DNA of 64,000 bases from the NCBI GenBank assembly GCA_945928645.1, contig CAMENR010000001.1, forward strand, positions 33,439 to 97,438. The letters run 5' to 3'. Shown here in pieces: positions 1-64,000 of this stretch. Source of the stretch: an uncultured Clostridia bacterium. GTDB lineage: Bacteria > Bacillota > Clostridia > Christensenellales > UBA1242. The position numbers were made by a program, and so were the translations under genes. Below the pieces are notes generated by a model, which saw only the letters and a program-made list of their open reading frames with translations, did not search any database and was not told the origin of the DNA. How positions within the stretch are numbered: position 1 is the first letter of the stretch; each line of letters starts with the position of its first letter.

Positions 1-1184
1 GGAAATACCCAGACGGTTCTTTAACCTTAAGGGCAAAAATAGATATGTCACACCCAAATATCCTTATGCGTGATCCAATTATGTATAAAATTTCTCACGA
101 ACATCATTATAAGACTGGCAATAAATGGTGTATTTATCCAATCTATGACTTTGCACACCCAATGGAAGATGCGTTGGAAGGAGTAACATATAGTCTTTGT
201 GATATAACATTCCGTGTGCATAGAGAAGTGTATGAATGGTTTATTGACCATGGTTGGAACAAACCTTTTGCTCCAAAACAAAGGGAGTTTTCTACGCTTA
301 ATCTAGAAAATGTCTTGCTGGGCAAGCGTTATCTAAAAGCTTTGGTAAATGAGGGTAAGGTTTTGGGCTGGGATGACCCTAGATTTATGACAATAGTTGG
401 TATGAAAAGGCGTGGCTATACAGCAGAGGGGGTGAAAAACTTTATTCGCAGTTGCGGAGTTGTCGCCAGCGAAAGCACAATCCCTTTTAGCGCATTGGAA
501 TATCATGTTAGAGAAGACCTAAATAAGATTGCAACTCGAGCAATGGTAGTTATGTCGCCACTAAAAGTTATAATAACAAATTATCCAGAAGGACAAACAG
601 AAGAAATTTCTATTCCAAACAATCCAAATGATGAAAATGCAGGCAGTCATAAGGCATTGTTTAGCAGAGAAATTTACATTGAGCAAGAAGATTTTTCTCT
701 TAACCCACCTCCAAAATATAATAGGCTTATTGAGGGAGGTTTGGTAAGACTTAAGGGTGCATATGTAATTCGATGCAACAAAGTTGTTATGGACGGGGAT
801 AAAATTGACCATTTGGAATGTGAGTATTTGCCAAACACAAAAAGCGGGCAAGACAATAGTGGTATTAAGGTAAAGGGAACTATACATTTTGTTTCTAGTC
901 AAAATTGCTTTGAATGCACGATAAGGAATTTCAAAAATCTTGTAAAGTCAGAATATTTATGGCCATCAAAAGCCCTAGCAGACGGGATTTCTATTGATGA
1001 AATATTAGAAAAAGATTCCTTGATAGAAACTACTGCGTTGGCAGAAAATTTCTTAAAAAATACTAAACCATATGACAAATTTCAATTTATGCGTAAGGGT
1101 TATTACTGCACTGACAAAGACTCTACTGATAGTAGAGTGATATTTAATAGCACAATTTCACTAAAAGATGGGTTCAAAAAATAG
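1..1184 (+). CDS. glnS: glutaminyl-tRNA synthetase, 5'-truncated by the window edge
   Basis: Frame is open from nt 3 (KYPDGSLTLRAKIDMSHPNILMRDP). HHYKTGNKWCIYPIYDFAHPMEDALEGVTYSLC matches the class I GlnRS core, and a C-terminal anticodon-binding region follows. Confidence 0.9.
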   Translation, partial: KYPDGSLTLRAKIDMSHPNILMRDPIMYKISHEHHYKTGNKWCIYPIYDFAHPMEDALEGVTYSLCDITFRVHREVYEWFIDHGWNKPFAPKQREFSTLNLENVLLGKRYLKALVNEGKVLGWDDPRFMTIVGMKRRGYTAEGVKNFIRSCGVVASESTIPFSALEYHVREDLNKIATRAMVVMSPLKVIITNYPEGQTEEISIPNNPNDENAGSHKALFSREIYIEQEDFSLNPPPKYNRLIEGGLVRLKGAYVIRCNKVVMDGDKIDHLECEYLPNTKSGQDNSGIKVKGTIHFVSSQNCFECTIRNFKNLVKSEYLWPSKALADGISIDEILEKDSLIETTALAENFLKNTKPYDKFQFMRKGYYCTDKDSTDSRVIFNSTISLKDGFKK

Positions 1185-1234
1185 ACTTTAACAAAGGTTA
1201 TATTTTTGTCAAAACCTACAACTACAATAAAAAA

Positions 1235-2041
1235 ATGATGGAGTTTGATATGGGGTTTTTCGAAAGAATAGGTCTTATAAAAGGAAAAAAATCAGAAAAG
1301 AAACAAGGTTTATGTGCTTTGATTACTGGCGCTAGTAGGGGAATTGGTAAACAGATTGCATTGCAATTGGCAAGTGAAGGTATAAATGTAGTAATCAATT
1401 ATAATTCTTCTAAGCAACTTGCAGAAGAACTTTCAAAGACAATTGAAAGGAAATACGGAGTAAAAAGCATTGCAATAAAGGCCGATGTATCCAAAGTGGA
1501 AGAAGTTGACAAAATGCTAGAGCAGGTAAAGGAAGCTTTTGGCAAAATTGATTACCTAGTAAATAATGCAGGGATTTGTGTAGATATGGATATAAAAGAC
1601 CGAACGGTCGGTCAGTTTGTAAAAACCTTTGAAATAAATACATTTAGCACCTTTTACCTATGCAAAACTGTTGGTTCGGCTATGAAACTAAATGGTTTTG
1701 GGAAGATAGTGAACATATCGTCGAACAATTCTATCAACTGTTTTTATCCAACGACCATTGATTATGATGCATCAAAGTGTGCAGTAAATTCTCTTACAAG
1801 AAATTTTGCCATTGAACTTGCACCAGAGGTCAATGTCAATGCTGTTGCTCCAGGTTGGATTGATACTGATATGAATAAGGATGTTTTGACAGAAGACATA
1901 AAACCTCTTGAGGCTGGGAGGGTGCTGAAAAAACGAATTGGAACACCACAAGACGTGGCAAACGTTGTTTCCTTTTTGCTCTCTGACAAAGCGGATTATA
2001 TCACCGGTCAAATCATTGTAGTTGATGGTGGAATGTTTTAA
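1235..2041 (+). CDS. short-chain dehydrogenase/reductase, FabG-like 3-oxoacyl-ACP reductase family
   Basis: Rossmann TGxxxGIG (ITGASRGIGKQIA), NNAG, and the catalytic YxxxK (YDASK). The exact start among M1/M2/M6 is uncertain. Confidence 0.85.
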   Translation: MMEFDMGFFERIGLIKGKKSEKKQGLCALITGASRGIGKQIALQLASEGINVVINYNSSKQLAEELSKTIERKYGVKSIAIKADVSKVEEVDKMLEQVKEAFGKIDYLVNNAGICVDMDIKDRTVGQFVKTFEINTFSTFYLCKTVGSAMKLNGFGKIVNISSNNSINCFYPTTIDYDASKCAVNSLTRNFAIELAPEVNVNAVAPGWIDTDMNKDVLTEDIKPLEAGRVLKKRIGTPQDVANVVSFLLSDKADYITGQIIVVDGGMF

Positions 2042-2225
2042 TTACAATTTACCATATGCCAAATTCCATCAAATTAGTTTTATAACCAATTTTAATAAAA
2101 AAATGGCTAATGAAATAAGTACAGTGAATAAGACCCGACATAGAAAAGACTTGTTTTAGCTTTTATCAGTAATAGTATGTTGTAGTATTTTTTCAAAAGC
2201 TAAGGATATAAAAGAGGAGTAATTC

Positions 2226-4109
2226 GTGATAATAAAATCGTGGAAAAATAGTAATAGCCCAAAAGAAATTATGAAGTTAATACAAAAAACAAAGACTATT
2301 GATAAGTTCAAGGTTCTAACTTATTTTGGTTTATATCAAAAAGATTTGGGAATGTTGGAAAAACTATTAAAATCTGGATACTATACTCCAGAAGAAATTG
2401 CGGAAAAATATAGTAGGAGTTATTTGACATGGAGTTATGCTCCAGCTCGTAAATTGGTTTTAGATTTTTCTGATTTAGCATGGCAAAAATCAGATAATTT
2501 ATTAAAGATATTAAGTATAAATGCTGGAGGTGTTTCAGATGATTATGAATCTTTTTTGATAAAGTTAAAATATTTTGAGCGATATAACCATGAAATTTAT
2601 GAGCAACTATTACAAACTAGTAAGGGGCAAATTTATATTCTTAATACATTAGCTCAGGATGCTGAGAAAAATAAAAATCAAATTTTTAACATATTGATAA
2701 GGCATTCAAATTTGCTTGATGGTTTTGATTTAATGGGATATAGAGAGTTGTTTTCAGATGAGGAATTTGAGATAATACAGGAAGAACGAAAAAAAAATTG
2801 GAAATGTGATACTGAGCCTCAACTAATTATGTATAAGGCAACACCAGAAAATAAATGGGAAATACTTGAATATTTTGCAAATAAAAATGAAGTAATTTTT
2901 AATAGAATAGTCAGTGAATATGTAACAAGAACAAGGAAAACTATTAAAAAAATTTATTCTAGAAGCGAAATTCTTGAACATTATAGTTCCATTGAGTTAG
3001 ATCTATTGCCTCTTTGCTTAAAAAATTATATCCTGACATTAGAGAAAGATATTGTAAATGAGAAGAAATTAAAAAGGCAAAAGCAGAAAGAAAGGATTGA
3101 AGTAAAAGAAAAAAAGTTGTTGTCTTGGGATGATGAGTATGCTTCCACAATATTTTTATTTAAGCTTGGTTCAATTACACCTAAGTCAAAATATGAATAT
3201 GAGAAAGTTTTGAAAAAATATTTAGTAGAAAGTTTAAGTATTACTGCATTCTGTATAAAGTATCAAATTAGCAATGTTAAAGGGTTTAAGAAAATGCTTG
3301 AGAAGTTCTCTGCGGAAAACCCTCAATATGCGGAGCAAATTAAATCAAAATCAAACATACAACGAGTACAATATGTAGAAAAAGTAAAGGATATTATCAA
3401 GAGTATTTGTGTTAGAGGCGAGTCTGTTGGATCAATTATGAGGTATTCGAAAATATTTTCGCTTGAGGAATTGCAGGTGGCAGCAAGTAGTTTATTTGCA
3501 GATAAGGATTATTGTGAATCTTTGACTATTAAGGTTATTGAATATTATTATAGTAGATTAGTTTCACATAGATATAGTATTGAGTCTAGTAACTTAGAAA
3601 ATATGCTAACAAATGATGAAATAAGATTTATTGTAGGAGATGAAGAATACAATGCAATAATATTTGGCAAAAAAAGTGAGATAAAAAGAATATTTCTAAA
3701 AAGAATCTCTTTCTTAAGCTCAACACGATATGCACTTATTAGACAAAAAGAAAATAGTCAGATACTAAACTTAATAAAAGCGATTGCTAAATATGACAGC
3801 AAGTTCAATAAAAATGAATATTTAAAAATGACAACATTTCTGTTTACAGAATGTGGGGAACAAGTGAAAGTAACTAAGAAGATAGTAGATATGGCATATC
3901 AATATGCGTACTCTAAAAATATATATACTAGCGATGCTGTTATGAGGAGTTTAATTAAAGGCGTTGTGAATGGTAAAATTAAAAATATAGGGGAGAATGA
4001 ACAAGCCAAAAAAAATAGGAGCAAAGACTTGGAATTTTTTAACAAAATAACTAATATTGATGAATATTTCGCAGTAATAGATAATTTTTATAATAAAAAT
4101 AAACAGTAA
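2226..4109 (+). CDS. hypothetical 627-aa protein, K/E/I/Y-rich, probably all-helical, no recognised motif
   Basis: Long uninterrupted ORF. GTG start lies 6 nt after a strong SD AAGAGGAG (2212-2219). I found no Walker, HExxH, DxD or nuclease motif by eye. Confidence 0.6.
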   Translation: MIIKSWKNSNSPKEIMKLIQKTKTIDKFKVLTYFGLYQKDLGMLEKLLKSGYYTPEEIAEKYSRSYLTWSYAPARKLVLDFSDLAWQKSDNLLKILSINAGGVSDDYESFLIKLKYFERYNHEIYEQLLQTSKGQIYILNTLAQDAEKNKNQIFNILIRHSNLLDGFDLMGYRELFSDEEFEIIQEERKKNWKCDTEPQLIMYKATPENKWEILEYFANKNEVIFNRIVSEYVTRTRKTIKKIYSRSEILEHYSSIELDLLPLCLKNYILTLEKDIVNEKKLKRQKQKERIEVKEKKLLSWDDEYASTIFLFKLGSITPKSKYEYEKVLKKYLVESLSITAFCIKYQISNVKGFKKMLEKFSAENPQYAEQIKSKSNIQRVQYVEKVKDIIKSICVRGESVGSIMRYSKIFSLEELQVAASSLFADKDYCESLTIKVIEYYYSRLVSHRYSIESSNLENMLTNDEIRFIVGDEEYNAIIFGKKSEIKRIFLKRISFLSSTRYALIRQKENSQILNLIKAIAKYDSKFNKNEYLKMTTFLFTECGEQVKVTKKIVDMAYQYAYSKNIYTSDAVMRSLIKGVVNGKIKNIGENEQAKKNRSKDLEFFNKITNIDEYFAVIDNFYNKNKQ

Positions 4110-4197
4110 AAAAACTTTAAAAGCGTCATAAGAAATTATAGTAGGTAATAACACACATATTATAAAACTACAACTTATTTTGTCATTCAACCAACTA

Positions 4198-4225
4198 TTG
4201 ACAACTCAAAATTTTATGATATACT
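4198..4225 (+). promoter_or_regulatory. candidate sigma-A promoter for the HExxH gene
   Basis: TTGACA (4198-4203), 16-nt spacer, TATACT (4220-4225), with TGn just upstream (extended -10). Confidence 0.5.
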
Positions 4226-4281
4226 CACTATAACAATTAAAATACATTCATTTTTATTTTGTAAATGTATTGGAGGGTAAC

Positions 4282-5700
4282 GTGGGGAAAGATAAAGAGG
4301 AAGCTTTGAAAAATTACTTTTTGAAAAAGGCTTACAAAAAAAGAGATATTGTTGAAGATGATGGTCTTGTCAACTATGTGGATATGGCGACAGGTAAAGT
4401 TGTTTATAATGATTATGAATTAGGCATTGGAAAATTCAACTTTGAAGATGTATCAGAACTGTCTTTGGATGATGCAATAGAAGTCAGGGCAAAAGAATTG
4501 GAAAGTATATTTGAGATGGGACTAAATGCATCGGGTAATTTTTCAAGAAGAGATTGGTTTTTTTATGTTATTAAATCTGCTAGGGCTGTATCAAATTTTT
4601 GTTGCGCAGTGATGGATATTGACCCAAATAGTGTGCTAGTTGAGTATTACGGAAGTGATAAAGGTTATACAATTATTGACTTAAATAAAGAAAATAGCCT
4701 AAACAATCTTGAAAAAAATGAAGGTCAAAATAATTGTGAAGCAAATGAGAAGTGCGCTAGCAAGATTGCAAATCAAAATGAAAATTTAACAGATGATGAA
4801 CAAGATAATGAAGAGTTCCAAGTTCAAGACTTCAGTGATGCTGCATATACAACAGGGTTTTTGGAAAATGGAAAACCAAAGTTTTGTATAGGAATAAATA
4901 TTGCGTTCCCAATGGAAACTTCAGTAGGACGTGTCTCTGATGTTTTTTGCACTTTTTTTCACGAAATGTGGCATGTTAAGGAATACAATGAGGAACTTTT
5001 ACACTTAAAAAATGTGGCAGAAAATTTAATAATAAAAGAATGTGATGGTTCAGAGATTGAATTTGAAAAGCCTGAAAATATTACTGATGAAACAAAAATG
5101 AATTTTATACAACAACTTATTGACAGATACAAAAGATGTTCTGCATATTCTGTTGATTATAGAACTTGGAGCTGTAATCCATCAGAAAGGAAGGCAGACC
5201 TTTTTGGGACTAGAATGACAAAGTTCTTTCTAAATGAGATAAATGCGGATAAAAAAACTAAGAAACTATTTTTGCGTGATAGAAAACGAGTGATGAACGA
5301 TCACGACTTCAATAGTATTTATGTCCCTATAAGGTCAGCGATAAAGGCGTTGCTTAACATTGATGTTCCAGGAGAGTTAAAGGACAACCAATATTTTGCC
5401 GATGAGATTTCAGAAGATGAAAGAGTGTCTCTTCTTAGCATTGAAAAGGCAGCAGATAACAATCCTGATTTATTGGGTCAAGAAAATTTTGAGATCAATG
5501 ATTATCACAATCCATTAGAGATGACAGAACAAACGGCTGAAAATCAAAGAGATGTTTATATAGAATTCTTGAAAAAGAATTTTGATGCTGTAAACAAAAT
5601 TATGGATTTGAACGACGAATGTCTAAATATAGAATATATGGAAGAAGACCTTGAAAATAACAGAGAGGACATGGAAGCAGGGATGTATCTGTTAAATTAA
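4282..5700 (+). CDS. hypothetical protein with zincin-like HExxH motif (possible metallopeptidase fold)
   Basis: HEMWH followed by H nine residues later (FFHEMWHVKEYNEELLH). Acidic/N-rich linker in the middle. GTG 4282 lies 4-5 nt after GGAGGG (4272-4277); the track's TTG 4270 overlaps that SD. Confidence 0.6.
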   Translation: MGKDKEEALKNYFLKKAYKKRDIVEDDGLVNYVDMATGKVVYNDYELGIGKFNFEDVSELSLDDAIEVRAKELESIFEMGLNASGNFSRRDWFFYVIKSARAVSNFCCAVMDIDPNSVLVEYYGSDKGYTIIDLNKENSLNNLEKNEGQNNCEANEKCASKIANQNENLTDDEQDNEEFQVQDFSDAAYTTGFLENGKPKFCIGINIAFPMETSVGRVSDVFCTFFHEMWHVKEYNEELLHLKNVAENLIIKECDGSEIEFEKPENITDETKMNFIQQLIDRYKRCSAYSVDYRTWSCNPSERKADLFGTRMTKFFLNEINADKKTKKLFLRDRKRVMNDHDFNSIYVPIRSAIKALLNIDVPGELKDNQYFADEISEDERVSLLSIEKAADNNPDLLGQENFEINDYHNPLEMTEQTAENQRDVYIEFLKKNFDAVNKIMDLNDECLNIEYMEEDLENNREDMEAGMYLLN

Positions 5701-5933
5701 AATAGAAGAACTTATCTACAAAATTGAAATTATAGATAAGAATCTATCTTGCTAGATTAAAAATTTAGATTAAAAATAGAGAATAGTATATTTACTAAAT
5801 AAAAAGAAAGATTATTCTTCTACATTAAAAATAATTAAGTATAATTTTTATAATTTGTAAGCATAATCACTATAATTTATTTAATAAAAATCTCAGACTT
5901 TTTGACTGAAGTGTAATATTTATAATTAGTTAA

Positions 5934-5969
5934 ATAAAAAATCTCAGACATATTTGCCTGAGATTTTTT
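5934..5969. terminator. bidirectional rho-independent terminator
   Basis: A-run, stem ATCTCAG (5941-5947) / CTGAGAT (5958-5964), T-run to 5969. Follows tRNA-Leu on the minus strand and the HExxH gene on the plus strand. Confidence 0.65.
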
Positions 5970-6054
5970 GGTACCAAAGGAGGGACTCGAACCCTCATGA
6001 AGTTGCCCTCGTCAGATTTTGAGTCTGATGCGTCTACCATTCCGCCACTTTGGC
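5969..6054 (-). tRNA. tRNA-Leu (anticodon CAA), CCA encoded
   Basis: Reverse complement GCCAAAGTGGCGGAATGGTAGACGCATCAGACTCAAAATCTGACGAGGGCAACTTCATGAGGGTTCGAGTCCCTCCTTTGGTACCA folds as a cloverleaf. Anticodon loop is CTCAAAA, the variable arm is long, and the T-loop is GGTTCGAGTCC. Confidence 0.9.
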
Positions 6055-6306
6055 ACAAAATTATATTTGTAGCAAACCTATCACTTGCAACTCTTGTATA
6101 ATATCATAAATAATCAAAATATGCAATAATTTTTTTAGAGTTTTTCTAAAAAAAATAAAAATAGTTATTTTTACGCCTAATAATGTTAAAATTAGAACTT
6201 GAATGTTATTGTTGAAATAAGTAGTTTATTCGATAATTATATTTTCATAATTAAAACTTTGAATAAAATATTTTGCCAATTAGATTTATTGATGTATAAT
6301 ATTTCT

Positions 6307-6798
6307 ATGAAAGAAGTATATATTTGGACAGACGGGGCTTGCTCAGGGAATCCTGGCCCTGGTGGGTATGCAGGCATTATTACATGTGATGGTAGAGGGA
6401 AGAATGTTTTTGGGGCTAGGGAAGAAACCACAAACAATAGAATGGAGCTGTTGGCCGTTATAAAGGCATTGGAATTGTTAAAGGTTCAGTGTAAGGTTGT
6501 GTTACATTCTGACAGTGCCTATGTGTGCAATGCCATAAATAATGGATGGTTGGAGAGTTGGCAGTTGAGGGGGTGGAAAACAGCAGATAAGAAGACTGTT
6601 CTTAATCAGGATCTTTGGGAAAAACTGTTAGACTTGCTGACCAAATATGAGGTTCATTTTGTAAAAGTTAAAGGACATTCTGACAATAAATTAAACAACG
6701 AATGTGATGAAATGGCTCGAAATGCAATCTTAACGATGCAATCAAGGAAAGTTGATGCCTTTGATGAAGTAGAAGTCAGAAAAATTGAGCAAATATAA
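6307..6798 (+). CDS. rnhA: ribonuclease HI
   Basis: DGACSGNPGPGGYAGII, NNRMELLAVIKALE, HSDSAYV and VKGHSDNKLNNECDEMA supply the RNase H1 D-E-D-H-D residues. Start moved to ATG 6307 (MKEVYIWTDGA); the longer TTG ORF has no support. Confidence 0.9.
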   Translation: MKEVYIWTDGACSGNPGPGGYAGIITCDGRGKNVFGAREETTNNRMELLAVIKALELLKVQCKVVLHSDSAYVCNAINNGWLESWQLRGWKTADKKTVLNQDLWEKLLDLLTKYEVHFVKVKGHSDNKLNNECDEMARNAILTMQSRKVDAFDEVEVRKIEQI

Positions 6799-6840
6799 GA
6801 TTTAATATAAATGCTATTTTGTTTGTTTTATAATGAAAAA

Positions 6841-6863
6841 GCTCCAATAAAATGGAGTTTTTT
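6841..6863 (+). terminator. rnhA terminator
   Basis: Stem CTCCA (6842-6846) / TGGAG (6853-6857), then T6. Confidence 0.55.
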
Positions 6864-6999
6864 CATTGAGAACTTTTCATTGAGAACTTTTCATTGAGAA
6901 CTTTTCATTGAGGACCTTTCATTGAGAGTTTTTCATTGAGAACTTTTCATTGAGGACCTTTCATTGAGAGTTTTTCATTGAGAACTTTTTATTAAGAAT
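6860..6999. repeat. tandem repeat, 10 x 14 bp (TTTTCATTGAGAAC) with 42-bp higher-order period
   Basis: Read directly. Unit boundaries are 6860, 6874, 6888, 6902, 6916, 6930, 6944, 6958, 6972 and 6986. The variants gagaac/gaggac/gagagt recur in order. Confidence 0.95.
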
Positions 7000-7165
7000 T
7001 ATCTAAGGTTTATTAAGAAATATATCTGTGTTTTGTTGTGTGTAATAATTTTGCCACAATATTTTATTTTTATATATAAACAGTTTGTTATAAGTTCAAA
7101 TTTTTTCAAAGTGGTTTTGGTGATTTTTATAAGTTAAATTTTGCAACAAACAAATCTCATAGTTT

Positions 7166-7906
7166 TTATCTATGTTTAGAAAGTTTGTTGTCTATTATTA
7201 GAGTAATTGAAAGCAATAGGACAATATAAAATAGAACATATAAGATGTGTGGATAAATACAACTTGTCCCAATGGTCTGCAATTCTGTGGCAATGGCTAC
7301 AGAATGAGAGAATGGAAGGAGATTAACTATTGTCCCAAATGTTCCAGAAAAGGCAGTTGTTGGCATAAAAATTCCGCCAAAGATGCCTATTACACTAATT
7401 AGGATAGAAGATATAGGTCCAGTAACTTTTTCGTTTTTTGAGATAACTCCTATAAAAATTCCAAAAGTTATGTATAATATTGCTGACGGAATAAGATAAA
7501 TTATACTAAGTAACAAATTGAAATTAAATGGAAAGCCAAAAGCCAATGCTACCATGAAAAATAGAGTTGTTTGAAGCAAAACCATAGGGAAGGAGGAAAT
7601 GTAGTAACTAAAGAGATAATTGTAACGATGGATAGGGGATATATCTAGTCTTTTTATGAATGATGTGTTTTTATCTGTGGCTATTTGCATTGAAATATAG
7701 AGGGAGATAAAGGTGTATCCAAATACGCATATCCCACTAGCATAATTTTGAATTTGGAAATTATCCGGAGTGCTTGGTATGCTTTTGAATAAAATTTGCA
7801 TAAGCAAAAGCATAAAAAGAGGAAATGCTATGCATAAGACCAAACTGACAGGATCTCTAAACATTTCTATAATATTACGTTTTGCAATAACAAAAGTTTT
7901 TCTCAT
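7166..7906 (-). CDS. ABC-2 type transporter permease
   Basis: About 6 hydrophobic spans. N-terminus MRKTFVIAKRNIIEMFRDPVSL is typical of the ABC-2 family. Overlaps the upstream ATPase gene by 4 nt. Confidence 0.85.
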   Translation of the reverse strand: MRKTFVIAKRNIIEMFRDPVSLVLCIAFPLFMLLLMQILFKSIPSTPDNFQIQNYASGICVFGYTFISLYISMQIATDKNTSFIKRLDISPIHRYNYLFSYYISSFPMVLLQTTLFFMVALAFGFPFNFNLLLSIIYLIPSAILYITFGIFIGVISKNEKVTGPISSILISVIGIFGGIFMPTTAFSGTFGTIVNLLPFSHSVAIATELQTIGTSCIYPHILYVLFYIVLLLSITLIIDNKLSKHR

Positions 7907-8616
7907 ACTTCCTCCTCTGTAATGGAAAGAAAAGCATCTTCAAGATTCTTTGTTCCTGTGTTTTTCAAAATTTCTTCTATACTGCCTACACTTTTAATTT
8001 TGCCATGTGATATGATTCCTACTCTATCTGCTAAATTTGCTACTTCCTCAAGATAATGAGTAGTTAGTATAATGGTCATTTTACCCTTTAGTGAAGATAT
8101 TGTTTCCCACAAAATTTTTCTCGCTTTTATGTCAAGTCCCAAGGTTGGCTCATCAAGAAATAACACCTTTGGTTGTGATATTAGTCCAAGCGCTAGGCTA
8201 ACTCTCCTCATTTGCCCTCCAGAAAGATTTTTGCATCTAATATTTGCCTTTTCTTGTAGTTGAAGTTTTGATATTATATTGTTAATTTTTTCTTCCTTGT
8301 CTGTTATATTGTACAAAGAAGCAATAAAATTCAAATTCTCTCTAACTGTAAGATTTTTTGCAACTGCTGTTTCCTGTGGGGAAATGTTTATAATCTTTCT
8401 TACCTCAAGTGGATTTTTGATAATATCAAAACCACCAATTTTTGCTGTTCCACTGGTAGGCAATAGAACAGTTGAAAGCATATTGATAAGCGTTGTTTTG
8501 CCTGCACCATTTAGTCCAAGCAGGGCAAAACACTCATTTTCTTTTATCCTTAGGCTGAGATTGTCCACTGCTACAAGGGATTTATATTTTTTGGTTAAAT
8601 TTTCAATTTCAATCAT
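7903..8616 (-). CDS. ABC transporter ATP-binding protein
   Basis: Walker A GLNGAGKTT, signature LSGGQMRR, Walker B LFLDEPT. Start placed at ATG 8616 (MIEIENL) behind SD GGAGAG. Confidence 0.9.
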   Translation of the reverse strand: MIEIENLTKKYKSLVAVDNLSLRIKENECFALLGLNGAGKTTLINMLSTVLLPTSGTAKIGGFDIIKNPLEVRKIINISPQETAVAKNLTVRENLNFIASLYNITDKEEKINNIISKLQLQEKANIRCKNLSGGQMRRVSLALGLISQPKVLFLDEPTLGLDIKARKILWETISSLKGKMTIILTTHYLEEVANLADRVGIISHGKIKSVGSIEEILKNTGTKNLEDAFLSITEEEV

Positions 8617-8824
8617 TTTGCTCTCCGTTTTTTGCCTTAAAAATTTCTTCTGCAAATTTCAAATAATCATCGTATTTGGCTATGCCAATGCCTCTTTCGG
8701 TGTCGCCTAAAAGGATTAACATATCGCCTTCCTTTATATCAAATACATCTCTTGCTTCTTTAGGGATAACGATTTGACCTTTACTAGTTACCTTGGTTGT
8801 CCATATAAATTTTTTCTTTTCCAT
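8609..8824 (-). CDS. AbrB/SpoVT-domain small DNA-binding protein
   Basis: KVTSKGQIVIPKEARDVFDIKEGDMLILL is the swapped-hairpin AbrB/MazE-type motif. Its stop overlaps the ATPase start by 8 nt. Confidence 0.8.
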   Translation of the reverse strand: MEKKKFIWTTKVTSKGQIVIPKEARDVFDIKEGDMLILLGDTERGIGIAKYDDYLKFAEEIFKAKNGEQND

Positions 8825-8855
8825 CTTTGCTCCTTGTCTTACTTATCTTACCTAT

Positions 8856-8883
8856 ATTTTATATTTTATTTACAAATTGTCAA
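8856..8883 (-). promoter_or_regulatory. candidate sigma-A promoter of the AbrB-like/ABC operon
   Basis: On the minus strand: TTGACA (8883-8878), 16-nt spacer, TAAAAT (8861-8856). Confidence 0.45.
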
Positions 8884-9288
8884 AAGATTTAATAAAAAAT
8901 GTTGAAAAAATCTGTATATCTTACATTAAAAAATAGATATCTTTAATATTACTTTATAAAATTTATGATAATTTTATAATATTTGTATTTATACAAGTTG
9001 GAAAAGTAAGACAAAAAATGCTTATTCCTAATTATTTTATAACTGTAGTAAGAATTTTGTTTATGCTAAATTAACAAGGAATTTAACTAAATATTTGATA
9101 AGTAAATATGTATATAGTTTGTTGATAACGTATGTGTTTTGGTAAGTTGTATAGTTAATAATTTAGTAACGTACCAAAAACTTCATTCAATGTAATAATT
9201 TTTTTATTTTCAAAAAATGTTTATAATTGACTTGTTTTGACAATATATGTTTGATAAAATTATAGTGAAAATATGGGGAACAGATTGT

Positions 9289-10557
9289 ATGACTGATAGA
9301 GTATATTTTGTTATTGATATGAAGTCTTTTTTTGCATCTGTAGAGTGTGCAGAGCGTGGACTTGATGCGATGAAAACAAATATGGTTGTTGCGGACGGGG
9401 AACGTGGTTCGGGGACTATATGCCTAGCTGTAAGTCCAAGTATGAAGGCGCTTGGAGTAAGAAATAGGTGTAGGCTTTATGAAATTCCTCAGAATATTGA
9501 TTATATTATAGCCCCTCCACGCATGAAGAAGTATATTGATTATGCCTCAGAAATTTACGCAATTTATCTAAAATATATTAGCAAAAATGATATTCATGTG
9601 TATTCCATAGATGAGTGTATATTAGATGTTACGGATTATTTGAAATATTACAAGACAACAGCAAAGCCTTTTGCTCAGAAATTGATGAAAGAAATATGGG
9701 ATAAACTAGGCATCCCCTCTACAGTGGGTATAGGAAGCAACATGTATCTTGCCAAAATAGCCCTTGATATTACAGCAAAATATTCCCCTGACAGAATTGG
9801 GTGGCTAAATGAAGAAAAGTTCATCAAAACTTTATGGAATCATCGTCCACTTACAGATTTTTGGCAAATTTCTGATGGAACAGTGGACAGACTTAGGAAA
9901 TATGGAATTTTTGATATGGAAGGGATTGCAAAATGCGATGAAGAAACACTGTATCGAGAATTCGGAGTTAATGCAGAATTGCTTATTGATCATGCATGGG
10001 GTAGAGAAAGTTGTCTGATGAGCGATATAAAGAATTATAAATCTCATTCAAAATCTATCTCTTCATCACAAATTTTGCCATGCAATTATACTTTTGAAGA
10101 AGCTCGAATAGTTATGAAGGAAATGGTTCAAAATGGCTGTTATGACCTAGCAAATCAAAATTATGCGACACAGCTAATACACATATATATTAGTTATGGA
10201 GATAGAAAGGGAGAAAGCGACAAAGGCTCTCAAAGGTTATCAGTGGTAACAAACCTTTATTCTATAATTGGCAAGGAGTGTGATGATTTGTTTTGTAAGG
10301 TAGCCGACCGCAAAAAACTTATCCGTCAAATAGGGTATTGTTTTGACAATCTTGTGCCAGAAAATGATGAGAGATATGATTTTTTCACAAATTTTGATAA
10401 TGTAAAAAGGGAAAAAATAAAGACAAAGGCTGTGCTAGAAGTGAAAGATAAATATGGGAAAAATGCAATTCTTAAAGGGCTTGACTATGAAGAAAAGGCT
10501 ACACAAAGAGAAAGAAATCTATCTATAGGAGGGCATAAAAGTGGAGAAAAGAATTAA
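9289..10557 (+). CDS. Y-family (DinB/UmuC-like, UvrX/YqjW-type) translesion DNA polymerase
   Basis: VYFVIDMKSFFASVECAERGLD and VYSIDECILDVTDY are the Y-family catalytic motifs. Start moved to ATG 9289 (MTDRVYFVIDM). Confidence 0.85.
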   Translation: MTDRVYFVIDMKSFFASVECAERGLDAMKTNMVVADGERGSGTICLAVSPSMKALGVRNRCRLYEIPQNIDYIIAPPRMKKYIDYASEIYAIYLKYISKNDIHVYSIDECILDVTDYLKYYKTTAKPFAQKLMKEIWDKLGIPSTVGIGSNMYLAKIALDITAKYSPDRIGWLNEEKFIKTLWNHRPLTDFWQISDGTVDRLRKYGIFDMEGIAKCDEETLYREFGVNAELLIDHAWGRESCLMSDIKNYKSHSKSISSSQILPCNYTFEEARIVMKEMVQNGCYDLANQNYATQLIHIYISYGDRKGESDKGSQRLSVVTNLYSIIGKECDDLFCKVADRKKLIRQIGYCFDNLVPENDERYDFFTNFDNVKREKIKTKAVLEVKDKYGKNAILKGLDYEEKATQRERNLSIGGHKSGEKN

Positions 10558-10558
10558 A

Positions 10559-10699
10559 ATGCCTCGCTGGGAAAGGGCAAAACAGTTCGCTCCCTTTGAT
10601 GCATTAAAGGGGCTGAGAGAGGCTCTGCGAAAAAAGGAAAAAGAGCATGATGAATTGCTAAAAAACAAAATTAGGCATGAGGAAATTGACGAAACATAA
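10559..10699 (+). CDS. 46-aa YolD-like N-terminal remnant (below the ORF-track cutoff)
   Basis: ATG 10559 lies 1 nt after the polymerase stop. Translation is MPRWERAKQFAPFDALKGLREALRKKEKEHDELLKNKIRHEEIDET. RAKQFaPFdALkG resembles the N-terminal motif of YolD-like proteins that accompany Y-family polymerases. Confidence 0.5.
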   Translation: MPRWERAKQFAPFDALKGLREALRKKEKEHDELLKNKIRHEEIDET

Positions 10700-10746
10700 T
10701 TTTTTATATATAAACATATTGATTTCATAAATCATAAATAAATAGT

Positions 10747-11523
10747 ATGGATAATATTTTTGTTTTTGATAGTGGAAGTGGTGGTGAGTTTGTAACCAAA
10801 GAACTTTTGCGTGCTTTGCCACAGGAAAATTTTGTACTGTATAAAGATGTAAAAAACTGCCCTTATAGCATCAAAAGCAAAACAAAACTCTGGCATATTT
10901 GTTGCAAGATTATGAATATCGCTACAAGAGAGATGAAGCCAAAGGCTGTAGTCGTTGCATGCAACACTATGAGCAGTCTCTTTGAAAGGAAAATAATAAA
11001 AAAATTTAATTCTGTTCCGATCTTTTTTGTTACCCCGTTGATAACAAATAAACTTTTGTTGCAAAAAACACTTATTCTTGCTACAACTCGCACCGTCAAT
11101 TGCAACGAAGATATTTTAAGAGCAAAGGGGAATAAAAACTGTATTGTGGTTGGTTTTGATAATTTAGCAAAAATGATAGACTTAGCAAAAGACTCACCAA
11201 AAGTAGAGGCAGATATAAAACTGCTTTTACTAAACAGTCTGAGCAAATACAAAACTGCTGGAGTCAAAAACATTGTGTTAGGTTGCACTCACTATAAATA
11301 TATAAAAAAATACTTACAGGAGATTTTTGGGAAAGTAAAATTTTATGACAAAAGCAAGTTTGTTGCCCAAGAATTAAGGGCATATTTGCAAAGTTCAAAC
11401 TTTATTCAAGATAAAACATTGCCAAATAAAAGCCTTAAAATGAAATTCAAAAATCAAGTTATTGTTGTTGAGGATATAAAGGAATTAAGGTTATTGGCTC
11501 AAAGAAATATCAAAGAGTATTAA
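10747..11523 (+). CDS. murI: glutamate racemase-like (Asp/Glu racemase family)
   Basis: FVFDSGSGG, VVACNTMS and LGCTHYKY give the nucleotide-free racemase fold with both catalytic Cys motifs. Confidence 0.75.
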   Translation: MDNIFVFDSGSGGEFVTKELLRALPQENFVLYKDVKNCPYSIKSKTKLWHICCKIMNIATREMKPKAVVVACNTMSSLFERKIIKKFNSVPIFFVTPLITNKLLLQKTLILATTRTVNCNEDILRAKGNKNCIVVGFDNLAKMIDLAKDSPKVEADIKLLLLNSLSKYKTAGVKNIVLGCTHYKYIKKYLQEIFGKVKFYDKSKFVAQELRAYLQSSNFIQDKTLPNKSLKMKFKNQVIVVEDIKELRLLAQRNIKEY

Positions 11524-11728
11524 CTTTTGTAATTCATATTTCAAATATTATTTTATTTTACAATTCTAACATCATTACATTGTTTTTACAATATTGCATT
11601 GGTTTTACACTATTGCATCATTTCGATAATTTATTGAATTGTTTTATAAATGATATATACTATTGACAATAGTAGTTGGTGTAATTATTTTAATCATATA
11701 AGTTTGTTAACTATAAAGATTTATGGCA

Positions 11729-11750
11729 TAAAAAAAGCTCCAAACGGAGC
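11729..11750 (-). terminator. terminator after tRNA-Val
   Basis: Minus strand reads GCTCC-GTTT-GGAGC followed by T7 (plus-strand A-run 11730-11736). Confidence 0.6.
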
Positions 11751-11755
11751 AAATT

Positions 11756-11832
11756 TGGTGGTCCCAATAGGACTCGAACCTATGACCTCTTCGATGTGAA
11801 CGAAGCGCTCTAACCAACTGAGCCATGGGACC
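11756..11832 (-). tRNA. tRNA-Val (anticodon CAC), CCA encoded
   Basis: Reverse complement GGTCCCATGGCTCAGTTGGTTAGAGCGCTTCGTTCACATCGAAGAGGTCATAGGTTCGAGTCCTATTGGGACCACCA. Anticodon stem is CTTCG/CGAAG and the loop is TTCACAT. Confidence 0.88.
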
Positions 11833-12067
11833 TTAACTGCAAATATATTATCATAAAAAAATAAAAAATCAAGTAAATTGATTATATTTTTGAAAAATAA
11901 GCAAAAAAATTTTTGAAAAGAAAATTTTGTTCTTTTGAAATGGGGGAGTTGTCTTTTAGAATAATTGATTTTAGGATATATTTTTTATATTTATTATAGC
12001 AAAAAAAATCACCCAAAACAATCTGCTCAAAAAAACAAAAACACCCACCAAAACAAAACCCTCATTA

Positions 12068-12098
12068 AAAACAAAAACTCCCACCAAAGAGGTGAGGG
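12068..12098 (-). terminator. terminator of the Asn-rich lipoprotein gene
   Basis: Minus strand CCCTCACC-TCTT-TGGTGGGAG (one mismatch) followed by GTTTTTGTTTTT. Confidence 0.5.
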
Positions 12099-12131
12099 TT
12101 TAGTATAAACTTCTTTGAACAGGTAAATTTG

Positions 12132-14297
12132 TTATGCACGCACTTGTTTTGGGCCAAATAAAAGGGAATAAGTGGATTGATTAGTATTTGAGCAAGTTCT
12201 TTGTATATAATCTACAACAGGGAGTCTTAATGGGGCTGTGTAATTATTTATTCTGTTATTATTCTGTGTAGATGAGTTGTTTCTTATATTTTGGTTATTT
12301 CTTCCAGTATTGCTATTTTGATATTGATTGTTTGTTTGATTATATTTTTGAATATTGTTATAGTTGTTTGTCGAGTTATATGCCTGGTTGTTGTTTTGAT
12401 TGTTTTTGTTGTAATTAAAATTCTGCATATTATTATTTCTATTGGCTGTATTATAATTGCGTGATGTATTATTTTGATTGAAATTCCTGTTCATATTATT
12501 ATAATTTTGAGAATAATTTTGGGTAGAATTATTATTTGAATTATTTATACCATTCATATTTTGTGAGTTGTAGTTGGTGGCAGAATGGGAATTGTTTATT
12601 CTATTGTTTTGATTGTCAAGATTAGCCTTTCTTATTGTGTTATTTGAAGAATTGTCCATTTGAGATGTTTTGTTGTTTTGAATTTTATTATAACTTACAC
12701 CATAGTTTGAATTTTGATTTTTGTTTGTTGTAGAGTTGTTGACATTTGTATTAGTTTTGTTCATTGCATATTGATTTGAATTATTTTGATTATATGCAGA
12801 TGATGTTTGATTTGTATTATTTATTGATGTATTATCTGAAACTTTTGTTGCATTGTTATTTGAAGTCTTATTTTGATATGAATTATATTGGTTAGAGAGT
12901 TTTTGACTATCATATATAGTATTTTCTATTGTTCTATCATCAGCCAAAGACTTGGATGCAACACTTGGAATAATTGTTGAAGAATCTGGATTTTTGTTTT
13001 CTGTAACTTCCTGAGTGTTTTTAGTATCCTTTGTATAGTTATTGTTTATGTTATTATTTTGTTGATTGAGAGAATTATTAGAGTAATTGGTTGAATTATT
13101 TTGATATGCATTTGTGTTATTTTGATATCTATTTGTATTTTCTTGATATCTATTTGTATTTTCTTGATATTTATTCGAGTTGTTTTGATACCTGTTTGAG
13201 TCATAAACTTTGTTTTTTGTTCTATTGGCTGAGTTATAATTGTTTGATTGATTATTTTGATTTATATAACTATTATTGCTGTTTTGTGAGTTTGAAACAC
13301 TATTTCTAGAAGATTGATATCGATTGCTGTCAAATTGATTTTTTGCATAATTATATCTTGTTTTTGAAGTTTGATTGGAGTTTAACATTGTATTGTCTAC
13401 TGTTTTTTCGCCAAGGAGTTTGCTGGCAAAATTTATAAGGTCTAAAACAGAATTGTTTGCGTTGTTGCAAGTATTGCAATTGGAGTCTATGCAGTTGTAA
13501 ATATTTCTATAATCTGCTGTCATAGAGCCAGAGTTGCTTGCTAGATTAAGCTTTTTCTTACCAATAGTGTTTACTGTGGATTTGCAACCTTTGCAAGATG
13601 TAATATTATTGGTGCATTGTTTGATAACTTCGTAGTAACTATTTAGTGTCTTGACATCACTGTCCGAAAGTTTTGCTTCACCTTTCTTTAATCTTTCCAA
13701 AAGTTCTTTGGCACGATTGCAGTTGTTTATAAGAGAAGTCTTTGTGTTGGAATATTCTTTGTTTAGGTCGCAAACATTGTTGCACGCTGTTCTAAGGTCA
13801 TTGTAGCTGGTGTCGCTGGTTGCAAGGTTAAGATTTCTCTTGGTTGCTCTGTAGTCATTTGATGCAAATAGGTTGGCGTTGGCTCGTTGAGTCATATGAT
13901 TTTTTGTTGGCATTTTTACATTCAGAACTTCTCTGTATGGATAAATATTTCTTCTAGTGTTGCTTCTTTGAGTAGAAGTGTCGCCATTCTGACTAGAAGT
14001 ATTGTAATTTTGGGAATAATTTTTGCATCTATAGCAACTTCCATCTTCACAATAATAGCAATCATCTCCATAGCAGTGATAACCGTCAGAAGTGTCCATA
14101 TTTTCTCCCAAAATAGAGTTTAGATTTATCTTGTCAGTGTTTACTTCCTCCAGTTTTTTTACCTGGGAAATCATCTTATCCAATCCTCCAGATATTTTTT
14201 TGCTAGCAAGATTGACCTGCGCTTGATTGCCATTTGAACATGCAAAAAGGAAGGTGCAAGCCAGCAAGATTGACAATAATCCAATAAATTTTTTCAT
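12132..14297 (-). CDS. lipoprotein with Cys-rich N-terminal domain and very long Asn/Gln-rich low-complexity tract
   Basis: Signal peptide plus lipobox (MKKFIGLLSILLACTFLFAC|SNG). Cys clusters include CYGDDCYYCEDGSCYRCKNY and CIDSNCNTCNN. From about aa 305 to 690 the sequence is dominated by N, Q, S, T and Y. Confidence 0.8.
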   Translation of the reverse strand: MKKFIGLLSILLACTFLFACSNGNQAQVNLASKKISGGLDKMISQVKKLEEVNTDKINLNSILGENMDTSDGYHCYGDDCYYCEDGSCYRCKNYSQNYNTSSQNGDTSTQRSNTRRNIYPYREVLNVKMPTKNHMTQRANANLFASNDYRATKRNLNLATSDTSYNDLRTACNNVCDLNKEYSNTKTSLINNCNRAKELLERLKKGEAKLSDSDVKTLNSYYEVIKQCTNNITSCKGCKSTVNTIGKKKLNLASNSGSMTADYRNIYNCIDSNCNTCNNANNSVLDLINFASKLLGEKTVDNTMLNSNQTSKTRYNYAKNQFDSNRYQSSRNSVSNSQNSNNSYINQNNQSNNYNSANRTKNKVYDSNRYQNNSNKYQENTNRYQENTNRYQNNTNAYQNNSTNYSNNSLNQQNNNINNNYTKDTKNTQEVTENKNPDSSTIIPSVASKSLADDRTIENTIYDSQKLSNQYNSYQNKTSNNNATKVSDNTSINNTNQTSSAYNQNNSNQYAMNKTNTNVNNSTTNKNQNSNYGVSYNKIQNNKTSQMDNSSNNTIRKANLDNQNNRINNSHSATNYNSQNMNGINNSNNNSTQNYSQNYNNMNRNFNQNNTSRNYNTANRNNNMQNFNYNKNNQNNNQAYNSTNNYNNIQKYNQTNNQYQNSNTGRNNQNIRNNSSTQNNNRINNYTAPLRLPVVDYIQRTCSNTNQSTYSLLFGPKQVRA
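13101..13205. repeat. 5 x 21-bp in-frame tandem repeat inside the lipoprotein gene (encodes NRYQENT-type heptads)
   Basis: Units start at 13101, 13122, 13143, 13164 and 13185 (TTGATATCTATTTGTATTTTC consensus). Units 2 and 3 are identical. Confidence 0.9.
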
Positions 14298-14440
14298 TTT
14301 TACCTCCGGAACATCAATTGTTCAAAGTTATTTTGGCAGAAATTTGTAAAATTATTTATTTTTTGAATAAAATTTTTTGCACTGACAATATTTATTGAGA
14401 ATTTTGTTGATGAGTTTATGGCAAAATTGCTGGAGGAATA

Positions 14441-14899
14441 ATGGATAAACTAAAAATAAACCAAGAGTATTGTAAATTTGTAGAAAATCGCCTTCCAAAA
14501 ACTAGATTTTTCCCATCTTTATTATGGGCATTTTTGGTGGGAGGGTTAATATGTTGCATTGGGCAGGGGATTTTTGATGGGCTTATGGCGCTGTTTCCAT
14601 CACTTTCAAAAGATGATGTTCAAGCGTATACATTGGTTATACTTATTTTTCTTGCAGCATTTCTTACGGGGCTAGGCATTTATGATAGGATAGGTGTTTT
14701 TGCTGGAGCAGGTTCTATTGTGCCGATAACTGGGTTTTCAAATTCTATTGTTAGTCCTGCAATGGACTTCAAAAATGAGGGATGGATATTTGGTGTTTGT
14801 GTAAAAATGTTTTCTGTGGCAGGTCCTGTTATTGTTACCGGCATAGCTTCAAGTATGCTTGTTGGTTTGGTTTACTATATAATTGGACTGTTTGGTTAA
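14441..14899 (+). CDS. spoVAC: stage V sporulation protein AC
   Basis: 152-aa 4-TM protein. GAGSIVPITGFSNSIVSPAM and the GPVIVTG context are typical of SpoVAC. It is followed by spoVAD and spoVAE. Confidence 0.9.
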   Translation: MDKLKINQEYCKFVENRLPKTRFFPSLLWAFLVGGLICCIGQGIFDGLMALFPSLSKDDVQAYTLVILIFLAAFLTGLGIYDRIGVFAGAGSIVPITGFSNSIVSPAMDFKNEGWIFGVCVKMFSVAGPVIVTGIASSMLVGLVYYIIGLFG

Positions 14900-15006
14900 G
14901 TCATTTTGCTCTAAAATAAAGTCAACAGTGAGAATATTAAAAAGATATCAAAACTGTGTATAGTGCAAAAAAGCAATCACATTTTACAACAAAAAAGGGA
15001 GAGATT

Positions 15007-16017
15007 ATGTTAAATAGAGTTGGAGAAAGAACCATCAAATTTACAAAAACACCAAAACTTATAAGTGGATATGCAATTGTAGGACCAAAAGAGGGGCTAA
15101 GTCCTGTGTCTAAATATTTTGACTATATCTTAAAGAATGACTTGTTTAATGAAAAAACATATGAAATTGCCGAAAGGAAAATGTTGGAACAGGCAATATG
15201 TGGAGCAACTGACAAGGCGAATATTCTATCTACAGACATAGATGTGCTACTAAGTGGAGATTTGCTAAATCAGATTATTTCTGCCTCTTATTCTGCAAGA
15301 CAAATTCAAACGGCATTTGTTGGTGTGTTTGGCGCTTGTTCAACGATGACAGAGAGCATTGCTTTAGGTGCTTGCCTTGTTGATGGTGGATATTGTGGCA
15401 GGGTTGCTTGTGCTACTTGCAGTCATTTTTCTACAGCAGAAAGGCAGTTTAGGTCGCCTCTGGAACTTGGATGTCAAAGACCACCAACTTCGCAGTGGAC
15501 AGTTACTGGTGCTGGTTGTTCCATTTTGGCAAATGAGGGCAATGGGCATAATATTGTTTATGCTACATTTGGAAAGGTTGTAGATTTTGGAATAAATGAT
15601 ATGAACAATATGGGGGCCGCTATGGCACCTGCTGCGGCGGATACACTAAGGGCTCTTTTTAGGGATACAAACACCACACCATCAGATTATGACCTAATAG
15701 CCACAGGGGACCTTGGAAAGTTGGGAAGTGAAATTTTGGTGGACCTTATGGAGAATTATGGCTATAAAATGGGAGAAAACTATTGTGATTGTGGGCAACT
15801 GATATACAGTAACAAGCAAAGGAGTTTTATGGGTGGAAGTGGATGTGGTTGCAGTGCCAGTGTTATCAATTCCTATATTTTGAGCAAACTAGACAGTGGA
15901 GATTATAAAAAAGTTATCCTTATGTCCACAGGGGCGCTTATGAGCACTACTTCCAGTCAGCAGGGAGAAACTATCCCTGGTATAGCTCATGCTGTAGTTA
16001 TAGAAAAGGGAAGATAA
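15007..16017 (+). CDS. spoVAD: stage V sporulation protein AD
   Basis: Thiolase-like fold (FGACSTMTESIALG, GGSGCGCSA). Start moved to ATG 15007 (MLNRVGERTIKF) behind SD AAGGGAGAG. Confidence 0.9.
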   Translation: MLNRVGERTIKFTKTPKLISGYAIVGPKEGLSPVSKYFDYILKNDLFNEKTYEIAERKMLEQAICGATDKANILSTDIDVLLSGDLLNQIISASYSARQIQTAFVGVFGACSTMTESIALGACLVDGGYCGRVACATCSHFSTAERQFRSPLELGCQRPPTSQWTVTGAGCSILANEGNGHNIVYATFGKVVDFGINDMNNMGAAMAPAAADTLRALFRDTNTTPSDYDLIATGDLGKLGSEILVDLMENYGYKMGENYCDCGQLIYSNKQRSFMGGSGCGCSASVINSYILSKLDSGDYKKVILMSTGALMSTTSSQQGETIPGIAHAVVIEKGR

Positions 16018-16096
16018 AGGGATATAAAGATAACTATTTGACAGGGTATATAGGGATATAACTATTTGGTAGGATATATAAGGATATAACTATTTG
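16013..16096. repeat. three about 28-bp direct repeats ending in GATA(TA)ACTATTTG, rich in GGATATA
   Basis: Units 16013-16040, 16041-16068 and 16069-16096. The last two share 23 of 28 positions. The repeats lie in the spoVAD-spoVAE spacer. Confidence 0.8.
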
Positions 16097-16110
16097 AAAG
16101 GGGTGAATAT

Positions 16111-16476
16111 ATGTTTTTGAAATATCTTATAGTATTTGGAGTTGGTGGTTTTGTTTGCTTGATTGCACAGATACTTATAATAAGGACTCGTATGACTTCA
16201 GCAAGGATTCTTGTTTTGTTTGAACTTATTGGAGTGCTGTTGCAGGCAGTGGGGATATTTGAACCCATAAAGAATTTTGCCAATGCAGGTATAACTGTGC
16301 CAATTATAGGCTTTGGAGCAAGTCTTGCAAGAGGGGCTATGGAAGGAGTAAAGAAAGCAGGAATTCTTGGCATATTTAATGGTGGAGTTACAGCAACATC
16401 TGCTGGTATAGCGGCTGCGGTTGGTTTTGGATATTTATTTGCACTTATATTCAAAGCACATAGCAAGAAGTCTTAG
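16111..16476 (+). CDS. spoVAE: stage V sporulation protein AE (SpoVAEB-type)
   Basis: 121-aa membrane protein. AGITVPIIGFGASLARGAMEG and TATSAGIAAAV match the SpoVAE/SpoVAC-like family. SD GAAAGGGG lies upstream. Confidence 0.85.
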   Translation: MFLKYLIVFGVGGFVCLIAQILIIRTRMTSARILVLFELIGVLLQAVGIFEPIKNFANAGITVPIIGFGASLARGAMEGVKKAGILGIFNGGVTATSAGIAAAVGFGYLFALIFKAHSKKS

Positions 16477-16741
16477 TTTAAGTATTAATAACTGTTATGG
16501 ACTTATAGATAATTGTGAGGTATTGGATTGTAATCAGTGAGTGTATAACTATATGTTGGTCATAGTATTTATGGCAATCACACAATCGGAGGATTGCATA
16601 TTGTTATATAGGTTGAATATAAATGCTTGATTATATGTTCAAAGTTAAATGGTTATAATATGGTTATCAGCGTAATACTATTACATTATCATATTCTAGA
16701 GGATTATCATATTTTTCCTAATGGAATAGTATTATATAAGT

Positions 16742-17452
16742 ATGGAAGAGGTAGGACAAAACTGCTGTGAGGAATACAAGTCGCTAGAACAAAAATATAT
16801 AGAGAGCAGATTTAGCAAATGCAAAAAGAAACACTTTAGGAGGGGATTACTTATATTCCTTTCTATTACTATTGGCATTGTAATCTGCCTTTTTTGCTAT
16901 ATAAGGTTAGTAGTTGCCCCTATTGTATGGGAATATGGAAAATCTGGCATAGAAAAAATGTTAGTAAATTCTAGCAATAAAGCGATATCCAGTATAGGCA
17001 TAACTCAATATGATGACCTAACTACAATAAATTATGATAGTTCAAACAAGATAACTTCAATAGTAACAAACTCAGCAAAGGTTAATCAGTTGGCTAATGC
17101 TCTGGCTATGACAACTCAGGGAGAGATAGATAAGCAGGCTTCACTTGGTCTAAAAATTCCAATTGGAACATGCACTGGGATAACTTTTCTTGTAGGGCGT
17201 GGAGGAGATATAACATTAACTGTTCAACCACATGGAAATATTTTGTGTAGGTTTTATTCTACATTTACAAGTTCTGGGATAAATCAAACGCTTCATCAAG
17301 TGTGGGTTTCGATGGAGAGTGAGGCGACTCTTGTTTTGCCATTTGGCTCAAAAAATATCAATAAACAAGCAGAATATTTGGTGGCGGAATGTGTAATTGT
17401 TGGAGAAATACCAAATGTTTATCTTTCTGGAGCAAAATTTTATGCGAACTAA
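16742..17452 (+). CDS. yunB: sporulation protein YunB
   Basis: N-terminal TM segment, then LKIPIGTCTGITFLVGRGGDITL, SSGINQTLHQVW and VIVGEIPNVYL, matching the YunB pattern. Confidence 0.8.
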   Translation: MEEVGQNCCEEYKSLEQKYIESRFSKCKKKHFRRGLLIFLSITIGIVICLFCYIRLVVAPIVWEYGKSGIEKMLVNSSNKAISSIGITQYDDLTTINYDSSNKITSIVTNSAKVNQLANALAMTTQGEIDKQASLGLKIPIGTCTGITFLVGRGGDITLTVQPHGNILCRFYSTFTSSGINQTLHQVWVSMESEATLVLPFGSKNINKQAEYLVAECVIVGEIPNVYLSGAKFYAN

Positions 17453-17569
17453 AGTTGCAGAAAGTTTGAAATTATGGTTGACATTTTTGATATAAATGTT
17501 AATATATTATCGTTGATAATTTTTGAGGTTGTTTTGCGATTGGTGTAAAATTACCTTGAAATTTTCTTA

Positions 17570-17830
17570 TAAAGGCGATAATGAAAGATTAGTAGTGCAG
17601 TCATGGGTGCCCAGACAGTCAAAAAAGAGAGAGCCTTCGCCCAAAGGGTGTGCTGAAAAAGGCTTGTTGATTGTGACTCTCGAATTCACTTTCTAGCCTC
17701 CAACTGAAGTGGTAGTAGGATTGGACGGGTTTGCCCGTAACAGCAAAAATGAGGGTCTTTTGACCGAAATTAGGTGGTACAGCGGAGAGTTCCGCCCTAA
17801 TGCAAATGGGGAGGAATTCTCTTTTTATTT
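17570..17830 (+). promoter_or_regulatory. T-box riboswitch leader, Phe-specific (pheST)
   Basis: AGAGAGA bulge region. Specifier context GAA-TTC-A with UUC at 17685-17687. T-box core AAATTAGGTGGTACAGCGG at 17767-17785. Terminator arms GGAGAGTTCCGCCC / GGGGAGGAATTCTC (17808-17821) are followed by T5. A possible promoter is TTGACA 17478-17483 / TAATAT 17500-17505. Confidence 0.85.
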
Positions 17831-17847
17831 AACAACAAGGAGTGATT

Positions 17848-18873
17848 ATGGAAAATTTGGAAGAATTGCTAGAAAGAGCAAAAGAAAAACTTGCAAAAAT
17901 AAACGGAAATGAAGGATTAGGTTCGTTTTATCAGGAATATCTTGGCAAGAATGGGGCAATTACAAGCATACTAAAATGTATGAAAGAATTGCCAAATGAG
18001 CAAAAAAAATCATTTGGAGAAAAGGTTAACAAGGCAAAAACAACCATTCAAACTATGCTCGCAGAAAGAGAAAGAATGATTGCAGAAGAAAAGTTGCAAA
18101 AGAAAATTAATTCTGCAAAGGAGATTGACCTAACTATTCCATCCAAAGTTAGAAAGGGAAGCCTTCACCCAATAACTATTGTGCAGAAAGAGGTAGTGGA
18201 TATCTTTTTGAGTATGGGTTTTGCAGTGGAAGATGGCAATGAGATAGAGACGGAATATAACAATTTTGAAGCAGTTAATGTGCCAAAAAATCACCCAGCA
18301 AGAGATATGCAAGATACCTTCTATTTGGACAATGGGCAGGTGTTAAAAACGCACACTTCTGCCGCTCAAAATAGAATTATGAGAAAGTATGGTGCTCCAC
18401 TAAAGGTTATTTTCCCAGGTAGGTGTTTTAGAAATGAGGAGTTAGATGCCAGCCACGAAAATACTTTCTTCCAGATAGAAGGAATGATGATTGACAAAAA
18501 TGTGTCTGTTGCAAACCTTATATACTTTATGAAGGAAATGCTTACAAATGTTTTTGGGAAAGAAATAAATGTTAGACTAAGGCCAGGTTTCTTCCCATTT
18601 GTTGAACCTGGATTTGAACTAGACATATCATGTCCATATTGTGATGGAAAGGGGTGCAGAGTATGCAAACATGGTGGGTGGATTGAACTTTGCCCATGTG
18701 GTATGATTCATCCAAATGTTTTACGAATGGGTGGTATTGACCCAGAAGAATATCAAGGTTTTGCGTTTGGATTGGGTTTCTCTAGGCTTGCTATGATGAA
18801 TTTTGATATTACAGAGATAAGACTTCTTAACAGTGGCAATATACAAGCGCTTTCACAAGCAAAGATAAAGTGA
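17848..18873 (+). CDS. pheS: phenylalanyl-tRNA synthetase alpha subunit
   Basis: Class II motifs (HPARDMQDTFY, FRNEELDASHENTFFQIEG, GFAFGLGFSRLAM). ATG 17848 lies 5 nt after AAGGAG. Confidence 0.95.
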   Translation: MENLEELLERAKEKLAKINGNEGLGSFYQEYLGKNGAITSILKCMKELPNEQKKSFGEKVNKAKTTIQTMLAERERMIAEEKLQKKINSAKEIDLTIPSKVRKGSLHPITIVQKEVVDIFLSMGFAVEDGNEIETEYNNFEAVNVPKNHPARDMQDTFYLDNGQVLKTHTSAAQNRIMRKYGAPLKVIFPGRCFRNEELDASHENTFFQIEGMMIDKNVSVANLIYFMKEMLTNVFGKEINVRLRPGFFPFVEPGFELDISCPYCDGKGCRVCKHGGWIELCPCGMIHPNVLRMGGIDPEEYQGFAFGLGFSRLAMMNFDITEIRLLNSGNIQALSQAKIK

Positions 18874-18885
18874 TAGGAGAAAAAT

Positions 18886-21255
18886 ATGATAGTTTCTATA
18901 AATTGGATAAAAGATTTTGTTAACCTCGATGGTGTGGATATAGAGAAATTGATTTCAAAATTCACAATGTCTGTTGCAGAAGTTGAGGGGATTGAGTATA
19001 AGGGAAGAAATTTGTCTGGTGTTGTAACGGCAAAAATATTGAGTGTTGACCCAGTGGAGAATAGTAAAAAATTGCATCTGCTAAAGGTAGATTGTGGCAC
19101 AGAAATACTACAAATTGTTTGTGGTGCACCAAATGTTAGGGTAGGGATGGTAACTGCCCTTGCTAAGATTGGAGCAAAATTAGGAGATATTACAATTTCA
19201 AAGGCAAAACTAGCAGGGATTGAAAGTTATGGAATGTGTTGTGGAGGAGATGAGATTGGAATATCTGATGATCACAGCGGGCTTGTAGAGTTGGACGAAA
19301 ACACCCCTATTGGAGTTGACATAAAGTCTGTTTTGGATATAGAGGATATACTATTTGAAGTTGACAATAAATCTCTCACCAACAGACCTGACCTTTGGGG
19401 AATATATGGTATTGCAAGGGAAATTTCGGCTCTAACAGGTAGACCACTTAAAACTCTTAATTTGGCAGATAAAAAAGATTTTGAAGGGAAAGAAAAGGTT
19501 GATGTAGTAGTCAAAAGTTCTAGTTGCAACAGATATACCAGCGCAAAGATGGAGAATATAACAAGGAAATCTTCTGACCTTAATATGCAGATTAGATTGT
19601 TCTATTGTGGCATGAGGGGGATAAACTTGTTGGCTGACGTAACTAATTATGTTATGCTAGAACTCGGACAGCCTATGCATGCTTTTGACGGAGAAAAAGT
19701 TAAATCTATACAAGTGTATGACCTAGATGATGATCGTCAATTTGTTACACTTGACGGAACAACTCGCAACCTTAAAAAAGGGCATATGGTTATATCTTGC
19801 AATAACACTCCAGTTGCGCTAGCAGGTATAATGGGTGGAGAGAATAGTGAAATCACAGAAGATACAACTTCAGTCCTTATTGAATCAGCAAATTTTGACG
19901 CATACAAAGTTCGCACCACTGCAATTTCACTTGGTATGAGGACAGAAGCCAGTGCTAGATACGAAAAGTCGCTTGATCCAGAACTTACTATGACAGCACT
20001 TTTGAGATTGGTTTATTTGGTCAAATCCCAGGATAAAAATGCAAGAATTTGTTCTAGCATTTGTGATATATACAACAAACACTATCCTAAGTTGGAGATA
20101 GAGTTGTCCAAAGAGTATGTTGACAGGTTTGTGGGCATAAAAATTGATGAAAAAACAATTCTAGATATATTAACAAGTCTTTCCTTTAAGGTTTTGGAAA
20201 ACAAAAATGGAGTATATAAATTTGAAGTCCCATCTTTTAGGGCAACAAAAGATATAAATGGCAAAGCAGACCTCGTAGAAGAAATTACAAGAATTTATGG
20301 TTATGACAATATTACTCCACAATCAATCGTTCAACCAGTAAAACCAGCACTTTTGGATAAGGCTGTTGCCTTGGAATATGATGTAAAATACGCCTTGGCA
20401 AGTAGGTTTGACCTAAACGAAACCCATTCTTATATATGGTATGACTACGAATCAAATAAGACACTTGGGATAAATCCACAAAGTGTAATTAGGTGTATAA
20501 ATTCATTGAACAAAGACAATGACAAAATTAGAAGCACTATGATACCAAGTTTGCTAAAGGTAATTGCAGACAACAAAGGAGTATATAACAACTTTGGCAC
20601 TTTTGAAATTGGAAGGGTTGTAAAACAAATGAGAGATGACAACCTTGCTGATGAAACAAAGAGCCTGGGATTGTTGCTTTATAGAAAAACTGCAAGCGAA
20701 GAAAGTGTGCTGTTTGAAGTAAAAGAAATTATTGATTATATATTTGAGTATGTTTTGAAAATGAACTTAACTCTTGAACTCTCAACCCATACAAATGATT
20801 ATTGCCACCCAAAGAACTACTATAAGATTTTTGCAAATAATGTAGAAGTGGGGAATTTATTTGAAATAACACCAAGGGTTTCGGATAAAATTGAAGAAAA
20901 CTGTGTTGTAGCTGGTTTTGAAGTTAATTTTTCAAAGATATGTGAACAACAACAAACAAAAACAGTCTTTGAAAAGATAAGCAAATACCCAACAACCAAA
21001 TTAGATTTCAACTTTATTATCCCTCAGGGTAAATTGTATAAGGATATTATTTCTATTGCAAAAAGCATAGATACGCAACTTAATTATAAGGTTAATCTAT
21101 TGGATATTTACGAAAATGCAAATGGACAAAAGAGTTATACTCTTCACTATGAAGTAAATAGCTTGGATAGAACTCTTACTACGGAAGATATTGATCTTTT
21201 CCACGAGGCAGTTATTTCGAAATTTGAACAGAATGGAATAGCCCTAAAATTGTAA
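18886..21255 (+). CDS. pheT: phenylalanyl-tRNA synthetase beta subunit
   Basis: N-terminal tRNA-binding OB domain, B3/4 and B5 domains, C-terminal FDX-ACB. Immediately downstream of pheS. Confidence 0.95.
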   Translation: MIVSINWIKDFVNLDGVDIEKLISKFTMSVAEVEGIEYKGRNLSGVVTAKILSVDPVENSKKLHLLKVDCGTEILQIVCGAPNVRVGMVTALAKIGAKLGDITISKAKLAGIESYGMCCGGDEIGISDDHSGLVELDENTPIGVDIKSVLDIEDILFEVDNKSLTNRPDLWGIYGIAREISALTGRPLKTLNLADKKDFEGKEKVDVVVKSSSCNRYTSAKMENITRKSSDLNMQIRLFYCGMRGINLLADVTNYVMLELGQPMHAFDGEKVKSIQVYDLDDDRQFVTLDGTTRNLKKGHMVISCNNTPVALAGIMGGENSEITEDTTSVLIESANFDAYKVRTTAISLGMRTEASARYEKSLDPELTMTALLRLVYLVKSQDKNARICSSICDIYNKHYPKLEIELSKEYVDRFVGIKIDEKTILDILTSLSFKVLENKNGVYKFEVPSFRATKDINGKADLVEEITRIYGYDNITPQSIVQPVKPALLDKAVALEYDVKYALASRFDLNETHSYIWYDYESNKTLGINPQSVIRCINSLNKDNDKIRSTMIPSLLKVIADNKGVYNNFGTFEIGRVVKQMRDDNLADETKSLGLLLYRKTASEESVLFEVKEIIDYIFEYVLKMNLTLELSTHTNDYCHPKNYYKIFANNVEVGNLFEITPRVSDKIEENCVVAGFEVNFSKICEQQQTKTVFEKISKYPTTKLDFNFIIPQGKLYKDIISIAKSIDTQLNYKVNLLDIYENANGQKSYTLHYEVNSLDRTLTTEDIDLFHEAVISKFEQNGIALKL

Positions 21256-21263
21256 TTTTATTA

Positions 21264-21292
21264 TTGACATTAGAAAAAACGGAAAGTATAAT
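21264..21292 (+). promoter_or_regulatory. consensus sigma-A promoter directly abutting the nifZ start codon
   Basis: TTGACA (21264-21269), 17-nt spacer, TATAAT (21287-21292). The ATG at 21299 is only 6 nt downstream of the -10. Confidence 0.55.
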
Positions 21293-21298
21293 TTTGAT

Positions 21299-22417
21299 AT
21301 GGTTTATTTAGACAATGGCGCAACAACAAAGCCAAGAAAAGAAGTTGTAGAGGAATATGTAAAGAACTGTGAGGAAGGGTTTTTTAACCCTTCTGCAGTT
21401 TATTCTTCGGCATTTAACCTTTCTAAAAAGATAGACGGAGTTAGGTCTTTGATTTTGGATGCCTTATCTGGAGATGAATACAAAGATAGGGTAGTATTTA
21501 CATCTGGAGCAACAGAAGCCAATAATCTTGCAATATTTGGCAGTGCAACCAACAGGACAAAGAAATATCTCTTTTCTGTGGGAGAGCATCCATCAGTGTA
21601 TAACTGCGCACAAGAACTTTTGACAAGGGGATATAATGTCCAATTTATTCCATTGTCTAATACTGGCGAAGTGGATTATGATGCTTTTGAAAAGTTATGC
21701 GACAAGGATACTTGTTTTGTTTCTACTATGTTTGTAAATAACGAAACAGGGGCAATAAATGACTTGTATAGAATTAGGAATATAATAGATAGTAAAAATC
21801 CAAATTGTATATTTCACGTTGATGGGGTGCAAAGCTTTTGCAAGTTGCCATTGTCGGTAAAAAAATGCAAAATCAACTTACTTTCTATGTCTGCACATAA
21901 AATTGCTGGTCTGAAAGGTGTTGGCGCTTTGTTTATATCAAACAAAGTCAACCTAAAAAATATTTCATTTGGTGGTGGTCAAGAGAAGGGTTTGAGGTCT
22001 GGAACAGTCAATGCAGGGGGCATACTTGCTATGGGGAAGGCAGTTGAACTTGCAAACAGGGATATGACCAAAAATCTAGAAAAAATAGGTAAACTGAAAA
22101 CTCTTTTGCTTGAGAACTTGTATAAAAATTTCAAGGATAAGTTTATCTGTGCCTCAACAGAAAAAGGATCTCCTTATGTAGTTAGCCTTATGTTCAAAGG
22201 GATAAAGGGCGAAGTCTTGGTGAGAAAGTTGGATAGCAATGGAGTTATTGTAGGCACAGGCTCTGCATGTTCTGCTAATAAGGTAGGCAACAGAATACTA
22301 GAGAGTATGGGTTATTCCAAAGACCAAGTTGTAGGAGCAGTGAGAGTAAGTTTTGGCTTTGATAGCACAGAAGAAGATGTAATAGAATTTTGCAACAAAC
22401 TAAAGGAATGTTATTGA
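21299..22417 (+). CDS. nifZ: cysteine desulfurase (class V aminotransferase), ThiI-partner NifZ type
   Basis: MVYLDNGATT, PLP lysine SAHKIAGLKG, active-site GSACS. Adjacent to thiI, as with nifZ-thiI in B. subtilis. Confidence 0.88.
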   Translation: MVYLDNGATTKPRKEVVEEYVKNCEEGFFNPSAVYSSAFNLSKKIDGVRSLILDALSGDEYKDRVVFTSGATEANNLAIFGSATNRTKKYLFSVGEHPSVYNCAQELLTRGYNVQFIPLSNTGEVDYDAFEKLCDKDTCFVSTMFVNNETGAINDLYRIRNIIDSKNPNCIFHVDGVQSFCKLPLSVKKCKINLLSMSAHKIAGLKGVGALFISNKVNLKNISFGGGQEKGLRSGTVNAGGILAMGKAVELANRDMTKNLEKIGKLKTLLLENLYKNFKDKFICASTEKGSPYVVSLMFKGIKGEVLVRKLDSNGVIVGTGSACSANKVGNRILESMGYSKDQVVGAVRVSFGFDSTEEDVIEFCNKLKECY

Positions 22418-22418
22418 T

Positions 22419-23579
22419 ATGAAAGAAGTTATTTTGATTAGATTTGGAGAAATATTCTTAAAGGGTAGAAATTATTCTTATTTTGAAAATACACTTTTCA
22501 AAAATGTTGAGCGCAGATTGAAAAAGTTTAATCTAAAACTTGAACGAATTTCTGGAAGGTTTCTTGTTAGTGATTTTGAGGCGGAAGATAAAGATGATAT
22601 TATTGAGGCTATTCAGACCGTGTTTGGATTGGTTTCGCTAAGTGTCGCATATGAAGTAGAAACATCTGTTGACACAATAAAATCTGCTTGCGAAAAGATT
22701 AAAATAAAAGACAAAACTTTTAAGGTAGAAGTAAAACGTGCAGACAAAACATTCCCAATAAAGAGTTTTGAATTTGCAGGCGAATTGGGGGGTGTTATTC
22801 TCAAAAACAATCCAGATGTTAAGGTTGATGTCCATTCGCCACAAGAAATTGTATATGTAGATATAAGGCAAAATGGCAAAACATATATTTTTTATGACAA
22901 AATTGCTTGTCTTGGCGGTATGCCTGTTGGCACTGCAGGTAGAGCAATGCTTCTTTTAAGTGGTGGAATAGATAGCCCAGTGGCTGGGTTTCTTATGGCA
23001 AAAAGAGGATTGTGTATAAATGCAATTCATTTTGAAAGTTATCCATATACAAGTGAACAAGCAAAGCAAAAGGTTATTGACCTAGCAAATATTATAAAGA
23101 AATACACAGGAAACATCCGTCTTTTTATTGTTCCATTTACAAGGATTCAAGAAGAAATTCACAAAAACTGCGATGATGAGTATATGGTAACTCTTGTTAG
23201 AAGATTTATGATGGAAATTGCAGAACAAGTTGCGAAGAAGTCAGATTGTCAGGCGATAATTACTGGAGAAAATTTGGGACAAGTGGCTAGCCAAACTGTT
23301 GAGGGGATAACAATGACTAGTATGATGGCAAAGGATCTGCCTATCTTTAGACCTCTTATCAGTTTTGACAAAATTGAAATATCCAAAATATCTGAAAAAA
23401 TTGGCACTTATGATATTTCTGTTCTTCCATATGAAGATTGTTGCAGTGTTTTCTTGCCAAAAAATCCTGTAACACATCCAAAACTTAACAAAATTGTTGA
23501 AAATGAGGAACTTCTAAACAGAGAATTCCTTATCCAAGATGCAATATCAAAAATGGAAATTATTGACATAAAAAATTGA
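22419..23579 (+). CDS. thiI: tRNA 4-thiouridine(8) synthase ThiI (no rhodanese domain)
   Basis: THUMP-type N-terminus and PP-loop SGGIDSPVAG. At 386 aa it is the short Firmicute form. Confidence 0.9.
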   Translation: MKEVILIRFGEIFLKGRNYSYFENTLFKNVERRLKKFNLKLERISGRFLVSDFEAEDKDDIIEAIQTVFGLVSLSVAYEVETSVDTIKSACEKIKIKDKTFKVEVKRADKTFPIKSFEFAGELGGVILKNNPDVKVDVHSPQEIVYVDIRQNGKTYIFYDKIACLGGMPVGTAGRAMLLLSGGIDSPVAGFLMAKRGLCINAIHFESYPYTSEQAKQKVIDLANIIKKYTGNIRLFIVPFTRIQEEIHKNCDDEYMVTLVRRFMMEIAEQVAKKSDCQAIITGENLGQVASQTVEGITMTSMMAKDLPIFRPLISFDKIEISKISEKIGTYDISVLPYEDCCSVFLPKNPVTHPKLNKIVENEELLNREFLIQDAISKMEIIDIKN

Positions 23580-23588
23580 TAGAAAATG

Positions 23589-23619
23589 CAACTCTCGTAA
23601 TAGTAGAGTTGTGTTTTTT
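23589..23619 (+). terminator. thiI terminator
   Basis: CAACTCT (23589-23595) / AGAGTTG (23605-23611), then TGTTTTTT. Confidence 0.7.
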
Positions 23620-23845
23620 ATTCAAATTGAAAAATAAGTTTGACATAAAAACATTGTATTGCTAAAATGTTTGTGTCAAAAGATTATAAGTTTCAATACA
23701 TTTATATAAATCAATTTAATATGATAAAGCATTGTCATTTGATTTTGGATACACAGAGAGAATGGCATTAAACATTCCCAATAATAATTTTTATAAATGT
23801 TGGCTTGTTTGAAATTTGATAATATATTTAAGAGGACACAAAAAT

Positions 23846-25399
23846 ATGGTATCAATTTTATGGCTTGTTATTGCTTGTGTTCTTTGTGTTGGTGCTGGAG
23901 CAGGCACAACAATTTTTTTGAATGCTAGGAAGAGTTCTCAATCAAAAAGCAATGCAGCAAAAATTTTGGAAAATGCCTATGCAGAAGCAAAAACTGCAAA
24001 GAAAGAAGCAATACTAGAGGCAAAGGAAGAAATTCATGCTTTGAAGGAAAAGTGTGATGCCGAAATTGCCGAGCGTTATAACGAAATTTCTAAATCAGAA
24101 AATCGTTTAACTCTAAAAGAAGAATCCCTTATGAGAAAGGAAGAGGGAATAGACAAAAAGGTAGAATCCCTTGATGTTGCACTAAATCAAATAAAGGAAA
24201 GAGAAAAAGAACTTGCCTCTGCTAAAGAAGAAGTAGAAAAAGAAAGCGAAAAAATCACTCAAGCACTGGAAAAGGTTTCTGGGCTATCTAAAGAGGAAGC
24301 AAAAAAACAACTTGTTGATATGTATGTGGAGCAAGCAAAACACGATTGTGCTTCAACCATAAGGAAAATGGAAGAAGAAGCAATAGAATGTGCTGACAAA
24401 AAGGCAAAAGAAATTGTTACACTTGCTGTGCAAAAATGTGCAACTAGTATTACATCTGAAATAACTGTTACAGTCGTTCCACTGCCAAATGACGAAGTAA
24501 AGGGCAGAATTATTGGTAGAGAAGGAAGAAACATAAGAGCAATTGAAAATGCTACTGGTGTTGACCTTATCATAGACGACACTCCAGAGGCGGTAGTTCT
24601 TTCGGGATTTGATCCAGTTAGGAGAGAAGTTGCTCGAGTTGCATTAGAAAAACTCATTATGGACGGCAGAATTCACCCTGCAAGAATTGAAGAAATTGTT
24701 GAAAAGGCTCAGAGAGATGTAGAAGCAACAATCAAAGAAGCAGGCGAAAATGCGGTCTATGAGGCAGGTGTAATTGGCCTTCATCCAGAGTTGATAAAAG
24801 TGTTGGGCAGGCTTAAATTTAGATCTAGTTATGGTCAAAATGTATTAAAACACAGCCTTGAAGTTTGTCATATAGCCGGGCTACTTGCCAGTGAACTAGG
24901 CGCTAATGTAAAGATAGCAAAACGTGGTGGGCTTTTGCACGATATAGGCAAGGCTCTTGATCATGAACAAGAGGGAACGCATGTTTCCATTGGTGTTGAT
25001 CTATGTAAAAAATACAAGGAAACTCCAGAAGTTATTCATTGTATTCAGGCTCATCATGGCGATGTGGAATTCCATTCGCTTGAGGCAATAATTGTTCAAA
25101 CAGCAGATGCTATCTCCAGTAGTAGACCAGGGGCTCGCAGGGAATTGCTTGATGCTTATATCAAAAGACTTGAAAACCTTGAAAATATTGCAAATAGTTT
25201 TAAGGGTGTTGAAAAGTCATATGCAATTCAGGCAGGACGTGAGATAAGAATTATGGTCAAACCAGAAGAAGTCAGCGATGAAAGTATGGTGTTCCTGGCG
25301 AAAGATATTGCAAGAAAGATTGAAAATGAACTGCAATATCCAGGGCAAATTAAGGTAAATGTTATAAGAGAAACAAGAGCAACTGATGTTGCAAAATAA
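23846..25399 (+). CDS. rny: ribonuclease Y
   Basis: N-terminal TM helix, coiled coil, KH ([13 protein letters not shown]) and HD ([10 protein letters not shown]) domains. ATG 23846 lies behind AAGAGGA. Confidence 0.95.
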
Positions 25400-25418
25400 T
25401 TGTTTATCGTAATGTATA

Positions 25419-25453
25419 AAAGGAGTTTGGCGAATAGCTTTTCTCCTTTTTTT
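25419..25453 (+). terminator. rny terminator
   Basis: AAAGGAG (25419-25425) / CTCCTTT (25443-25449), then a T-run. Confidence 0.7.
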
Positions 25454-25645
25454 AGTGCCATAGTGGTGTATATTTCCTCTAAATGATTTTTTAGATTGCA
25501 TAATAATCGCAATATAAAATTTTATAATAAGGAATCTTTATCATTTTTAATATCTTTTATCTTAGATATATTTTAATTAGGATTATTGAATCTTAAAGTT
25601 TTTTGTTTAAGTGTCATATATAACAAAATATGCATAAATATAAAT

Positions 25646-26485
25646 ATGAAAATTTTTGATGCTCACAACGATTTTTTAACAGAGTTAAATAAAGTCCAAA
25701 GAAAAGCATATATTTCTTGGGTAGAAAAATATTGTAAAAAAACAAAGATTATTTCTCAAATCTGGACAACAAGTTTGCTTCAACCAATGAAAAGATTAAA
25801 AATGCTTAGCAATGAAATAGTAGATAAAGACAATTTTATATTTGCGATAGAGGACTTAGGCTTTTTGGGGGAGAAAAAACTTAAGGAAAGATTGGAATAT
25901 GTGATTGCGCTAAAACCTTTTTCGTGCGGTTTGGTGTGGAACAATGACAACTCTTTTGGAGGTGGAGCACTGGGACAAGGCGGTCTTACAGATTTAGGCA
26001 AATATGTTGTAAATAGACTAGAAAAAGAAGGGATTATTGTTGATACTGCACATATGAATGAACAAACTTTTTGGGACTTTTGTAGGATAACGACAAAACC
26101 GATATATAACTCTCATAGTAATATTTTTGACTTGTGTAACAATAGTCGCAACTTAAAAGATGAGCAAATTAAAGCCATTATAAATAGCAATGGGATAGTG
26201 TGTCTGTCGTTTGTGAGTTATTTTATAAGGGAAAAAGGAATAATATCTTGCAGTGATGTTGCAAAGCAAATTAAATTTTTTATAAAAAAATATGGAGATA
26301 AAAATGTAGCCATTGGCAGTGATTTTTTTGGAACAACTGACTTGCCAATAGACCTAAAAAGTTATGTTGACTTTGAAAATTTGAGGTTAGCCCTTTGCAG
26401 AATAGGGCTAAATATTAGACAAATCAAAAACATTTTTTATGGAAATTTAACTCGTTATATAAATAGGGTAGGGAAGAAAAAATAA
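25646..26485 (+). CDS. membrane-dipeptidase family (peptidase M19-like) protein
   Basis: FDAHNDF, IEDLG, VDTAHMN, NSHSN and IGSDFFG line up with the M19 metal ligands. Start moved to ATG 25646. Confidence 0.7.
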   Translation: MKIFDAHNDFLTELNKVQRKAYISWVEKYCKKTKIISQIWTTSLLQPMKRLKMLSNEIVDKDNFIFAIEDLGFLGEKKLKERLEYVIALKPFSCGLVWNNDNSFGGGALGQGGLTDLGKYVVNRLEKEGIIVDTAHMNEQTFWDFCRITTKPIYNSHSNIFDLCNNSRNLKDEQIKAIINSNGIVCLSFVSYFIREKGIISCSDVAKQIKFFIKKYGDKNVAIGSDFFGTTDLPIDLKSYVDFENLRLALCRIGLNIRQIKNIFYGNLTRYINRVGKKK

Positions 26486-26783
26486 TATTTATTGTGTCAT
26501 ATTCAATGTATAAATAAACATCGTATGTATAAATATGCGTTGAAATATTGTTTCACTTTGCAATATTTATATCTAGCAATAATATTTTATTGAGAGATAT
26601 TTGACTTTATATTTTGTTAGAATATCGACGTGTTTATTAAAAAAATCGTTTACATATATCAAAACAATGTTTCAAAATAAATATTTTTGACTTTTTGATA
26701 TAATTTTATTGACATTTTAGATGTTTATATGTATAATTTTGCTGTTTACAATGTAAACGAGTATAACATAATTTGCTTTTTGA

Positions 26784-26857
26784 AGGGGAATAGTTCAATG
26801 GTAGAGTAGCGGTCTCCAAAACCGTCGATGGGGGTTCGAATCCCTCTTCCCCTGCCA
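26784..26857 (+). tRNA. tRNA-Trp (anticodon CCA), CCA encoded
   Basis: AGGGGAATAGTTCAATGGTAGAGTAGCGGTCTCCAAAACCGTCGATGGGGGTTCGAATCCCTCTTCCCCTGCCA. Anticodon loop is CTCCAAA. Confidence 0.9.
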
Positions 26858-26872
26858 AAATTTTATGGTAAG

Positions 26873-26900
26873 ACAATACTAATAGTGGTATTGTTTTTTT
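26873..26900 (+). terminator. tRNA-Trp terminator
   Basis: ACAATAC (26873-26879) / GTATTGT (26888-26894), then T7. Confidence 0.7.
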
Positions 26901-26945
26901 ATAAAAATACCCTCCAATAGATAATTGGAGAGTATTATTTTTTTT
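26901..26945. terminator. bidirectional hairpin, likely the lexA terminator
   Basis: 12-bp stem ATACCCTCCAAT (26907-26918) / ATTGGAGAGTAT (26924-26935) with one mismatch. Flanked by an A-run and a T-run. Confidence 0.6.
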
Positions 26946-26970
26946 AGAGAGAAGGGAATATAATGGATGA

Positions 26971-27624
26971 TTAGTAGTTTCGGATAAGCCCAACAACTTT
27001 GCCCAAAATAACCGCATCTTTGCAAATAATAGGCTTCATAAAATCATTTTCTGGTTGAAGTCGTATTTGGCCATCTTCCTTGAAAAATCGCTTAACTGTT
27101 GCACATCCGTTGATCATTGCGACCACAATTTCTGAATTCTCTGCTGTGTTTTGCTGTTTTACTACAATTTTGTCCTTATTATATATGCCAGCATTTATCA
27201 TACTATCACCCTTTACTGTGAGCATAAAAACTTGACCATTTGTATTGAACAGGTTTTGGGGAAGTTCATATACTTCATCATAATTTTCGTATGCCAAAAT
27301 TGGTTGTCCTGCGGCAACTTCGCCTAATAGAGGGATAAGACAAGTTGGTTGTTTAGGTCTTTGTTCTTCTTTTAGGAGTTGAATTGCTCTATTTTTGCTA
27401 TCACATCTTTTAATATAGCCACGCTCTTCCAATTTATCCAAATAATATTTCATAGTGGCAGTAGACAATACTCCCAATTCTTTCATCATTTCTCTCAGAG
27501 ATGGCTGATATCCTCGCACAGCTATCCAGTGTTTTATCATATTGTAGGATTGCTCGAGCTTTTGGTCTAAAGCTTCTGCTCGATTTTTTGAATTTGCTGA
27601 TTTAACCTTTTTTTCATTATCCAT
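26971..27624 (-). CDS. lexA: LexA repressor (with about 28-aa K/E-rich N-terminal extension)
   Basis: wHTH (GYQPSLREMMKELGV), cleavage-region AAGQP, and S24 peptidase motifs GDSM and VVKQ. ATG 27624 lies behind GGAGG. Confidence 0.95.
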   Translation of the reverse strand: MDNEKKVKSANSKNRAEALDQKLEQSYNMIKHWIAVRGYQPSLREMMKELGVLSTATMKYYLDKLEERGYIKRCDSKNRAIQLLKEEQRPKQPTCLIPLLGEVAAGQPILAYENYDEVYELPQNLFNTNGQVFMLTVKGDSMINAGIYNKDKIVVKQQNTAENSEIVVAMINGCATVKRFFKEDGQIRLQPENDFMKPIICKDAVILGKVVGLIRNY

Positions 27625-27659
27625 AATAACCTCCAGAACGAATAATTATTTTCTAAAAG

Positions 27660-27698
27660 ATTTTATCATAAAAAAACTAAATTGTCAAACATATGTTT
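27660..27698 (-). promoter_or_regulatory. lexA promoter with overlapping SOS (Cheo-like) box
   Basis: Minus strand: TTGACA (27688-27683), 17-nt spacer, TGaTAAAAT (-10 at 27665-27660). The palindrome AAACATATGTTT (27687-27698) overlaps the -35. It resembles the Firmicute box CGAACATATGTTCG with symmetric G>A / C>T changes. Confidence 0.55.
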
Positions 27699-27787
27699 AC
27701 AATTTTAATTTGTTAAAATTTTTGTATTTTTATTCATAAATATTTATGTAATAAAAAATATCAACTCTTGAGTAGGGAAGTGGAATA

Positions 27788-28846
27788 TCAACTCTCGTTG
27801 CTTTCACGAAGTTTAACAACATTTGCGACTTTTCTTCGTGAGTCTTCAGAAATGGCGGCATAATGTTTCTTGGTAGTATTTACATCTCTGTGCCCAAGCA
27901 CATCTGCTACAATGTATATGTCGCCAGTTTCACGATAGAGGTTTGTCCCGTAGGTGCTACGCAGTTTGTGTGGAGTGATATGTTTTAGTGGTATGCAATC
28001 TTGACTATATTTTTTTACCAGTTGCTCCACTGCACGCACACCTATTCTTTTGTTCTGGATGGAAAGGAAAAGGGCATGTTCATCTGGACTGACAAATTCG
28101 TTGGATAGCCTTTCTTTAAGATAATTTTGCAAAGAGGTGGCTACTTCTTCTGAAAAATATAACACTGTTTGTGCTCCACCTTTTCGAGTGATTTTGAACC
28201 CATTTGTATCAAAATCTATGTCTTCAATGTTTAGCCCAACACACTCACTAACACGTATCCCTGTGCCCAACAATAAAGTTAAGATAGCAATATCTCTTGT
28301 TTTTGTAAGTTTATTGTATGATTGTTGCCTTTTGGAAAAATCTTTTGGATTTTCGGCAGTATTTAACAATTTTACTACCTCATTAACTTCCAGCCTAACA
28401 ATTTCTTTATCTCTTATCTTTGGTGTATCTATTTTGCTTGCGACATTTTCACTCAGTTTTCCTTTTTTATAAAAATACCTAAAAATACTTCTCACTGCCG
28501 ACAGTTTGCGTGCTTTTGCTCTTGAGTTGTTTGAAAAAATTTCACCAGATTTCTCATAATTTGAAAGGTAATTGAGGTATATCTCAAGATGAGTTTGAGT
28601 AATTTTACCCAAATCCTCAAGTGTTATATCCTTAACTTTTTTGCCAATAAACTCCAAGATTTCTTTTGTTAAAAATTCAAAAAAAATCTTAAGGTCTTGT
28701 GCATAGCCTACTCGAGTGAGGGGCGTTGTGGTATTTTCTATCCCTCTAAAATATTCATCGCAAAAGGAGGGAAGTTCAAACAATAATAACTTTAATTGAT
28801 TGGAATTTTTTAGATTCCTTTCTACAAAATAATTTGCATTTTTCAT
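27788..28846 (-). CDS. tyrosine site-specific recombinase (XerC/XerD/phage-integrase family)
   Basis: N-terminal SAM-like domain. Catalytic residues in GTGIRVSE, HKLRSTYGT and LGHRDVNTTKKHY (R..H-x-x-R..H..Y). Confidence 0.85.
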   Translation of the reverse strand: MKNANYFVERNLKNSNQLKLLLFELPSFCDEYFRGIENTTTPLTRVGYAQDLKIFFEFLTKEILEFIGKKVKDITLEDLGKITQTHLEIYLNYLSNYEKSGEIFSNNSRAKARKLSAVRSIFRYFYKKGKLSENVASKIDTPKIRDKEIVRLEVNEVVKLLNTAENPKDFSKRQQSYNKLTKTRDIAILTLLLGTGIRVSECVGLNIEDIDFDTNGFKITRKGGAQTVLYFSEEVATSLQNYLKERLSNEFVSPDEHALFLSIQNKRIGVRAVEQLVKKYSQDCIPLKHITPHKLRSTYGTNLYRETGDIYIVADVLGHRDVNTTKKHYAAISEDSRRKVANVVKLRESNES

Positions 28847-29001
28847 ATCATCAAAATTTTAACAATAATTTATAATTTTGTCCAACAAATTTAGTCTTCT
28901 TTGAGCAAAATAAGTGAAATTGTTATGTTAGGGCTTTCAATTTATTTTTTGGGCTCAATATTTATTTTTTTGAAATATGTTTTGAAAATTGTTTATAGAA
29001 G

Positions 29002-29030
29002 TTGACATTTTTTTATGTGTTATTTATACT
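29002..29030 (+). promoter_or_regulatory. candidate sigma-A promoter of serS
   Basis: TTGACA (29002-29007), 17-nt spacer, TATACT (29025-29030). This leaves only about a 30-nt leader. Confidence 0.5.
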
Positions 29031-29063
29031 ATACACGTATTTAATGTATAAGAGGATAAAGAG

Positions 29064-30341
29064 ATGATTTCACTAGAACTTATAAAAAAAGATAAAAAGA
29101 AAATAGAAGAATTGCTTGCAATGAAGGGTTGTGAAGTTAATTTTGACCCAGTGATAGAATGGGATAGACAACGTAGGGAGATTATACAAGAGGTAGAATC
29201 TCTTAAATCACAAAAAAACAAGGTTAGCGCACAAATTCCTGCCCTTAAAAAAGAAGGGAAGGACACCACAACTATTTTTGAAGAAATGAAATTGCTTGGC
29301 CATAAAATAGAAGAATTGGATAGGAATCTTGCCACCATAGAACAACAAATTTTTGACTTTGTTTCTGTGTTGCCTAATCCACCAGACGATGACCTTTTGC
29401 CTGGTGGAAAAGAAAACAATAAAGTATTAAGACAAGGCAACAAAAAACCAGAGTTTAAGTTTAAGCCAAAAAACCATGTTGAACTTTGCACAGATCTTGG
29501 CCTTGTTGATTACGAGCGAGGTGTAAAACTCGCTGGCAATGGAGCATGGATATATAGGGGTATTGGGGCAAGATTGGAATGGGCTTTGCTTAATTATTTT
29601 GTTGATGAACATACAAAGGACGGATACGAATTTATTTTACCACCTCATATGCTAAACTATGATTGTGGCTTTGGGGCAGGGCAATTCCCAAAATTTAGTG
29701 ATGAAGTGTATTGGATAGACAATAAAGATGAAAAATCCAAATTCCTCCTTCCAACAGCAGAAACAGCATTGGTAAATTTGTATAAAGGCGAGATTATGCA
29801 AGAAGATGAATTGCCAAAGAAATTTTTTGCATATACTCCTTGTTATAGGAGAGAAGCAGGTAGTTATAGACAAGAAGAACGTGGAATGATAAGAGGTCAT
29901 CAATTTAATAAAGTTGAAATGGTGCAATACACAACTCCGGCTCAGGGGGATAAAGCCTTTGAGGAGTTGGTAACTAAGGCGGAAAATCTTGTTAAAAATC
30001 TTGGTCTTCATTATCAAGTTTCAAAGCTTGCAGCAGGGGATTGTTCTGCCTCTATGCGCAGGACTTATGACATCGAAGTATGGATACCAAGTATGGGGAT
30101 TTATAAGGAAGTTTCTTCTGCATCTAATGCTGGAGATTATCAAGCAAGGAGAAACAACACTCGCTATAGAGATTCCAAAACCAAAAAGACAGAATATGTC
30201 TATACTCTCAATGCAAGTGGGTTGGCAACATCAAGATTGATTCCTGCAATCGTTGAACAATATCAAAATGCTGACGGCAGTGTAACTGTGCCAGAAGTAT
30301 TAAGGAAATATCTTGGCGGATTGGAAGTTATAAAAAAATAA
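29064..30341 (+). CDS. serS: seryl-tRNA synthetase
   Basis: N-terminal coiled-coil arm and class II motifs (FRREAGSYRQEERGMIRGHQFNKVE, TLNASGLATSR). Confidence 0.95.
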   Translation: MISLELIKKDKKKIEELLAMKGCEVNFDPVIEWDRQRREIIQEVESLKSQKNKVSAQIPALKKEGKDTTTIFEEMKLLGHKIEELDRNLATIEQQIFDFVSVLPNPPDDDLLPGGKENNKVLRQGNKKPEFKFKPKNHVELCTDLGLVDYERGVKLAGNGAWIYRGIGARLEWALLNYFVDEHTKDGYEFILPPHMLNYDCGFGAGQFPKFSDEVYWIDNKDEKSKFLLPTAETALVNLYKGEIMQEDELPKKFFAYTPCYRREAGSYRQEERGMIRGHQFNKVEMVQYTTPAQGDKAFEELVTKAENLVKNLGLHYQVSKLAAGDCSASMRRTYDIEVWIPSMGIYKEVSSASNAGDYQARRNNTRYRDSKTKKTEYVYTLNASGLATSRLIPAIVEQYQNADGSVTVPEVLRKYLGGLEVIKK

Positions 30342-30370
30342 TTTTGATAGCAAGTTTTGAAGGGAAGGTT

Positions 30371-31252
30371 ATGGACAGAGAAACGATAATTCGGTTATCT
30401 CAACTAAAAAACAAAGAAAAAGTGCAGGACTTTTATACAAAAGCCCTGTCCTTTTTAACTGCATCATTAAGTGAATTGGTTGATAGCAGACTGGTCCAAA
30501 ACTTTGATGAATCTACTACAAAAATTTTTCCTATGGGAGAATATACCAACAACACCTTTATAGATGAACTTGGAGAATTGGAAATTGTTGTAGCATCATC
30601 AAACCCACAACTTGTGCTTTCCAATGCTATCCTAACCAAACATAATAGCAAAAAACAAGAGCAAAGATTTTTAATTACAGGGACTTATGCCGACATAATA
30701 CCAAAATTAGCTCAAATTATGTCGCAATATTTTGCTGAGAAAACAATGTTTTTGCTTGTTGATGACGGTCTAAAAATCTTTTGCGCCAATGAATTTGGGT
30801 TTAAGATTTTGATTAGGTTTGCCACCTATCTGGAGGGTGATGAAAATGCTATTTTGTCATTTTGGAATCCTCTAAAGAATTGCAGTGAACAAGTTAATTT
30901 GTTTGCTTATAACGAGCAAATGGACTTAAAAGATAGTCTTACCAAAGGAAATTATAAAAAAATTGTTAGAATATTCAAAAATATACGAAAGACAATCCTT
31001 ATAAATAAATGGATGACAGCCAGTCAAATGAATAAATATTTCGTAGAATTGATTATTTATAATATTCCAAACACATTGCTTATGGGCGATGAGATAGGGA
31101 AGATTTTTTACAAATGCCTTAATTTTCTTCAAAATTGTAGTATTTCAAAATTTACTTCTTTTGACGGGAAACCCCTTGATTCATTTACTCTTGCAGAAAT
31201 TAGTTATGCAAATATAAAGACTTTTCTGCATTATATATCCAAAATTATATAA
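30371..31252 (+). CDS. hypothetical protein, possible Pol-beta-superfamily nucleotidyltransferase fold (SMODS/CD-NTase-like?) with ExE in place of DxD
   Basis: PMGEYTNNTFIDELGELEIVV aligns by eye with the G[SG]-x9-13-[DE]h[DE]hhh NTase signature. Later WNPLKN...KGNYKKIVRIFKNIRK resembles the helical lid. ATG 30371 lies behind GAAGGGAAGG, 27 nt after the serS stop. The family call is tentative. Confidence 0.45.
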   Translation: MDRETIIRLSQLKNKEKVQDFYTKALSFLTASLSELVDSRLVQNFDESTTKIFPMGEYTNNTFIDELGELEIVVASSNPQLVLSNAILTKHNSKKQEQRFLITGTYADIIPKLAQIMSQYFAEKTMFLLVDDGLKIFCANEFGFKILIRFATYLEGDENAILSFWNPLKNCSEQVNLFAYNEQMDLKDSLTKGNYKKIVRIFKNIRKTILINKWMTASQMNKYFVELIIYNIPNTLLMGDEIGKIFYKCLNFLQNCSISKFTSFDGKPLDSFTLAEISYANIKTFLHYISKII

Positions 31253-31912
31253 GTCAGAAAAGATTGATAGATTATTTAACTACAAAATAAATTTTTATAT
31301 TTTGGAGTAGGTTAGGTGCTATGCAAACAATATTAAGTGCTATGCAAAATAACTACAATTCATACTACTATGCAAACTTTCAAACAAATCAAATAGATTT
31401 TTATAAAAAGCAACTAATTATTACATTTGTTTAATTTGATTTATTTAGGCTATATCATAAAAAACTATAAATTTTATATTGTGTTATAGATAGTATGCCA
31501 TTTTTTTTTGCAATTTAATATGATATAGAATTATGATATAGAATATTATCGGAAATAACACAAAATTTTGAATATTTTTTGTAGAGCAAACAAAGGTTTA
31601 TTTATATCATTTTTTTTGCAAATTTACAATGAATAATCCTTCATATAAAAATAGAAATTCTGTCTCAGACAACTTTTATGAGATGTTATTTTTGCAAAAA
31701 AATAAAAATCTCACACAGATTATATTTTTTTATGCAAATTTATGAGATGTTTAGATACAGGATTTTAATCAAATTTATATAAAATACAAAATAATAAATC
31801 ACATAAAATCAATCAAATATTAAAAATTTTTATAAAAACCTAGATAAATAATGATATTTTAATAAAAAACAAATTTTTGTAAAAAATGGTAAAAAGTAGC
31901 AAAAATTACACC

Positions 31913-31946
31913 AACTATTCGCAAAACCTGTGTTTTGCGAATAGTT
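31913..31946. other. perfect 15-bp inverted repeat with 4-nt loop
   Basis: AACTATTCGCAAAAC (31913-31927), CTGT, GTTTTGCGAATAGTT (31932-31946). No adjacent T-run on the plus strand; a weak TTTTT lies 8 nt downstream on the minus strand. Confidence 0.9.
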
Positions 31947-32132
31947 TATACGAGTTGAGAGTTGTTCTTTTTTACAAAAATTTGTTACTTTTTTATATAA
32001 CAACTTGAAAAGTAATAGTATTTTTTAATAAACAAGTTTACTATATAAATTATTTTTTAATGTTTTTTATCTATGCAGGCGGGGTTCTCTATTAAAAGTT
32101 TTTGTATGTTAATTATTCTAAAAACTTTTGTG

Positions 32133-32804
32133 TTAATACATAGTCAAGAGGAAATTATAATTTTTTAGCAATTCCCTGCTCGTTTTCCAGTTTGGGCAAA
32201 TTTTTTCTAGTTCATAGTAAAATTTTTTGGAATGATTCATTTCTTTTAGATGTGTAATTTCATGATAAATAACAAAATCTATTATTGATTGATTAAGCAT
32301 TGCCAGTCGCCAATTAAATTTGATTAAGCAATTTGAGTCACAACTTCCCCACTTTGCATGAAAATCACCTATATAAACTTTCGAAACATAGGCATTATTT
32401 GCCTGTGCAATTTCTTTTAGCCTTGCAGGAATAACTCTGCTTGCTATTTCTTTTACGACTTTTTTTATACATAAGTCAATTTTATTGGATGTTAGATATT
32501 TTTCTGGCACAAAAAAATACTCATCAGAAAATGAAGGTTTCTTAATTTTTTGAGAAAAAGCAAGTTTATATTCCTTACCAAAGAGCAAAATTGACTTTTT
32601 ACTCATAACATCAGCATAATTTTTACTTAATAGTTTTGCGTTGGCAATTTTGCTAGAGATTGTGCGTTCCTTGCTTTTTAGGACTTCATCTAGTTTGTTC
32701 AGTGATAAGCCATATGGGCAATAAACAGTAAGGTTCCCTAACTTATTAACAACTATCTTTATCGTTTTTCTTTTTTCTCTAACAATGCTTGCTTGTTCTA
32801 TCAT
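32133..32804 (-). CDS. YgjP/DUF45-type (M48/WLM-like) metal-dependent hydrolase
   Basis: YHEITHLKEMNHSKKFY is the HExxHx5H plus SKKF signature of the DUF45 family. ATG 32804 lies behind GAGG. Confidence 0.8.
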   Translation of the reverse strand: MIEQASIVREKRKTIKIVVNKLGNLTVYCPYGLSLNKLDEVLKSKERTISSKIANAKLLSKNYADVMSKKSILLFGKEYKLAFSQKIKKPSFSDEYFFVPEKYLTSNKIDLCIKKVVKEIASRVIPARLKEIAQANNAYVSKVYIGDFHAKWGSCDSNCLIKFNWRLAMLNQSIIDFVIYHEITHLKEMNHSKKFYYELEKICPNWKTSRELLKNYNFLLTMY

Positions 32805-32868
32805 TTTTAGCCTCAAAATAATTTTATCATATTATTCCCTTCTTTGAAAGAGATTAGTCCCTTTTTTG

Positions 32869-32897
32869 TTGACTAAAAAGAAAGTTTTTTGTAATAT
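32869..32897 (+). promoter_or_regulatory. candidate sigma-A promoter of the PadR-ABC operon with TTGTAATAT direct repeat
   Basis: TTGACT (32869-32874), 17-nt spacer, TAATAT (32892-32897). TTGTAATAT occurs at 32889 and again at 32902. Confidence 0.45.
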
Positions 32898-32969
32898 ATA
32901 ATTGTAATATTTGAAGCGTATCGTCTGAAGTATCTGTTTTTGAAATTTTATAAAAAAGAGTGAAGAATT

Positions 32970-34553
32970 ATGTCAGAAAATTTGGATAACAAGGCTCAAA
33001 GGGGTTCTATAGCACCTATTATTATCACTGCACTAAGTTCAGGGGATAAATATGGTTATGAAATATGCAAGGAGATAGAGCGTTTGTCTGGAGGCAAGCT
33101 TATTTTGAAACAGCCAAGTTTGTATAGCAGTTTGCGAAGAATGGAGGAGCAACATCTCGTTCATTCCTATTGGAAGGATAGTGAACTTGGTGGAAATCGT
33201 CATTATTATGTGCTTACAGACGAGGGGAAAAAACTTTTTGAAGAAAATAAAAACGTATGGCTTATGGAAGATTTAATATCTTCTCTTCCATCCAGCGAGT
33301 ATCAATTAAATCAAGAACAACCTGAAACCAAAAGGGCTGGGGATGTGTCTGTGGGCAGGCAAGAAACATTGTTTTCCCTTCCCTCTTCTCGCCCAGAAAT
33401 TAAAAAAATTGACGAATCTCAAGAGCAAGAAGACAACAAAAACCAATCTTTTTATCAGTTTGACCTTTTTGGACAAGATGTAAAAGCGGTTTCTAAACAA
33501 AACATAACACAAAAAATAGAGGCTTATACCAATAAATATGAGAATATGGACAATCATCAAAATGAAATTGAGCCTGCTAGACCATTGAATGAAAATGAGC
33601 CTATAGTTAGGACTTCTATATTTGATGTTGCAAAGAAGTTAAATAATAAAAATCAAGATATTTCTTCTACTCAACCAGAGGAAAAAACCCTATTAGGCAA
33701 TGCAAACAGTGCGTCATCGATAGAAAATAATAACGTAATTGAATATACAGAAGAAAAAATATCTGACCAAAAGGAATTGCCAAAAAAAGAGGAAATTTCA
33801 TGGAATGAGCCAGAAAAGGAAGATCCTATCTTTGAAAATAATGACTATAAAACTGTAATTGGCAATCTGTATAACAAATCTCAAATGACTGATCCCTATG
33901 AACAAAATAGGGCGAAAACATTTAAGGAGATATTCCCTTCTTCGCAACTTTCTGAACAATCAAAAGAAACAAGAACAAGCGAAATAGATGCTTTTGTAGA
34001 AAAAAATTCTGATAGTAATATAGATTGTAATGACCTATCTATGATTGCAAATCTATACAAACTTCAGGGGCTTGATGTAAGAAAACATAATAATGAAAAT
34101 GCCAAGTCTAATTCTAAAATTTATACAGACAAAAACAAACTTAATATGTTCACTGCATGGACAACTGCCCTATTTATGTTGTTTGAAGTGATATTTTGCT
34201 ATTTATTCCTAAACAAAGATGGCTATGTATTGCAAGGACAGAGGCTAGTTTATTTTCTTGCTGGGGCATGTGCTTGCAGTATTGCACTGGTATTTACCTT
34301 GGAAAACTTCCTAAATAGATATAGACTTATAGTTATAGAAACAAAATTTAAGCGAGAAATTACCAAACGATTATTGTTGTTCTTGTTTTCTGCAATAATT
34401 ATATTTGCAATCTGTTTGGCTTTTGGGATGAAAGATATCCTTCAGCGAGAATTTTTGAGTTATTGGCTGGTTCCTGTGTTGGTTGCTTCTAATATTGTGT
34501 TGTCTTATATAATTTTCTACCTTTTTTATAAATCCAACAAGTTTAATTATTGA
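32970..34553 (+). CDS. PadR-family winged-helix regulator fused to a long low-complexity linker and 4 C-terminal TM helices
   Basis: N-terminus IITALSSGDKYGYEICKEIERLSGGKLILKQPSLYSSLRRMEEQHLVHSYW...RHYYVLTDEGKKL is a canonical PadR. Four hydrophobic spans occupy the last about 135 aa. Confidence 0.75.
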   Translation: MSENLDNKAQRGSIAPIIITALSSGDKYGYEICKEIERLSGGKLILKQPSLYSSLRRMEEQHLVHSYWKDSELGGNRHYYVLTDEGKKLFEENKNVWLMEDLISSLPSSEYQLNQEQPETKRAGDVSVGRQETLFSLPSSRPEIKKIDESQEQEDNKNQSFYQFDLFGQDVKAVSKQNITQKIEAYTNKYENMDNHQNEIEPARPLNENEPIVRTSIFDVAKKLNNKNQDISSTQPEEKTLLGNANSASSIENNNVIEYTEEKISDQKELPKKEEISWNEPEKEDPIFENNDYKTVIGNLYNKSQMTDPYEQNRAKTFKEIFPSSQLSEQSKETRTSEIDAFVEKNSDSNIDCNDLSMIANLYKLQGLDVRKHNNENAKSNSKIYTDKNKLNMFTAWTTALFMLFEVIFCYLFLNKDGYVLQGQRLVYFLAGACACSIALVFTLENFLNRYRLIVIETKFKREITKRLLLFLFSAIIIFAICLAFGMKDILQREFLSYWLVPVLVASNIVLSYIIFYLFYKSNKFNY

Positions 34554-34568
34554 TAAGGAGTATTTGCT

Positions 34569-35510
34569 TTGACTGATAAAGTAGTATTAAGTGTAAGAGG
34601 CTTGTCCAAAAAATATGGCAAAAGAATTGCCGTCAATAATCTTTCCTTCGACATTCACGAAGGAGAGATTTTTGGCTTTTTGGGGCCAAATGGAGCTGGC
34701 AAATCTACTGCAATAAAAATGATTACTGGCTTAGCAAAGATGAAAAGTGGAGAGGTCCTGATATGCGGGTATTCAATAAAAAAACAATTTGAAAAAGCAA
34801 TCTCTCTAGTGGGGGGGATCATTGAAAATCCAGAAATGTATAACAATCTTTCGGGGAGGAATAACCTTGAATTTTATGCTCGATTATCTGGCGTGTATTC
34901 TCCACAAAAAATTGATGACGTTGGCAAAATAGTTGGATTGACCAGCCGATTAAAAGACAAAGTAGGCACATATTCTCTAGGTATGAAACAAAGGCTTGGC
35001 ATCGCACAGGCATTGTTGCATGACCCGAAGTTACTAATTTTGGATGAACCAACCAACGGACTAGACCCAGAAGGGATTGTTGATTTGAGGAAGTTCCTTA
35101 GAAGACTTGCCAATGATAGAAAAATTGCTATACTCGTTTCTAGTCACAATCTAGCAGAGATGGAATTGATGTGTGATACAGTTGGAATAATAAATTTGGG
35201 TTATATGGATAAAATTTTACACATTTCCTCAACGACCAAGGAAGATGGAGAGCAGGTTTCTATCCAAGTTAACTTTCCAAATTATGCCGGCAAGTTGATA
35301 CTAGAAAAATATGGCAAACGCAAAATTTCTATAGTTAAAAATACTATCACAGTGGACATCTCACACGATAAAATTCCGGAAATAACTGCCCTGCTGGTAA
35401 ACAATGGAATTTCTATTTACTCAATTTCAGAGAAGAAACAGAATTTGGAAAGCATTTTCCTAGAAACAATAAACAAGAGGGCCTTGCCTTCCCCAAAGTC
35501 AAATTATTAA
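34569..35510 (+). CDS. ABC transporter ATP-binding protein
   Basis: Walker A GPNGAGKST, signature YSLGMKQR, Walker B LILDEPTNGLD. TTG start lies 8 nt after AAGGAG. Confidence 0.9.
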   Translation: MTDKVVLSVRGLSKKYGKRIAVNNLSFDIHEGEIFGFLGPNGAGKSTAIKMITGLAKMKSGEVLICGYSIKKQFEKAISLVGGIIENPEMYNNLSGRNNLEFYARLSGVYSPQKIDDVGKIVGLTSRLKDKVGTYSLGMKQRLGIAQALLHDPKLLILDEPTNGLDPEGIVDLRKFLRRLANDRKIAILVSSHNLAEMELMCDTVGIINLGYMDKILHISSTTKEDGEQVSIQVNFPNYAGKLILEKYGKRKISIVKNTITVDISHDKIPEITALLVNNGISIYSISEKKQNLESIFLETINKRALPSPKSNY

Positions 35511-35519
35511 GGAGTAAAA

Positions 35520-37295
35520 ATGCAAAAAATATTTCGATTAACAAAGGGTGAAATAAAGAAGATATTTCTTAGCCCAATAATATTTGTTATGACTGCGGTA
35601 ATAATACTGGCGCTTACAATAGCACCCAAGTTTTTTACTCCAGACGAAAACATTACAACAGAATCATCCGTAACTTTAAGTGGTTATAAGGTAACAGAAA
35701 TATATAGTAGTTTTTTGAATGAATACAAATCAGATTATGAAAATTCTTATACATCTGCCCTAGTTGAATATCATAGCCTAATAGAAAATCCAAAAGATAA
35801 AGCACAATCGCTGTTATCAAAAATGAATATTATAAAACAGGCATGGACTGACTTTTTAACCAGCATTGATACTTTGGAAAATGCTTCCACCGAAGAAGAA
35901 ATTTCCACAGCGAAAAACAATAGCCTAAACAAACAAAACATTCTAAAAGAAAAATTCGTTGAAACGGAAAATTATTATACAAACCTTATTCAACAATATT
36001 CTATCCCTCTAATTTTGGTCACAGAACAAACAGATATGGATATTCAAGACAATTTGGGCAGGGCAAAATCTATATTAACATATTCCTCATCTGAAAAAAA
36101 TATTGAGTATTTTAAGAATATCAAGAATTTAATTGAAAACTTTGATTGTATAAACAAACTTGAAGATAATATAGCAAAAGTAAAGGATTTGAGTTATTCA
36201 ACCGAAATTCTGCAATCAAATTACAATTACTTTCAAACATTATCCAGCGAGAAAACCTCTACTGCGCTTGAAAAGGTTAATAGTTTAAATCAAGAGGCTT
36301 CCCTTAATGCCGAATTTGATGCCAATGAAAGCAACCAAATCCTTATGAAAAACTTAATAATTAGATATCTTTCTGCTTGTGGCAATGCAACAAAAACATT
36401 GAATAATGACCTAAAATACAATATAATTGAAGACTATGGTGATGTTGCGATGGCAAAATATGTTGGGTTTGAAGATGCAAATAGTTATAGGCTGGCAGAA
36501 GCTAAGACTAAATATTGCTATCTTTTGGAGAATGATTATGCAGACAGTGATTTAGCCTCTACCCTTTCATTTAATAAAAATTCTCATTCAGAAACCAATG
36601 CATTTGACTATATGTATTTTGCGATGGAAATTGTAAGCATTGTAATAATAACCTTTACTGTGGTTTTGGGGGCTGGAATGATTGCAAAAGAACACAGTCA
36701 GGGGACGATAAAACTTTTAGCCATAAGACCATACAAGCGCTGGAAAATTATTTTTGCAAAAACTCTCGCCACATTGTTCTTTGGCTTTGTCTTTGTATTG
36801 CTTTCAGCCATAGTAACTTTGATAACAGGTATAATTATCTATGGAATATCCTTCCCTACTATGTTAGTAGTTTTTAATGCAAGCACAGTGTTTGTTGCTC
36901 CTATATGGGCTGTATTCTTAATATACTTGGCAACTCTTATGCTAAAGATTTGGATATATGCCCTACTTGCAATAGCAATATCTACAATATTTAATTCTTA
37001 CCTGGCCTCAGTGTGCATTGCAGTTGGAATATATGCAACCAATATTATTGTTACATTTGTTTCTAGAGGTGCTACTTGGCTTAGATACAATGTCTTTGCA
37101 AATATTGATTTGTTTAAGTATTTTGGTGGAAGTTTTTCTTCGTCATACAATTCATTACAAAATCTTACAAATTTATTTTCCTCACCAGTCTTTCCAGGAG
37201 TCAATTTTAACATGTCCCTTGTCATCGTTGCCAGCATTATTGTAATATTAAATGTTGCAATGTTGACTGTTTTTAACAAAAAAGACATAGTTTGA
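35520..37295 (+). CDS. ABC-2-like permease with about 330-aa extracytoplasmic domain after TM1
   Basis: TM1 at aa about 17-40, a long hydrophilic region to about aa 375, then about 6 TM spans. Confidence 0.8.
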   Translation: MQKIFRLTKGEIKKIFLSPIIFVMTAVIILALTIAPKFFTPDENITTESSVTLSGYKVTEIYSSFLNEYKSDYENSYTSALVEYHSLIENPKDKAQSLLSKMNIIKQAWTDFLTSIDTLENASTEEEISTAKNNSLNKQNILKEKFVETENYYTNLIQQYSIPLILVTEQTDMDIQDNLGRAKSILTYSSSEKNIEYFKNIKNLIENFDCINKLEDNIAKVKDLSYSTEILQSNYNYFQTLSSEKTSTALEKVNSLNQEASLNAEFDANESNQILMKNLIIRYLSACGNATKTLNNDLKYNIIEDYGDVAMAKYVGFEDANSYRLAEAKTKYCYLLENDYADSDLASTLSFNKNSHSETNAFDYMYFAMEIVSIVIITFTVVLGAGMIAKEHSQGTIKLLAIRPYKRWKIIFAKTLATLFFGFVFVLLSAIVTLITGIIIYGISFPTMLVVFNASTVFVAPIWAVFLIYLATLMLKIWIYALLAIAISTIFNSYLASVCIAVGIYATNIIVTFVSRGATWLRYNVFANIDLFKYFGGSFSSSYNSLQNLTNLFSSPVFPGVNFNMSLVIVASIIVILNVAMLTVFNKKDIV

Positions 37296-37353
37296 TATAT
37301 TCATAAGGGGCTAAAAAAAACTATTTGATATTTTTACAAGATAACATTAGAAA

Positions 37354-37442
37354 TAAAAAAAACACTCGTCAGAATATAGGGCAATGTTCAAAATTTAGTT
37401 TTGCATTCGAACTAGCCCCTAATCTGAAGGGTGTTTTTTTTG
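37354..37442. terminator. long bidirectional terminator hairpin between convergent genes
   Basis: A-run, AACACTCGTCAGA (37361-37373) / TCTGAAGGGTGTT (37423-37435) with one wobble and one mismatch, then T-run 37434-37442. Confidence 0.6.
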
Positions 37443-37483
37443 GTTTATAGATTTTTTAATTCTAAAGAAATTATAGAAAAATA

Positions 37484-38863
37484 TTAACCAAAAATTTTGT
37501 CATTTATGTAAGAAACAAGGTCGTCTATCTTTATCCTCTCTTGTTTCATTGTATCCCTATCTCTGACAGTAACTGTATTGTCTTCCAGTGTATCAAAATC
37601 CACTGTTACGCAGAGAGGTGTGCCTATTTCATCATGTCTACGATAGCGCTTCCCAATGCTACCAGATTCGTCATACTCACAATTAAACTTTTGTCTTAAT
37701 GAATTAAATACCTCAGTAGCCTTTTCACTTAGGTTTTTCTGCAATGGAAGCACTGCAACCTTTATAGGTGCAAGTCTTGGTAAAATCTTAAGGACAACCC
37801 TAGTTTCCCCATTGTCAAGTTGCTCCTCTGTGTAAGCATTGGCTATAAGGGTAAGGAATAACCTGTCTGCCCCAACAGAAAACTCTATAATGTATGGGAT
37901 ATATTTTTCGCCACTTATTGGGTCTGTGTAAAGCATACTTTTGCCAGAGTATTCTTGATGACGAGAGAGGTCATAGTTGGTCCTATTGTGGATACCGTTA
38001 AGTTCTTCCCAGCCAAATGGAAAGTTGAATATTATATCTGTTGCTGCTTTTGCATAAAAAGCAAGTTTGTCGTGATCCTTAAATTTCAATTTCTCTGCAG
38101 GAAGTCCAAGTGATTTATAAAAGTCCATAACTTTGTGCTTGTATAGTTCAAAAAACTTTTCATCATCTCCTTGTTTGCAAAAGAGTTGATATTCCATTTG
38201 TTCAAATTCAATGGTTCTAAATACAAAGTTTCCTGGGGTGATTTCATTTCTAAAAGATTTACCTATTTGCCCTATTCCAAAAGGAATTTTTGCACGCATT
38301 GTGCGTTGAACATTAAGGAAATTGACATACTCTCCCTGACATGTTTCTGGCCTGAGATAGATAACATCACTAGAATCTTCTGTTACACCTCTTTTGGTTT
38401 GGAACATAAGATTAAAGTTTTTGATTTCTGTCCAATCGCATTTGCCACAATTTGGGCACTTAATATTGTGCTCGCTTATGTATTTAGACATTTCCTCCTT
38501 GCTCATAAGGTCCACTGCCATTTCGATGTTATGTTTTGAATTATAATCATTTATCAAACTATCTGCTCTGTGTCTTGTTTTGCAATTTTTGCAATCCATC
38601 TTTGGATCAGAGAAAGATGCCACATGCCCACTTGCTTCCCAAACACGTGGGTTCATCAAAATAGCGCAATCTACACCATAACTATTTGCGTCTTTGGTTA
38701 CAAAATAATCCCACCATGCACGTTTTATGTTGTTTTTTAGTTCCACTCCCAATGGGCCATAATCCCAAGTGTTGGCAAGTCCCCCATATATTTCACTGCC
38801 TGGGAATACAAACCCTCTGTTTTTGCAATATGCAACCAACTTTTGCATTGTTACTTCACTCAT
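37484..38863 (-). CDS. glyQS: glycyl-tRNA synthetase (homodimeric GlyQS type)
   Basis: MQKLVAYCKNRGFVFPGSEIYGGL, FRNEITPGNFVFRTIEFEQME and EFSVGADRL are the class II GlyRS motifs. Confidence 0.95.
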   Translation of the reverse strand: MSEVTMQKLVAYCKNRGFVFPGSEIYGGLANTWDYGPLGVELKNNIKRAWWDYFVTKDANSYGVDCAILMNPRVWEASGHVASFSDPKMDCKNCKTRHRADSLINDYNSKHNIEMAVDLMSKEEMSKYISEHNIKCPNCGKCDWTEIKNFNLMFQTKRGVTEDSSDVIYLRPETCQGEYVNFLNVQRTMRAKIPFGIGQIGKSFRNEITPGNFVFRTIEFEQMEYQLFCKQGDDEKFFELYKHKVMDFYKSLGLPAEKLKFKDHDKLAFYAKAATDIIFNFPFGWEELNGIHNRTNYDLSRHQEYSGKSMLYTDPISGEKYIPYIIEFSVGADRLFLTLIANAYTEEQLDNGETRVVLKILPRLAPIKVAVLPLQKNLSEKATEVFNSLRQKFNCEYDESGSIGKRYRRHDEIGTPLCVTVDFDTLEDNTVTVRDRDTMKQERIKIDDLVSYINDKIFG

Positions 38864-38878
38864 AATATTACCTTCTTT

Positions 38879-40081
38879 TTATCCTTCAACCACTTCTTTT
38901 GTTTGACGAGCAATAGATAGTTCTTCATCAGTTGGGATAACATAAACTGCAACCTTGGAATTGTCTTTAGAAATTTTGTAGTTTATACCACGAACAAAGT
39001 TAGTGTTTCTATCCTTGTCAAAATCAACACCAAGATAATCTAGCCCATCCATAATTTCTTCTCTAACATCTGCCCTATTTTCGCCAGTTCCAGCACTGAA
39101 TGCTATAGCGTCAACTCCTCCCATAACAGCGGCGTATGCACCTATATATTTCTTTACTGCATACACAAACTTCTGCACTGCTAGTCTGCATTTTTTGTCG
39201 CCTTTTGCACTGCCAGCAAGCACATCACGCATATCGTTGCTTAGTTCGCTTATGCCAAGAAGTCCACTCTTTTTGTTAAGTATTGTAAGCATTTCGTGAA
39301 TATCATAACCCTTTTTGTCCATAACATATTCTATAACTGCTGGGTCAATATCGCCACTTCTTGTGCCCATAACAAGCCCTTCTAGTGGTGTGAAGCCCAT
39401 TGATGTATCTACGCACTTGCCCTTGTTTATGGCGCAAATACTTGCCCCGTTGCCAAGATGGCAGGAAATTATCTTAAGTTTCTTTATATCCTTACCCATT
39501 TCTTTTGCAACTTCTTTCGCAATAAATTCGTGGCTTGTCCCATGGAAGCCATATTTTCTAACTCCCATTTCTTTGCACCAAGAATATGGCAGAGCATACA
39601 TATATGCATAATCTGGCATTGTTGCGTGGAATGCTGTATCAAAAATGCATACGTTTTCCTTACCTGGCATAACTTTCATACAAGCTTCAATCCCTTGAAT
39701 ATTTGCTGGCATATGAAGTGGTCCAAGTGGGATATATTTTTTTAGGTCTTTCATAACTTTTTCTGTTACAAGTGTTGCTTTTTTGTATTTTCCACCGCCA
39801 TGCAAAACTCTGTGTCCTATTGCAGAAATTTCATCTAAAGATTTGATGACGCCAATCTTTTTGTCTACCAAAGCGTCCAAAACAAGTTTTAGCCCCTCAG
39901 CGTGATTTTGCATATCTTGTTTTATGACGGTTGCATTCCCATTCACTTTGTGTGTAAGTTGAGAAGCACCTTTTTCACCAATTCTTTCCACAAGTCCTTT
40001 TGCAATAACCTTTTCTCCATCCATATCAATAAGTTGATATTTTATGGAACTGCTACCTGCATTTACAACTAAAATTTTCAT
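38879..40081 (-). CDS. ackA: acetate kinase
   Basis: MKILVVNAGSSSIKYQL, GHRVLHGG, FDTAFH and GFHGTSH. ATG 40081 lies behind GGAGA. Confidence 0.95.
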   Translation of the reverse strand: MKILVVNAGSSSIKYQLIDMDGEKVIAKGLVERIGEKGASQLTHKVNGNATVIKQDMQNHAEGLKLVLDALVDKKIGVIKSLDEISAIGHRVLHGGGKYKKATLVTEKVMKDLKKYIPLGPLHMPANIQGIEACMKVMPGKENVCIFDTAFHATMPDYAYMYALPYSWCKEMGVRKYGFHGTSHEFIAKEVAKEMGKDIKKLKIISCHLGNGASICAINKGKCVDTSMGFTPLEGLVMGTRSGDIDPAVIEYVMDKKGYDIHEMLTILNKKSGLLGISELSNDMRDVLAGSAKGDKKCRLAVQKFVYAVKKYIGAYAAVMGGVDAIAFSAGTGENRADVREEIMDGLDYLGVDFDKDRNTNFVRGINYKISKDNSKVAVYVIPTDEELSIARQTKEVVEG

Positions 40082-40175
40082 ATTTATCTCCTTATACGTT
40101 AAATTATAATCAATGTAGATTATATAATCTTTTTTGAATAATTGCAACAATCTTTTGCATTCTTTATAAAAATGA

Positions 40176-41174
40176 TTATTTGTTTTGTGCTTGAAGTGAG
40201 GTTATAGCCGTCATAATAACAATATCTCTTACTGAACATCCACGCGATAAGTCATTGCATGGTTTGTCCAAGCCCTGCATAATTACCCCAATGGCAGATA
40301 ATTTGCCTGCTCTTTGCATTATTTTGTATCCAATATTGCCAGAGTTAAGCTCTGGGAATATCAATACATTTGCTTTGCCTGCCACAGCACTTTTTGGGGC
40401 TTTTACTTTGGCAACTTCTGGCAAAATTGCACAATCAAATTGCATTTCACCATCTACACAGAATTTGGTTGCTTTGAGCATTTGGCTTGCTTCACGAACC
40501 TTGTTTACTATGTCATTTTTATCTCCTCCACTGCCGAGAGTGGAAAAAGATAATAGAGCAACTTTTGGATTTATATTGCACAATGTTTTTGCTGTGTCGG
40601 CTGTGGCAACTGCAATATCATATAATTGCTGTGCGGTAGGATTGGGATTTAGGGCACAATCTGAAAGCAAAATAACATTGTTTTCTCCAAAACCCAATTT
40701 TTTTGTCCCAATCATAACAAAGCAGGATGAAACTGTTTTTATTCCCTTCTTTGCTTTTATTATTTGCAAAGCAGGTCTTAAGACGTTTGCAGTAGGTCCT
40801 TCGGCACCCCCCAAAGCACCATCTGCATAACCACATTTTACAAGCATTGTAGCGAAATAATAATTATCATTTAACAACTCCTCAGCCTGCTCCTTAGTCA
40901 GCCCCTTATCACTTCGCAATCTAATCAATTCTGCAACCAATTCTTCCCTCAATTGCGAAGTCTTTGGATTGATTATTACTCCACCATGACAATGTCTTTC
41001 CTTCATTTTTTTGGCAAGAGAATCTTCGTTACCTAGCAAGGTTACATTGGCAATTTTGTGCTTCAAAACATAACAAATTGCATCTATTGTCCTCTCGCTA
41101 CAATCAGCCTCTGGGAAAACAATATTCTTCATATCCCTTTTTGCCATTTTAATAAAAACTTTTTCTGTAAACAT
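40176..41174 (-). CDS. pta: phosphate acetyltransferase
   Basis: IVFPEADCSERTIDA, GGAEGPTANVLRPALQ and DLSRGCS are typical of the Pta PTA_PTB domain. Confidence 0.93.
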   Translation of the reverse strand: MFTEKVFIKMAKRDMKNIVFPEADCSERTIDAICYVLKHKIANVTLLGNEDSLAKKMKERHCHGGVIINPKTSQLREELVAELIRLRSDKGLTKEQAEELLNDNYYFATMLVKCGYADGALGGAEGPTANVLRPALQIIKAKKGIKTVSSCFVMIGTKKLGFGENNVILLSDCALNPNPTAQQLYDIAVATADTAKTLCNINPKVALLSFSTLGSGGDKNDIVNKVREASQMLKATKFCVDGEMQFDCAILPEVAKVKAPKSAVAGKANVLIFPELNSGNIGYKIMQRAGKLSAIGVIMQGLDKPCNDLSRGCSVRDIVIMTAITSLQAQNK

Positions 41175-41192
41175 ACAACCTCCTTATAAAAG

Positions 41193-41981
41193 TTAATCTT
41201 TTATATTTAGCATCTTTTTTATCTCTGGGAGCATTTGTTTTGCATATTTTTCGCCATAGGCGATACTTGTTGTAATATCGTCAACGGTATATTTTTCAAA
41301 TGAAACTGTAGGTTGGTCAATTTTTATATATACATCGCCTTTGTCCTTGTATTGCTTAACGCAGTTTGCTGTTAGCAAGTTTGTTGCACTTATAATAATA
41401 TCAACGGCAGATTTTAGGTTGTTTTGCTTTTTATAAAAAGTGCAAACATCCACAGCAATAACCTTTGTTGCACCCATTCTTCTTGCATCTTCTACCGGCA
41501 AATTGTCGCTAATTCCACCATCAACTAGGCACATCTTCCCCATTTTGACTGGTCGAAAAATGCCAGGGATAGACATACTTGCCCTTATCGCTGGAACAAT
41601 TGGCCCCTGTTCAAATACTATCTTTTGACCACTTACCAAATCACAGGCAACACAACAAAATTTTGTTTTGCAATTTTCTATCTTTATATCTCCAAATAAC
41701 TTTGAAAAAAATCTAGTAACCTTGTTCCCATATAAAAACCCTTCGTCAAACAGTCCAAATAAGTTTAGGTCAAAAAGTTTGTTTCTGGAAAAATCCTTAA
41801 GCAATTCTTCCATTGTGTTTAGAGTTATCCCAGCACTATAAGCCCCACCAATTATTGCGCCCATAGATGTCCCGGCAATAATATCAATGGGGATTTTATT
41901 TTTCTCCAGCACCTTCAAAACCCCTATATGAGCAAATCCATATGCAGATCCACCACTCAACACCAGTGCAACCTTTTCCAT
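41193..41981 (-). CDS. patatin-like phospholipase
   Basis: Oxyanion GGSAYGFAHIGV, nucleophile elbow GTSMG, catalytic DGG. Confidence 0.85.
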   Translation of the reverse strand: MEKVALVLSGGSAYGFAHIGVLKVLEKNKIPIDIIAGTSMGAIIGGAYSAGITLNTMEELLKDFSRNKLFDLNLFGLFDEGFLYGNKVTRFFSKLFGDIKIENCKTKFCCVACDLVSGQKIVFEQGPIVPAIRASMSIPGIFRPVKMGKMCLVDGGISDNLPVEDARRMGATKVIAVDVCTFYKKQNNLKSAVDIIISATNLLTANCVKQYKDKGDVYIKIDQPTVSFEKYTVDDITTSIAYGEKYAKQMLPEIKKMLNIKD

Positions 41982-42074
41982 ATGCCCTCCAATTACATTT
42001 TACATTATATGTTATTTCACAATTAAAGTAAAATTATTTTGTATAATTTGATATTTCAAAAAATAAAAATATAT

Positions 42075-43061
42075 ATGACAAAAATAAAAAATTTCCTATT
42101 TGCAAATTCTGACATTATATTATGTTTTTTGTTGTTGGGCTTAATACTTTTGGTTTGTGTTAATCCATCTCCATATATTTCTGCAACATATAGGGGTTTT
42201 ACCGTTTGGGCAAAAATCGTATTACCTAGCCTTTTTGTGTTTTTTATCCTTACCAAGATTTTAATGCAACTAGACATATCATTCAAAATCTTTGGTATAT
42301 TGGACAAACCTTTTGCCAAATTGTTTGGAGTTAAACATTTTGGGGGGTATGTGTTCTTGATGAGCATATTATCTGGTTATCCAGTTGGGACAAAATTGAC
42401 CAGTGAATTATATCAGCAGGGATATATTTCTCAAACAGAAGCATACAAAATGTTAAGTTTTACTTCAACTTCTGGTCCAATGTTTATAATAGGTAGTGTT
42501 ACCCTATCTATGTTTGGCAACGCAAAACTCGGAGTGATAGTATTTTTTTGTCATATTTTTTCGGCATTTATTAATGGTTTCTTTTATAGAAATGTAAAAT
42601 GCCCTGAATTAGAAAAAAACAATAAATATATAAAGGATACAAATCCTAAATTAACATTAAACGAAATTGTTCAAAATTCAATAATATCTTTACTTATGGT
42701 CGGGGGATATATAGCATTATCCTTTTGTATTTTGGAGATTTTTCTTCACAACTCAATAATGACCGTTATAAGTAATTTTATATACAAAGTATTTGGAGCA
42801 GACTATCTAACACCTATTATAAGTGGGATTGTAGAAGTTACGAGTGGTTGTGTATCCCTGTCGCAACTTGCATCAAATAATGGGATATTGTGTATATTGC
42901 TTAGTTGTCTTATAAGTTTTGGAGGATTATCTATTCATTTGCAGAGTCAAATGTTTGCTAGCAAAGCCAATATTAAATACTCATATTTTCTAAAAATAAA
43001 AACAACACAAACACTTATTGCATTTGTGCTGAGTTTGATATGCAGTTTTATATTTTTTTAG
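42075..43061 (+). CDS. ylbJ: sporulation integral membrane protein YlbJ (nucleoside-recognition/Gate domain)
   Basis: RGFTVWAKIVLPSLFVFFILTKIL and LSGYPVGTKLTSELY match the YlbJ pattern. Start moved to ATG 42075. Confidence 0.75.
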   Translation: MTKIKNFLFANSDIILCFLLLGLILLVCVNPSPYISATYRGFTVWAKIVLPSLFVFFILTKILMQLDISFKIFGILDKPFAKLFGVKHFGGYVFLMSILSGYPVGTKLTSELYQQGYISQTEAYKMLSFTSTSGPMFIIGSVTLSMFGNAKLGVIVFFCHIFSAFINGFFYRNVKCPELEKNNKYIKDTNPKLTLNEIVQNSIISLLMVGGYIALSFCILEIFLHNSIMTVISNFIYKVFGADYLTPIISGIVEVTSGCVSLSQLASNNGILCILLSCLISFGGLSIHLQSQMFASKANIKYSYFLKIKTTQTLIAFVLSLICSFIFF

Positions 43062-43882
43062 GAATAAAATTGAAAGCAAATTTCATTTATTTCTCTTATT
43101 TCATTTTTTATCGAACGTTCATGGCGAGATAGTTCGTTAAGTGCCATAACAAGAGCAATAACAATGTTTATTTTGCGCATATTGCACGACTCCTTCATAG
43201 CACGTGTCAACAGCAAAATATTTGCTCTCTTGTCTGATGGTCTGCCATGTTGCAGTTTTTCATCAATCAGCAAACATTTGCGGGCTATGCCATCAAACAA
43301 TAGACATGTATCCTCACTGTGAGGCTCACATTCACAGTGTTCTTCCTCTTCTGGTGTCTGAGAGTTGTCTCTTTCTTGCTCTGTTTCTTTGGCATCATCG
43401 GACATAATATCTTTATAACTATCCTCTTCAAAAGATGTTTCTCCATCTGGAATAATGCCAAACATCCTAGAAACAGCATTTTTGAATGGGATTATAAATT
43501 TTTGGGAAAACATAGCATACTCTTCCCTTTGAGATGTTGCATATGGAAATGTGGTTGAAAGAAGTTCGCTAAAATCTATCCTCTTACTGTCTATTTCCAC
43601 TAGCATTGCAAAAACAAAAGAGATAACACTTTGAGTATCTTTTGGCAATTCAAAATCTTTACCCTGTTCGTCAGAAAGTTTTTTTAATTCGCTATATTCC
43701 TTCCTAAAATTATAATTTATCAAACTTTCAGCCATTAGATTATATACTTCTTTTGATGTGGATATAGCTCGCAATATTTTTGATATTTTTATATCTGCCA
43801 AAATAAACTTGCCTTGTATAAATTCATCACAAGCATTCAAAAAATTATCCAACCCATCAGGTTTTGTATAAGATTCTCCCAT
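43058..43882 (-). CDS. hypothetical protein with acidic central linker
   Basis: Clean 274-aa ORF with SD GGGGGAAATT upstream. No motif recognised. Its stop overlaps the ylbJ stop on the other strand. Confidence 0.55.
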   Translation of the reverse strand: MGESYTKPDGLDNFLNACDEFIQGKFILADIKISKILRAISTSKEVYNLMAESLINYNFRKEYSELKKLSDEQGKDFELPKDTQSVISFVFAMLVEIDSKRIDFSELLSTTFPYATSQREEYAMFSQKFIIPFKNAVSRMFGIIPDGETSFEEDSYKDIMSDDAKETEQERDNSQTPEEEEHCECEPHSEDTCLLFDGIARKCLLIDEKLQHGRPSDKRANILLLTRAMKESCNMRKINIVIALVMALNELSRHERSIKNEIREINEICFQFYS

Positions 43883-44067
43883 AATTTCCCCCTACATTAT
43901 GCAATAATTTTAGCATAAATATTTTCAAAATAAAAACAAATTTCGATAAATTACTGCAAAAAATAAAAGGTGAATATAATTTTATATTTTAATCAAAAAA
44001 AGGCAGTTAAATATTTGCTTTTTATTTTATCTTGTGATATAAACTTTTTGGAATATTAGGAGATAAA

Positions 44068-44625
44068 ATGAACAAATTTTTTGATGAAACGCTAAACAAA
44101 CTTATATTGCTTTTTGTATTCGATCGTATGGAAATACCTCTTACAGAGAATTCTATTATAGATATTTGCACAAGTAGAAACGATTGGCTAAAGTATATGG
44201 AATGCAAGGAAGCCTTAATGCAACTAGTTGAGGTAAACTTTGTAAGCAAAATTACCCCTGCAGGAAGCACCGAAGTTGATCCAAGGGACGAAAGATACAC
44301 CATAACTCCAGAAGGTCGAAATTGTATCGCTAATTTCTTTACTAGAATCAAGCCTCATATTAGAGAAGAAATAACGCAATATGCCAAGCAAAATAGAATG
44401 GTCTTTAAGCGTAGCCAAGAATATGTTTCGGAATATTTCAAAAATGCTGATAGTACCCATACAGTAGTATTTAAGATAAAGGAACCACTTGTTGCACAAC
44501 CATTGTTTGAGATAAAACTAAAAACTCTAACAAGAAGTGCTGCTGTGTCCGCAGGCAAAAAATGGTGTGAAAAAGCTCCCCAAATATATGAATATATCTA
44601 CGAAAACTTGATTTCTGACAACTAA
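44068..44625 (+). CDS. hypothetical protein, DUF4364-like (winged-helix-like N-terminus)
   Basis: NKLILLFVFDRMEIPLTENSIIDICTSRNDWLKYMECKEALMQLVE resembles the DUF4364 family as I remember it. SD AGGAGA upstream. Confidence 0.55.
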   Translation: MNKFFDETLNKLILLFVFDRMEIPLTENSIIDICTSRNDWLKYMECKEALMQLVEVNFVSKITPAGSTEVDPRDERYTITPEGRNCIANFFTRIKPHIREEITQYAKQNRMVFKRSQEYVSEYFKNADSTHTVVFKIKEPLVAQPLFEIKLKTLTRSAAVSAGKKWCEKAPQIYEYIYENLISDN

Positions 44626-44697
44626 TTGCCTTTTTAATAAATATGGTTGCACAAAAACCGTAATTTTGTGATAAAAAAAAGAAATAAGAGGTGAAAA

Positions 44698-45873
44698 ATG
44701 AAACTAGGAACAATGTCTATTGGAATAAGAACTCCTATTATAAAAGACGGAGATAATTTGGAAGAAATTGTGTGTGAAAGCGTAATATCTTCTGTAAAGG
44801 AAAACAATTTGCAACTGCATGACAGGGATGTTATTGCCGTTACAGAGGCTGTGGTTGGCATATCCCAAGGCAATTATGCCACATTGGAACAAATAGCAAA
44901 AGATGTAAAACGCAAAGTAAAAAGCAAGACATTGGGACTTGTATTCCCTATTTTAAGCAGAAATAGATTTTCCTTGTTGCTAAAGGCTATTTCCCAAGGT
45001 GTTGAAAAATTGGTTATTCAATTATCTTGTCCAACAGATGAAGTGGGCAATGAACTTGTTTCACGCAATCAATTTTTTACATCAAAACTCAATCCTTATA
45101 GTGAAGTTTGGACTGGAGAAGAGTTTAATAAGATATTTTCCCACCCTGTTCATCCATTTACAGGCATCAATTATATTGACCTTTACAAAGAATATGGTGG
45201 CAAAAATACAGAAGTTATTGTGTCCAACAATCCAGAAGAGATTTTGAAATATACAGACACAGTTATCTGTGCTGATATTCATACTAGAGAACAGACAAAA
45301 CAGAGATTGCTTGATGCTGGCGCAAAAAAAGTTCTCACCCTTTGTGATATTATGAATGAAAGTGTCGATGGCAGTGGCTACAATTCAAAATATGGATTGC
45401 TTGGTTCTAACAAATCAACAGAGGACAGGGTAAAACTATTCCCAGAACATGGGCAAGAATTTGTTGAAAAAGTCCAAAAAATGATGTTTGAGCAAACTGG
45501 CAAAAGACTGGAAGTTATGGTGTATGGAGATGGAGCTTTTAAGGACCCTGTTGGCGGAATATGGGAACTTGCTGACCCACTTGTATCCCCTGCCTATACA
45601 GATGGACTTATTGGCACTCCAAATGAATTAAAACTCAAATTTCTTTCTGATAACAAATTCAAAAACTTAAGAGGAAGTGAACTTCAAAAGGCAATAAGAG
45701 AAGAAATTAGAAATAAAAACTCCAACCTAAAAGGAAATATGGCATCACAAGGGACTACCCCTCGTCGCTATGTTGATCTGCTTGGAAGTTTGGCAGACCT
45801 TACTAGTGGCAGTGGTGATAAAGGAACTCCTGTAATCCTTATCCAAAACTACTTCTCCAATTATGCAGACTAA
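44698..45873 (+). CDS. CofE-like (F420-0:gamma-glutamyl ligase family) protein
   Basis: N-terminus IRTPIIKDGDNLEEIV...DRDVIAVTEAVVGISQG and C-terminus ADLTSGSGDKGTPVILIQ resemble the CofE fold motifs. Assigned by eye only. Confidence 0.55.
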   Translation: MKLGTMSIGIRTPIIKDGDNLEEIVCESVISSVKENNLQLHDRDVIAVTEAVVGISQGNYATLEQIAKDVKRKVKSKTLGLVFPILSRNRFSLLLKAISQGVEKLVIQLSCPTDEVGNELVSRNQFFTSKLNPYSEVWTGEEFNKIFSHPVHPFTGINYIDLYKEYGGKNTEVIVSNNPEEILKYTDTVICADIHTREQTKQRLLDAGAKKVLTLCDIMNESVDGSGYNSKYGLLGSNKSTEDRVKLFPEHGQEFVEKVQKMMFEQTGKRLEVMVYGDGAFKDPVGGIWELADPLVSPAYTDGLIGTPNELKLKFLSDNKFKNLRGSELQKAIREEIRNKNSNLKGNMASQGTTPRRYVDLLGSLADLTSGSGDKGTPVILIQNYFSNYAD

Positions 45874-45892
45874 ATATATCAAAGATTATATT

Positions 45893-45971
45893 AAAAAACA
45901 CCTTTCAATTTAGAAGTAAAATTACAAAGCTTATCAAACCTTTTGATTTTCTTCTTTGTTAAGGTGTTTTT
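45893..45971. terminator. possible bidirectional terminator between convergent genes
   Basis: AACACCTT (45897-45904) / AAGGTGTT (45961-45968) flanked by an A-run and a T-run. The loop is large and contains an inner ATCAAA/TTTGAT hairpin. Confidence 0.45.
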
Positions 45972-45997
45972 ATTTACAAATGATCATAAATTTTTGG

Positions 45998-47644
45998 TCA
46001 AAACAGCCCGGAAATTGTGCCATTATCAATTCTCATCTTTATTCCCGCTGGTTCTTTTGGTAAACCCGGCATCAACAAAGTAGTCCCTGATATAGCAACA
46101 ACAAAGCCTGCCCCTGCCCTTATTTGCACCTCGTTGATATTTATATAAAAATTAGTTGGAGCCCCCAGCAAATTTTTATTATCACTCAGCGAATATTGTG
46201 TTTTTGCTATAACCACAGGGAGATTGCTATAACCTAGTCTTTCTATTTCTGCCAATTCTTTTTTTGCTTTTTCAGAATAAACAACCCCCTTTGCTCCATA
46301 TATTTTTGTTGCAATTTTTTCTATTTTATCTTCAATTGAATCAGTCAATTTATATGCAAAGTCAAAATTTGAATTGCCCACAGCAAACAATTTCTCCACT
46401 TCTTTTGCCAAGCCTTTTGCTCCCTCTCCACCTTTTGCCCACACATCACATAATGTTGCACTAACACCAATTTTTGCCATTTCTTCCTCTATAAAAGAGA
46501 GTTCTTCTTTTGTATCAGTTGTAAATTTGTTTATTGCGACAACTACTGGCAGATGATATACTTCAATCATATTTTTTACATGTTTAACAAGGTTAGGTAT
46601 GCCTTTTTTTAAGTAAGTTAAGTTAGGTATGCCCAATTCTTCTTTTTTTGCTCCACCATGCATTTTAAGGGCTCTTATAGTTGCGACAATAACCACTACA
46701 TCAGGTTTTATTCCCGCTATCCTACACTTTGTATCCAAAAATTTTTCAGCCCCAAGGTCAGCCCCAAAGCCTGCTTCTGTAACTACAATATCTGCATATG
46801 TCATGGCAAGTTTGGTTGCAATTATAGAGTTGCACCCATGTGCGATATTTGCAAAAGGTCCACCATGGACCAATGCAGGAGAGCCAGCCAAAGTCTGCAC
46901 TAAGTTTGGTTTTATAGCTTCTTTTAGTAGGATGGTCATACTTTCTTCTGCCTTTAAGTCTTTGGCATATACAGGTTCTCCCTTTTTGTTGTATGCCACA
47001 AGTATATTCCCTATCCTTTTTTTCAAATCATTGATATCACTTGCAAGGCACAATATAGCCATCAGTTCACTAGATGCTGTTATGTTAAATCTTTCTTTCC
47101 TTTCCACACCATTCTTTCCACCACCCACAACGATATCTCTCAATGCTCTGTCATTAAGGTCAAGACAGCGATTAAATACAATCCTGTTTTCGTCAATATT
47201 TAACTTGTTACCTTGATAGATATGATTGTCAATGTATGCACATAACAAATTATTTGCACTAGTTATGGCATGAAAGTCCCCAGTAAAATGCAAGTTTATA
47301 TCTTCCATTGGAGCGATTTGACTGTATCCACCTCCAGTTGCGCCTCCTTTTAATCCAAAAACAGGGCCTAAAGATGGCTCTCTTAGTGCTAAACAAACTT
47401 TTCTATCAAGAAGAGAAAAGGCATCTCCCAACCCAATAGAAACAGTCGTCTTTCCTTCTCCAGCAGATGTTGGATTTATTGCAGTTACTAGCACTAATTT
47501 TGCCTTTGGGTTGAAATTAAAATCATTGACTTTTGCTTTATACTTGCCAAAAAACTCCAATTTATCTTCGTCAATATTCAATTTTTTTGCAATTTCAATT
47601 ATATTTTTAAGTTTTGCGTTGTGTGCGATTTCAATATCAGTCAT
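45998..47644 (-). CDS. fhs: formate--tetrahydrofolate ligase
   Basis: P-loop PTSAGEGKTT, then GPVFGLKGGATGGGYSQ and EAGFGADLGAEKF. Confidence 0.95.
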   Translation of the reverse strand: MTDIEIAHNAKLKNIIEIAKKLNIDEDKLEFFGKYKAKVNDFNFNPKAKLVLVTAINPTSAGEGKTTVSIGLGDAFSLLDRKVCLALREPSLGPVFGLKGGATGGGYSQIAPMEDINLHFTGDFHAITSANNLLCAYIDNHIYQGNKLNIDENRIVFNRCLDLNDRALRDIVVGGGKNGVERKERFNITASSELMAILCLASDINDLKKRIGNILVAYNKKGEPVYAKDLKAEESMTILLKEAIKPNLVQTLAGSPALVHGGPFANIAHGCNSIIATKLAMTYADIVVTEAGFGADLGAEKFLDTKCRIAGIKPDVVVIVATIRALKMHGGAKKEELGIPNLTYLKKGIPNLVKHVKNMIEVYHLPVVVAINKFTTDTKEELSFIEEEMAKIGVSATLCDVWAKGGEGAKGLAKEVEKLFAVGNSNFDFAYKLTDSIEDKIEKIATKIYGAKGVVYSEKAKKELAEIERLGYSNLPVVIAKTQYSLSDNKNLLGAPTNFYININEVQIRAGAGFVVAISGTTLLMPGLPKEPAGIKMRIDNGTISGLF

Positions 47645-47933
47645 AATTCCTCCACCACCTATAGTCTATCATAAATAAATTTATTTGGAAACAACATTTT
47701 GACCTTTCTTTACAAAAACATTAGTGCTACATACATCCTTTTAATGTGCAAATTTAAGACTTTTTTTTGCTAAAAAAATTATAAAAATGAGTCTAAATAT
47801 TTGTAAAACTATAATTGTTAAAAAATTATGTTAAAAAGTATTTGCTGAAATCGTTCAAATATTTACTATAAATAGTTATTTTTTTCAGCAAGCAATATTT
47901 TTGCAAACTGCAAGACATATTTCCTTCACCCAT

Positions 47934-47958
47934 AAAAAAACTCCCTCATTCGAGAGAG
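47934..47958 (-). terminator. terminator of the 48007-48567 gene
   Basis: CTCCCTC (47941-47947) / GAGAGAG (47952-47958) with one mismatch. On the minus strand T7 follows. Confidence 0.5.
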
Positions 47959-48006
47959 ATTTTTAATAAAAAACGCTAAAATCCTTATTTTGATGCTTGT
48001 TATCCA

Positions 48007-48567
48007 TTACATACTTGGGTTTTCGCTATCATCATTGTTTTCTTCTATCTCCTTGTAATAGTTCATAAGTTGCATATAAACTTCTTCGCTAAAAGGTTGG
48101 TCAAAAATTTCTTTATTTTGATTTTTATAAACGTCCATAGAAAGCATCATAAGGTCTTCTTTTGCCCTAGAATATGATTCACAATTTACTGCGGATGTCT
48201 GGGCTTTGGCTTCCATATCCATAAAGAATCCAAAATATTTTGCATTAGCAAACCAATTTTCGCTATATACATTAAAATACTTGCCAGCTTTTCTTCTCCA
48301 AAAAAATTCATTTTTTTCAACAATGTCAAGCGCGCTATAAACTATCTCGCAAAGGTCAAAAAATTCTTTTGGCAAGCACTTAAATTTCTTTTCAAACTCA
48401 TATCTTACTAAATACAATTCATCTGCAGTGCCCTTACTGTAGTTTAGGGCTATATCCCTTTCATTTTGAAATATGTAGTCTGCCAATTTCTTTGCATTTC
48501 CTTTATCGTCATTTCCTACAAAATCTATCCCATCAATGGTTATGACCAAATTTTTGTTTTTTTCCAT
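48007..48567 (-). CDS. hypothetical protein
   Basis: 186-aa ORF with an acidic C-terminus. No motif recognised. Confidence 0.55.
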   Translation of the reverse strand: MEKNKNLVITIDGIDFVGNDDKGNAKKLADYIFQNERDIALNYSKGTADELYLVRYEFEKKFKCLPKEFFDLCEIVYSALDIVEKNEFFWRRKAGKYFNVYSENWFANAKYFGFFMDMEAKAQTSAVNCESYSRAKEDLMMLSMDVYKNQNKEIFDQPFSEEVYMQLMNYYKEIEENNDDSENPSM

Positions 48568-48704
48568 ATTTTTATTCCCTTCCTTAGTGTTATTTACCTA
48601 TATTTTATATTTTTTTGGCTAAATGTCAATACCCAATTATTCAGCAAATTTGTATGTATAAAAAATACACTTAGAAGCAAACTATGGTTAAAGGGGGGAA
48701 AAAT

Positions 48705-48923
48705 ATGAGAATAGCAAACCTTATTGCATGGATAATTCTTCTTATTGGTGGATTGAATTGGCTATTGATTGGTGCATTTTCGTGGAACTTGGTCGAAGCA
48801 ATCACAAGCAACATCACTTGGCTTGCAAGAACAATCTATTGTCTGGTTGGCGCAAGTGCTATTTGGCTCTTTATTACACCAATTCTCAATGGTGGCAAAA
48901 TTTCGATGTGGAATGTCGGTTAA
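48705..48923 (+). CDS. DUF378-family small membrane protein
   Basis: IAWIILLIGGLNWLLIGAFSWNLV and YCLVGASAIW form the 2-TM DUF378 pattern. ATG 48705 lies behind AAAGGGGGG. Confidence 0.8.
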   Translation: MRIANLIAWIILLIGGLNWLLIGAFSWNLVEAITSNITWLARTIYCLVGASAIWLFITPILNGGKISMWNVG

Positions 48924-49114
48924 GAAAAACTATTTTATCCAAAAAAAATCTTCCTCCCTACAGAGAAAGATTTTTTTATTTTGAAGAAATAATTTTTTAG
49001 TAATTTTTATTTGAATATTTCAACTATTCTAGTTCTATCAAATCTAAATACTTAAACAAATCAAACTTCTTTTGCAATCTAAAATATCAATGCAATGGTT
49101 ATAAAATTGATACT

Positions 49115-50593
49115 TCATAGCAATATGCAGATTATTCCACCCTTGCCTTCATTTACAATCCTTGTCAGTGTTTTTCGCATTTTCTTTTGGGCCTCAACAG
49201 GCATTGCAACAATTTTTTTGTTCAACCCCTCATTGACTAAACTATGCAAACTGCGACCAAACATATTAGTTTCCCAAAGCCCTTTTGGATTGCTTTCAAA
49301 TTCACTTAACAACGATTTAACAAGGTCTTCACTTTGTTGTTCTGAACCTACTATAGGGCTAATCTCCGTTTGAACATCAACTTTCATTATGTGCAAACTT
49401 GGAGCGCTGGCCTTAAGTTTAACTCCATATCTTGTGCCTTGTTTAACTATTTCTGGCTCTTCCAACGTCATTTCTTCCATTTTTGGACTTACTACCCCAT
49501 AGCCCGTTTCCTCCACTTGATGCAAAGCCTCTTTCATCTTGTCGTATTCCTGCTTGGCATAAGCGAGTTCTCTGATAAATGAAACCAACTCAAAATCACT
49601 CTTAATTTCGTGCCCACATTCTCTGGACAGAACTTTGTAGAACAGATCTTCCCTTGGCTTTACATCCAGATATGCAACACCATTGCCTAGGTCTATAGTT
49701 GAAAGAGATATTGGTTCAAAGTTTTCGCTTGATTCAAAAACATTTTTAGCATTGTCAACTTCACCAATTTTGTTAGCATTGTCTATCAACAACTTGCTTT
49801 GAGTGATTATTTCTTGAATCAATTCATCTTCATAAGGTAGCCCTTGTATCCATTTTGGCATATTAACTCGCAAAGAGTATAGTGGAAATTCTTGTAAAAT
49901 ATTTACAAAAATATTATCTATGTCGTCTAGTTTTAAGTTTGCACAGTCCACCGGAACAACAGGAACATCATATTTCTTTTCCAAATTCATTGCTAGGGAC
50001 ATAGTTTTTTCTGCACGTGGGTTTTTGGTATTTAGCACCAAAACAAAGGGTTTTCCTGTTCGTTTTAGTTCAGTTATTGTTTTCTCTTCAGCCTCTACAA
50101 AGTTATTTCTCTCTAGTTCTCCAAAAGAGCCATCAGTAGTCATAACAATAGCCACTGTGGAATGGTCTGATATTACTTTTTTTGTCCCGACTTCTGCTGC
50201 CTCCTCAAAAGGAATTGGTTCTGTGTTCCATGGAGTTTTTACAAGTCTTGGTTTGCCATCCTCTATCAGCCCTTCAGCCCCAGTTACCGAGTATCCAACA
50301 CAATCTACAAGGCGGATTTTCATTTGAAGCTTGTCATTGACCACAATTTTGACTGCCTCTTTTGGCACAAATCTAGGTTGAGTGGTCATTATTGTTTTGC
50401 CATCTGCACTTTGTGGTAATTCGTCAATAGTTCTCGTTTTGTCAAAACTATCCTTTATGTTTGGCAAAACCATTTTTTGCACAAAATTAGTTATGAATGT
50501 AGACTTGCCACACCTCACAGGTCCCACAACACCAAGATATATGTCACCGTTTGTTCGTGTAGCAATATCCTCATAAATTTGATACGAATTCAT
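49115..50593 (-). CDS. spoIVA: stage IV sporulation protein A (spore-coat basement ATPase)
   Basis: IYEDIATRTNGDIYLGVVGPVRCGKSTFI (Walker A) and conserved C-terminus KMRKTLTRIVNEGKGGIICIL. ATG 50593 lies behind GGAGGAAAG. Confidence 0.95.
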   Translation of the reverse strand: MNSYQIYEDIATRTNGDIYLGVVGPVRCGKSTFITNFVQKMVLPNIKDSFDKTRTIDELPQSADGKTIMTTQPRFVPKEAVKIVVNDKLQMKIRLVDCVGYSVTGAEGLIEDGKPRLVKTPWNTEPIPFEEAAEVGTKKVISDHSTVAIVMTTDGSFGELERNNFVEAEEKTITELKRTGKPFVLVLNTKNPRAEKTMSLAMNLEKKYDVPVVPVDCANLKLDDIDNIFVNILQEFPLYSLRVNMPKWIQGLPYEDELIQEIITQSKLLIDNANKIGEVDNAKNVFESSENFEPISLSTIDLGNGVAYLDVKPREDLFYKVLSRECGHEIKSDFELVSFIRELAYAKQEYDKMKEALHQVEETGYGVVSPKMEEMTLEEPEIVKQGTRYGVKLKASAPSLHIMKVDVQTEISPIVGSEQQSEDLVKSLLSEFESNPKGLWETNMFGRSLHSLVNEGLNKKIVAMPVEAQKKMRKTLTRIVNEGKGGIICILL

Positions 50594-50647
50594 ACTTTCC
50601 TCCGAAAATTCGATATACCAAAATATATGAAACAAAATATTCCCTTA

Positions 50648-50676
50648 TGCAACGATAACAAAAAAACTGCCACAAA
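50648..50676 (-). terminator. plsY terminator
   Basis: Minus strand AAACTG-N11-CAGTTT followed by T7. Confidence 0.5.
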
Positions 50677-50717
50677 ATGACAGTTTTACTATAATATTTA
50701 TATAGAGCAAGGAAATA

Positions 50718-51410
50718 TTATACTTTCTTTTTTAACTTTTTGCCAAAACTTTTCTTAAAATTAAGCCTGTTTTCCTTGCCGGTAAGGAGTCTAAAAATGT
50801 TTTGTCGATGAGCAAACCATACAAGGCAAAACATTGCAAACAGCAAACAACTTAAGACAATGTTACCATCTTCACTCATAATACCTAACAAATATGCTTC
50901 CACTATGGTTGCAATGGTTACAAATGAAAAGGACACCAATGAACCATAGTCAAAAAGCAATAAGAACAAAAATCCTCCAATAAAGATGATTATGCCCATA
51001 AGAGGGTTGGCTGCACAAAAGATGCCAAACATAACTGCAGCCCCCTTGCCACCCTTAAAGTAGTAAAAGACTGGAAAAATATTGCCAACCAATGCAGATA
51101 ACCCACCTGTAAACAATCCTATGCAGGCAATCTGGTTGCTAGCCCCATTGCAAGTTATTAAATCATAAAAATTGCCACCAAACAACAAATAACCACATAT
51201 AGATGGGATAACCCCTTTTAGCATATCCAGCAACAATGTAATCAACCCCATAGAAAATCCTAAGTTTCGCAACATATTCATTGTCCCTGGATTCCCACTG
51301 CCTGCCTTTGAAATGTCATAGTGCTTAATTCTGCTGATTATTTTGGCAAAAAAGATATTTCCAACAAGGTAAGAACCTGCAATTAAAACCAAAAACTTCC
51401 ACCATTCCAT
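50718..51410 (-). CDS. plsY: glycerol-3-phosphate acyltransferase PlsY
   Basis: GSGNPGTMNMLRNLG and FKGGKGAA, on a multi-TM protein. Confidence 0.9.
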   Translation of the reverse strand: MEWWKFLVLIAGSYLVGNIFFAKIISRIKHYDISKAGSGNPGTMNMLRNLGFSMGLITLLLDMLKGVIPSICGYLLFGGNFYDLITCNGASNQIACIGLFTGGLSALVGNIFPVFYYFKGGKGAAVMFGIFCAANPLMGIIIFIGGFLFLLLFDYGSLVSFSFVTIATIVEAYLLGIMSEDGNIVLSCLLFAMFCLVWFAHRQNIFRLLTGKENRLNFKKSFGKKLKKKV

Positions 51411-51412
51411 TT

Positions 51413-52744
51413 TTATTCATCCTTTTCTGACCTATTTTTTACAATCAAATTGATTGGAGTCCCAGAATAATCTACTGCCTTTCTAATTGTGTTTTCGAGA
51501 TATCTTAGGTATGAGAAATGCATTATTTCCTTATTATTTACAAATATAACAAAGTTTGGTGGATTTACCCCCGTTTGAGTTGCATACAAAATCTTCAGTC
51601 TTTGACCATTTTTGCTAGGAGGTTGTTTCATATTTATTGCCCCCTGAATTATGTCATTCAGTTGCCCTGTTGAAATACGCTTGCTTGCATTTTTTAGCAC
51701 CATTTCAACCGATTCCATAATTTTGCCTACACGTTGACCTGTCTTTACCGAAATAAAGACTGGAATATAATAACTCATAAACTTAAGTTCTTCATCAAGT
51801 TTTTTTCTAAATTTATTTATGGTTTTGTCGTCTTTGTTTTCTATCAAATCCCACTTGTTCAAAACAATAACACTAGGCTTGTTTTGCTCATGCACAAAAC
51901 CAGCAACCTTGATGTCTTGTTCAGTTATTCCATCGTTTACATCAATCATAACAACAACTACATCTGCCCTTTTTATTGCTTCTATAGTTCTTAAAACGCT
52001 ATAACGTTCGATTGACGATGGCTCTATTGCATTCTTTTTCCTAAGCCCTGCTGTATCAATAAGAACATAGTCTTTCCCGTTGTATCTAAACGGGCTATCA
52101 ATAGCATCTCTTGTTGTGCCTGCAATACTGCTAACTACCAGCCTTTCTTCTCCCAGCAACTTGTTTGTAAGGCTACTTTTACCAGCATTTGGTTTGCCCA
52201 CTATGGCAATTTTTATTGCTTCTGTTGGGACAATTGTTGTATCAATCTTTTCATTTAGACTTGCAACTATTTGGTCAAGCAGTTCCCCTAATCCCTTACC
52301 TTGTTCTGACGAAATTGGGAAAACGTGTTCAAAGCCAAGTTCATAAAATTCATACATATTATCAAGTTTAAAATTGTCCATTTTGTTAACAACAAGCAAA
52401 ATCTCACTTTTTGCCCTTTTCATAAGATAATCTGCCACTTGTCTATCTGCATTGGTTAACCCTTCCTTGCCATCAACAAAAAACAAAATTACATTGGCTA
52501 AATCTATTGCAATCTGAGCTTGAGCAAGAATATTCTTCTCAATCTCACCGCGTTCTTCAAAATCCAGCCCTCCGGTGTCTACTAGCGTAAAATAGTTACC
52601 ACACCACTCTGCATCGCCATAAATTCTATCTCTGGTTACACCAGCAATATCATCAACTATACTTATTCTTCTACCACAAATCTTATTAAAAAATGTGCTC
52701 TTTCCCACATTTGGTCTTCCAACCACTGCAACTAAAGGTTTCAT
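51413..52744 (-). CDS. der: ribosome-biogenesis GTPase Der (EngA)
   Basis: Two G domains (GRPNVGKST/DTGG and GKPNAGKSS/DTAG) plus a KH-like C-terminus. ATG 52744 lies behind GGAGA. Confidence 0.95.
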   Translation of the reverse strand: MKPLVAVVGRPNVGKSTFFNKICGRRISIVDDIAGVTRDRIYGDAEWCGNYFTLVDTGGLDFEERGEIEKNILAQAQIAIDLANVILFFVDGKEGLTNADRQVADYLMKRAKSEILLVVNKMDNFKLDNMYEFYELGFEHVFPISSEQGKGLGELLDQIVASLNEKIDTTIVPTEAIKIAIVGKPNAGKSSLTNKLLGEERLVVSSIAGTTRDAIDSPFRYNGKDYVLIDTAGLRKKNAIEPSSIERYSVLRTIEAIKRADVVVVMIDVNDGITEQDIKVAGFVHEQNKPSVIVLNKWDLIENKDDKTINKFRKKLDEELKFMSYYIPVFISVKTGQRVGKIMESVEMVLKNASKRISTGQLNDIIQGAINMKQPPSKNGQRLKILYATQTGVNPPNFVIFVNNKEIMHFSYLRYLENTIRKAVDYSGTPINLIVKNRSEKDE

Positions 52745-52826
52745 TGTATTATCTCCAATTCTATTATAGTGTATCATACAAAAAGAATTTAATCAATCAA
52801 AACATTTAGTCTATTTTCTACAAATA

Positions 52827-54992
52827 TCAAATTTTTGTTCCACTTTTAACAAGATGCCTATCACAGTTACTTTGGCAATAAATACAACACCCAGAACACA
52901 TCGTCTTGTCTAGTTTTCTTCTTTTCCATAACCAAGCAAATAGGGATACAACCAAACAAATTACCCCAAAGCCAATGATATATTGTGCCAATAACTTACC
53001 TGAAAACAAGTTGTAAATTACAAAGCAAATACCATATGCAACTGTTAATTGAGTTAGACAAGCAACATAAGTCCACTTTCGTCCAATTTCCTTTTTCATC
53101 ACAGCCATAGTAGAAATACAAGGCATATATAGCAAGCTAAAAATCATCATAATTATTGCAGTAAGTGGGGTAAAGCCAATAGTAAATCCTGAAGTCAAAA
53201 AACTAGACCCAAGTGTCGTGTCAAAGTCTGTGGTAGTGGGAATTTTGTTTATAATAGCCATTGTCCCAACTACCATTTCCTTAGCCATTATACCAACCAG
53301 CAAACTTACAGCTATTCCCCAATTTCCAAGACCGATTGGTCGAAGTATATACGAGAGATAACCTCCAATAATTTCCAGTATACTAGCGCCTGACCGACCA
53401 TTCGGTATGTATTCAAATTTGAAGGTAAAATTTTGCATTATCCATACGATTATGCTAAACGATAGCAATATAGTTGCCACTTTTGTAACAAACATCTTGC
53501 AATTTTGATATATTACACTAACAATTCGCCTAAAATCAGGGAATCTGTATGGTGGAAATTCTAATACAAATGAGTATTCCCCACTCTTTAATATTTTTTT
53601 GTTAAAAAAAGATGCCACTATAAGTCCTACAACTATGCCCAATAGATACAACCCTGCTATTATTACAATATTTCCCTTGCCAAAAAAAGCCCCACCAATA
53701 ACAGCATATATAGGTAGTTTTGCACTGCAACTCATATATGAACTTAACATCGCTGTTTTGATTTTTGCATTTTTATCTTCCAAATTTCGTGATGTTAAAA
53801 CCGCTGTAGTTGTGCAACCAAAACTCATTAAGACAGTAAAGATGCTTTTGCCACTTAATCCAAATTTATGAAAAATTTCTTCAAAAGAAAAAGCAAGACG
53901 GGACATATACCCACTATCTTCCAAAAGTGATAGGAAAAAGAATAACAAAACAATTTGTGGAATAAAACTTAAAAGTCCTCCCACCCCACCTATTATTCCC
54001 TGCGAAAATAACCCTACAACCCAATTAGGAGTATTGATCTTTATTAAAAAATTGGAAATAGGCAGTCCAATAAATGTATCTATAAAATTTTTTAACAAGT
54101 CAGATAGCCACACCCCAACCGAAGAAAATGTTAAATTGAAAATTAAAAACATAATCCCCAAAAATATTGGCAAGCATAGATATTTATTAAGAATGATCTT
54201 GTCAATAGCAAATTTGCCATATGTAGTTTCTTTTTCTACTTTTCTGCACCTATCTAAGATATGTTTAATATATTCAAATCTCAACCTTGCAATAAGTGTG
54301 GGATAATCAGCCTTACTTGTAATCTTTGTTAGAAGGCCTTGTTGTTTTTGACTTAATTGTAAACTATTCTCTACAAACTCATCTTGCTCAAGAAGTTTGG
54401 TTGCGATAAAAATTTTTCTGTTATTCAAAATAGTTAACTGAGATGGTGTTAGTATCGATAGAACATCACTAATGGGCAACTTTTTTAGATAGGGCAATGG
54501 CACTTCTTTTGAATTATTTTGAATAAATTCAGAAATAAGTCCCTGCTTAGAAACACCTTCACATACAGTAACCTTGCAACCAAGCATTTGCGACAAAATG
54601 CTATAATTATAGTTAATTTTTCGCTTTTTTACTTCATTCGAAAAATTTATGGCTAAGATAGGTTTGGCACCAAATTCAAGCAGTTCTAGGGTTAAAAGTA
54701 AATTTCTTTCTAGGACATTGGCATCACAAACATTAACAATAATACCTTTTGTAGAAATTAAATAATCAATAGAAACCTGCTCTTCAAAGGAATAACTTGT
54801 GGTGGAATACAACCCCGGCAAATCTATAAAATTGTATTGTTGACCGTCATATTCTAACATTTTATTTTTCTTTTCTACAGTAACACCATGCCAATTGCCA
54901 ACATGCTCAAAACTATTTGTTATTTTGTTAAATAAGGTAGTTTTACCCACATTTGGATTTCCAACGAAAACAATATCAGTTGAATTATTCAT
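52827..54992 (-). CDS. feoB: ferrous iron transporter FeoB (with Cys-rich C-terminal tail)
   Basis: G domain GNPNVGKTT/DLPG, then a polytopic Gate-domain membrane region. The tail is MCSGCCIYCQSNCD. Confidence 0.9.
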   Translation of the reverse strand: MNNSTDIVFVGNPNVGKTTLFNKITNSFEHVGNWHGVTVEKKNKMLEYDGQQYNFIDLPGLYSTTSYSFEEQVSIDYLISTKGIIVNVCDANVLERNLLLTLELLEFGAKPILAINFSNEVKKRKINYNYSILSQMLGCKVTVCEGVSKQGLISEFIQNNSKEVPLPYLKKLPISDVLSILTPSQLTILNNRKIFIATKLLEQDEFVENSLQLSQKQQGLLTKITSKADYPTLIARLRFEYIKHILDRCRKVEKETTYGKFAIDKIILNKYLCLPIFLGIMFLIFNLTFSSVGVWLSDLLKNFIDTFIGLPISNFLIKINTPNWVVGLFSQGIIGGVGGLLSFIPQIVLLFFFLSLLEDSGYMSRLAFSFEEIFHKFGLSGKSIFTVLMSFGCTTTAVLTSRNLEDKNAKIKTAMLSSYMSCSAKLPIYAVIGGAFFGKGNIVIIAGLYLLGIVVGLIVASFFNKKILKSGEYSFVLEFPPYRFPDFRRIVSVIYQNCKMFVTKVATILLSFSIIVWIMQNFTFKFEYIPNGRSGASILEIIGGYLSYILRPIGLGNWGIAVSLLVGIMAKEMVVGTMAIINKIPTTTDFDTTLGSSFLTSGFTIGFTPLTAIIMMIFSLLYMPCISTMAVMKKEIGRKWTYVACLTQLTVAYGICFVIYNLFSGKLLAQYIIGFGVICLVVSLFAWLWKRRKLDKTMCSGCCIYCQSNCDRHLVKSGTKI

Positions 54993-55248
54993 TAGCTTGT
55001 CCTCTCCTTTGAACAAAAATACAAGCAACTTCTTTTTTCTTTAATGCCAAAACATAGTTCCTAATTTCAAGCAAAAAAACACCATTTTTAACACTTTTCT
55101 TAAGAATTTTTACATTACAATCAACAAAGCCCAACTCTAGAAGCCTTCTTTTGATCTTTATTGGAGCTGATATGCTGTTTATTTTATACTCTCTGCCCTC
55201 TTCTCCACTATCTAGTGGGAAGGTTGCATCTTTGTTTGCAATTTCCAT
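54985..55248 (-). CDS. feoA: FeoA-domain protein
   Basis: SH3-like FeoA pattern (IKRRLLELGFVDCNVKILKK...LALKKKEVACIFV). Overlaps the feoB start by 8 nt. Confidence 0.75.
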   Translation of the reverse strand: MEIANKDATFPLDSGEEGREYKINSISAPIKIKRRLLELGFVDCNVKILKKSVKNGVFLLEIRNYVLALKKKEVACIFVQRRGQANE

Positions 55249-55433
55249 ATATTTATATATGATTTTACTACATAATTTATAGCATTTACATAATATTTTT
55301 TAATAAAAAGTTATCAAATTCTAATAAAAAAGGATTACTTATTAAACATATAATTGCTAAACATAGCACGATTATTTTGAATATTAAATTACTACAAAAA
55401 CCTTCAAAATCTTCAATCTTTACAATAAATTAC

Positions 55434-55461
55434 AATAAAAAAACTTGCTACAAAGGCAAGT
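55434..55461 (-). terminator. nrdR terminator
   Basis: Minus strand AACTTGC-CTTTGTA-GCAAGTT followed by a T-run. Confidence 0.65.
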
Positions 55462-55517
55462 TAATTTGTTAGTTTACACAACATTTTATAGAATTTTTCT
55501 CACTATAAGGGTTATCT

Positions 55518-55964
55518 TCAATTCATATTATTAAGAAAGGAGATAAAAGTTGTTATATCCTTAAATTTTCTATAAACAGCGGCAAAACGGACATAAGAAA
55601 TTTCGTCAATAGCTTTTAGTTTGTTCATAACCATTTCTCCAATTTCAGCGCTCTTTACTTCCTGTGCCAAAGAATTATTAATCTGCCTTTCTATATCAAG
55701 AACAATATCGTCAATTTGATTCATCGATACCGGTCTTTTTTCGCAAGCCTTAATTATTCCACTTTTAATTTTTTGTGGGTCAAAAGTCTGTCTTGAACCA
55801 TCATTTTTTACAACTAGAATTGGTGTGCTTTCTACCATTTCATAGGTCGTAAACCTTTTTCCACACTTAAGACATTCTCTTCTTCTGCGAATAGAATTTT
55901 GTTCGTCAGAATTTCTAGAATCAATAACCTTGCTATCTTTATAGCCACAAAAAACACACTTCAT
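55518..55964 (-). CDS. nrdR: transcriptional repressor NrdR
   Basis: MKCVFCGYKDSKVIDSR...RRRECLKCGKRFTTYE forms the zinc ribbon, followed by an ATP-cone. Confidence 0.95.
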   Translation of the reverse strand: MKCVFCGYKDSKVIDSRNSDEQNSIRRRRECLKCGKRFTTYEMVESTPILVVKNDGSRQTFDPQKIKSGIIKACEKRPVSMNQIDDIVLDIERQINNSLAQEVKSAEIGEMVMNKLKAIDEISYVRFAAVYRKFKDITTFISFLNNMN

Positions 55965-56037
55965 TTGTTCCCTCGTTAAATAAATTTGATAGGTTATTTT
56001 AGCATAGAAATATAAAATTTCAAACTAATTTTTTGAT

Positions 56038-56682
56038 TTAGTTGATAGGATAAATATCCTCTTGATCATAGTTTTCAAAATAATTTTCTTTTCCTATGTT
56101 ATAACTAGATATTTTATCTTTTCCATAACCATTTCTATTAGATTTATTTGCATAAATATTATTATCACTTTTTTGCAAAAAATCGTTTGATGACAAATTA
56201 TACCCTTCATTGTCATGTTGTAAATTTGCCCAGTTTTGATTTCTGAAGTTGTTTAATTTAACAGTTTTTTCACGCTGTGTTTTATCTTGCATATGTTGTG
56301 AAGTATGCTGATTTGCATTGTTCCCCTCCATACTATCGCCCACATCATTTCTATCATAAATTGCTCCATCTCCATCTTTGCCATCTTGTTGATTTTGGGC
56401 TTCAAAAATGCGAACTGGTTTGTTCCTTTGTTTTTTTGAAGGAGGTTCTGCAACCTCCACAAGAATGATATCCTCTCCAATTCTACAAACATGCGAAAAA
56501 GGAATAAAAATCTCTTGCGAAGATTTGAAAAAATTAAAAAAATTTTTACATCCAGGGACAATAAATCCCAATATCCTATTACATCTAAGGTCCAAAACAA
56601 TATCGCATATATTCCCCAACATTTTACCTGTAAGGGCATTTATTACCTCTTTGCTTCGAAGTTCTGTAAATGTAGTTTCCAT
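56038..56682 (-). CDS. YlmC/YmxH-like PRC-barrel sporulation protein with about 140-aa N/Q/D-rich C-terminal extension
   Basis: ELRSKEVINALTGKMLGNICDIVLDL...ILGFIVPG...IPFSHVCRIGEDIILVE is the YlmC/YmxH PRC barrel. The start (ATG 56682 versus TTG 56721) is uncertain; neither has a strong SD. Confidence 0.7.
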   Translation of the reverse strand: METTFTELRSKEVINALTGKMLGNICDIVLDLRCNRILGFIVPGCKNFFNFFKSSQEIFIPFSHVCRIGEDIILVEVAEPPSKKQRNKPVRIFEAQNQQDGKDGDGAIYDRNDVGDSMEGNNANQHTSQHMQDKTQREKTVKLNNFRNQNWANLQHDNEGYNLSSNDFLQKSDNNIYANKSNRNGYGKDKISSYNIGKENYFENYDQEDIYPIN

Positions 56683-56798
56683 ACTTTTATAAATATGCTC
56701 TTTGCTGCCAAAATAAAACAAAATTCAACAAAAGTTTATTGACTGGCTATGGAATATAATCATTATTGTTGGGCAATCTACAATAAAGGTGATAAAAA

Positions 56799-57578
56799 AT
56801 GTCCAATAGAGTTGATATATGTGGATTAAACACATCAAATATTCCAAAATTGTCCTCAACTGAGGTTGCCAATCTTATGAAAAGGTTGAAATCCGGGGAC
56901 AAAGAGGCACGAGAAATGTTTCTATATTCAAATATGAGGCTGGTATTGAGTGTTGTAAAGCGCTTCGCTAACAAAAGCGATAATATAGACGACATTTTCC
57001 AGGTAGGTTTTGTTGGGCTGATAAAGGCTATGGATAATTTTGATGAAAAATTTAATGTCAAATTCTCAACTTATGCTGTCCCTATGATAATTGGAGAGAT
57101 TAGAAGGTTTGTTAGAGATAATTCTGCAGTTAGGGTAAGTAGAAGTTTGAGAGATATAGCATATAAGGCATTGCAAGCAAGAGAAAGACTTTCTAGAACA
57201 AATTCAAATGAGCCAAACATTGAACAAATTGCAACAGAAGCAAATCTCTCTACAAGGCAAATATTAACTGCCCTCGATGCCATATCTGAGCCTATATCAC
57301 TCTTTGACCCAGTATATAATGATAGTTCAGAAAACGTTATGATTATGGACCAAATAAAAGATATAAAGAATACCAGTGAAGAATTTATAGACCACGTAGT
57401 TTTAAAAGAAGCACTAAATAATCTTGGTATGCGAGAAAAGGAGATACTTTGGTTAAGGTATTACTTAGGCAAAACTCAAATAGAAATAAGCAATCAAGTA
57501 GGTATATCTCAAGCCCAGGTAAGCAGGCTTGAAAAAAATGCTCTGGAAGAGATTAAAAAGGATTTTTTTAGTCAATAA
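56799..57578 (+). CDS. sigG: forespore sigma factor SigG
   Basis: VDICGLNTSNIPKL, NMRLVLSVVKRF, DDIFQVGFVGLIKAMDNFD, VKFSTYAVPMIIGEIRRFVRDNSAVRVSRSLRDIAYKA and ISQAQVSRLEK are near-identical to the corresponding blocks of B. subtilis SigG. Confidence 0.9.
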   Translation: MSNRVDICGLNTSNIPKLSSTEVANLMKRLKSGDKEAREMFLYSNMRLVLSVVKRFANKSDNIDDIFQVGFVGLIKAMDNFDEKFNVKFSTYAVPMIIGEIRRFVRDNSAVRVSRSLRDIAYKALQARERLSRTNSNEPNIEQIATEANLSTRQILTALDAISEPISLFDPVYNDSSENVMIMDQIKDIKNTSEEFIDHVVLKEALNNLGMREKEILWLRYYLGKTQIEISNQVGISQAQVSRLEKNALEEIKKDFFSQ

Positions 57579-57699
57579 ATATGTTTTTGGGGATATTTTT
57601 ACTATAATTTAATACTTAAAATAGTTTTATCTTTACATTTAATATTTTACTTTTGTATTTAATTATATATTATTTGCAAAATATAAACTTGATAATATG

Positions 57700-58458
57700 T
57701 TATCCAATATTAGCCTTTTGCAAATCTTTTTTTAGTTTGGAAAGGATTTTCTTCTCTATCCTAGAGATGTAACTTTGCGAAATCCCCAACATATCTGCCA
57801 CTTCTTTTTGGGTGCTTTCTTCATCTCCATTCAACCCAAACCTTAATTCCATAATTTTCTGTTCCCTGTCATTAAGCCTTCTTATTGCTTCCCACAGCAG
57901 AGCCTTTTCTCCGTTTTTTTCCAATGCTCCACTGGCAGTTTCTTCATCATTTTCTAATACATCACTCAACAAAAGCTCGTTGCCATCTTTGTCAAAATTA
58001 AGTGGTTCATCAAGACTAACCTCTGCCATTTGCCTAGATTTCTTCCTAATAAACATCAAAATTTCATTCTCTATACAACGAGAGGCATAAGTAGCCAGTT
58101 TAATATTCTTTTCCACATCAAAAGATTGCACTGCCTTAATAAGGCCCACTGCTCCCACAGAGATTAAGTCGTCAAGTTCTGCCCCTGTATTGTCAAATTT
58201 CTTTGCTATATAAACTACTAATCTTAAGTTATGCTCTATCAGTTCTGCTCTGGCATTTTCATCTTTTTTTCTTAACCTATCAAGCAGTTTTTCCTCCTCA
58301 TCTTGTGAGAGTGCTTGTGGCAAAACTTCCTTACCACTTACATAGGCAATTAATTTTTCTTTTATATCCAAAAATTCTAAATTAAAAATTCGTTTTATAA
58401 AATTCCTAATCTTTCTACAAAGAGAATTTCCTAAGTTGTTATTTTTATACTTTTTCAT
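57700..58458 (-). CDS. sigE: pro-sigma-E (mother-cell sigma factor)
   Basis: N-terminal pro-sequence, then [50 protein letters not shown] and [16 protein letters not shown] match SigE. Confidence 0.9.
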
Positions 58459-58477
58459 AAAGATTCTCCTTTTAACA

Positions 58478-59290
58478 CTACAGAGCCAATGGACTCAAAA
58501 GCCCCTGACAATCTTTTTTTGCAAAGCCAAAATTACCAAAGCCAACCAATGCATGCAACTCCTTGTATGACATTTTATTTTCCTTGGAATATATTCCATC
58601 AATTTCACAAACAAACATCTTACCTTCTCCATATGTTGTCTGACATGATATGTATCTACCATTTAATTTTCTTTCTAATTTTTTTTGTAAAACATCAACC
58701 ACAGACACCCTTTCTTCAAATATTTTCAAAAAAGTATCCAAATCCAAAACTAAAATGGGCAAACCAGTGGTGCTGTCTTGCAACAAATTGCCACTATCTA
58801 AATATGCGGTAATGTCATAGTCCCTCCCCATAAAAACAAGCCTTAGGTTGTAATAAAAATTGCTAATTTTCCTCTTTTTATAAAATTGTTGAATAACCTT
58901 TTTACAGCAAAAATAACAAACGAATAAAAACCCAATAAGTAGATTTCCAGAAATTCTCCACTCAAAAAGTCTTGATATTCCCTGCCCAATGCCAGTATAT
59001 AAGTATTTGAATAAAATAAAACTCAAAATAAACAAAGGAAGGTTCTTTTCTTTTTCCTTTCCTAACGAAAGAAAACAAACAAATATGCTTGTAGTAAGAT
59101 TTACCAAGAAGTTTAATCCCCCTACAACCTTAATAATGGCGAAAAATACAATAAATACACTGCCAATAATGCTTGATGGCAAATCAAAAAAGATTTGTTT
59201 TTTTTCTTTTGTGATGCTTTTTGCACTGGATAGTGCGAAAAATAACAAGATAAAATTTTGCAAGAAACTATCTTCAATATAAATTTCCAT
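58478..59290 (-). CDS. spoIIGA: sigma-E processing peptidase SpoIIGA
   Basis: Five N-terminal TM spans and the aspartic-protease motif [18 protein letters not shown]. Sits directly upstream of sigE. Confidence 0.8.
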
Positions 59291-59456
59291 ATATACATAA
59301 TACCTGTTTATCTAAATCAAAACAATGGGAATAAAAGGTTATAAAAAGAAAAAATGACTCCTTTTGTCTTAAAGAATCATTTTTATTAAATATATAAACA
59401 ACTGAAAAAATATCTAGTGCAAATAGATTTTAATCCGTTGCACTTATAGCAAGCAA

Positions 59457-60620
59457 TTACTTTCTCCTAAGCCTACTCAAAAAAGCAGGAAGTTCCTCAT
59501 TTGATTGTTCTATCTGCACTCTTGATGTTGGGGTTCCTTGTTCTGTAGGTTCTTCTGGCTCTGTTCTTTGAGGTTGCTCTTGTTTTTCTTCATTAAAGAA
59601 GAATTTGTCAAAGTTCATTTTTGGCAGGTTGAGTTCTGTAGCATTTTCTTTTGGAATATTTGCAACTCGTTGTTGATTAAATCCTGTGGCAATAACTGTT
59701 ATTTCCACTTCTTCATTTAGGGTATCATCAACACCAGCACCAAAGATTATATTGCAATTTTCATCAACCACATCTCTTACCAATTCGGCTGCCTCATTTA
59801 CTTCATCTAGAGATAGGTCCAACCCTCCCTTTACATTGAGCAAAATACCTGTTGCCCCCTCAATATTAGTTTCTAGCAATGGGCTTTGAACTGCTTGTCT
59901 TACTGCATCAATAGTCTTGTTATCACCCTTTCCATGTCCAATGCCCATATGAGCAAGGCCTTTGTCTTTCATAATAGTCTTTACATCTGCAAAGTCCAAA
60001 TTGATAAGACTTGGGGTAACAATGAGGTCGGATATTCCCTGGATACCTTGTCTTAACACATCATCAGCACAGCGGAAAGCCTCAACTATAGGAGTGCCTT
60101 TTGGGACAATCTTCAACAATTTATCATTTGGAATAATAACAAGTGTATCAACAAATTTTTTGAGATTGGCAATACCTTTTTCGGCATTGTCCATCCTTCT
60201 TCTGCCCTCGAAGTTGAATGGCTTTGTAACGACAGCAATCGTCAAGATATCTAACTCTTTTGCAACTTGAGCAACAACTGGCGCTGCACCTGTTCCTGTG
60301 CCACCACCCATACCAGCAGTAATAAAGACAAGATCGCAACCCTTAAGCATCTCTGTAATAACTGCTTTGCTTTCTTCTGCTGCTTTTTGACCAATTTCTG
60401 GATCTGCTCCTGCACCAAGTCCACGAGTCAATTTCTCACCTATTTGGATACGGTGAGTTGCCTTGCTCATCAGCAATGCCTGCTTGTCCGTATTTATTGC
60501 AACGAATTCAGCGCTGGTTATATTTGCAGCCACCATTCTGTTAACTGCATTGTTGCCACCACCACCAATTCCTACCACCTTAATATTAGCTATTTGACTT
60601 ATGCTGTTTGAACTATACAT
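59457..60620 (-). CDS. ftsZ: cell division protein FtsZ
   Basis: [24 protein letters not shown] and the tubulin signature [13 protein letters not shown]. Confidence 0.95.
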
Positions 60621-60669
60621 ATTTTATCCCTCCATAAATGTATAATTATAATTTGTCCAATACATATTT

Positions 60670-61785
60670 TTATTTGCCTTGTGATAAAGCATAATTTAAC
60701 ACCGACATAGAAGACGAATTATTTGGTTTGTTAAGCCCAGAGTATGGCATCTGAGCAATCAAAACATTTTTGCCAATGTTTTTGGCTATGACATCTTTTG
60801 CCCCTTTGATAAAAGACAACCCCCCACCTGTAAGATACAGTGGAATAAAATCTGGAAAATTGTATTGCCAACTTTCAAAACACTTGAGGATTCCCTTTGC
60901 AATCACTTCCACCCTACTTTCTACTATAGCATTGGCAACTCTCATAGATACAGGGGTCACTGTGCCATCAATAACAATATCATAGTTATCATTTTCTTCA
61001 GGCTTTATGCATAGCACAATTTTTCTATTAAGACTTTCAGCAGAAGAAAAAGGAATCCGTAAACATCTTGCCAGGTCTGCAGAAATATATCCACCACCCA
61101 TAGAAAAACTGCTTAAACAAAGCACCCCTCTACCTCGAACTAGTGCAACTGTGGTTGTTATATACCCACAATCAACAAACAAAACATACTTATCTCTTTC
61201 GGCTTCATCAAAAAGATACAATGCTTGCGTATAGGCAGAAGATACAAAACCAAATTTTTCTACATTAGTCTTTATTAGTGCTTTAGAAATCTGGCCAAGA
61301 AATTTGTTGCTTGCCAAAACAAATGACAAACAAGCAGTAATCTTGTAATCTACTAGCCCAACAGGGTCAGATACACGGTTATTTTCGCCCAAGACATAGT
61401 AAACAGCATCTCTACTTATAACAGTATGGGTTTTATATTCCAGTTTCACTGCCGAAAACAAATTTTCGACATCTCTATTTGTTATGCGTTTTGGCTTCCC
61501 AAAATTTTGGCAAACATTCTTGCAAACACAAAAACAAAATTCAGTTGGGATACCAACCATAATTTTTTTTATCTTGCAACCAGTTATCCTCTCTGCTCCT
61601 GCAACCGCCTCAATAATGGCTCGTTCAAATTTAGAAGGCTCTAGCAGTTCGCCATCGGCAAAGCCCTCATAATTCTCACTGTATGAGCCACGAATATTTA
61701 TTGTTTTATTTACATCTTGGCTCCCCACAAGCACTGTGATAGACTTGCTACCTATGTCCAAAATTGCTACCTCTTTTTGAGACAT
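60670..61785 (-). CDS. ftsA: FtsA-like actin-fold cell division protein (short form)
   Basis: AILDIGSKSITVLVG and VDCGYITTTVALV are ASKHA phosphate motifs. Sits immediately upstream of ftsZ. At 371 aa I see no obvious C-terminal amphipathic helix. Confidence 0.75.
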   Translation of the reverse strand: MSQKEVAILDIGSKSITVLVGSQDVNKTINIRGSYSENYEGFADGELLEPSKFERAIIEAVAGAERITGCKIKKIMVGIPTEFCFCVCKNVCQNFGKPKRITNRDVENLFSAVKLEYKTHTVISRDAVYYVLGENNRVSDPVGLVDYKITACLSFVLASNKFLGQISKALIKTNVEKFGFVSSAYTQALYLFDEAERDKYVLFVDCGYITTTVALVRGRGVLCLSSFSMGGGYISADLARCLRIPFSSAESLNRKIVLCIKPEENDNYDIVIDGTVTPVSMRVANAIVESRVEVIAKGILKCFESWQYNFPDFIPLYLTGGGLSFIKGAKDVIAKNIGKNVLIAQMPYSGLNKPNNSSSMSVLNYALSQGK

Positions 61786-61973
61786 TTTTCCTTAGTGTTT
61801 ATTCTCCTTTACAATGTTAATTATACATTTAAGTCTTTTTTCTTGTCAAACATTTTGAGTATATTTTATTTATTATTTAAGATATTTTTCGCCATTTTTT
61901 TGTGCCAATAACCATTGTCAAAATTTCTGTTGCATTAGCAACACAACAGTAAAAACAATATTTGTTATTATAG

Positions 61974-63137
61974 TCAGTCAAAAAATCCAGACAAATCTAA
62001 TAGGCCAAACCCTTCTTCGTTCTGATTGCCAGAAATCTTTTTACAATTCGATAGTAGTCTTACCTTAATGTAATCTGGCGATAGATTGGGAAATTTTGAA
62101 CAAATTAGCATACAAATACCCGCAATCATTGGAGTTGCAACACTTGTTCCACTCATTTGACTATATAATTTTTCATCCCCAAAATGTCCCCCTGTTATAT
62201 TCACAGCAGGGGCAGTTAGGTCTGGCTTAAAAAATCTTCCCGCTGGTCCACGTGAGGAGAAGTTAGCAACAGCAAATTGACTTCTGTCAAAAGTTCCCTC
62301 TTTGTTTCTATTGTCGTCTATTCCACCCACAGTTATTATTTGACTAGAAAACCCAGGCGACTTTATAGTTTCTCCCTCAGGGCCACTGTTCCCTGCGGCA
62401 GCAACAACCACTATCCCTTGCCTCCACAAAGCCTCTGCTCCCACAACCAATGGGTCATTTCGTCCAATGGGGTTGCTTCCAAAACTCATACAAACAACTC
62501 TTATATCAAACTTTTTGTGATTGTCACTAACCCACTGCATTGCTTCCAATATTTTATCTGCACCAGCCTCTCCATTTTCAGCCAAAGCTTTTATCGCAAC
62601 TATATCGCTTTTTGGAGATACTCCACAATATTTCCCTCCACTAGCAAATCCATTGCCACAAGCGATGCTGGCGACAAAAGTTCCATGCCCATTGTCGTCA
62701 TAAGGGGTTGATTTGTTGTTGATTAAGTCAACAAACTGCACAATGCGGTTATGTATCAAGCAAAAGTCAATGTGCGGGCTGATGCCTGTATCTATTATTG
62801 CAATTCTACCACCTTTTCCCCAGCAATCTCTTTCGTATAGAGTGTCTAATGATAAAATTTTTTTGGATACATCAATCAACGCCGATACTTTTGCCTGTTT
62901 TGAAATAAAATTAACCATATTTGTTCTAGCAAAATGGACAATCTGACTAGATGTAAGGCTTGCTCCAAAGGCACTAATAAAGGGATAGGATTTTATCTTT
63001 ATCCCTAACCTTTCTGCCTCACACAATGCTTGACTAAAATATCTTGTATAAACAATGCAATCATTCTTTGTTTCATCCTTTCCCATTTGTGCCACTTTTA
63101 GTAGTTCTGGGCAAATTTTGCTTAAATAATTACTCAT
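61974..63137 (-). CDS. subtilisin-family (S8) serine protease, no signal peptide
   Basis: Catalytic triad blocks IAIIDTGI, HGTFVAS and SGTSVATPMIAG, with an N-terminal about 100-aa prodomain-like region. Confidence 0.85.
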   Translation of the reverse strand: MSNYLSKICPELLKVAQMGKDETKNDCIVYTRYFSQALCEAERLGIKIKSYPFISAFGASLTSSQIVHFARTNMVNFISKQAKVSALIDVSKKILSLDTLYERDCWGKGGRIAIIDTGISPHIDFCLIHNRIVQFVDLINNKSTPYDDNGHGTFVASIACGNGFASGGKYCGVSPKSDIVAIKALAENGEAGADKILEAMQWVSDNHKKFDIRVVCMSFGSNPIGRNDPLVVGAEALWRQGIVVVAAAGNSGPEGETIKSPGFSSQIITVGGIDDNRNKEGTFDRSQFAVANFSSRGPAGRFFKPDLTAPAVNITGGHFGDEKLYSQMSGTSVATPMIAGICMLICSKFPNLSPDYIKVRLLSNCKKISGNQNEEGFGLLDLSGFFD

Positions 63138-63172
63138 TTTATTCGTCCATTATTTTTAATAATTTATTCAAA

Positions 63173-63481
63173 TTATTCGTCCAATTTCTTTAATAATTCA
63201 TTCAAAAAGTTCTTTTGATTATTATCTAAATAAGGAGATAAAAGACCTGCCATATTGGCAAGTTTTTCATGTGTTAATTCCCCATTTTGTAACTTTTGCT
63301 TGGACGCAGATAAAAATTCTCTCGTCAAATCTTCTTGTGACATATCTTTATATTTGTTATAGACCTCCTCTGCTGATTCTATTCTCTCCCTCTGCAAATT
63401 ATCAGAATTTTTAATAATTTCCTCTTCCATTTTTTTTATATCAATATTTTCCTTTGCAAAATCGGATAAGTTTTTTGCCAT
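63173..63481 (-). CDS. hypothetical small helical protein
   Basis: ATG 63481 lies behind GGAGGA; the track's ATG 63493 overlaps that SD. No motif recognised. Confidence 0.5.
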   Translation of the reverse strand: MAKNLSDFAKENIDIKKMEEEIIKNSDNLQRERIESAEEVYNKYKDMSQEDLTREFLSASKQKLQNGELTHEKLANMAGLLSPYLDNNQKNFLNELLKKLDE

Positions 63482-63698
63482 TTTATCCTCCACATATACT
63501 ATCTCAATATATGCTTAATACTCTGTCTTTGTTAAAAACTCTCCTTTTTTACAACACTATTTACAAAATACTATTTGTAAAACTACATCAATAGAAATAT
63601 TAATTTATTATTTGTTTATTCACCCCAAAAAAAATCTTAGTAAAATATTATAAAATATCCAATGCACATTTTTATCCAAATATTCATAATAGAAAGAG

Positions 63699-64000
63699 AT
63701 GAATAATAAAAAAGAAAATCCCCCAAAAGAGTATAATATTGATGTTACATCAATCTATCCACAAACATATATAGACGGGACAAAACTAAAAGATTTCAGC
63801 TGTCAAAACTGCGATGCATCTTCTTGTCAAAACTGTCAATGCAACTACAATTTATCACAACAAACAGAGATGAACGAACAAAATGTCCCTGCAAATTCTC
63901 CTAATATGCAAGACCTATTGCCACTTCTATTGCAATCGCTTGGTAGCAAAACAGATATCTCCTCTCTTATGCCTCTAATAAGCAAATTTAGCCAAAATAT
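63699..64000 (+). CDS. partial ORF (3' end outside the window), small Cys/Gln/Asn-rich protein
   Basis: ATG 63699 lies after AGAAAGAG. It translates MNNKKENPPKEYNIDVTSIYPQTYIDGTKLKDFSCQNCDASSCQNCQCNYNLSQQ... and is open to the window end. Absent from the ORF track because no stop is reached. Confidence 0.4.
   Translation, partial: MNNKKENPPKEYNIDVTSIYPQTYIDGTKLKDFSCQNCDASSCQNCQCNYNLSQQTEMNEQNVPANSPNMQDLLPLLLQSLGSKTDISSLMPLISKFSQN

Follow-up and report, generated by a model that had tools for sequence, protein, structure and literature searches.

The question raised by this locus is whether two adjacent genes that resemble no described family form a single acquired unit or have come to be neighbours by separate routes. 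The window, by which we mean the whole 64-kb stretch of DNA analysed here, belongs to a pig-gut Christensenellales genome; its plus strand carries ORF1 (2226..4109, 627 aa) and ORF2 (4282..5700, 472 aa) between an SDR gene and the minus-strand tRNA-Leu(CAA) gene (5969..6054). A first-pass annotation had proposed that the pair is a low-GC accessory or defence cassette flanked by the tRNA gene. The best explanation, which we regard as reasonably probable, is that the interval holds two independent genes, a recombined accessory gene (ORF1) and a resident and likely gluzincin-type gene (ORF2); what was observed, as opposed to inferred, is how the two genes differ in history, which motifs they carry and their base composition. 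Both are ordinary lineage-restricted orphans.

Two genes without a recognisable family

The layout given by the first-pass annotation is accurate; the coordinates of both reading frames, the HEMWH motif, the ORF2 promoter and tRNA-Leu(CAA) were all verified, and its three spot GC counts were exact on recount. Both genes use non-ATG starts, as it had suggested. ORF1 begins with GTG at 2226, 6 nt downstream of a GAGGAG Shine–Dalgarno motif (2214..2219, plus strand), and has ATG at the same codon in its homologues from contigs L009 and L001. The mechanical start of ORF2 is a TTG at 4270, and its likely true start is the GTG at 4282 that follows a GGAGGG Shine–Dalgarno motif (4272..4277, plus strand); ORF2 proteins in the databases are 472 aa long.

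The statement that neither protein could be placed in a known family still stands. Neither ORF1 nor ORF2 matched an entry in Pfam, NCBIfam, PADLOC, PHROGs or PDB sequences or, with the exception of generic helical-repeat matches to ORF1, in Foldseek searches of PDB and BFVD, and nothing in Pfam, NCBIfam, PADLOC or PHROGs rose above threshold for their homologues. The 64-kb window contains no paralogue of either gene, and an Rfam search of its entire length returned three tRNAs and nothing more. Both families are small: at 50% identity, ORF2 accounts for three clusters in a set of 1.84 billion representatives, and ORF1 together with a 51-aa partner described below accounts for 12 clusters among 5.8 billion proteins. 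Among the 185,579 GTDB species representatives a single genome, that of a Christensenellales MAG, carries ORF1, and a profile search built from 11 ORF1 homologues detected no further relatives.

ORF1 and ORF2 have separate histories

ORF1 and ORF2 lie side by side on one strand, neither protein has a known family, ORF1 is poor in GC and a tRNA gene is nearby, all of which would be expected of one accessory or defence cassette inserted next to tRNA-Leu. However, each gene is found without the other. At least nine contigs from at least four lineages carry ORF2 but not ORF1; three of these (L010, L011 and L017) retain the SDR–ORF2–tRNA-Leu order with ORF2 at about 33–35% identity, and the window-type allele of ORF2 itself is free of ORF1 in L016 and seven further contigs (at least eight near-identical strains). 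Conversely, ORF1 is found without ORF2 at seven other loci. When the SDR-to-tRNA-Leu interval is aligned across relatives, the two genes are not present or absent as a unit, and at 90% identity the ORF2 cluster has 27 members and the ORF1 cluster five. The proposed low GC applies to ORF1, which at 0.277 is the lowest of the 50 ORFs in the window (mean 0.347, sd 0.029), but not to ORF2, which at 0.328 is normal among them; ORF2 furthermore combines backbone-level dS with a conserved promoter of its own.

The idea of a tRNA-flanked island fares no better. The order SDR–ORF2–tRNA-Leu is kept in every relative found, adjacency to the tRNA gene persists in relatives that lack ORF1, and the variable segment that carries ORF1 ends 1.8 kb from tRNA-Leu. 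We found no integrase, no direct repeats flanking the variable segment and no att repeat; the tRNA-Leu 3' end does not recur even when three mismatches are tolerated. With regard to the suggested role in defence, the PADLOC-DB 2.0 HMMs gave zero families for ORF1 and ORF2 at E ≤ 1, the neighbouring genes are not of defence type, and no relatives of either gene were detected in IMG/VR or, using tblastn, among INPHARED phages and PLSDB plasmids. A single inserted cassette is contradicted by these patterns of presence and absence and is in our view highly improbable. Low GC, adjacency and a nearby tRNA gene are insufficient to diagnose a defence cassette, since a few related contigs were enough to show that the two genes have different histories.

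ORF1 is a recently recombined accessory gene

The strain-variable segment that bears ORF1 (2050..4171, plus strand, GC 0.274) is delimited by comparison with the near-identical strain L016. Homology of 96–97.5% at the nucleotide level ends at 2049 and restarts at 4172, and in place of the intervening sequence L016 has a non-coding spacer of 379 bp with a terminator. This spacer is unlike any other sequence compared, including the ORF1 flanks, and in the window the stretch from the SDR gene to ORF2 is free of plus-strand terminators. In the sister species L001, ORF1 resides at the same site as in the window; between the two, ORF1 has a dS of 0.135 and a dN/dS of 0.47 (range for the gene 0.3–0.5), in contrast to the dS of 0.88–1.0 for the backbone genes encoding GlnRS, SDR, DinB and SpoVAC. 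A recombination breakpoint 3' of ORF1 is evident in L009, which changes from window-like to L001-like at about 4261–4300. The ends of the segment carry no terminal inverted or direct repeats and no target-site duplication, only chance-level AT-rich matches.

ORF1 is a strain-variable accessory gene that was recently recombined into the SDR–ORF2 site. Whether this polymorphism reflects gain or loss is judged from dS, GC and the outgroups rather than from a reconstructed event, and these favour gain. Homologous recombination with DNA of a sister species in which ORF1 occupies the same site would have delivered the gene, and the incoming DNA would have displaced the 379-bp spacer with the SDR terminator. 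Because the displaced spacer contained this terminator, we infer that ORF1 is probably transcribed by read-through from the SDR gene. The converse, whereby ORF1 is ancestral and strains without it such as L016 are deletion variants, is consistent with the shared site in L001 and the window and with an L016 spacer that is unrelated to ORF1-flanking sequence. It is nevertheless distinctly improbable, given that the outgroups L010, L011 and L017 lack ORF1, that dS is 7-fold under the backbone and GC the lowest in the window, and that the ORF1-less spacer has a functional-looking SDR terminator.

The ORF1 protein and its 51-aa partner

The ORF1 product is basic and soluble, with 105 K+R against 84 D+E and no TM segment, and its AF2 model (pLDDT 81.7) consists entirely of helices; hhalign of its segments revealed no internal repeats. 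The residues that are invariant among homologues include no His and one Cys and are mostly aromatic or hydrophobic. This composition, together with the lack of catalytic-looking invariants, suggests that ORF1 probably encodes a non-enzymatic binding or scaffold protein. As a separate observation, the copy number of an intragenic repeat in ORF1 differs between near-identical strains.

In more distant relatives ORF1 is found at other loci and always directly after a conserved 51-aa ORF, with a gap or overlap of 0–4 nt. This tight coupling of the 51-aa and ~630-aa proteins recurs in seven loci or lineages, and one such pair lies in the rpoC–rpsL spacer beside a HicB-like gene. Neither the partner nor a remnant of it is found upstream of ORF1 in the window by tblastn and six-frame translation. 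ORF1 is translationally coupled to the small gene in other lineages, and the window copy has lost this partner. With respect to a toxin–antitoxin system, the coupling to a small gene is seen in the seven loci, and neither protein matches any family.

The pair could in principle be a new self-contained mobile module, for instance TA-like or anti-phage, that moves between intergenic sites and of which the window holds a partner-less and possibly decaying copy. Tight coupling in seven lineages at different loci is what such a module would display, and low GC, a dN/dS of 0.3–0.5, strain-level presence and absence and the change in intragenic repeat copy number point in the same direction. However, there are no relatives in IMG/VR, phages or plasmids and no matches in PADLOC or PHROGs, the junctions in the window are devoid of terminal repeats and target duplications, and the shared synteny of L007 and L013 upstream and of L006 and L007 downstream fits vertical descent with rearrangement. 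Homologous recombination is sufficient to explain the import into the window, and ORF1 has no catalytic-looking invariants; we consider a mobile module unlikely. What ORF1 and its partner do represent is a very small family that behaves as part of the flexible genome of an uncultured gut lineage.

ORF2 is a resident of the SDR/tRNA-Leu gap

ORF2 is a fast-evolving resident of the gap between the SDR and tRNA-Leu genes in a small Christensenellales clade, and is present at this locus in all relatives found. Its dS is at backbone level, and it is under purifying selection, since dN/dS is about 0.15. The claim that it has its own promoter is borne out: a TTGACA-16-TATACT element (4198..4225, plus strand; -10 hexamer 4220–4225) with 11 of 12 matches and a TG extended -10 is kept in L001, L009 and L016. 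ORF2 would be transcribed from this sigma-A-type promoter, and transcription most likely stops at a terminator in common with tRNA-Leu.

The latter is a bidirectional intrinsic terminator (5935..5968) that adjoins tRNA-Leu and serves the tRNA gene on the minus strand and probably ORF2 on the plus strand. Its folding energies compared to shuffles are -15.1 kcal/mol (z -4.3) on the plus strand and -17.8 kcal/mol (z -6.1) on the minus strand. Two kinds of terminal structure had been described here. The AT-rich hairpins at 5711–5760 show no folding advantage over shuffles (z -1.1), whereas the duplication of AAAAATCTCAGAC at 5886 and 5937 is genuine (with one mismatch allowed, four matches against 0.37 expected), even though only the second copy forms a real hairpin.

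A putative zinc-binding site in ORF2

The ORF2 product is acidic and has neither a TM segment nor a signal peptide. As first noted, it carries a zincin motif, HEMWH (H227-E228-x-x-H231, 4960..4974, plus strand), and this is conserved among homologues; the encompassing FHEMWHxKE block, which holds putative zinc ligands and the putative catalytic base, is invariant across five lineages (31–74% identity), and so are E302, A305 and D306 of a downstream E302-R-K-A305-D306 motif (5185..5199, plus strand). The predicted order of elements is helices, beta-sheet, HExxH helix and ExxAD helix (helix 300–319). Gluzincins are defined by HEXXH and by an EXXXD or ExxA motif on a 'glutamate helix' that provides the third zinc ligand (PMC3356374; PMC6414381). 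ORF2 has the conserved HExxH and, on a predicted helix, the downstream ExxA/ExxxD with E302 as the putative third ligand; the spacing of 70 residues between HExxH and E302 is above the 20–60 quoted for gluzincins because of a variable acidic insertion. Further invariant acidic positions (E234, acidic 237 and E253) are alternative candidates for the third ligand, and the homologues also share an invariant CC pair and C286/H341.

The SprT/WLM-like H-x9-H spacing that had been attributed to ORF2 does not survive comparison, as H241, nine residues after HEMWH, is confined to the window-type allele (missing in L001, P0002, P0015, P0016 and L017) and the invariant downstream motif is ExxAD instead. 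An SprT/WLM zincin was rejected on these grounds, the conserved downstream motif being Glu-based, and for want of a Pfam SprT/WLM match. A metzincin was likewise rejected: the motif is HEMWHxKExx[E/D], with the invariant E234 at the Gly position, and not HExxHxxGxxH/D with a Met-turn. At the level of fold and profile, ORF2 has no similarity to any described peptidase family. Neither full-length profiles nor a linker-deleted core recovered anything but noise from PDB sequences (CoxIn, superoxide dismutase, MbdO), and Foldseek matches are meaningless because the model is poor (pLDDT 50.6).

Judged from its sequence, ORF2 encodes a putative metallopeptidase that is cytoplasmic and belongs to no described family. 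Its core is most likely a gluzincin-type zinc peptidase in which H227, H231 and E302 would bind zinc, E228 would act as general base and D306 would orient a His, and two variable acidic insertions together with the C-terminal helical domain would govern regulation or the choice of substrate. A less probable alternative is that ORF2 is not a peptidase and that the HExxH block has another metal-binding or structural role, for example in a metal-sensing regulator or an ImmA-like anti-repressor that acts on one partner. HMMs find no peptidase family, the spacing to ExxAD is atypically long, and a different metal site could be built from the long acidic insertions together with the invariant CC pair and C286/H341. 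Against this, HExxH and ExxA(D) are invariant at 33–35% overall identity, fall within the most conserved blocks and lie on predicted helices in canonical order. The ImmA-like version differs mainly in substrate breadth, because ImmA-like proteases are themselves gluzincin-like.

A more ambitious reading joins both genes: the 51-aa and ~630-aa pair would be a new mobile conflict module (addiction or anti-phage) spread by recombination in pig-gut Christensenellales, and ORF2 a new gluzincin family whose divergence and allele swapping stem from an arms race. We find this improbable, and return to two independent genes. ORF2 combines a complete gluzincin motif with no detectable homology to known peptidases, and a structure or an activity would add a new peptidase family, while neither the ORF1 nor the ORF2 result touches a long-standing open question.

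Comparison with known systems

ORF1 resembles flexible genes that are swapped by homologous recombination between conserved flanks, in that it varies in presence between flanks that are identical, has a low GC and a dS far under the backbone, and is accompanied by a breakpoint on its 3' side. In contrast to such systems it is a single gene and not an island, and comes without mobility genes or a recognisable cargo function.

For ORF2, the window protein shares with SprT/WLM zincins the HExxH motif and a His nine residues on, but P0015, P0016 and L017 lack that His. Peptidase_M91 (PF14891; NleD-like effector zincins) is the best match and the only family with a sub-threshold one (16.5 bits against a cut-off of 25), over the strand and HExxH region (residues 195–265) of P0015; this is one of five homologues, and the window ORF2 itself is not matched. 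The gluzincins M48/M56 (HtpX, BlaR1 L3 loop), M13 (neprilysin-like) and M34 (lethal-factor-like) have no detectable profile similarity to ORF2, which is soluble and cytoplasmic rather than membrane-bound or secreted, and which differs in its ~70-residue spacing and its large N- and C-terminal helical extensions. What ORF2 has in common with them is the HExxH helix, the later E-x-x-A-D helix and, by prediction, a beta-sheet and helices that precede the active-site helix.

Gene models and signals

The interval between the SDR gene and tRNA-Leu(CAA) contains two intact ORFs, both on the plus strand. ORF1 (2226–4109) encodes a 627-aa protein from a GTG with GAGGAG 6 nt upstream; this start is sound, since close homologues have ATG at the matching codon and the N-terminus is conserved. 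The mechanical listing of ORF2 begins at TTG 4270, but the likely start is GTG 4282 (stop at 5700), given the GGAGGG Shine–Dalgarno sequence at 4272–4277 (plus strand) and database proteins of 472 aa; its HEMWH motif lies at nt 4960–4974 (plus strand). The TTGACA-16-TATACT promoter assigned to ORF2 in the first-pass annotation is present at 4198–4225 (plus strand, score 11/12, TG extended −10) and kept in three related contigs. As the window has neither a plus-strand terminator between the SDR gene and ORF2 nor a good promoter ahead of ORF1, read-through from the SDR gene probably accounts for ORF1 expression.

A strong bidirectional terminator (5935–5968, both strands; z −4.3 and −6.1) abuts tRNA-Leu (5969–6054, minus strand). 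The first-pass annotation listed AT-rich hairpins and a duplicated terminator-like motif here. The hairpins, 3′ of ORF2, fold no more stably than shuffled sequences (z −1.1), whereas the second copy of the duplicated motif AAAAATCTCAGAC does form the 5′ arm of the terminator hairpin. The motif is an 18-nt direct repeat at 5886–5903 and 5937–5954 (51 nt start-to-start), the first copy of which shows no folding (z +0.5) and resembles an incomplete duplicate of that arm.

ORF1 and ORF2 have separate histories

The two genes had been read as one cassette, possibly for defence. In three contigs with ORF2 homologues of ~33–35% identity (L010, L011 and L017) the order is GlnRS–SDR–ORF2–tRNA-Leu, without ORF1. 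A near-identical strain (L016; 96–97.5% nucleotide identity) has an ORF2 98.5% identical to that of the window and likewise lacks ORF1: homology stops at window 2049/2050 and restarts at 4171/4172, and 379 bp of non-coding DNA with an intrinsic terminator lie between the breakpoints. ORF1 is also missing from all seven further contigs with the window-type ORF2 allele, and at 90% identity the ORF2 cluster has 27 members versus 5 for ORF1. Conversely, ORF1 relatives of 35–62% identity all reside elsewhere: they follow a GNAT gene in L007 and L013, rho in L006 and a Mur ligase gene in L014, lie between a MetRS/GNAT pair and gyrB in L003, and occupy the rpoC–rpsL spacer in L005 and L015. None of these seven contigs encodes an ORF2 relative. 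ORF1 and ORF2 are thus not a unit, but two orphan genes restricted to their lineage, in a gut clade that has been sparsely sampled.

That both genes are family-less held up: neither matches Pfam, NCBIfam, PADLOC or PHROGs, nor PDB chains in profile searches. The missing PADLOC match also removes support from the defence reading. The first-pass annotation was largely accurate as observation; its cassette and defence interpretation is not supported. ORF1 relatives form only 12 clusters among 5.8 billion proteins, and a profile built from 11 ORF1 homologues found none beyond these. Of 185,579 GTDB species representatives, a single one, a Christensenellales MAG, has ORF1. ORF2 forms three clusters at 50% identity (1.84 billion representatives, read exhaustively). 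No relatives of either were found in IMG/VR, INPHARED phages or PLSDB plasmids; pig-gut metagenomes account for several of the source samples. Genes without a known family are frequent here, as 6 of the 21 genes called in the 22-kb syntenic locus of the sister species (L001) have no Pfam hit.

Composition and recombination

The spot GC counts given earlier were exact on recount, yet the low GC ascribed to the pair belongs to ORF1. At 27.7% GC and a GC3 of 0.225 it is lowest on both measures among 50 ORFs (GC ~2.4 sd under their mean), whereas ORF2 (32.8%) is unremarkable in a window of 33.2% GC. In the comparison of the window with L001, dS and dN/dS are 0.88–1.0 and 0.01–0.07 for backbone genes, 1.0 and 0.15 for ORF2, and 0.135 and 0.47 for ORF1. 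The far lower dS of ORF1 implies that the common ancestor of its copies is much younger than that of the host chromosomes. A third contig, L009, is 97–100% window-like through ORF1, switches at ~4261–4300 and is then 92–100% L001-like across ORF2 and further; its ORF2 differs from that of L001 by dS 0.16, close to the ORF1 value. ORF1 belongs to the flexible genome and has been moved by recombination. The simplest account is that a relative of L001 would have passed it, alone or together with the neighbouring ORF2 allele, to window-like strains through homologous recombination in the conserved flanks; terminal repeats, target duplication, an integrase and a tRNA 3′-end copy are all absent.

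Other variation is seen nearby. RNase H (rnhA, 6307–6798), following tRNA-Leu, shares only ~55% identity with its L001 counterpart, with the flanking GlnRS and DinB at 94–98%, and so looks to be another replaced, or a very fast-evolving, allele beside the tRNA. ATG 6307, rather than the listed TTG 6199, is probably its true start, given a TTGCCA-16-TATAAT promoter at 6273–6300. Less than 3 kb from the ORF1/ORF2 locus, an ABC-2 permease, an ABC ATPase and a 71-aa AbrB/MazE-fold gene (7166–8824, minus strand) constitute a second presence/absence polymorphism, shared by the window, L016, L018, L019 and L021 and reduced in L001 to a 90-aa permease remnant. A large 721-aa orphan (12132–14297, minus strand) without a Pfam match is 78% identical to its L001 counterpart (dS 0.53, dN/dS 0.19), between the backbone and ORF1. 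The lowest-GC kilobase of the window is 31001–32000 (GC 0.22). The cumulative GC skew peaks at ~34000–37000, where genes turn from mostly plus to mostly minus strand, as might be expected at a replication terminus or at the edge of a large inversion.

ORF1 and its upstream small ORF

The AF2 model of ORF1, a basic protein, is confident (pLDDT 81.7) and all helical; its low pTM (0.44) fits several flexibly joined domains in the prediction, including a 37-residue charged helix (263–299). Foldseek against PDB and BFVD returned only generic helical-repeat proteins (E ≥ 0.08), and segment-wise hhalign detected no internal repeats in ORF1. L005 and L015 are strains sharing ~98–99% nucleotide identity, and their homologues (L005 2651–4960, 769 aa; L015 214–2322, 702 aa) show intragenic repeat copy-number variation, a single additional ~67-aa tandem unit in the N-terminal region setting them apart. 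Invariant residues are mainly aromatic or hydrophobic, with no His and a single Cys, and may hint at a non-enzymatic role in binding or as a scaffold.

Every ORF1 relative at ≤62% identity is accompanied by a conserved 50–53-aa ORF directly upstream (7/7 other loci; gap 0–4 nt or overlap): L003 9846–9998, L005 2490–2651, L006 5157–5312, L007 373–528, L013 4049–4204, L014 1996–2151 and L015 53–214. This small ORF (consensus MxFxRNxYFDNLIIEVKENKNxLxKLDYEELxLFxNYLLDLNKYLKDKKGE) has no Pfam match, and the window, L001 and L009 all lack it. In L005 (1–8688) the pair sits within the normally compact rpoC–rpsL spacer, which also has genes for a SAM methyltransferase, a 335-aa orphan and a HicB-like antitoxin. 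Two genes downstream of the ORF1 homologue in L007, a 577-aa protein (4486–6219) scores above the gathering cut-off for the HopA1 effector family (PF17914, E 2.9e-5).

ORF2 as a putative gluzincin-like peptidase

Across five lineages ORF2 keeps invariant F226-H227-E228-M229-W230-H231, K233 and E234, then R282, R285, C286, Y289, D292, T295 and W296, and downstream E302, A305, D306, F308, H341 and Y347-V348-P349. Of the proposed HEMWH-x9-H signature only HEMWH therefore stands, for H241 is missing from three lineages. AF2 gave a poor model of the protein as a whole (pLDDT 50.6); in its better parts, helices at 62–111 are followed by strands between 118 and 206, a helix from 218 with HExxH and a helix at 300–319 with ExxAD. 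Identity between the window and L017 falls from 92% (GlnRS) and 79% (SDR) to 35% (ORF2), and between L011 and L017 from 96% (SDR) to 60% (ORF2); judged by these comparisons, ORF2 is a conserved but fast-evolving gene. It is constrained, as dN/dS stays close to 0.15 across all pairs. No family is suggested other than Peptidase_M91, which one homologue matches below threshold. ORF2 is an acidic protein in which neither a TM segment nor a signal peptide was found. Together, the invariant motifs, predicted order, lack of TM segment and signal peptide, and constraint suggest that ORF2 is a putative zinc peptidase of the cytoplasm, from a gluzincin-like family not yet described; its catalysis we infer.

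Gluzincins are defined by HEXXH plus a downstream EXXXD/ExxA on the 'glutamate helix' (PMC3356374; PMC6414381). The order predicted for ORF2, of helices, strands, HExxH helix and ExxAD helix, is the canonical one. HExxH and ExxAD are separated by 70 residues compared with the quoted 20–60, the extra spacing being a variable acidic insertion.

Follow-up and report, generated by a model that had tools for sequence, protein, structure and literature searches.

What does a lipoprotein with an Asn-rich tail of several hundred residues do beside the spoVA genes, and is this tail a prion domain, as a first-pass annotation of the locus had proposed? We have addressed this question within the whole stretch of 64,000 nucleotides analysed here (the window) and across related loci. 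The gene turns out to be a conserved gene of uncultured spore-forming gut Clostridia, and encodes a membrane-anchored helical-bundle protein with a floppy Asn-rich tail of ~420 residues. Since it always lies back-to-back with the genes of the spore dipicolinate channel, its product is probably a new spore-envelope protein, and not a demonstrated prion.

The lipoprotein coding sequence was taken from the ORF list at 12132..14297 on the minus strand (721 aa, stop codon included), and intact orthologues are present in 23 loci. A ribosome-binding site GGAGGT (14302..14307, minus strand) is located 4 nt before the ATG, and GGAGG is kept in orthologues. At the other end, 36 nt past the stop codon, a consensus scan picked up a terminator-like hairpin followed by a T run (12080..12096, minus strand; a pattern match only). 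The dN/dS values are 0.04–0.07 in the N-terminal part, including 0.04–0.06 in the three-helix domain described below, and 0.16–0.29 in the tail, all of them far under 1. In addition, every indel among the orthologues is in frame. That is, with low dN/dS, in-frame indels only and intact orthologues, the gene displays no sign of the decay that had been raised as a possible objection; it is real, and purifying selection acts on it. Readings of the ORF as a pseudogene, an assembly artefact or a wrong frame are ruled out by conservation, dN/dS and three independent assemblies. The hosts of the gene are all uncultured MAGs.

The 721-aa protein is predicted to be a lipoprotein with a canonical signal. 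Its N-terminus is MKKFIGLLSILLACTFLFAC, in which the sequence and alignment A3 (24 full-length sequences) delimit a signal peptide (aa 1–19) and the lipobox Cys20 of LFAC (14238..14297, minus strand). The n-region MKK is followed by the h-region FIGLLSILLACTFLF, an arrangement kept across orthologues, and L-F-A-C20 agrees with the PROSITE PS51257-type lipobox, where the Cys is expected at ~15–35. MKK and Cys20 are invariant in A3, which bears out the LFAC lipobox recognised earlier, and orthologues carry [LVIT]xGC at the same position, as LFGC, LVGC or TGC. Unlike C20, the earlier C14 (LLAC) varies in other species.

Following the signal, a Cys-studded domain of roughly 300 aa had been described. 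Alignment and AlphaFold instead resolve this region into a helix and a three-helix domain with a variable disordered linker between them. The conserved N-terminal helix covers aa 25–48 (AQVxLASKKISGGLDKMISQVKKLEEV; 14154..14225, minus strand; pLDDT ~95). The linker, aa 66–160 (13818..14102, minus strand), aligns poorly, with pLDDT of 30–55, and carries the Cys cluster CYGDDCYYCEDGSCYRC. The conserved Cys-containing three-helix domain, aa 163–294 (13416..13811, minus strand), is supported by alignment A1 (28 sequences, mean column identity 47%) and by pLDDT of 85–97. AlphaFold combines aa 25–48 and 163–294 into a confident helical bundle (pLDDT 85–97; pTM = 0.62 for aa 21–306), whose packing is a model from a 23-sequence MSA. 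The mature protein is thus modelled as a membrane-proximal helical bundle (aa 25–48 plus 163–294) and then a ~420-aa tail.

The three Cys motifs named before are all found in the sequence, namely CYGDDCYYCEDGSCYRC at aa 75–91, CKGC at aa 235–238 and CIDSNCNTCNN at aa 269–279. The first cluster (CYGDDCYYC...) is lineage-specific, occurring in the closest species only and missing from most orthologues, and C193 is the sole invariant Cys of the three-helix domain in A1. We have considered conserved metal-binding Cys clusters and rejected them, since no Cys but C193 is invariant and the CX4CX2CX4CX2C cluster is confined to one clade. No Pfam or NCBIfam match was obtained for the window protein at E ≤ 0.01, nor for ten further family members at E ≤ 1. 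Likewise, no PDB relative of the bundle was detected by sequence or by fold: the sequence profile returned coiled-coil noise (E ≥ 0.04), and the top Foldseek matches in the PDB, which are non-significant, were Borrelia helical surface lipoproteins.

The tail begins with a low-complexity region rich in Asn, Gln, Ser, Thr and Tyr, aa 301–690 (12228..13397, minus strand), delimited by composition and with pLDDT of 27–40 throughout; for the whole of aa 301–721, pLDDT stays below 50 and no structure is predicted by AlphaFold. Asn accounts for 178 of the 721 residues (24.7%), compared with 6.4% across the other 52 ORFs of the window, and Q+N peaks at 48 per 80 aa, while the runner-up protein in the window reaches 25. 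The earlier statement that other proteins in the window are not like this one is therefore correct. Between aa 306 and 690 the composition is 34% N, 12.5% S, 9.6% Q, 8.8% T and 7.8% Y. This tract had been called almost uninterrupted; it is Asn-rich indeed, but it is broken at aa ~425–475, where N falls to ~12% and charge goes up. Directly before this low-Asn charged stretch stands YTKDTK (aa 421–426), which is conserved in relatives and forms part of a mid-tail motif, NYTKDTKNT (13014..13040, minus strand; family motif [PH]xTKDIK), which about half of the family members carry at a similar relative position. A second motif, GPKQVRA (12135..12155, minus strand), ends the protein, with V719 and R720 invariant in A3. 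Its family form xVRA ([KQNRHE]x[VI]R[AVY], within the last 25 aa) is present in 42/42 complete members, against a chance expectation of ~0.002 per protein.

The tract contains five in-frame 21-bp repeats encoding (S/T)N(R/K/A)YQ(E/N)N heptads at 13095..13199 (minus strand), as placed by Tandem Repeats Finder (5.1 copies of a 21-bp unit at 13091–13198) and the reading register. The copies read SNRYQNN, SNKYQEN, TNRYQEN, TNRYQNN and TNAYQNN. The five heptad repeats reported before are thus present, although the quoted span 13101–13205 is a few bases off register. A strain with 98.9% identity has four heptads instead of five, and tail length is polymorphic within 90%-identity clusters and varies between strains and species; in other words, the proposed comparison between strains does reveal differences in both repeat count and tail length. 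Relative to a near-identical strain, the tail has ~10 times the synonymous divergence of the N-terminal part, with a mosaic patch. The tract has a GC content of 25%, versus 33% for the window. Its Asn codons are AAT 67% and AAC 33%, close to the background of 72/28, and such mixed codon usage indicates that the tract is not a recent product of pure AAT slippage.

Over the family, the tail is at least 130 aa in every one of ~40 members and is lost in none. Its Asn content lies between 13% and 35% in all the 37 members analysed, and Q, Y and G vary widely (Q 1–14%, Y 1–18%), several tails being D/E/K-rich. In the clade of the window protein, Tyr is spaced about every 11 residues. A conserved pattern of Tyr 'stickers' as a property of the family was rejected, as Tyr ranges from 1% to 18%. 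What is conserved in the tail is Asn-richness, polarity and disorder only, and not its Q/Y content. Overall, the family has kept Cys20 of the lipobox, the bundle, xVRA and the short motifs of the tail, and also an Asn-rich tail as such, whose length and composition vary.

The genomic position is equally constant. By single-sequence phmmer, orthologues are divergent from spoVAC in 23 Christensenellales loci and occur at no other position, and a search with the domain profile adds remote homologues, again divergent from spoVAC, in ~18 more loci. An exact look-up of the window protein gave no record, and SpoVAD was the handle for collecting related loci; in the 81 loci selected on SpoVAD alone, all family matches lie at the spoVAC-divergent position, and no other ORF matched. 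Only 28 cluster representatives of the family were found among 1.84 billion, and the seven clusters that we looked up have no source-given name. In the window, the divergent neighbours are spoVAC, spoVAD, spoVAE and yunB (14441..17452, plus strand; Pfam and NCBIfam), a block kept in ~41 loci. The far-side neighbours (MurI-like and Pol IV) are kept in the closest species only, while the lipoprotein gene and the spoVAC-AD-AE plus yunB block persist together, down to SpoVAD identities of ~57–65% and saturated dS. Across the order, the lipoprotein gene and spoVAC-AD-AE-yunB thus keep a fixed divergent arrangement, and the link to spoVA pointed out at first, being conserved in about 41 species, is real and stronger than could be known from the window. 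Conserved adjacency is no proof of shared function. The gene itself lies outside the spoVA operon, as it is on the opposite strand, has its own promoter-like element and ribosome-binding site, and encodes no SpoVA Pfam domain. The window also encodes sigG, sigE, spoIIGA, spoIVA, ylbJ and ylmC, which implies that the organism has a sporulation programme.

Upstream of the lipoprotein gene, in the 143-bp intergenic region (14298–14440) and ~32–60 nt from the ATG, is a promoter-like element AAATA-N17-CAAAATA (14329..14357, minus strand). In the form WAATA-N17-CAMAMTA it recurs with identical spacing in 23/23 orthologous intergenic regions, starting 43–67 nt (mostly 57–63) before the ATG, and a similar (A)CATA...AAAACTA element is found upstream in remote family members. 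The 64-kb window contains 2 matches to WAATA-N17-CAMAMTA versus 0.45 expected; a relaxed version is not rare in this AT-rich sequence (12 matches versus 6.9 +/- 2.6 in shuffles). Back-to-back with it is the spoVAC promoter-like element GAATA-N16-CAATATT (14365..14392, plus strand), which is conserved in related loci and has the same bipartite form as the element upstream of sigG (56752–56780). The lipoprotein element resembles both of them and is not sigma-A-like. Its -35 is without the consensus G, and its -10 never has T at position 3; in model organisms, the consensus -10 of sigma-G, sigma-E and sigma-K carries T at this position. The promoter class is assigned here by motif resemblance only. 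According to work in C. difficile (PMC3789822), spoVAC depends on sigma-G, the promoter of sigG is of the forespore type, and sigma-G promoters are marked by an A downstream of the -10. Upstream of yunB we find TCATATT...CATATTTT, where the cross-species comparison is unusable as a sigma-E calibrator because the start codon is uncertain.

Taking these observations together, we lean, with moderate confidence, towards a lineage-specific sporulation lipoprotein of spore-forming Christensenellales, with a forespore-type promoter, a location at the inner forespore membrane and a disordered, possibly gel-forming tail. During sporulation, the gene would be expressed from a non-sigma-A, forespore-type (sigma-F/G) promoter directly adjoining that of spoVA, and the product would be exported by Sec and then lipidated at Cys20. 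It would reside at the inner forespore membrane, on the outer side of this membrane, which houses the SpoVA dipicolinate channel. There the bundle may act as the specific functional module, offering a partner-binding or membrane-organising surface, and the tail may be a long hydrophilic tether, or a self-associating gel-like filler, that extends into the space of the germ cell wall and cortex, with its conserved short motifs as docking sites. Asn-richness would be maintained at the protein level for a polar, disordered and possibly gel-forming property, with no conserved prion domain.

Comparable proteins are known from model spore formers. GerD, a forespore-made helical lipoprotein of the inner spore membrane, is the germinosome scaffold in Bacillales. 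The window protein resembles it in having a predicted lipid anchor and a helical module that would lie close to the membrane of SpoVA and the germinant receptors; no GerD chain is among the PDB profile or Foldseek matches, however, and GerD is without a long Asn-rich tail. With YhcN/YlaJ (PF09580) the protein shares the N-terminal lipoprotein signal, and in B. subtilis YhcN a polar Asn/Asp-rich low-complexity stretch adjoins the lipobox. Unlike YhcN/YlaJ, the window protein is composed of an N-terminal all-helical bundle and a C-terminal low-complexity tail of several hundred residues, its family is restricted to Christensenellales, and neither PF09580 nor any NCBIfam model matches it or ten relatives. 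The spore inner membrane is the site of YhcN/YlaJ (PMC12331253), and the synteny and the promoter inferred for the window protein suggest a comparable forespore-side lipoprotein. GerG of C. difficile (CD0311) is a lineage-restricted sporulation protein under sigma-E control with ~30% Asn, whose central repeats vary in number between strains, gel in vitro and are not needed for its role in germination; it is not described as a lipoprotein in the paper (PMC5241399). The window protein is similar in its 24.7% Asn (34% in the tract) and its strain-variable Asn-rich repeats, but the GerG repeats are Met/Pro-rich (GMPNNMSNNMNSNM) instead of NRYQENT, GerG is not linked to spoVA, and no homology is evident when the published repeat units are compared. 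The lipoprotein may thus be regarded as analogous to YhcN/YlaJ and GerG, with no evident homology to either.

Several other explanations have to be weighed against this sporulation lipoprotein. One is that the bundle is the whole function and that the tail is a harmless by-product of AT-biased mutation and replication slippage, which is simply tolerated. The low GC of the tract, the strain-level indels and 21-bp repeat polymorphism, the raised synonymous divergence with a mosaic patch and the dispensable repeats of GerG (PMC5241399) all fit such a history. We consider it unlikely, because ~40 family members all keep a tail of at least 130 aa, the tail dN/dS of 0.16–0.29 is not ~1 and its indels are all in frame, both Asn codons are at background proportions, Asn-richness is not seen in the other proteins of this genome, and the strictly conserved C-terminal and mid-tail motifs must stay joined to the bundle through the tail. 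Another explanation makes the protein a vegetative cell-surface lipoprotein, an adhesin or envelope spacer unrelated to sporulation, with the spoVA adjacency as an inherited order without functional meaning. Low-complexity tails are common on surface lipoproteins, and the top fold matches, non-significant as they are, come from Borrelia surface lipoproteins. Yet the adjacency survives SpoVAD identities of ~57–65% and saturated dS while the far-side gene changes, all family matches in the 81 SpoVAD-selected loci are at the spoVAC-divergent position, and the conserved upstream element is non-sigma-A-like, with the same form as the spoVAC and sigG elements, which makes this explanation distinctly unlikely. 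Given promoter type and synteny, the surface-anchored adhesin suggested by the first-pass annotation is less likely than a spore-internal, intermembrane location.

As for the prion question, the tail might be a genuine self-templating amyloid domain outside the membrane, and a matrix on the spore or cell surface might be the function of the protein. Like candidate bacterial prion domains (C. botulinum Rho) and yeast Q/N-rich prions, it has a Q/N density far beyond 30 per 80: its 48 Q+N per 80 aa exceed the Michelitsch-Weissman criterion (≥30). Part of the tract, aa 574–676, also scores above the PAPA threshold of 0.05, with a maximum of 0.138, in a re-implementation that is approximate and has no FoldIndex step. 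The Tyr spacing in the window's clade, the in vitro gelling of GerG Asn-rich repeats (PMC5241399) and the enrichment of predicted bacterial prion-like domains in envelope proteins (PMC4606120) point the same way. That composition-based prion criteria would flag the tract holds for the window protein, but the Q and Y content on which predictors depend is not conserved in the family, where several tails are D/E/K-rich. K+R make up ~9–11% of the tail and are penalised by PAPA; the threshold is exceeded in only a quarter or so of the tract; conservation rests on short linear motifs and not just on composition, of which only Asn-richness is shared among orthologues; and the repeats of GerG are dispensable for function (PMC5241399). 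Moreover, the signal peptide predicts an exported and lipid-anchored protein, which cannot be a cytoplasmic heritable prion, so the heritable switching of the Rho-type model is not sensible here. Judged from its sequence, the tail may possibly gel or form amyloid outside the cell; amyloid as the very function of the protein, on the other hand, seems improbable.

Returning to the sporulation lipoprotein, a bolder version would make it an order-specific, forespore-made intermembrane component whose bundle engages the SpoVA channel or the inner membrane and whose Asn-rich tail forms a hydrogel or amyloid-like phase between germ cell wall and cortex, in the space that these occupy. We regard this version as a long shot. 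If true, it would mean a proteinaceous matrix for dormancy or for gating of DPA release, a spore-envelope material of a kind undescribed in model spore formers.

What is known of sporulation in the uncultured Christensenellales, which are abundant in the gut, comes only from gene inventories based on Bacillus and Clostridioides. Such inventories miss the lipoprotein gene, a conserved addition to the spoVA locus that is specific to this lineage. The ~40 orthologous Asn-rich tails, which differ in Q, Y and G on one conserved fold, constitute a natural test series, and thus a test bed for the roles of bacterial Asn-rich tracts as spacer, gel or amyloid. If it is a spore protein, it might serve as a marker by which sporulating Christensenellales are recognised in metagenomes and metaproteomes, and it would be a candidate for a partner or an organiser of the membrane with the DPA channel.

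The lipoprotein gene (12132..14297, minus strand, 721 aa) stands apart from the rest of the window in composition. Asn makes up 178 of its 721 residues (24.7%), against a mean of 6.4% for the other 52 ORFs, and at most 48 Q+N fall within 80 residues, while every other window protein stays at or below 25. The first-pass annotation was thus right that its neighbours are unlike it. In the N-terminus, MKKFIGLLSILLACTFLFAC, a basic n-region and a hydrophobic core precede an L-F-A-C lipobox, i.e., the textbook lipoprotein signal that had been reported. The tract (aa 306–690) contains 34% N, 12.5% S, 9.6% Q, 8.8% T, and 7.8% Y; 13% of its residues are charged, and its net charge is +20. It is Asn-dense over this range, but "almost uninterrupted" was too strong a description, since aa ~425–475 are more ordinary and more charged. 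The five in-frame 21-bp repeats were recovered by Tandem Repeats Finder (5.1 copies, 13091–13198), and are read on the minus strand as the heptads SNRYQNN, SNKYQEN, TNRYQEN, TNRYQNN, and TNAYQNN (13095–13199). In the tract, AAT accounts for 67% of Asn codons and AAC for 33%, near the genome background of 72/28, so the Asn-richness is maintained in the protein itself and does not stem from a recent AAT expansion. An 18-bp tandem repeat of 3.2 copies (12032–12088, AAAACAAAAACACCCACC on the plus strand) lies after the stop codon and before a terminator-like hairpin (12080–12096), and a tRNA-Val(CAC) gene (11756–11832, minus as well) follows the lipoprotein gene at a distance of 300 nt.

The anatomy of the protein was drawn from alignments and two AlphaFold runs, which are mutually consistent. 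After the signal peptide and lipobox, whose Cys20 is invariant in the alignment, come a conserved helix (aa 25–48, pLDDT ~95), a variable linker (aa ~66–160) that aligns poorly and has a pLDDT of 30–55, and three long helices (aa 163–204, 212–233, and 239–294, pLDDT 85–97). With a pTM of 0.62 for aa 21–306, the models suggest that the N-terminal helix and the three long helices form one bundle. All the Cys motifs quoted previously are present, but the cluster CYGDDCYYCEDGSCYRC in the linker is limited, among relatives, to the closest species and so is not a family feature; of several semi-conserved Cys in the three-helix region, C193 alone is invariant. For the tail (aa 301–721), AlphaFold predicts no fold anywhere, with a pLDDT of 27–40 in each 10-residue block. 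Searches with the bundle were empty in Pfam and NCBIfam, gave only coiled-coil noise by sequence profile against PDB, and returned no Foldseek match in PDB at E<0.1, the best being a non-significant one to a Borrelia helical surface lipoprotein (E 0.46).

A SpoVAD-based scan with one genome per species yielded 80 loci, those nearest to the window being from uncultured Christensenellales or 'Christensenella sp.' gut MAGs. With aa 21–305 as query, phmmer matched a single ORF in each of 23 loci (E 1e-185 to 1e-12). This orthologue is divergent from spoVAC across a gap of 110–190 bp in the 22 loci with an examined intergenic region, and the 23rd, L010, has the same divergent arrangement. The profile from A1, the alignment of the conserved three-helix domain (28 sequences), adds ~18 ORFs (E 1e-20 to 1e-3). 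Every match, the 23 orthologues included, lies upstream of spoVAC, and no ORF elsewhere in the 81 loci was matched. The adjacency to the spoVA operon pointed out in the first-pass annotation is therefore conserved in 23 orthologous and ~18 remote loci. The lipoprotein gene, spoVAC-AD-AE, and yunB form the unit kept throughout the family loci, while the far-side neighbours (MurI-like and Pol IV genes) are kept in the closest species only. The remote members (289–658 aa) are lipoproteins too, with N-rich tails. A 1042-aa lipoprotein with 34% Asn occupies the same position in L026; as the A1 profile does not detect it, it was left out of the family count. Among 1.84 billion cluster representatives, searched exhaustively with HMMER, just 28 are relatives at E<=1e-3, and no named protein is among the family members that could be looked up. 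The family is previously undescribed and order-restricted, though of a familiar general kind, that of sporulation-associated lipoproteins bearing an Asn-rich low-complexity region.

The same position varies further afield. Loci L049–L053 encode there secreted N/T/Q-rich proteins of 396–629 aa with a signal peptide but without an evident lipobox Cys. They escape the A1 profile and could be either analogues by position or very remote homologues. In Clostridia at greater distance, a ~248-aa protein that looks SigF-like, judged by eye only, often takes this place; in Bacillus, the spoIIA operon lies upstream of spoVA.

Certain tail motifs recur across the family. NNRYL follows the domain in many members, a mid-tail motif [PH]xTKDIK appears in the window as YTKDTK (aa 421–426), and the C-terminal [K/Q]x[V/I]R[A/V/Y], GPKQVRA in the window, is present in 42/42 complete members against a chance expectation of ~0.002 per protein; remote members often have KP[KR]I[ER]K[LV] at this end instead. 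These are putative docking-type motifs. For the 37 members with tails long enough (130–611 aa), Asn is always abundant (13–35%, mean 24%), K+R is steady at ~11% and aliphatic residues are low (~15%), while Q (1–14%), Y (1–18%), G (0–16%), and D+E (2–19%) swing widely. The family-wide property is thus a long, polar, Asn-rich, disordered tail, and the N/Q/Y "prion" composition is peculiar to the window's own clade. The idea that prion predictors would flag the tract holds in part: its 48 Q+N per 80 residues exceed the classical Michelitsch-Weissman criterion of 30, but our PAPA re-implementation, which is approximate in its propensities and has no disorder filter, scores >0.05 for aa 574–676 only. 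Among remote members, the tails encoded by the ORFs divergent from spoVAC in L024–L047 and L065 are rich in G/Y/N (GYGYGG...), contain a recurring NIDTY(K/R) / NIDTFGSYKNIDTYK motif, and have a KP(K/R)I(E/R)K(L/V) end; the proteins of L030, L033, L035, and L036 also have dense Cys-repeat stretches, e.g., CTNCPDCTNCNDCTNCENCINCKNCEDCKDCENCVNCK.

The gene is real and under selection. Compared with L002, a relative with 96% identical SpoVAD, dN/dS is 0.06 for aa 1–305 and 0.27 for the tract; compared with L001 (Logan contig, SRR5008253; 98.9% identity across 10 kb), the tract gives 0.16. The 714-aa L001 allele is identical over aa 1–305, has one heptad fewer than the window's five, and has ~22 substitutions, all in the tail. 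All indels in both comparisons are whole codons. This indicates strong constraint on the N-terminal part and relaxed but real constraint on the tail, and a decaying gene is rejected. Inside 90%-identity protein clusters, length differences are confined to the tail, start-codon calls aside, and at strain level the tail evolves fastest: dS between window and L001 is 0.157 there versus 0.016 in the N-terminal part (~10-fold). In one 100-nt stretch within 12600–13400, the window resembles L002, the more distant relative, more closely than L001 does. The pattern points to recombination mosaicism or to a hypermutable patch within low-complexity DNA.

Upstream of the gene, the minus strand reads AAATA-N17-CAAAATA (14357–14329), then GGAGGT, then ATG. 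WAATA-N17-CAMAMTA recurs with identical spacing in 23/23 orthologous intergenic regions, beginning 43–67 nt (mostly 57–63) upstream of the start codon, and remote members have (A)CATA...(C)AAAACTA at the equivalent position; the 64-kb window has 2 matches against 0.45 expected. This element is unlike a sigma-A promoter, and two genes that are forespore-transcribed in model organisms have the same bipartite form upstream: spoVAC (GAATA-N16-CAATATT, 14365–14392, plus) and sigG (GAATA-N17-CAATCTA, 56752–56780, plus). The Bacillus sigma-G consensus is GHATR-N17/18-CATXHTA, and the lipoprotein element fits it partially, missing the -35 G and the -10 T. Transcription of spoVAC-AD-AE depends on sigma-G in C. 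difficile, where the sigG promoter is forespore-type and sigma-G promoters have an A immediately after the -10 (PMC3789822). The window element has this A too. Mainly because the element is conserved across species and lies back to back with the spoVA promoter, we infer with moderate support that a forespore sigma factor reads the gene; the partial consensus fit and the ~1.7-fold enrichment of the relaxed pattern in this AT-rich window hold the grade there. The three intergenic elements, those of sigG, spoVAC, and the lipoprotein gene, each immediately precede their gene and share the form RAATA-N16/17-CAANNT(A/T). This may be how the lineage's forespore sigma-factor promoters look, with A at -10 position 3 where T is canonical.

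How should the tail then be read? A true amyloid or prion matrix is compositionally plausible for the window's clade but not for the family, across which Q and Y contents swing. The likeness to the Rho prion fails, since a protein predicted to be exported cannot be of that type. Both the deep spoVA synteny and the promoter form speak against a vegetative surface protein. That the tail is a neutral by-product is also disfavoured: no family member is seen to have lost it, its dN/dS is below 0.3, AAT and AAC are both used in background proportions, and conserved motifs lie at its far end. This reading is still partly viable, as the repeats of GerG are dispensable (PMC5241399). Overall, the earlier observation is confirmed and its interpretation partly supported: our analyses show a lipoprotein with a predicted helical bundle and a predicted disordered Asn-rich tail, locked to spoVA.

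The window also encodes sigG, sigE, spoIIGA, spoIVA, ylbJ, ylmC/ymxH, spoVAC/AD/AE, and yunB, so the organism has a sporulation programme. sigG (plus) is convergent with spoIIGA-sigE (minus) at 56799–59290; in Bacillus and Clostridioides it is co-directional and downstream. The YlmC/YmxH-family PRC-barrel protein (56041–56721, minus, 227 aa) has its barrel at aa 18–90 only and is unusually N/Q-rich beyond it (N 12%; 25 Q+N per 80, the window's second highest), which makes it a second sporulation protein of this genome with an Asn-rich extension. Elsewhere, the adjacent plus-strand ORFs 2226–4106 (627 aa) and 4270–5697 (476 aa, 10% Asn) have no Pfam/NCBIfam match at 1e-5. The 390-nt pheS-pheT leader (17453–17841) matches no T-box or other Rfam family at gathering score; many Firmicutes have a T-box there. 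serS is flanked by lexA, a tyrosine recombinase/integrase (27791–28846, minus), and a weak anti-phage nucleotidyltransferase match (30344–31249), and these genes (26974–31249) could be what is left of a mobile element or defence islet.

Sporulation has been predicted for some Christensenellales MAGs (PMC12536801). In the function we favour, the lipoprotein would be expressed late in the forespore, exported, lipidated, and anchored at the inner forespore membrane, on its outer face, beside the SpoVA channel. The bundle would be the specific module and the tail a tether or self-associating filler, whose conserved motifs, above all the C-terminal xVRA, may dock to an intermembrane-space component. 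The best functional analogues are jointly the YhcN/YlaJ inner-membrane spore lipoproteins (PMC12331253), which are not homologues, and C. difficile GerG (Asn-rich, strain-variable, gel-forming; PMC5241399), which, compared by description only, has no evident homology. The main interest is an unrecognised conserved spoVA-locus partner in uncultured gut spore formers, whose family tails form a natural series in which the role of Asn-rich tails in bacteria can be tested.
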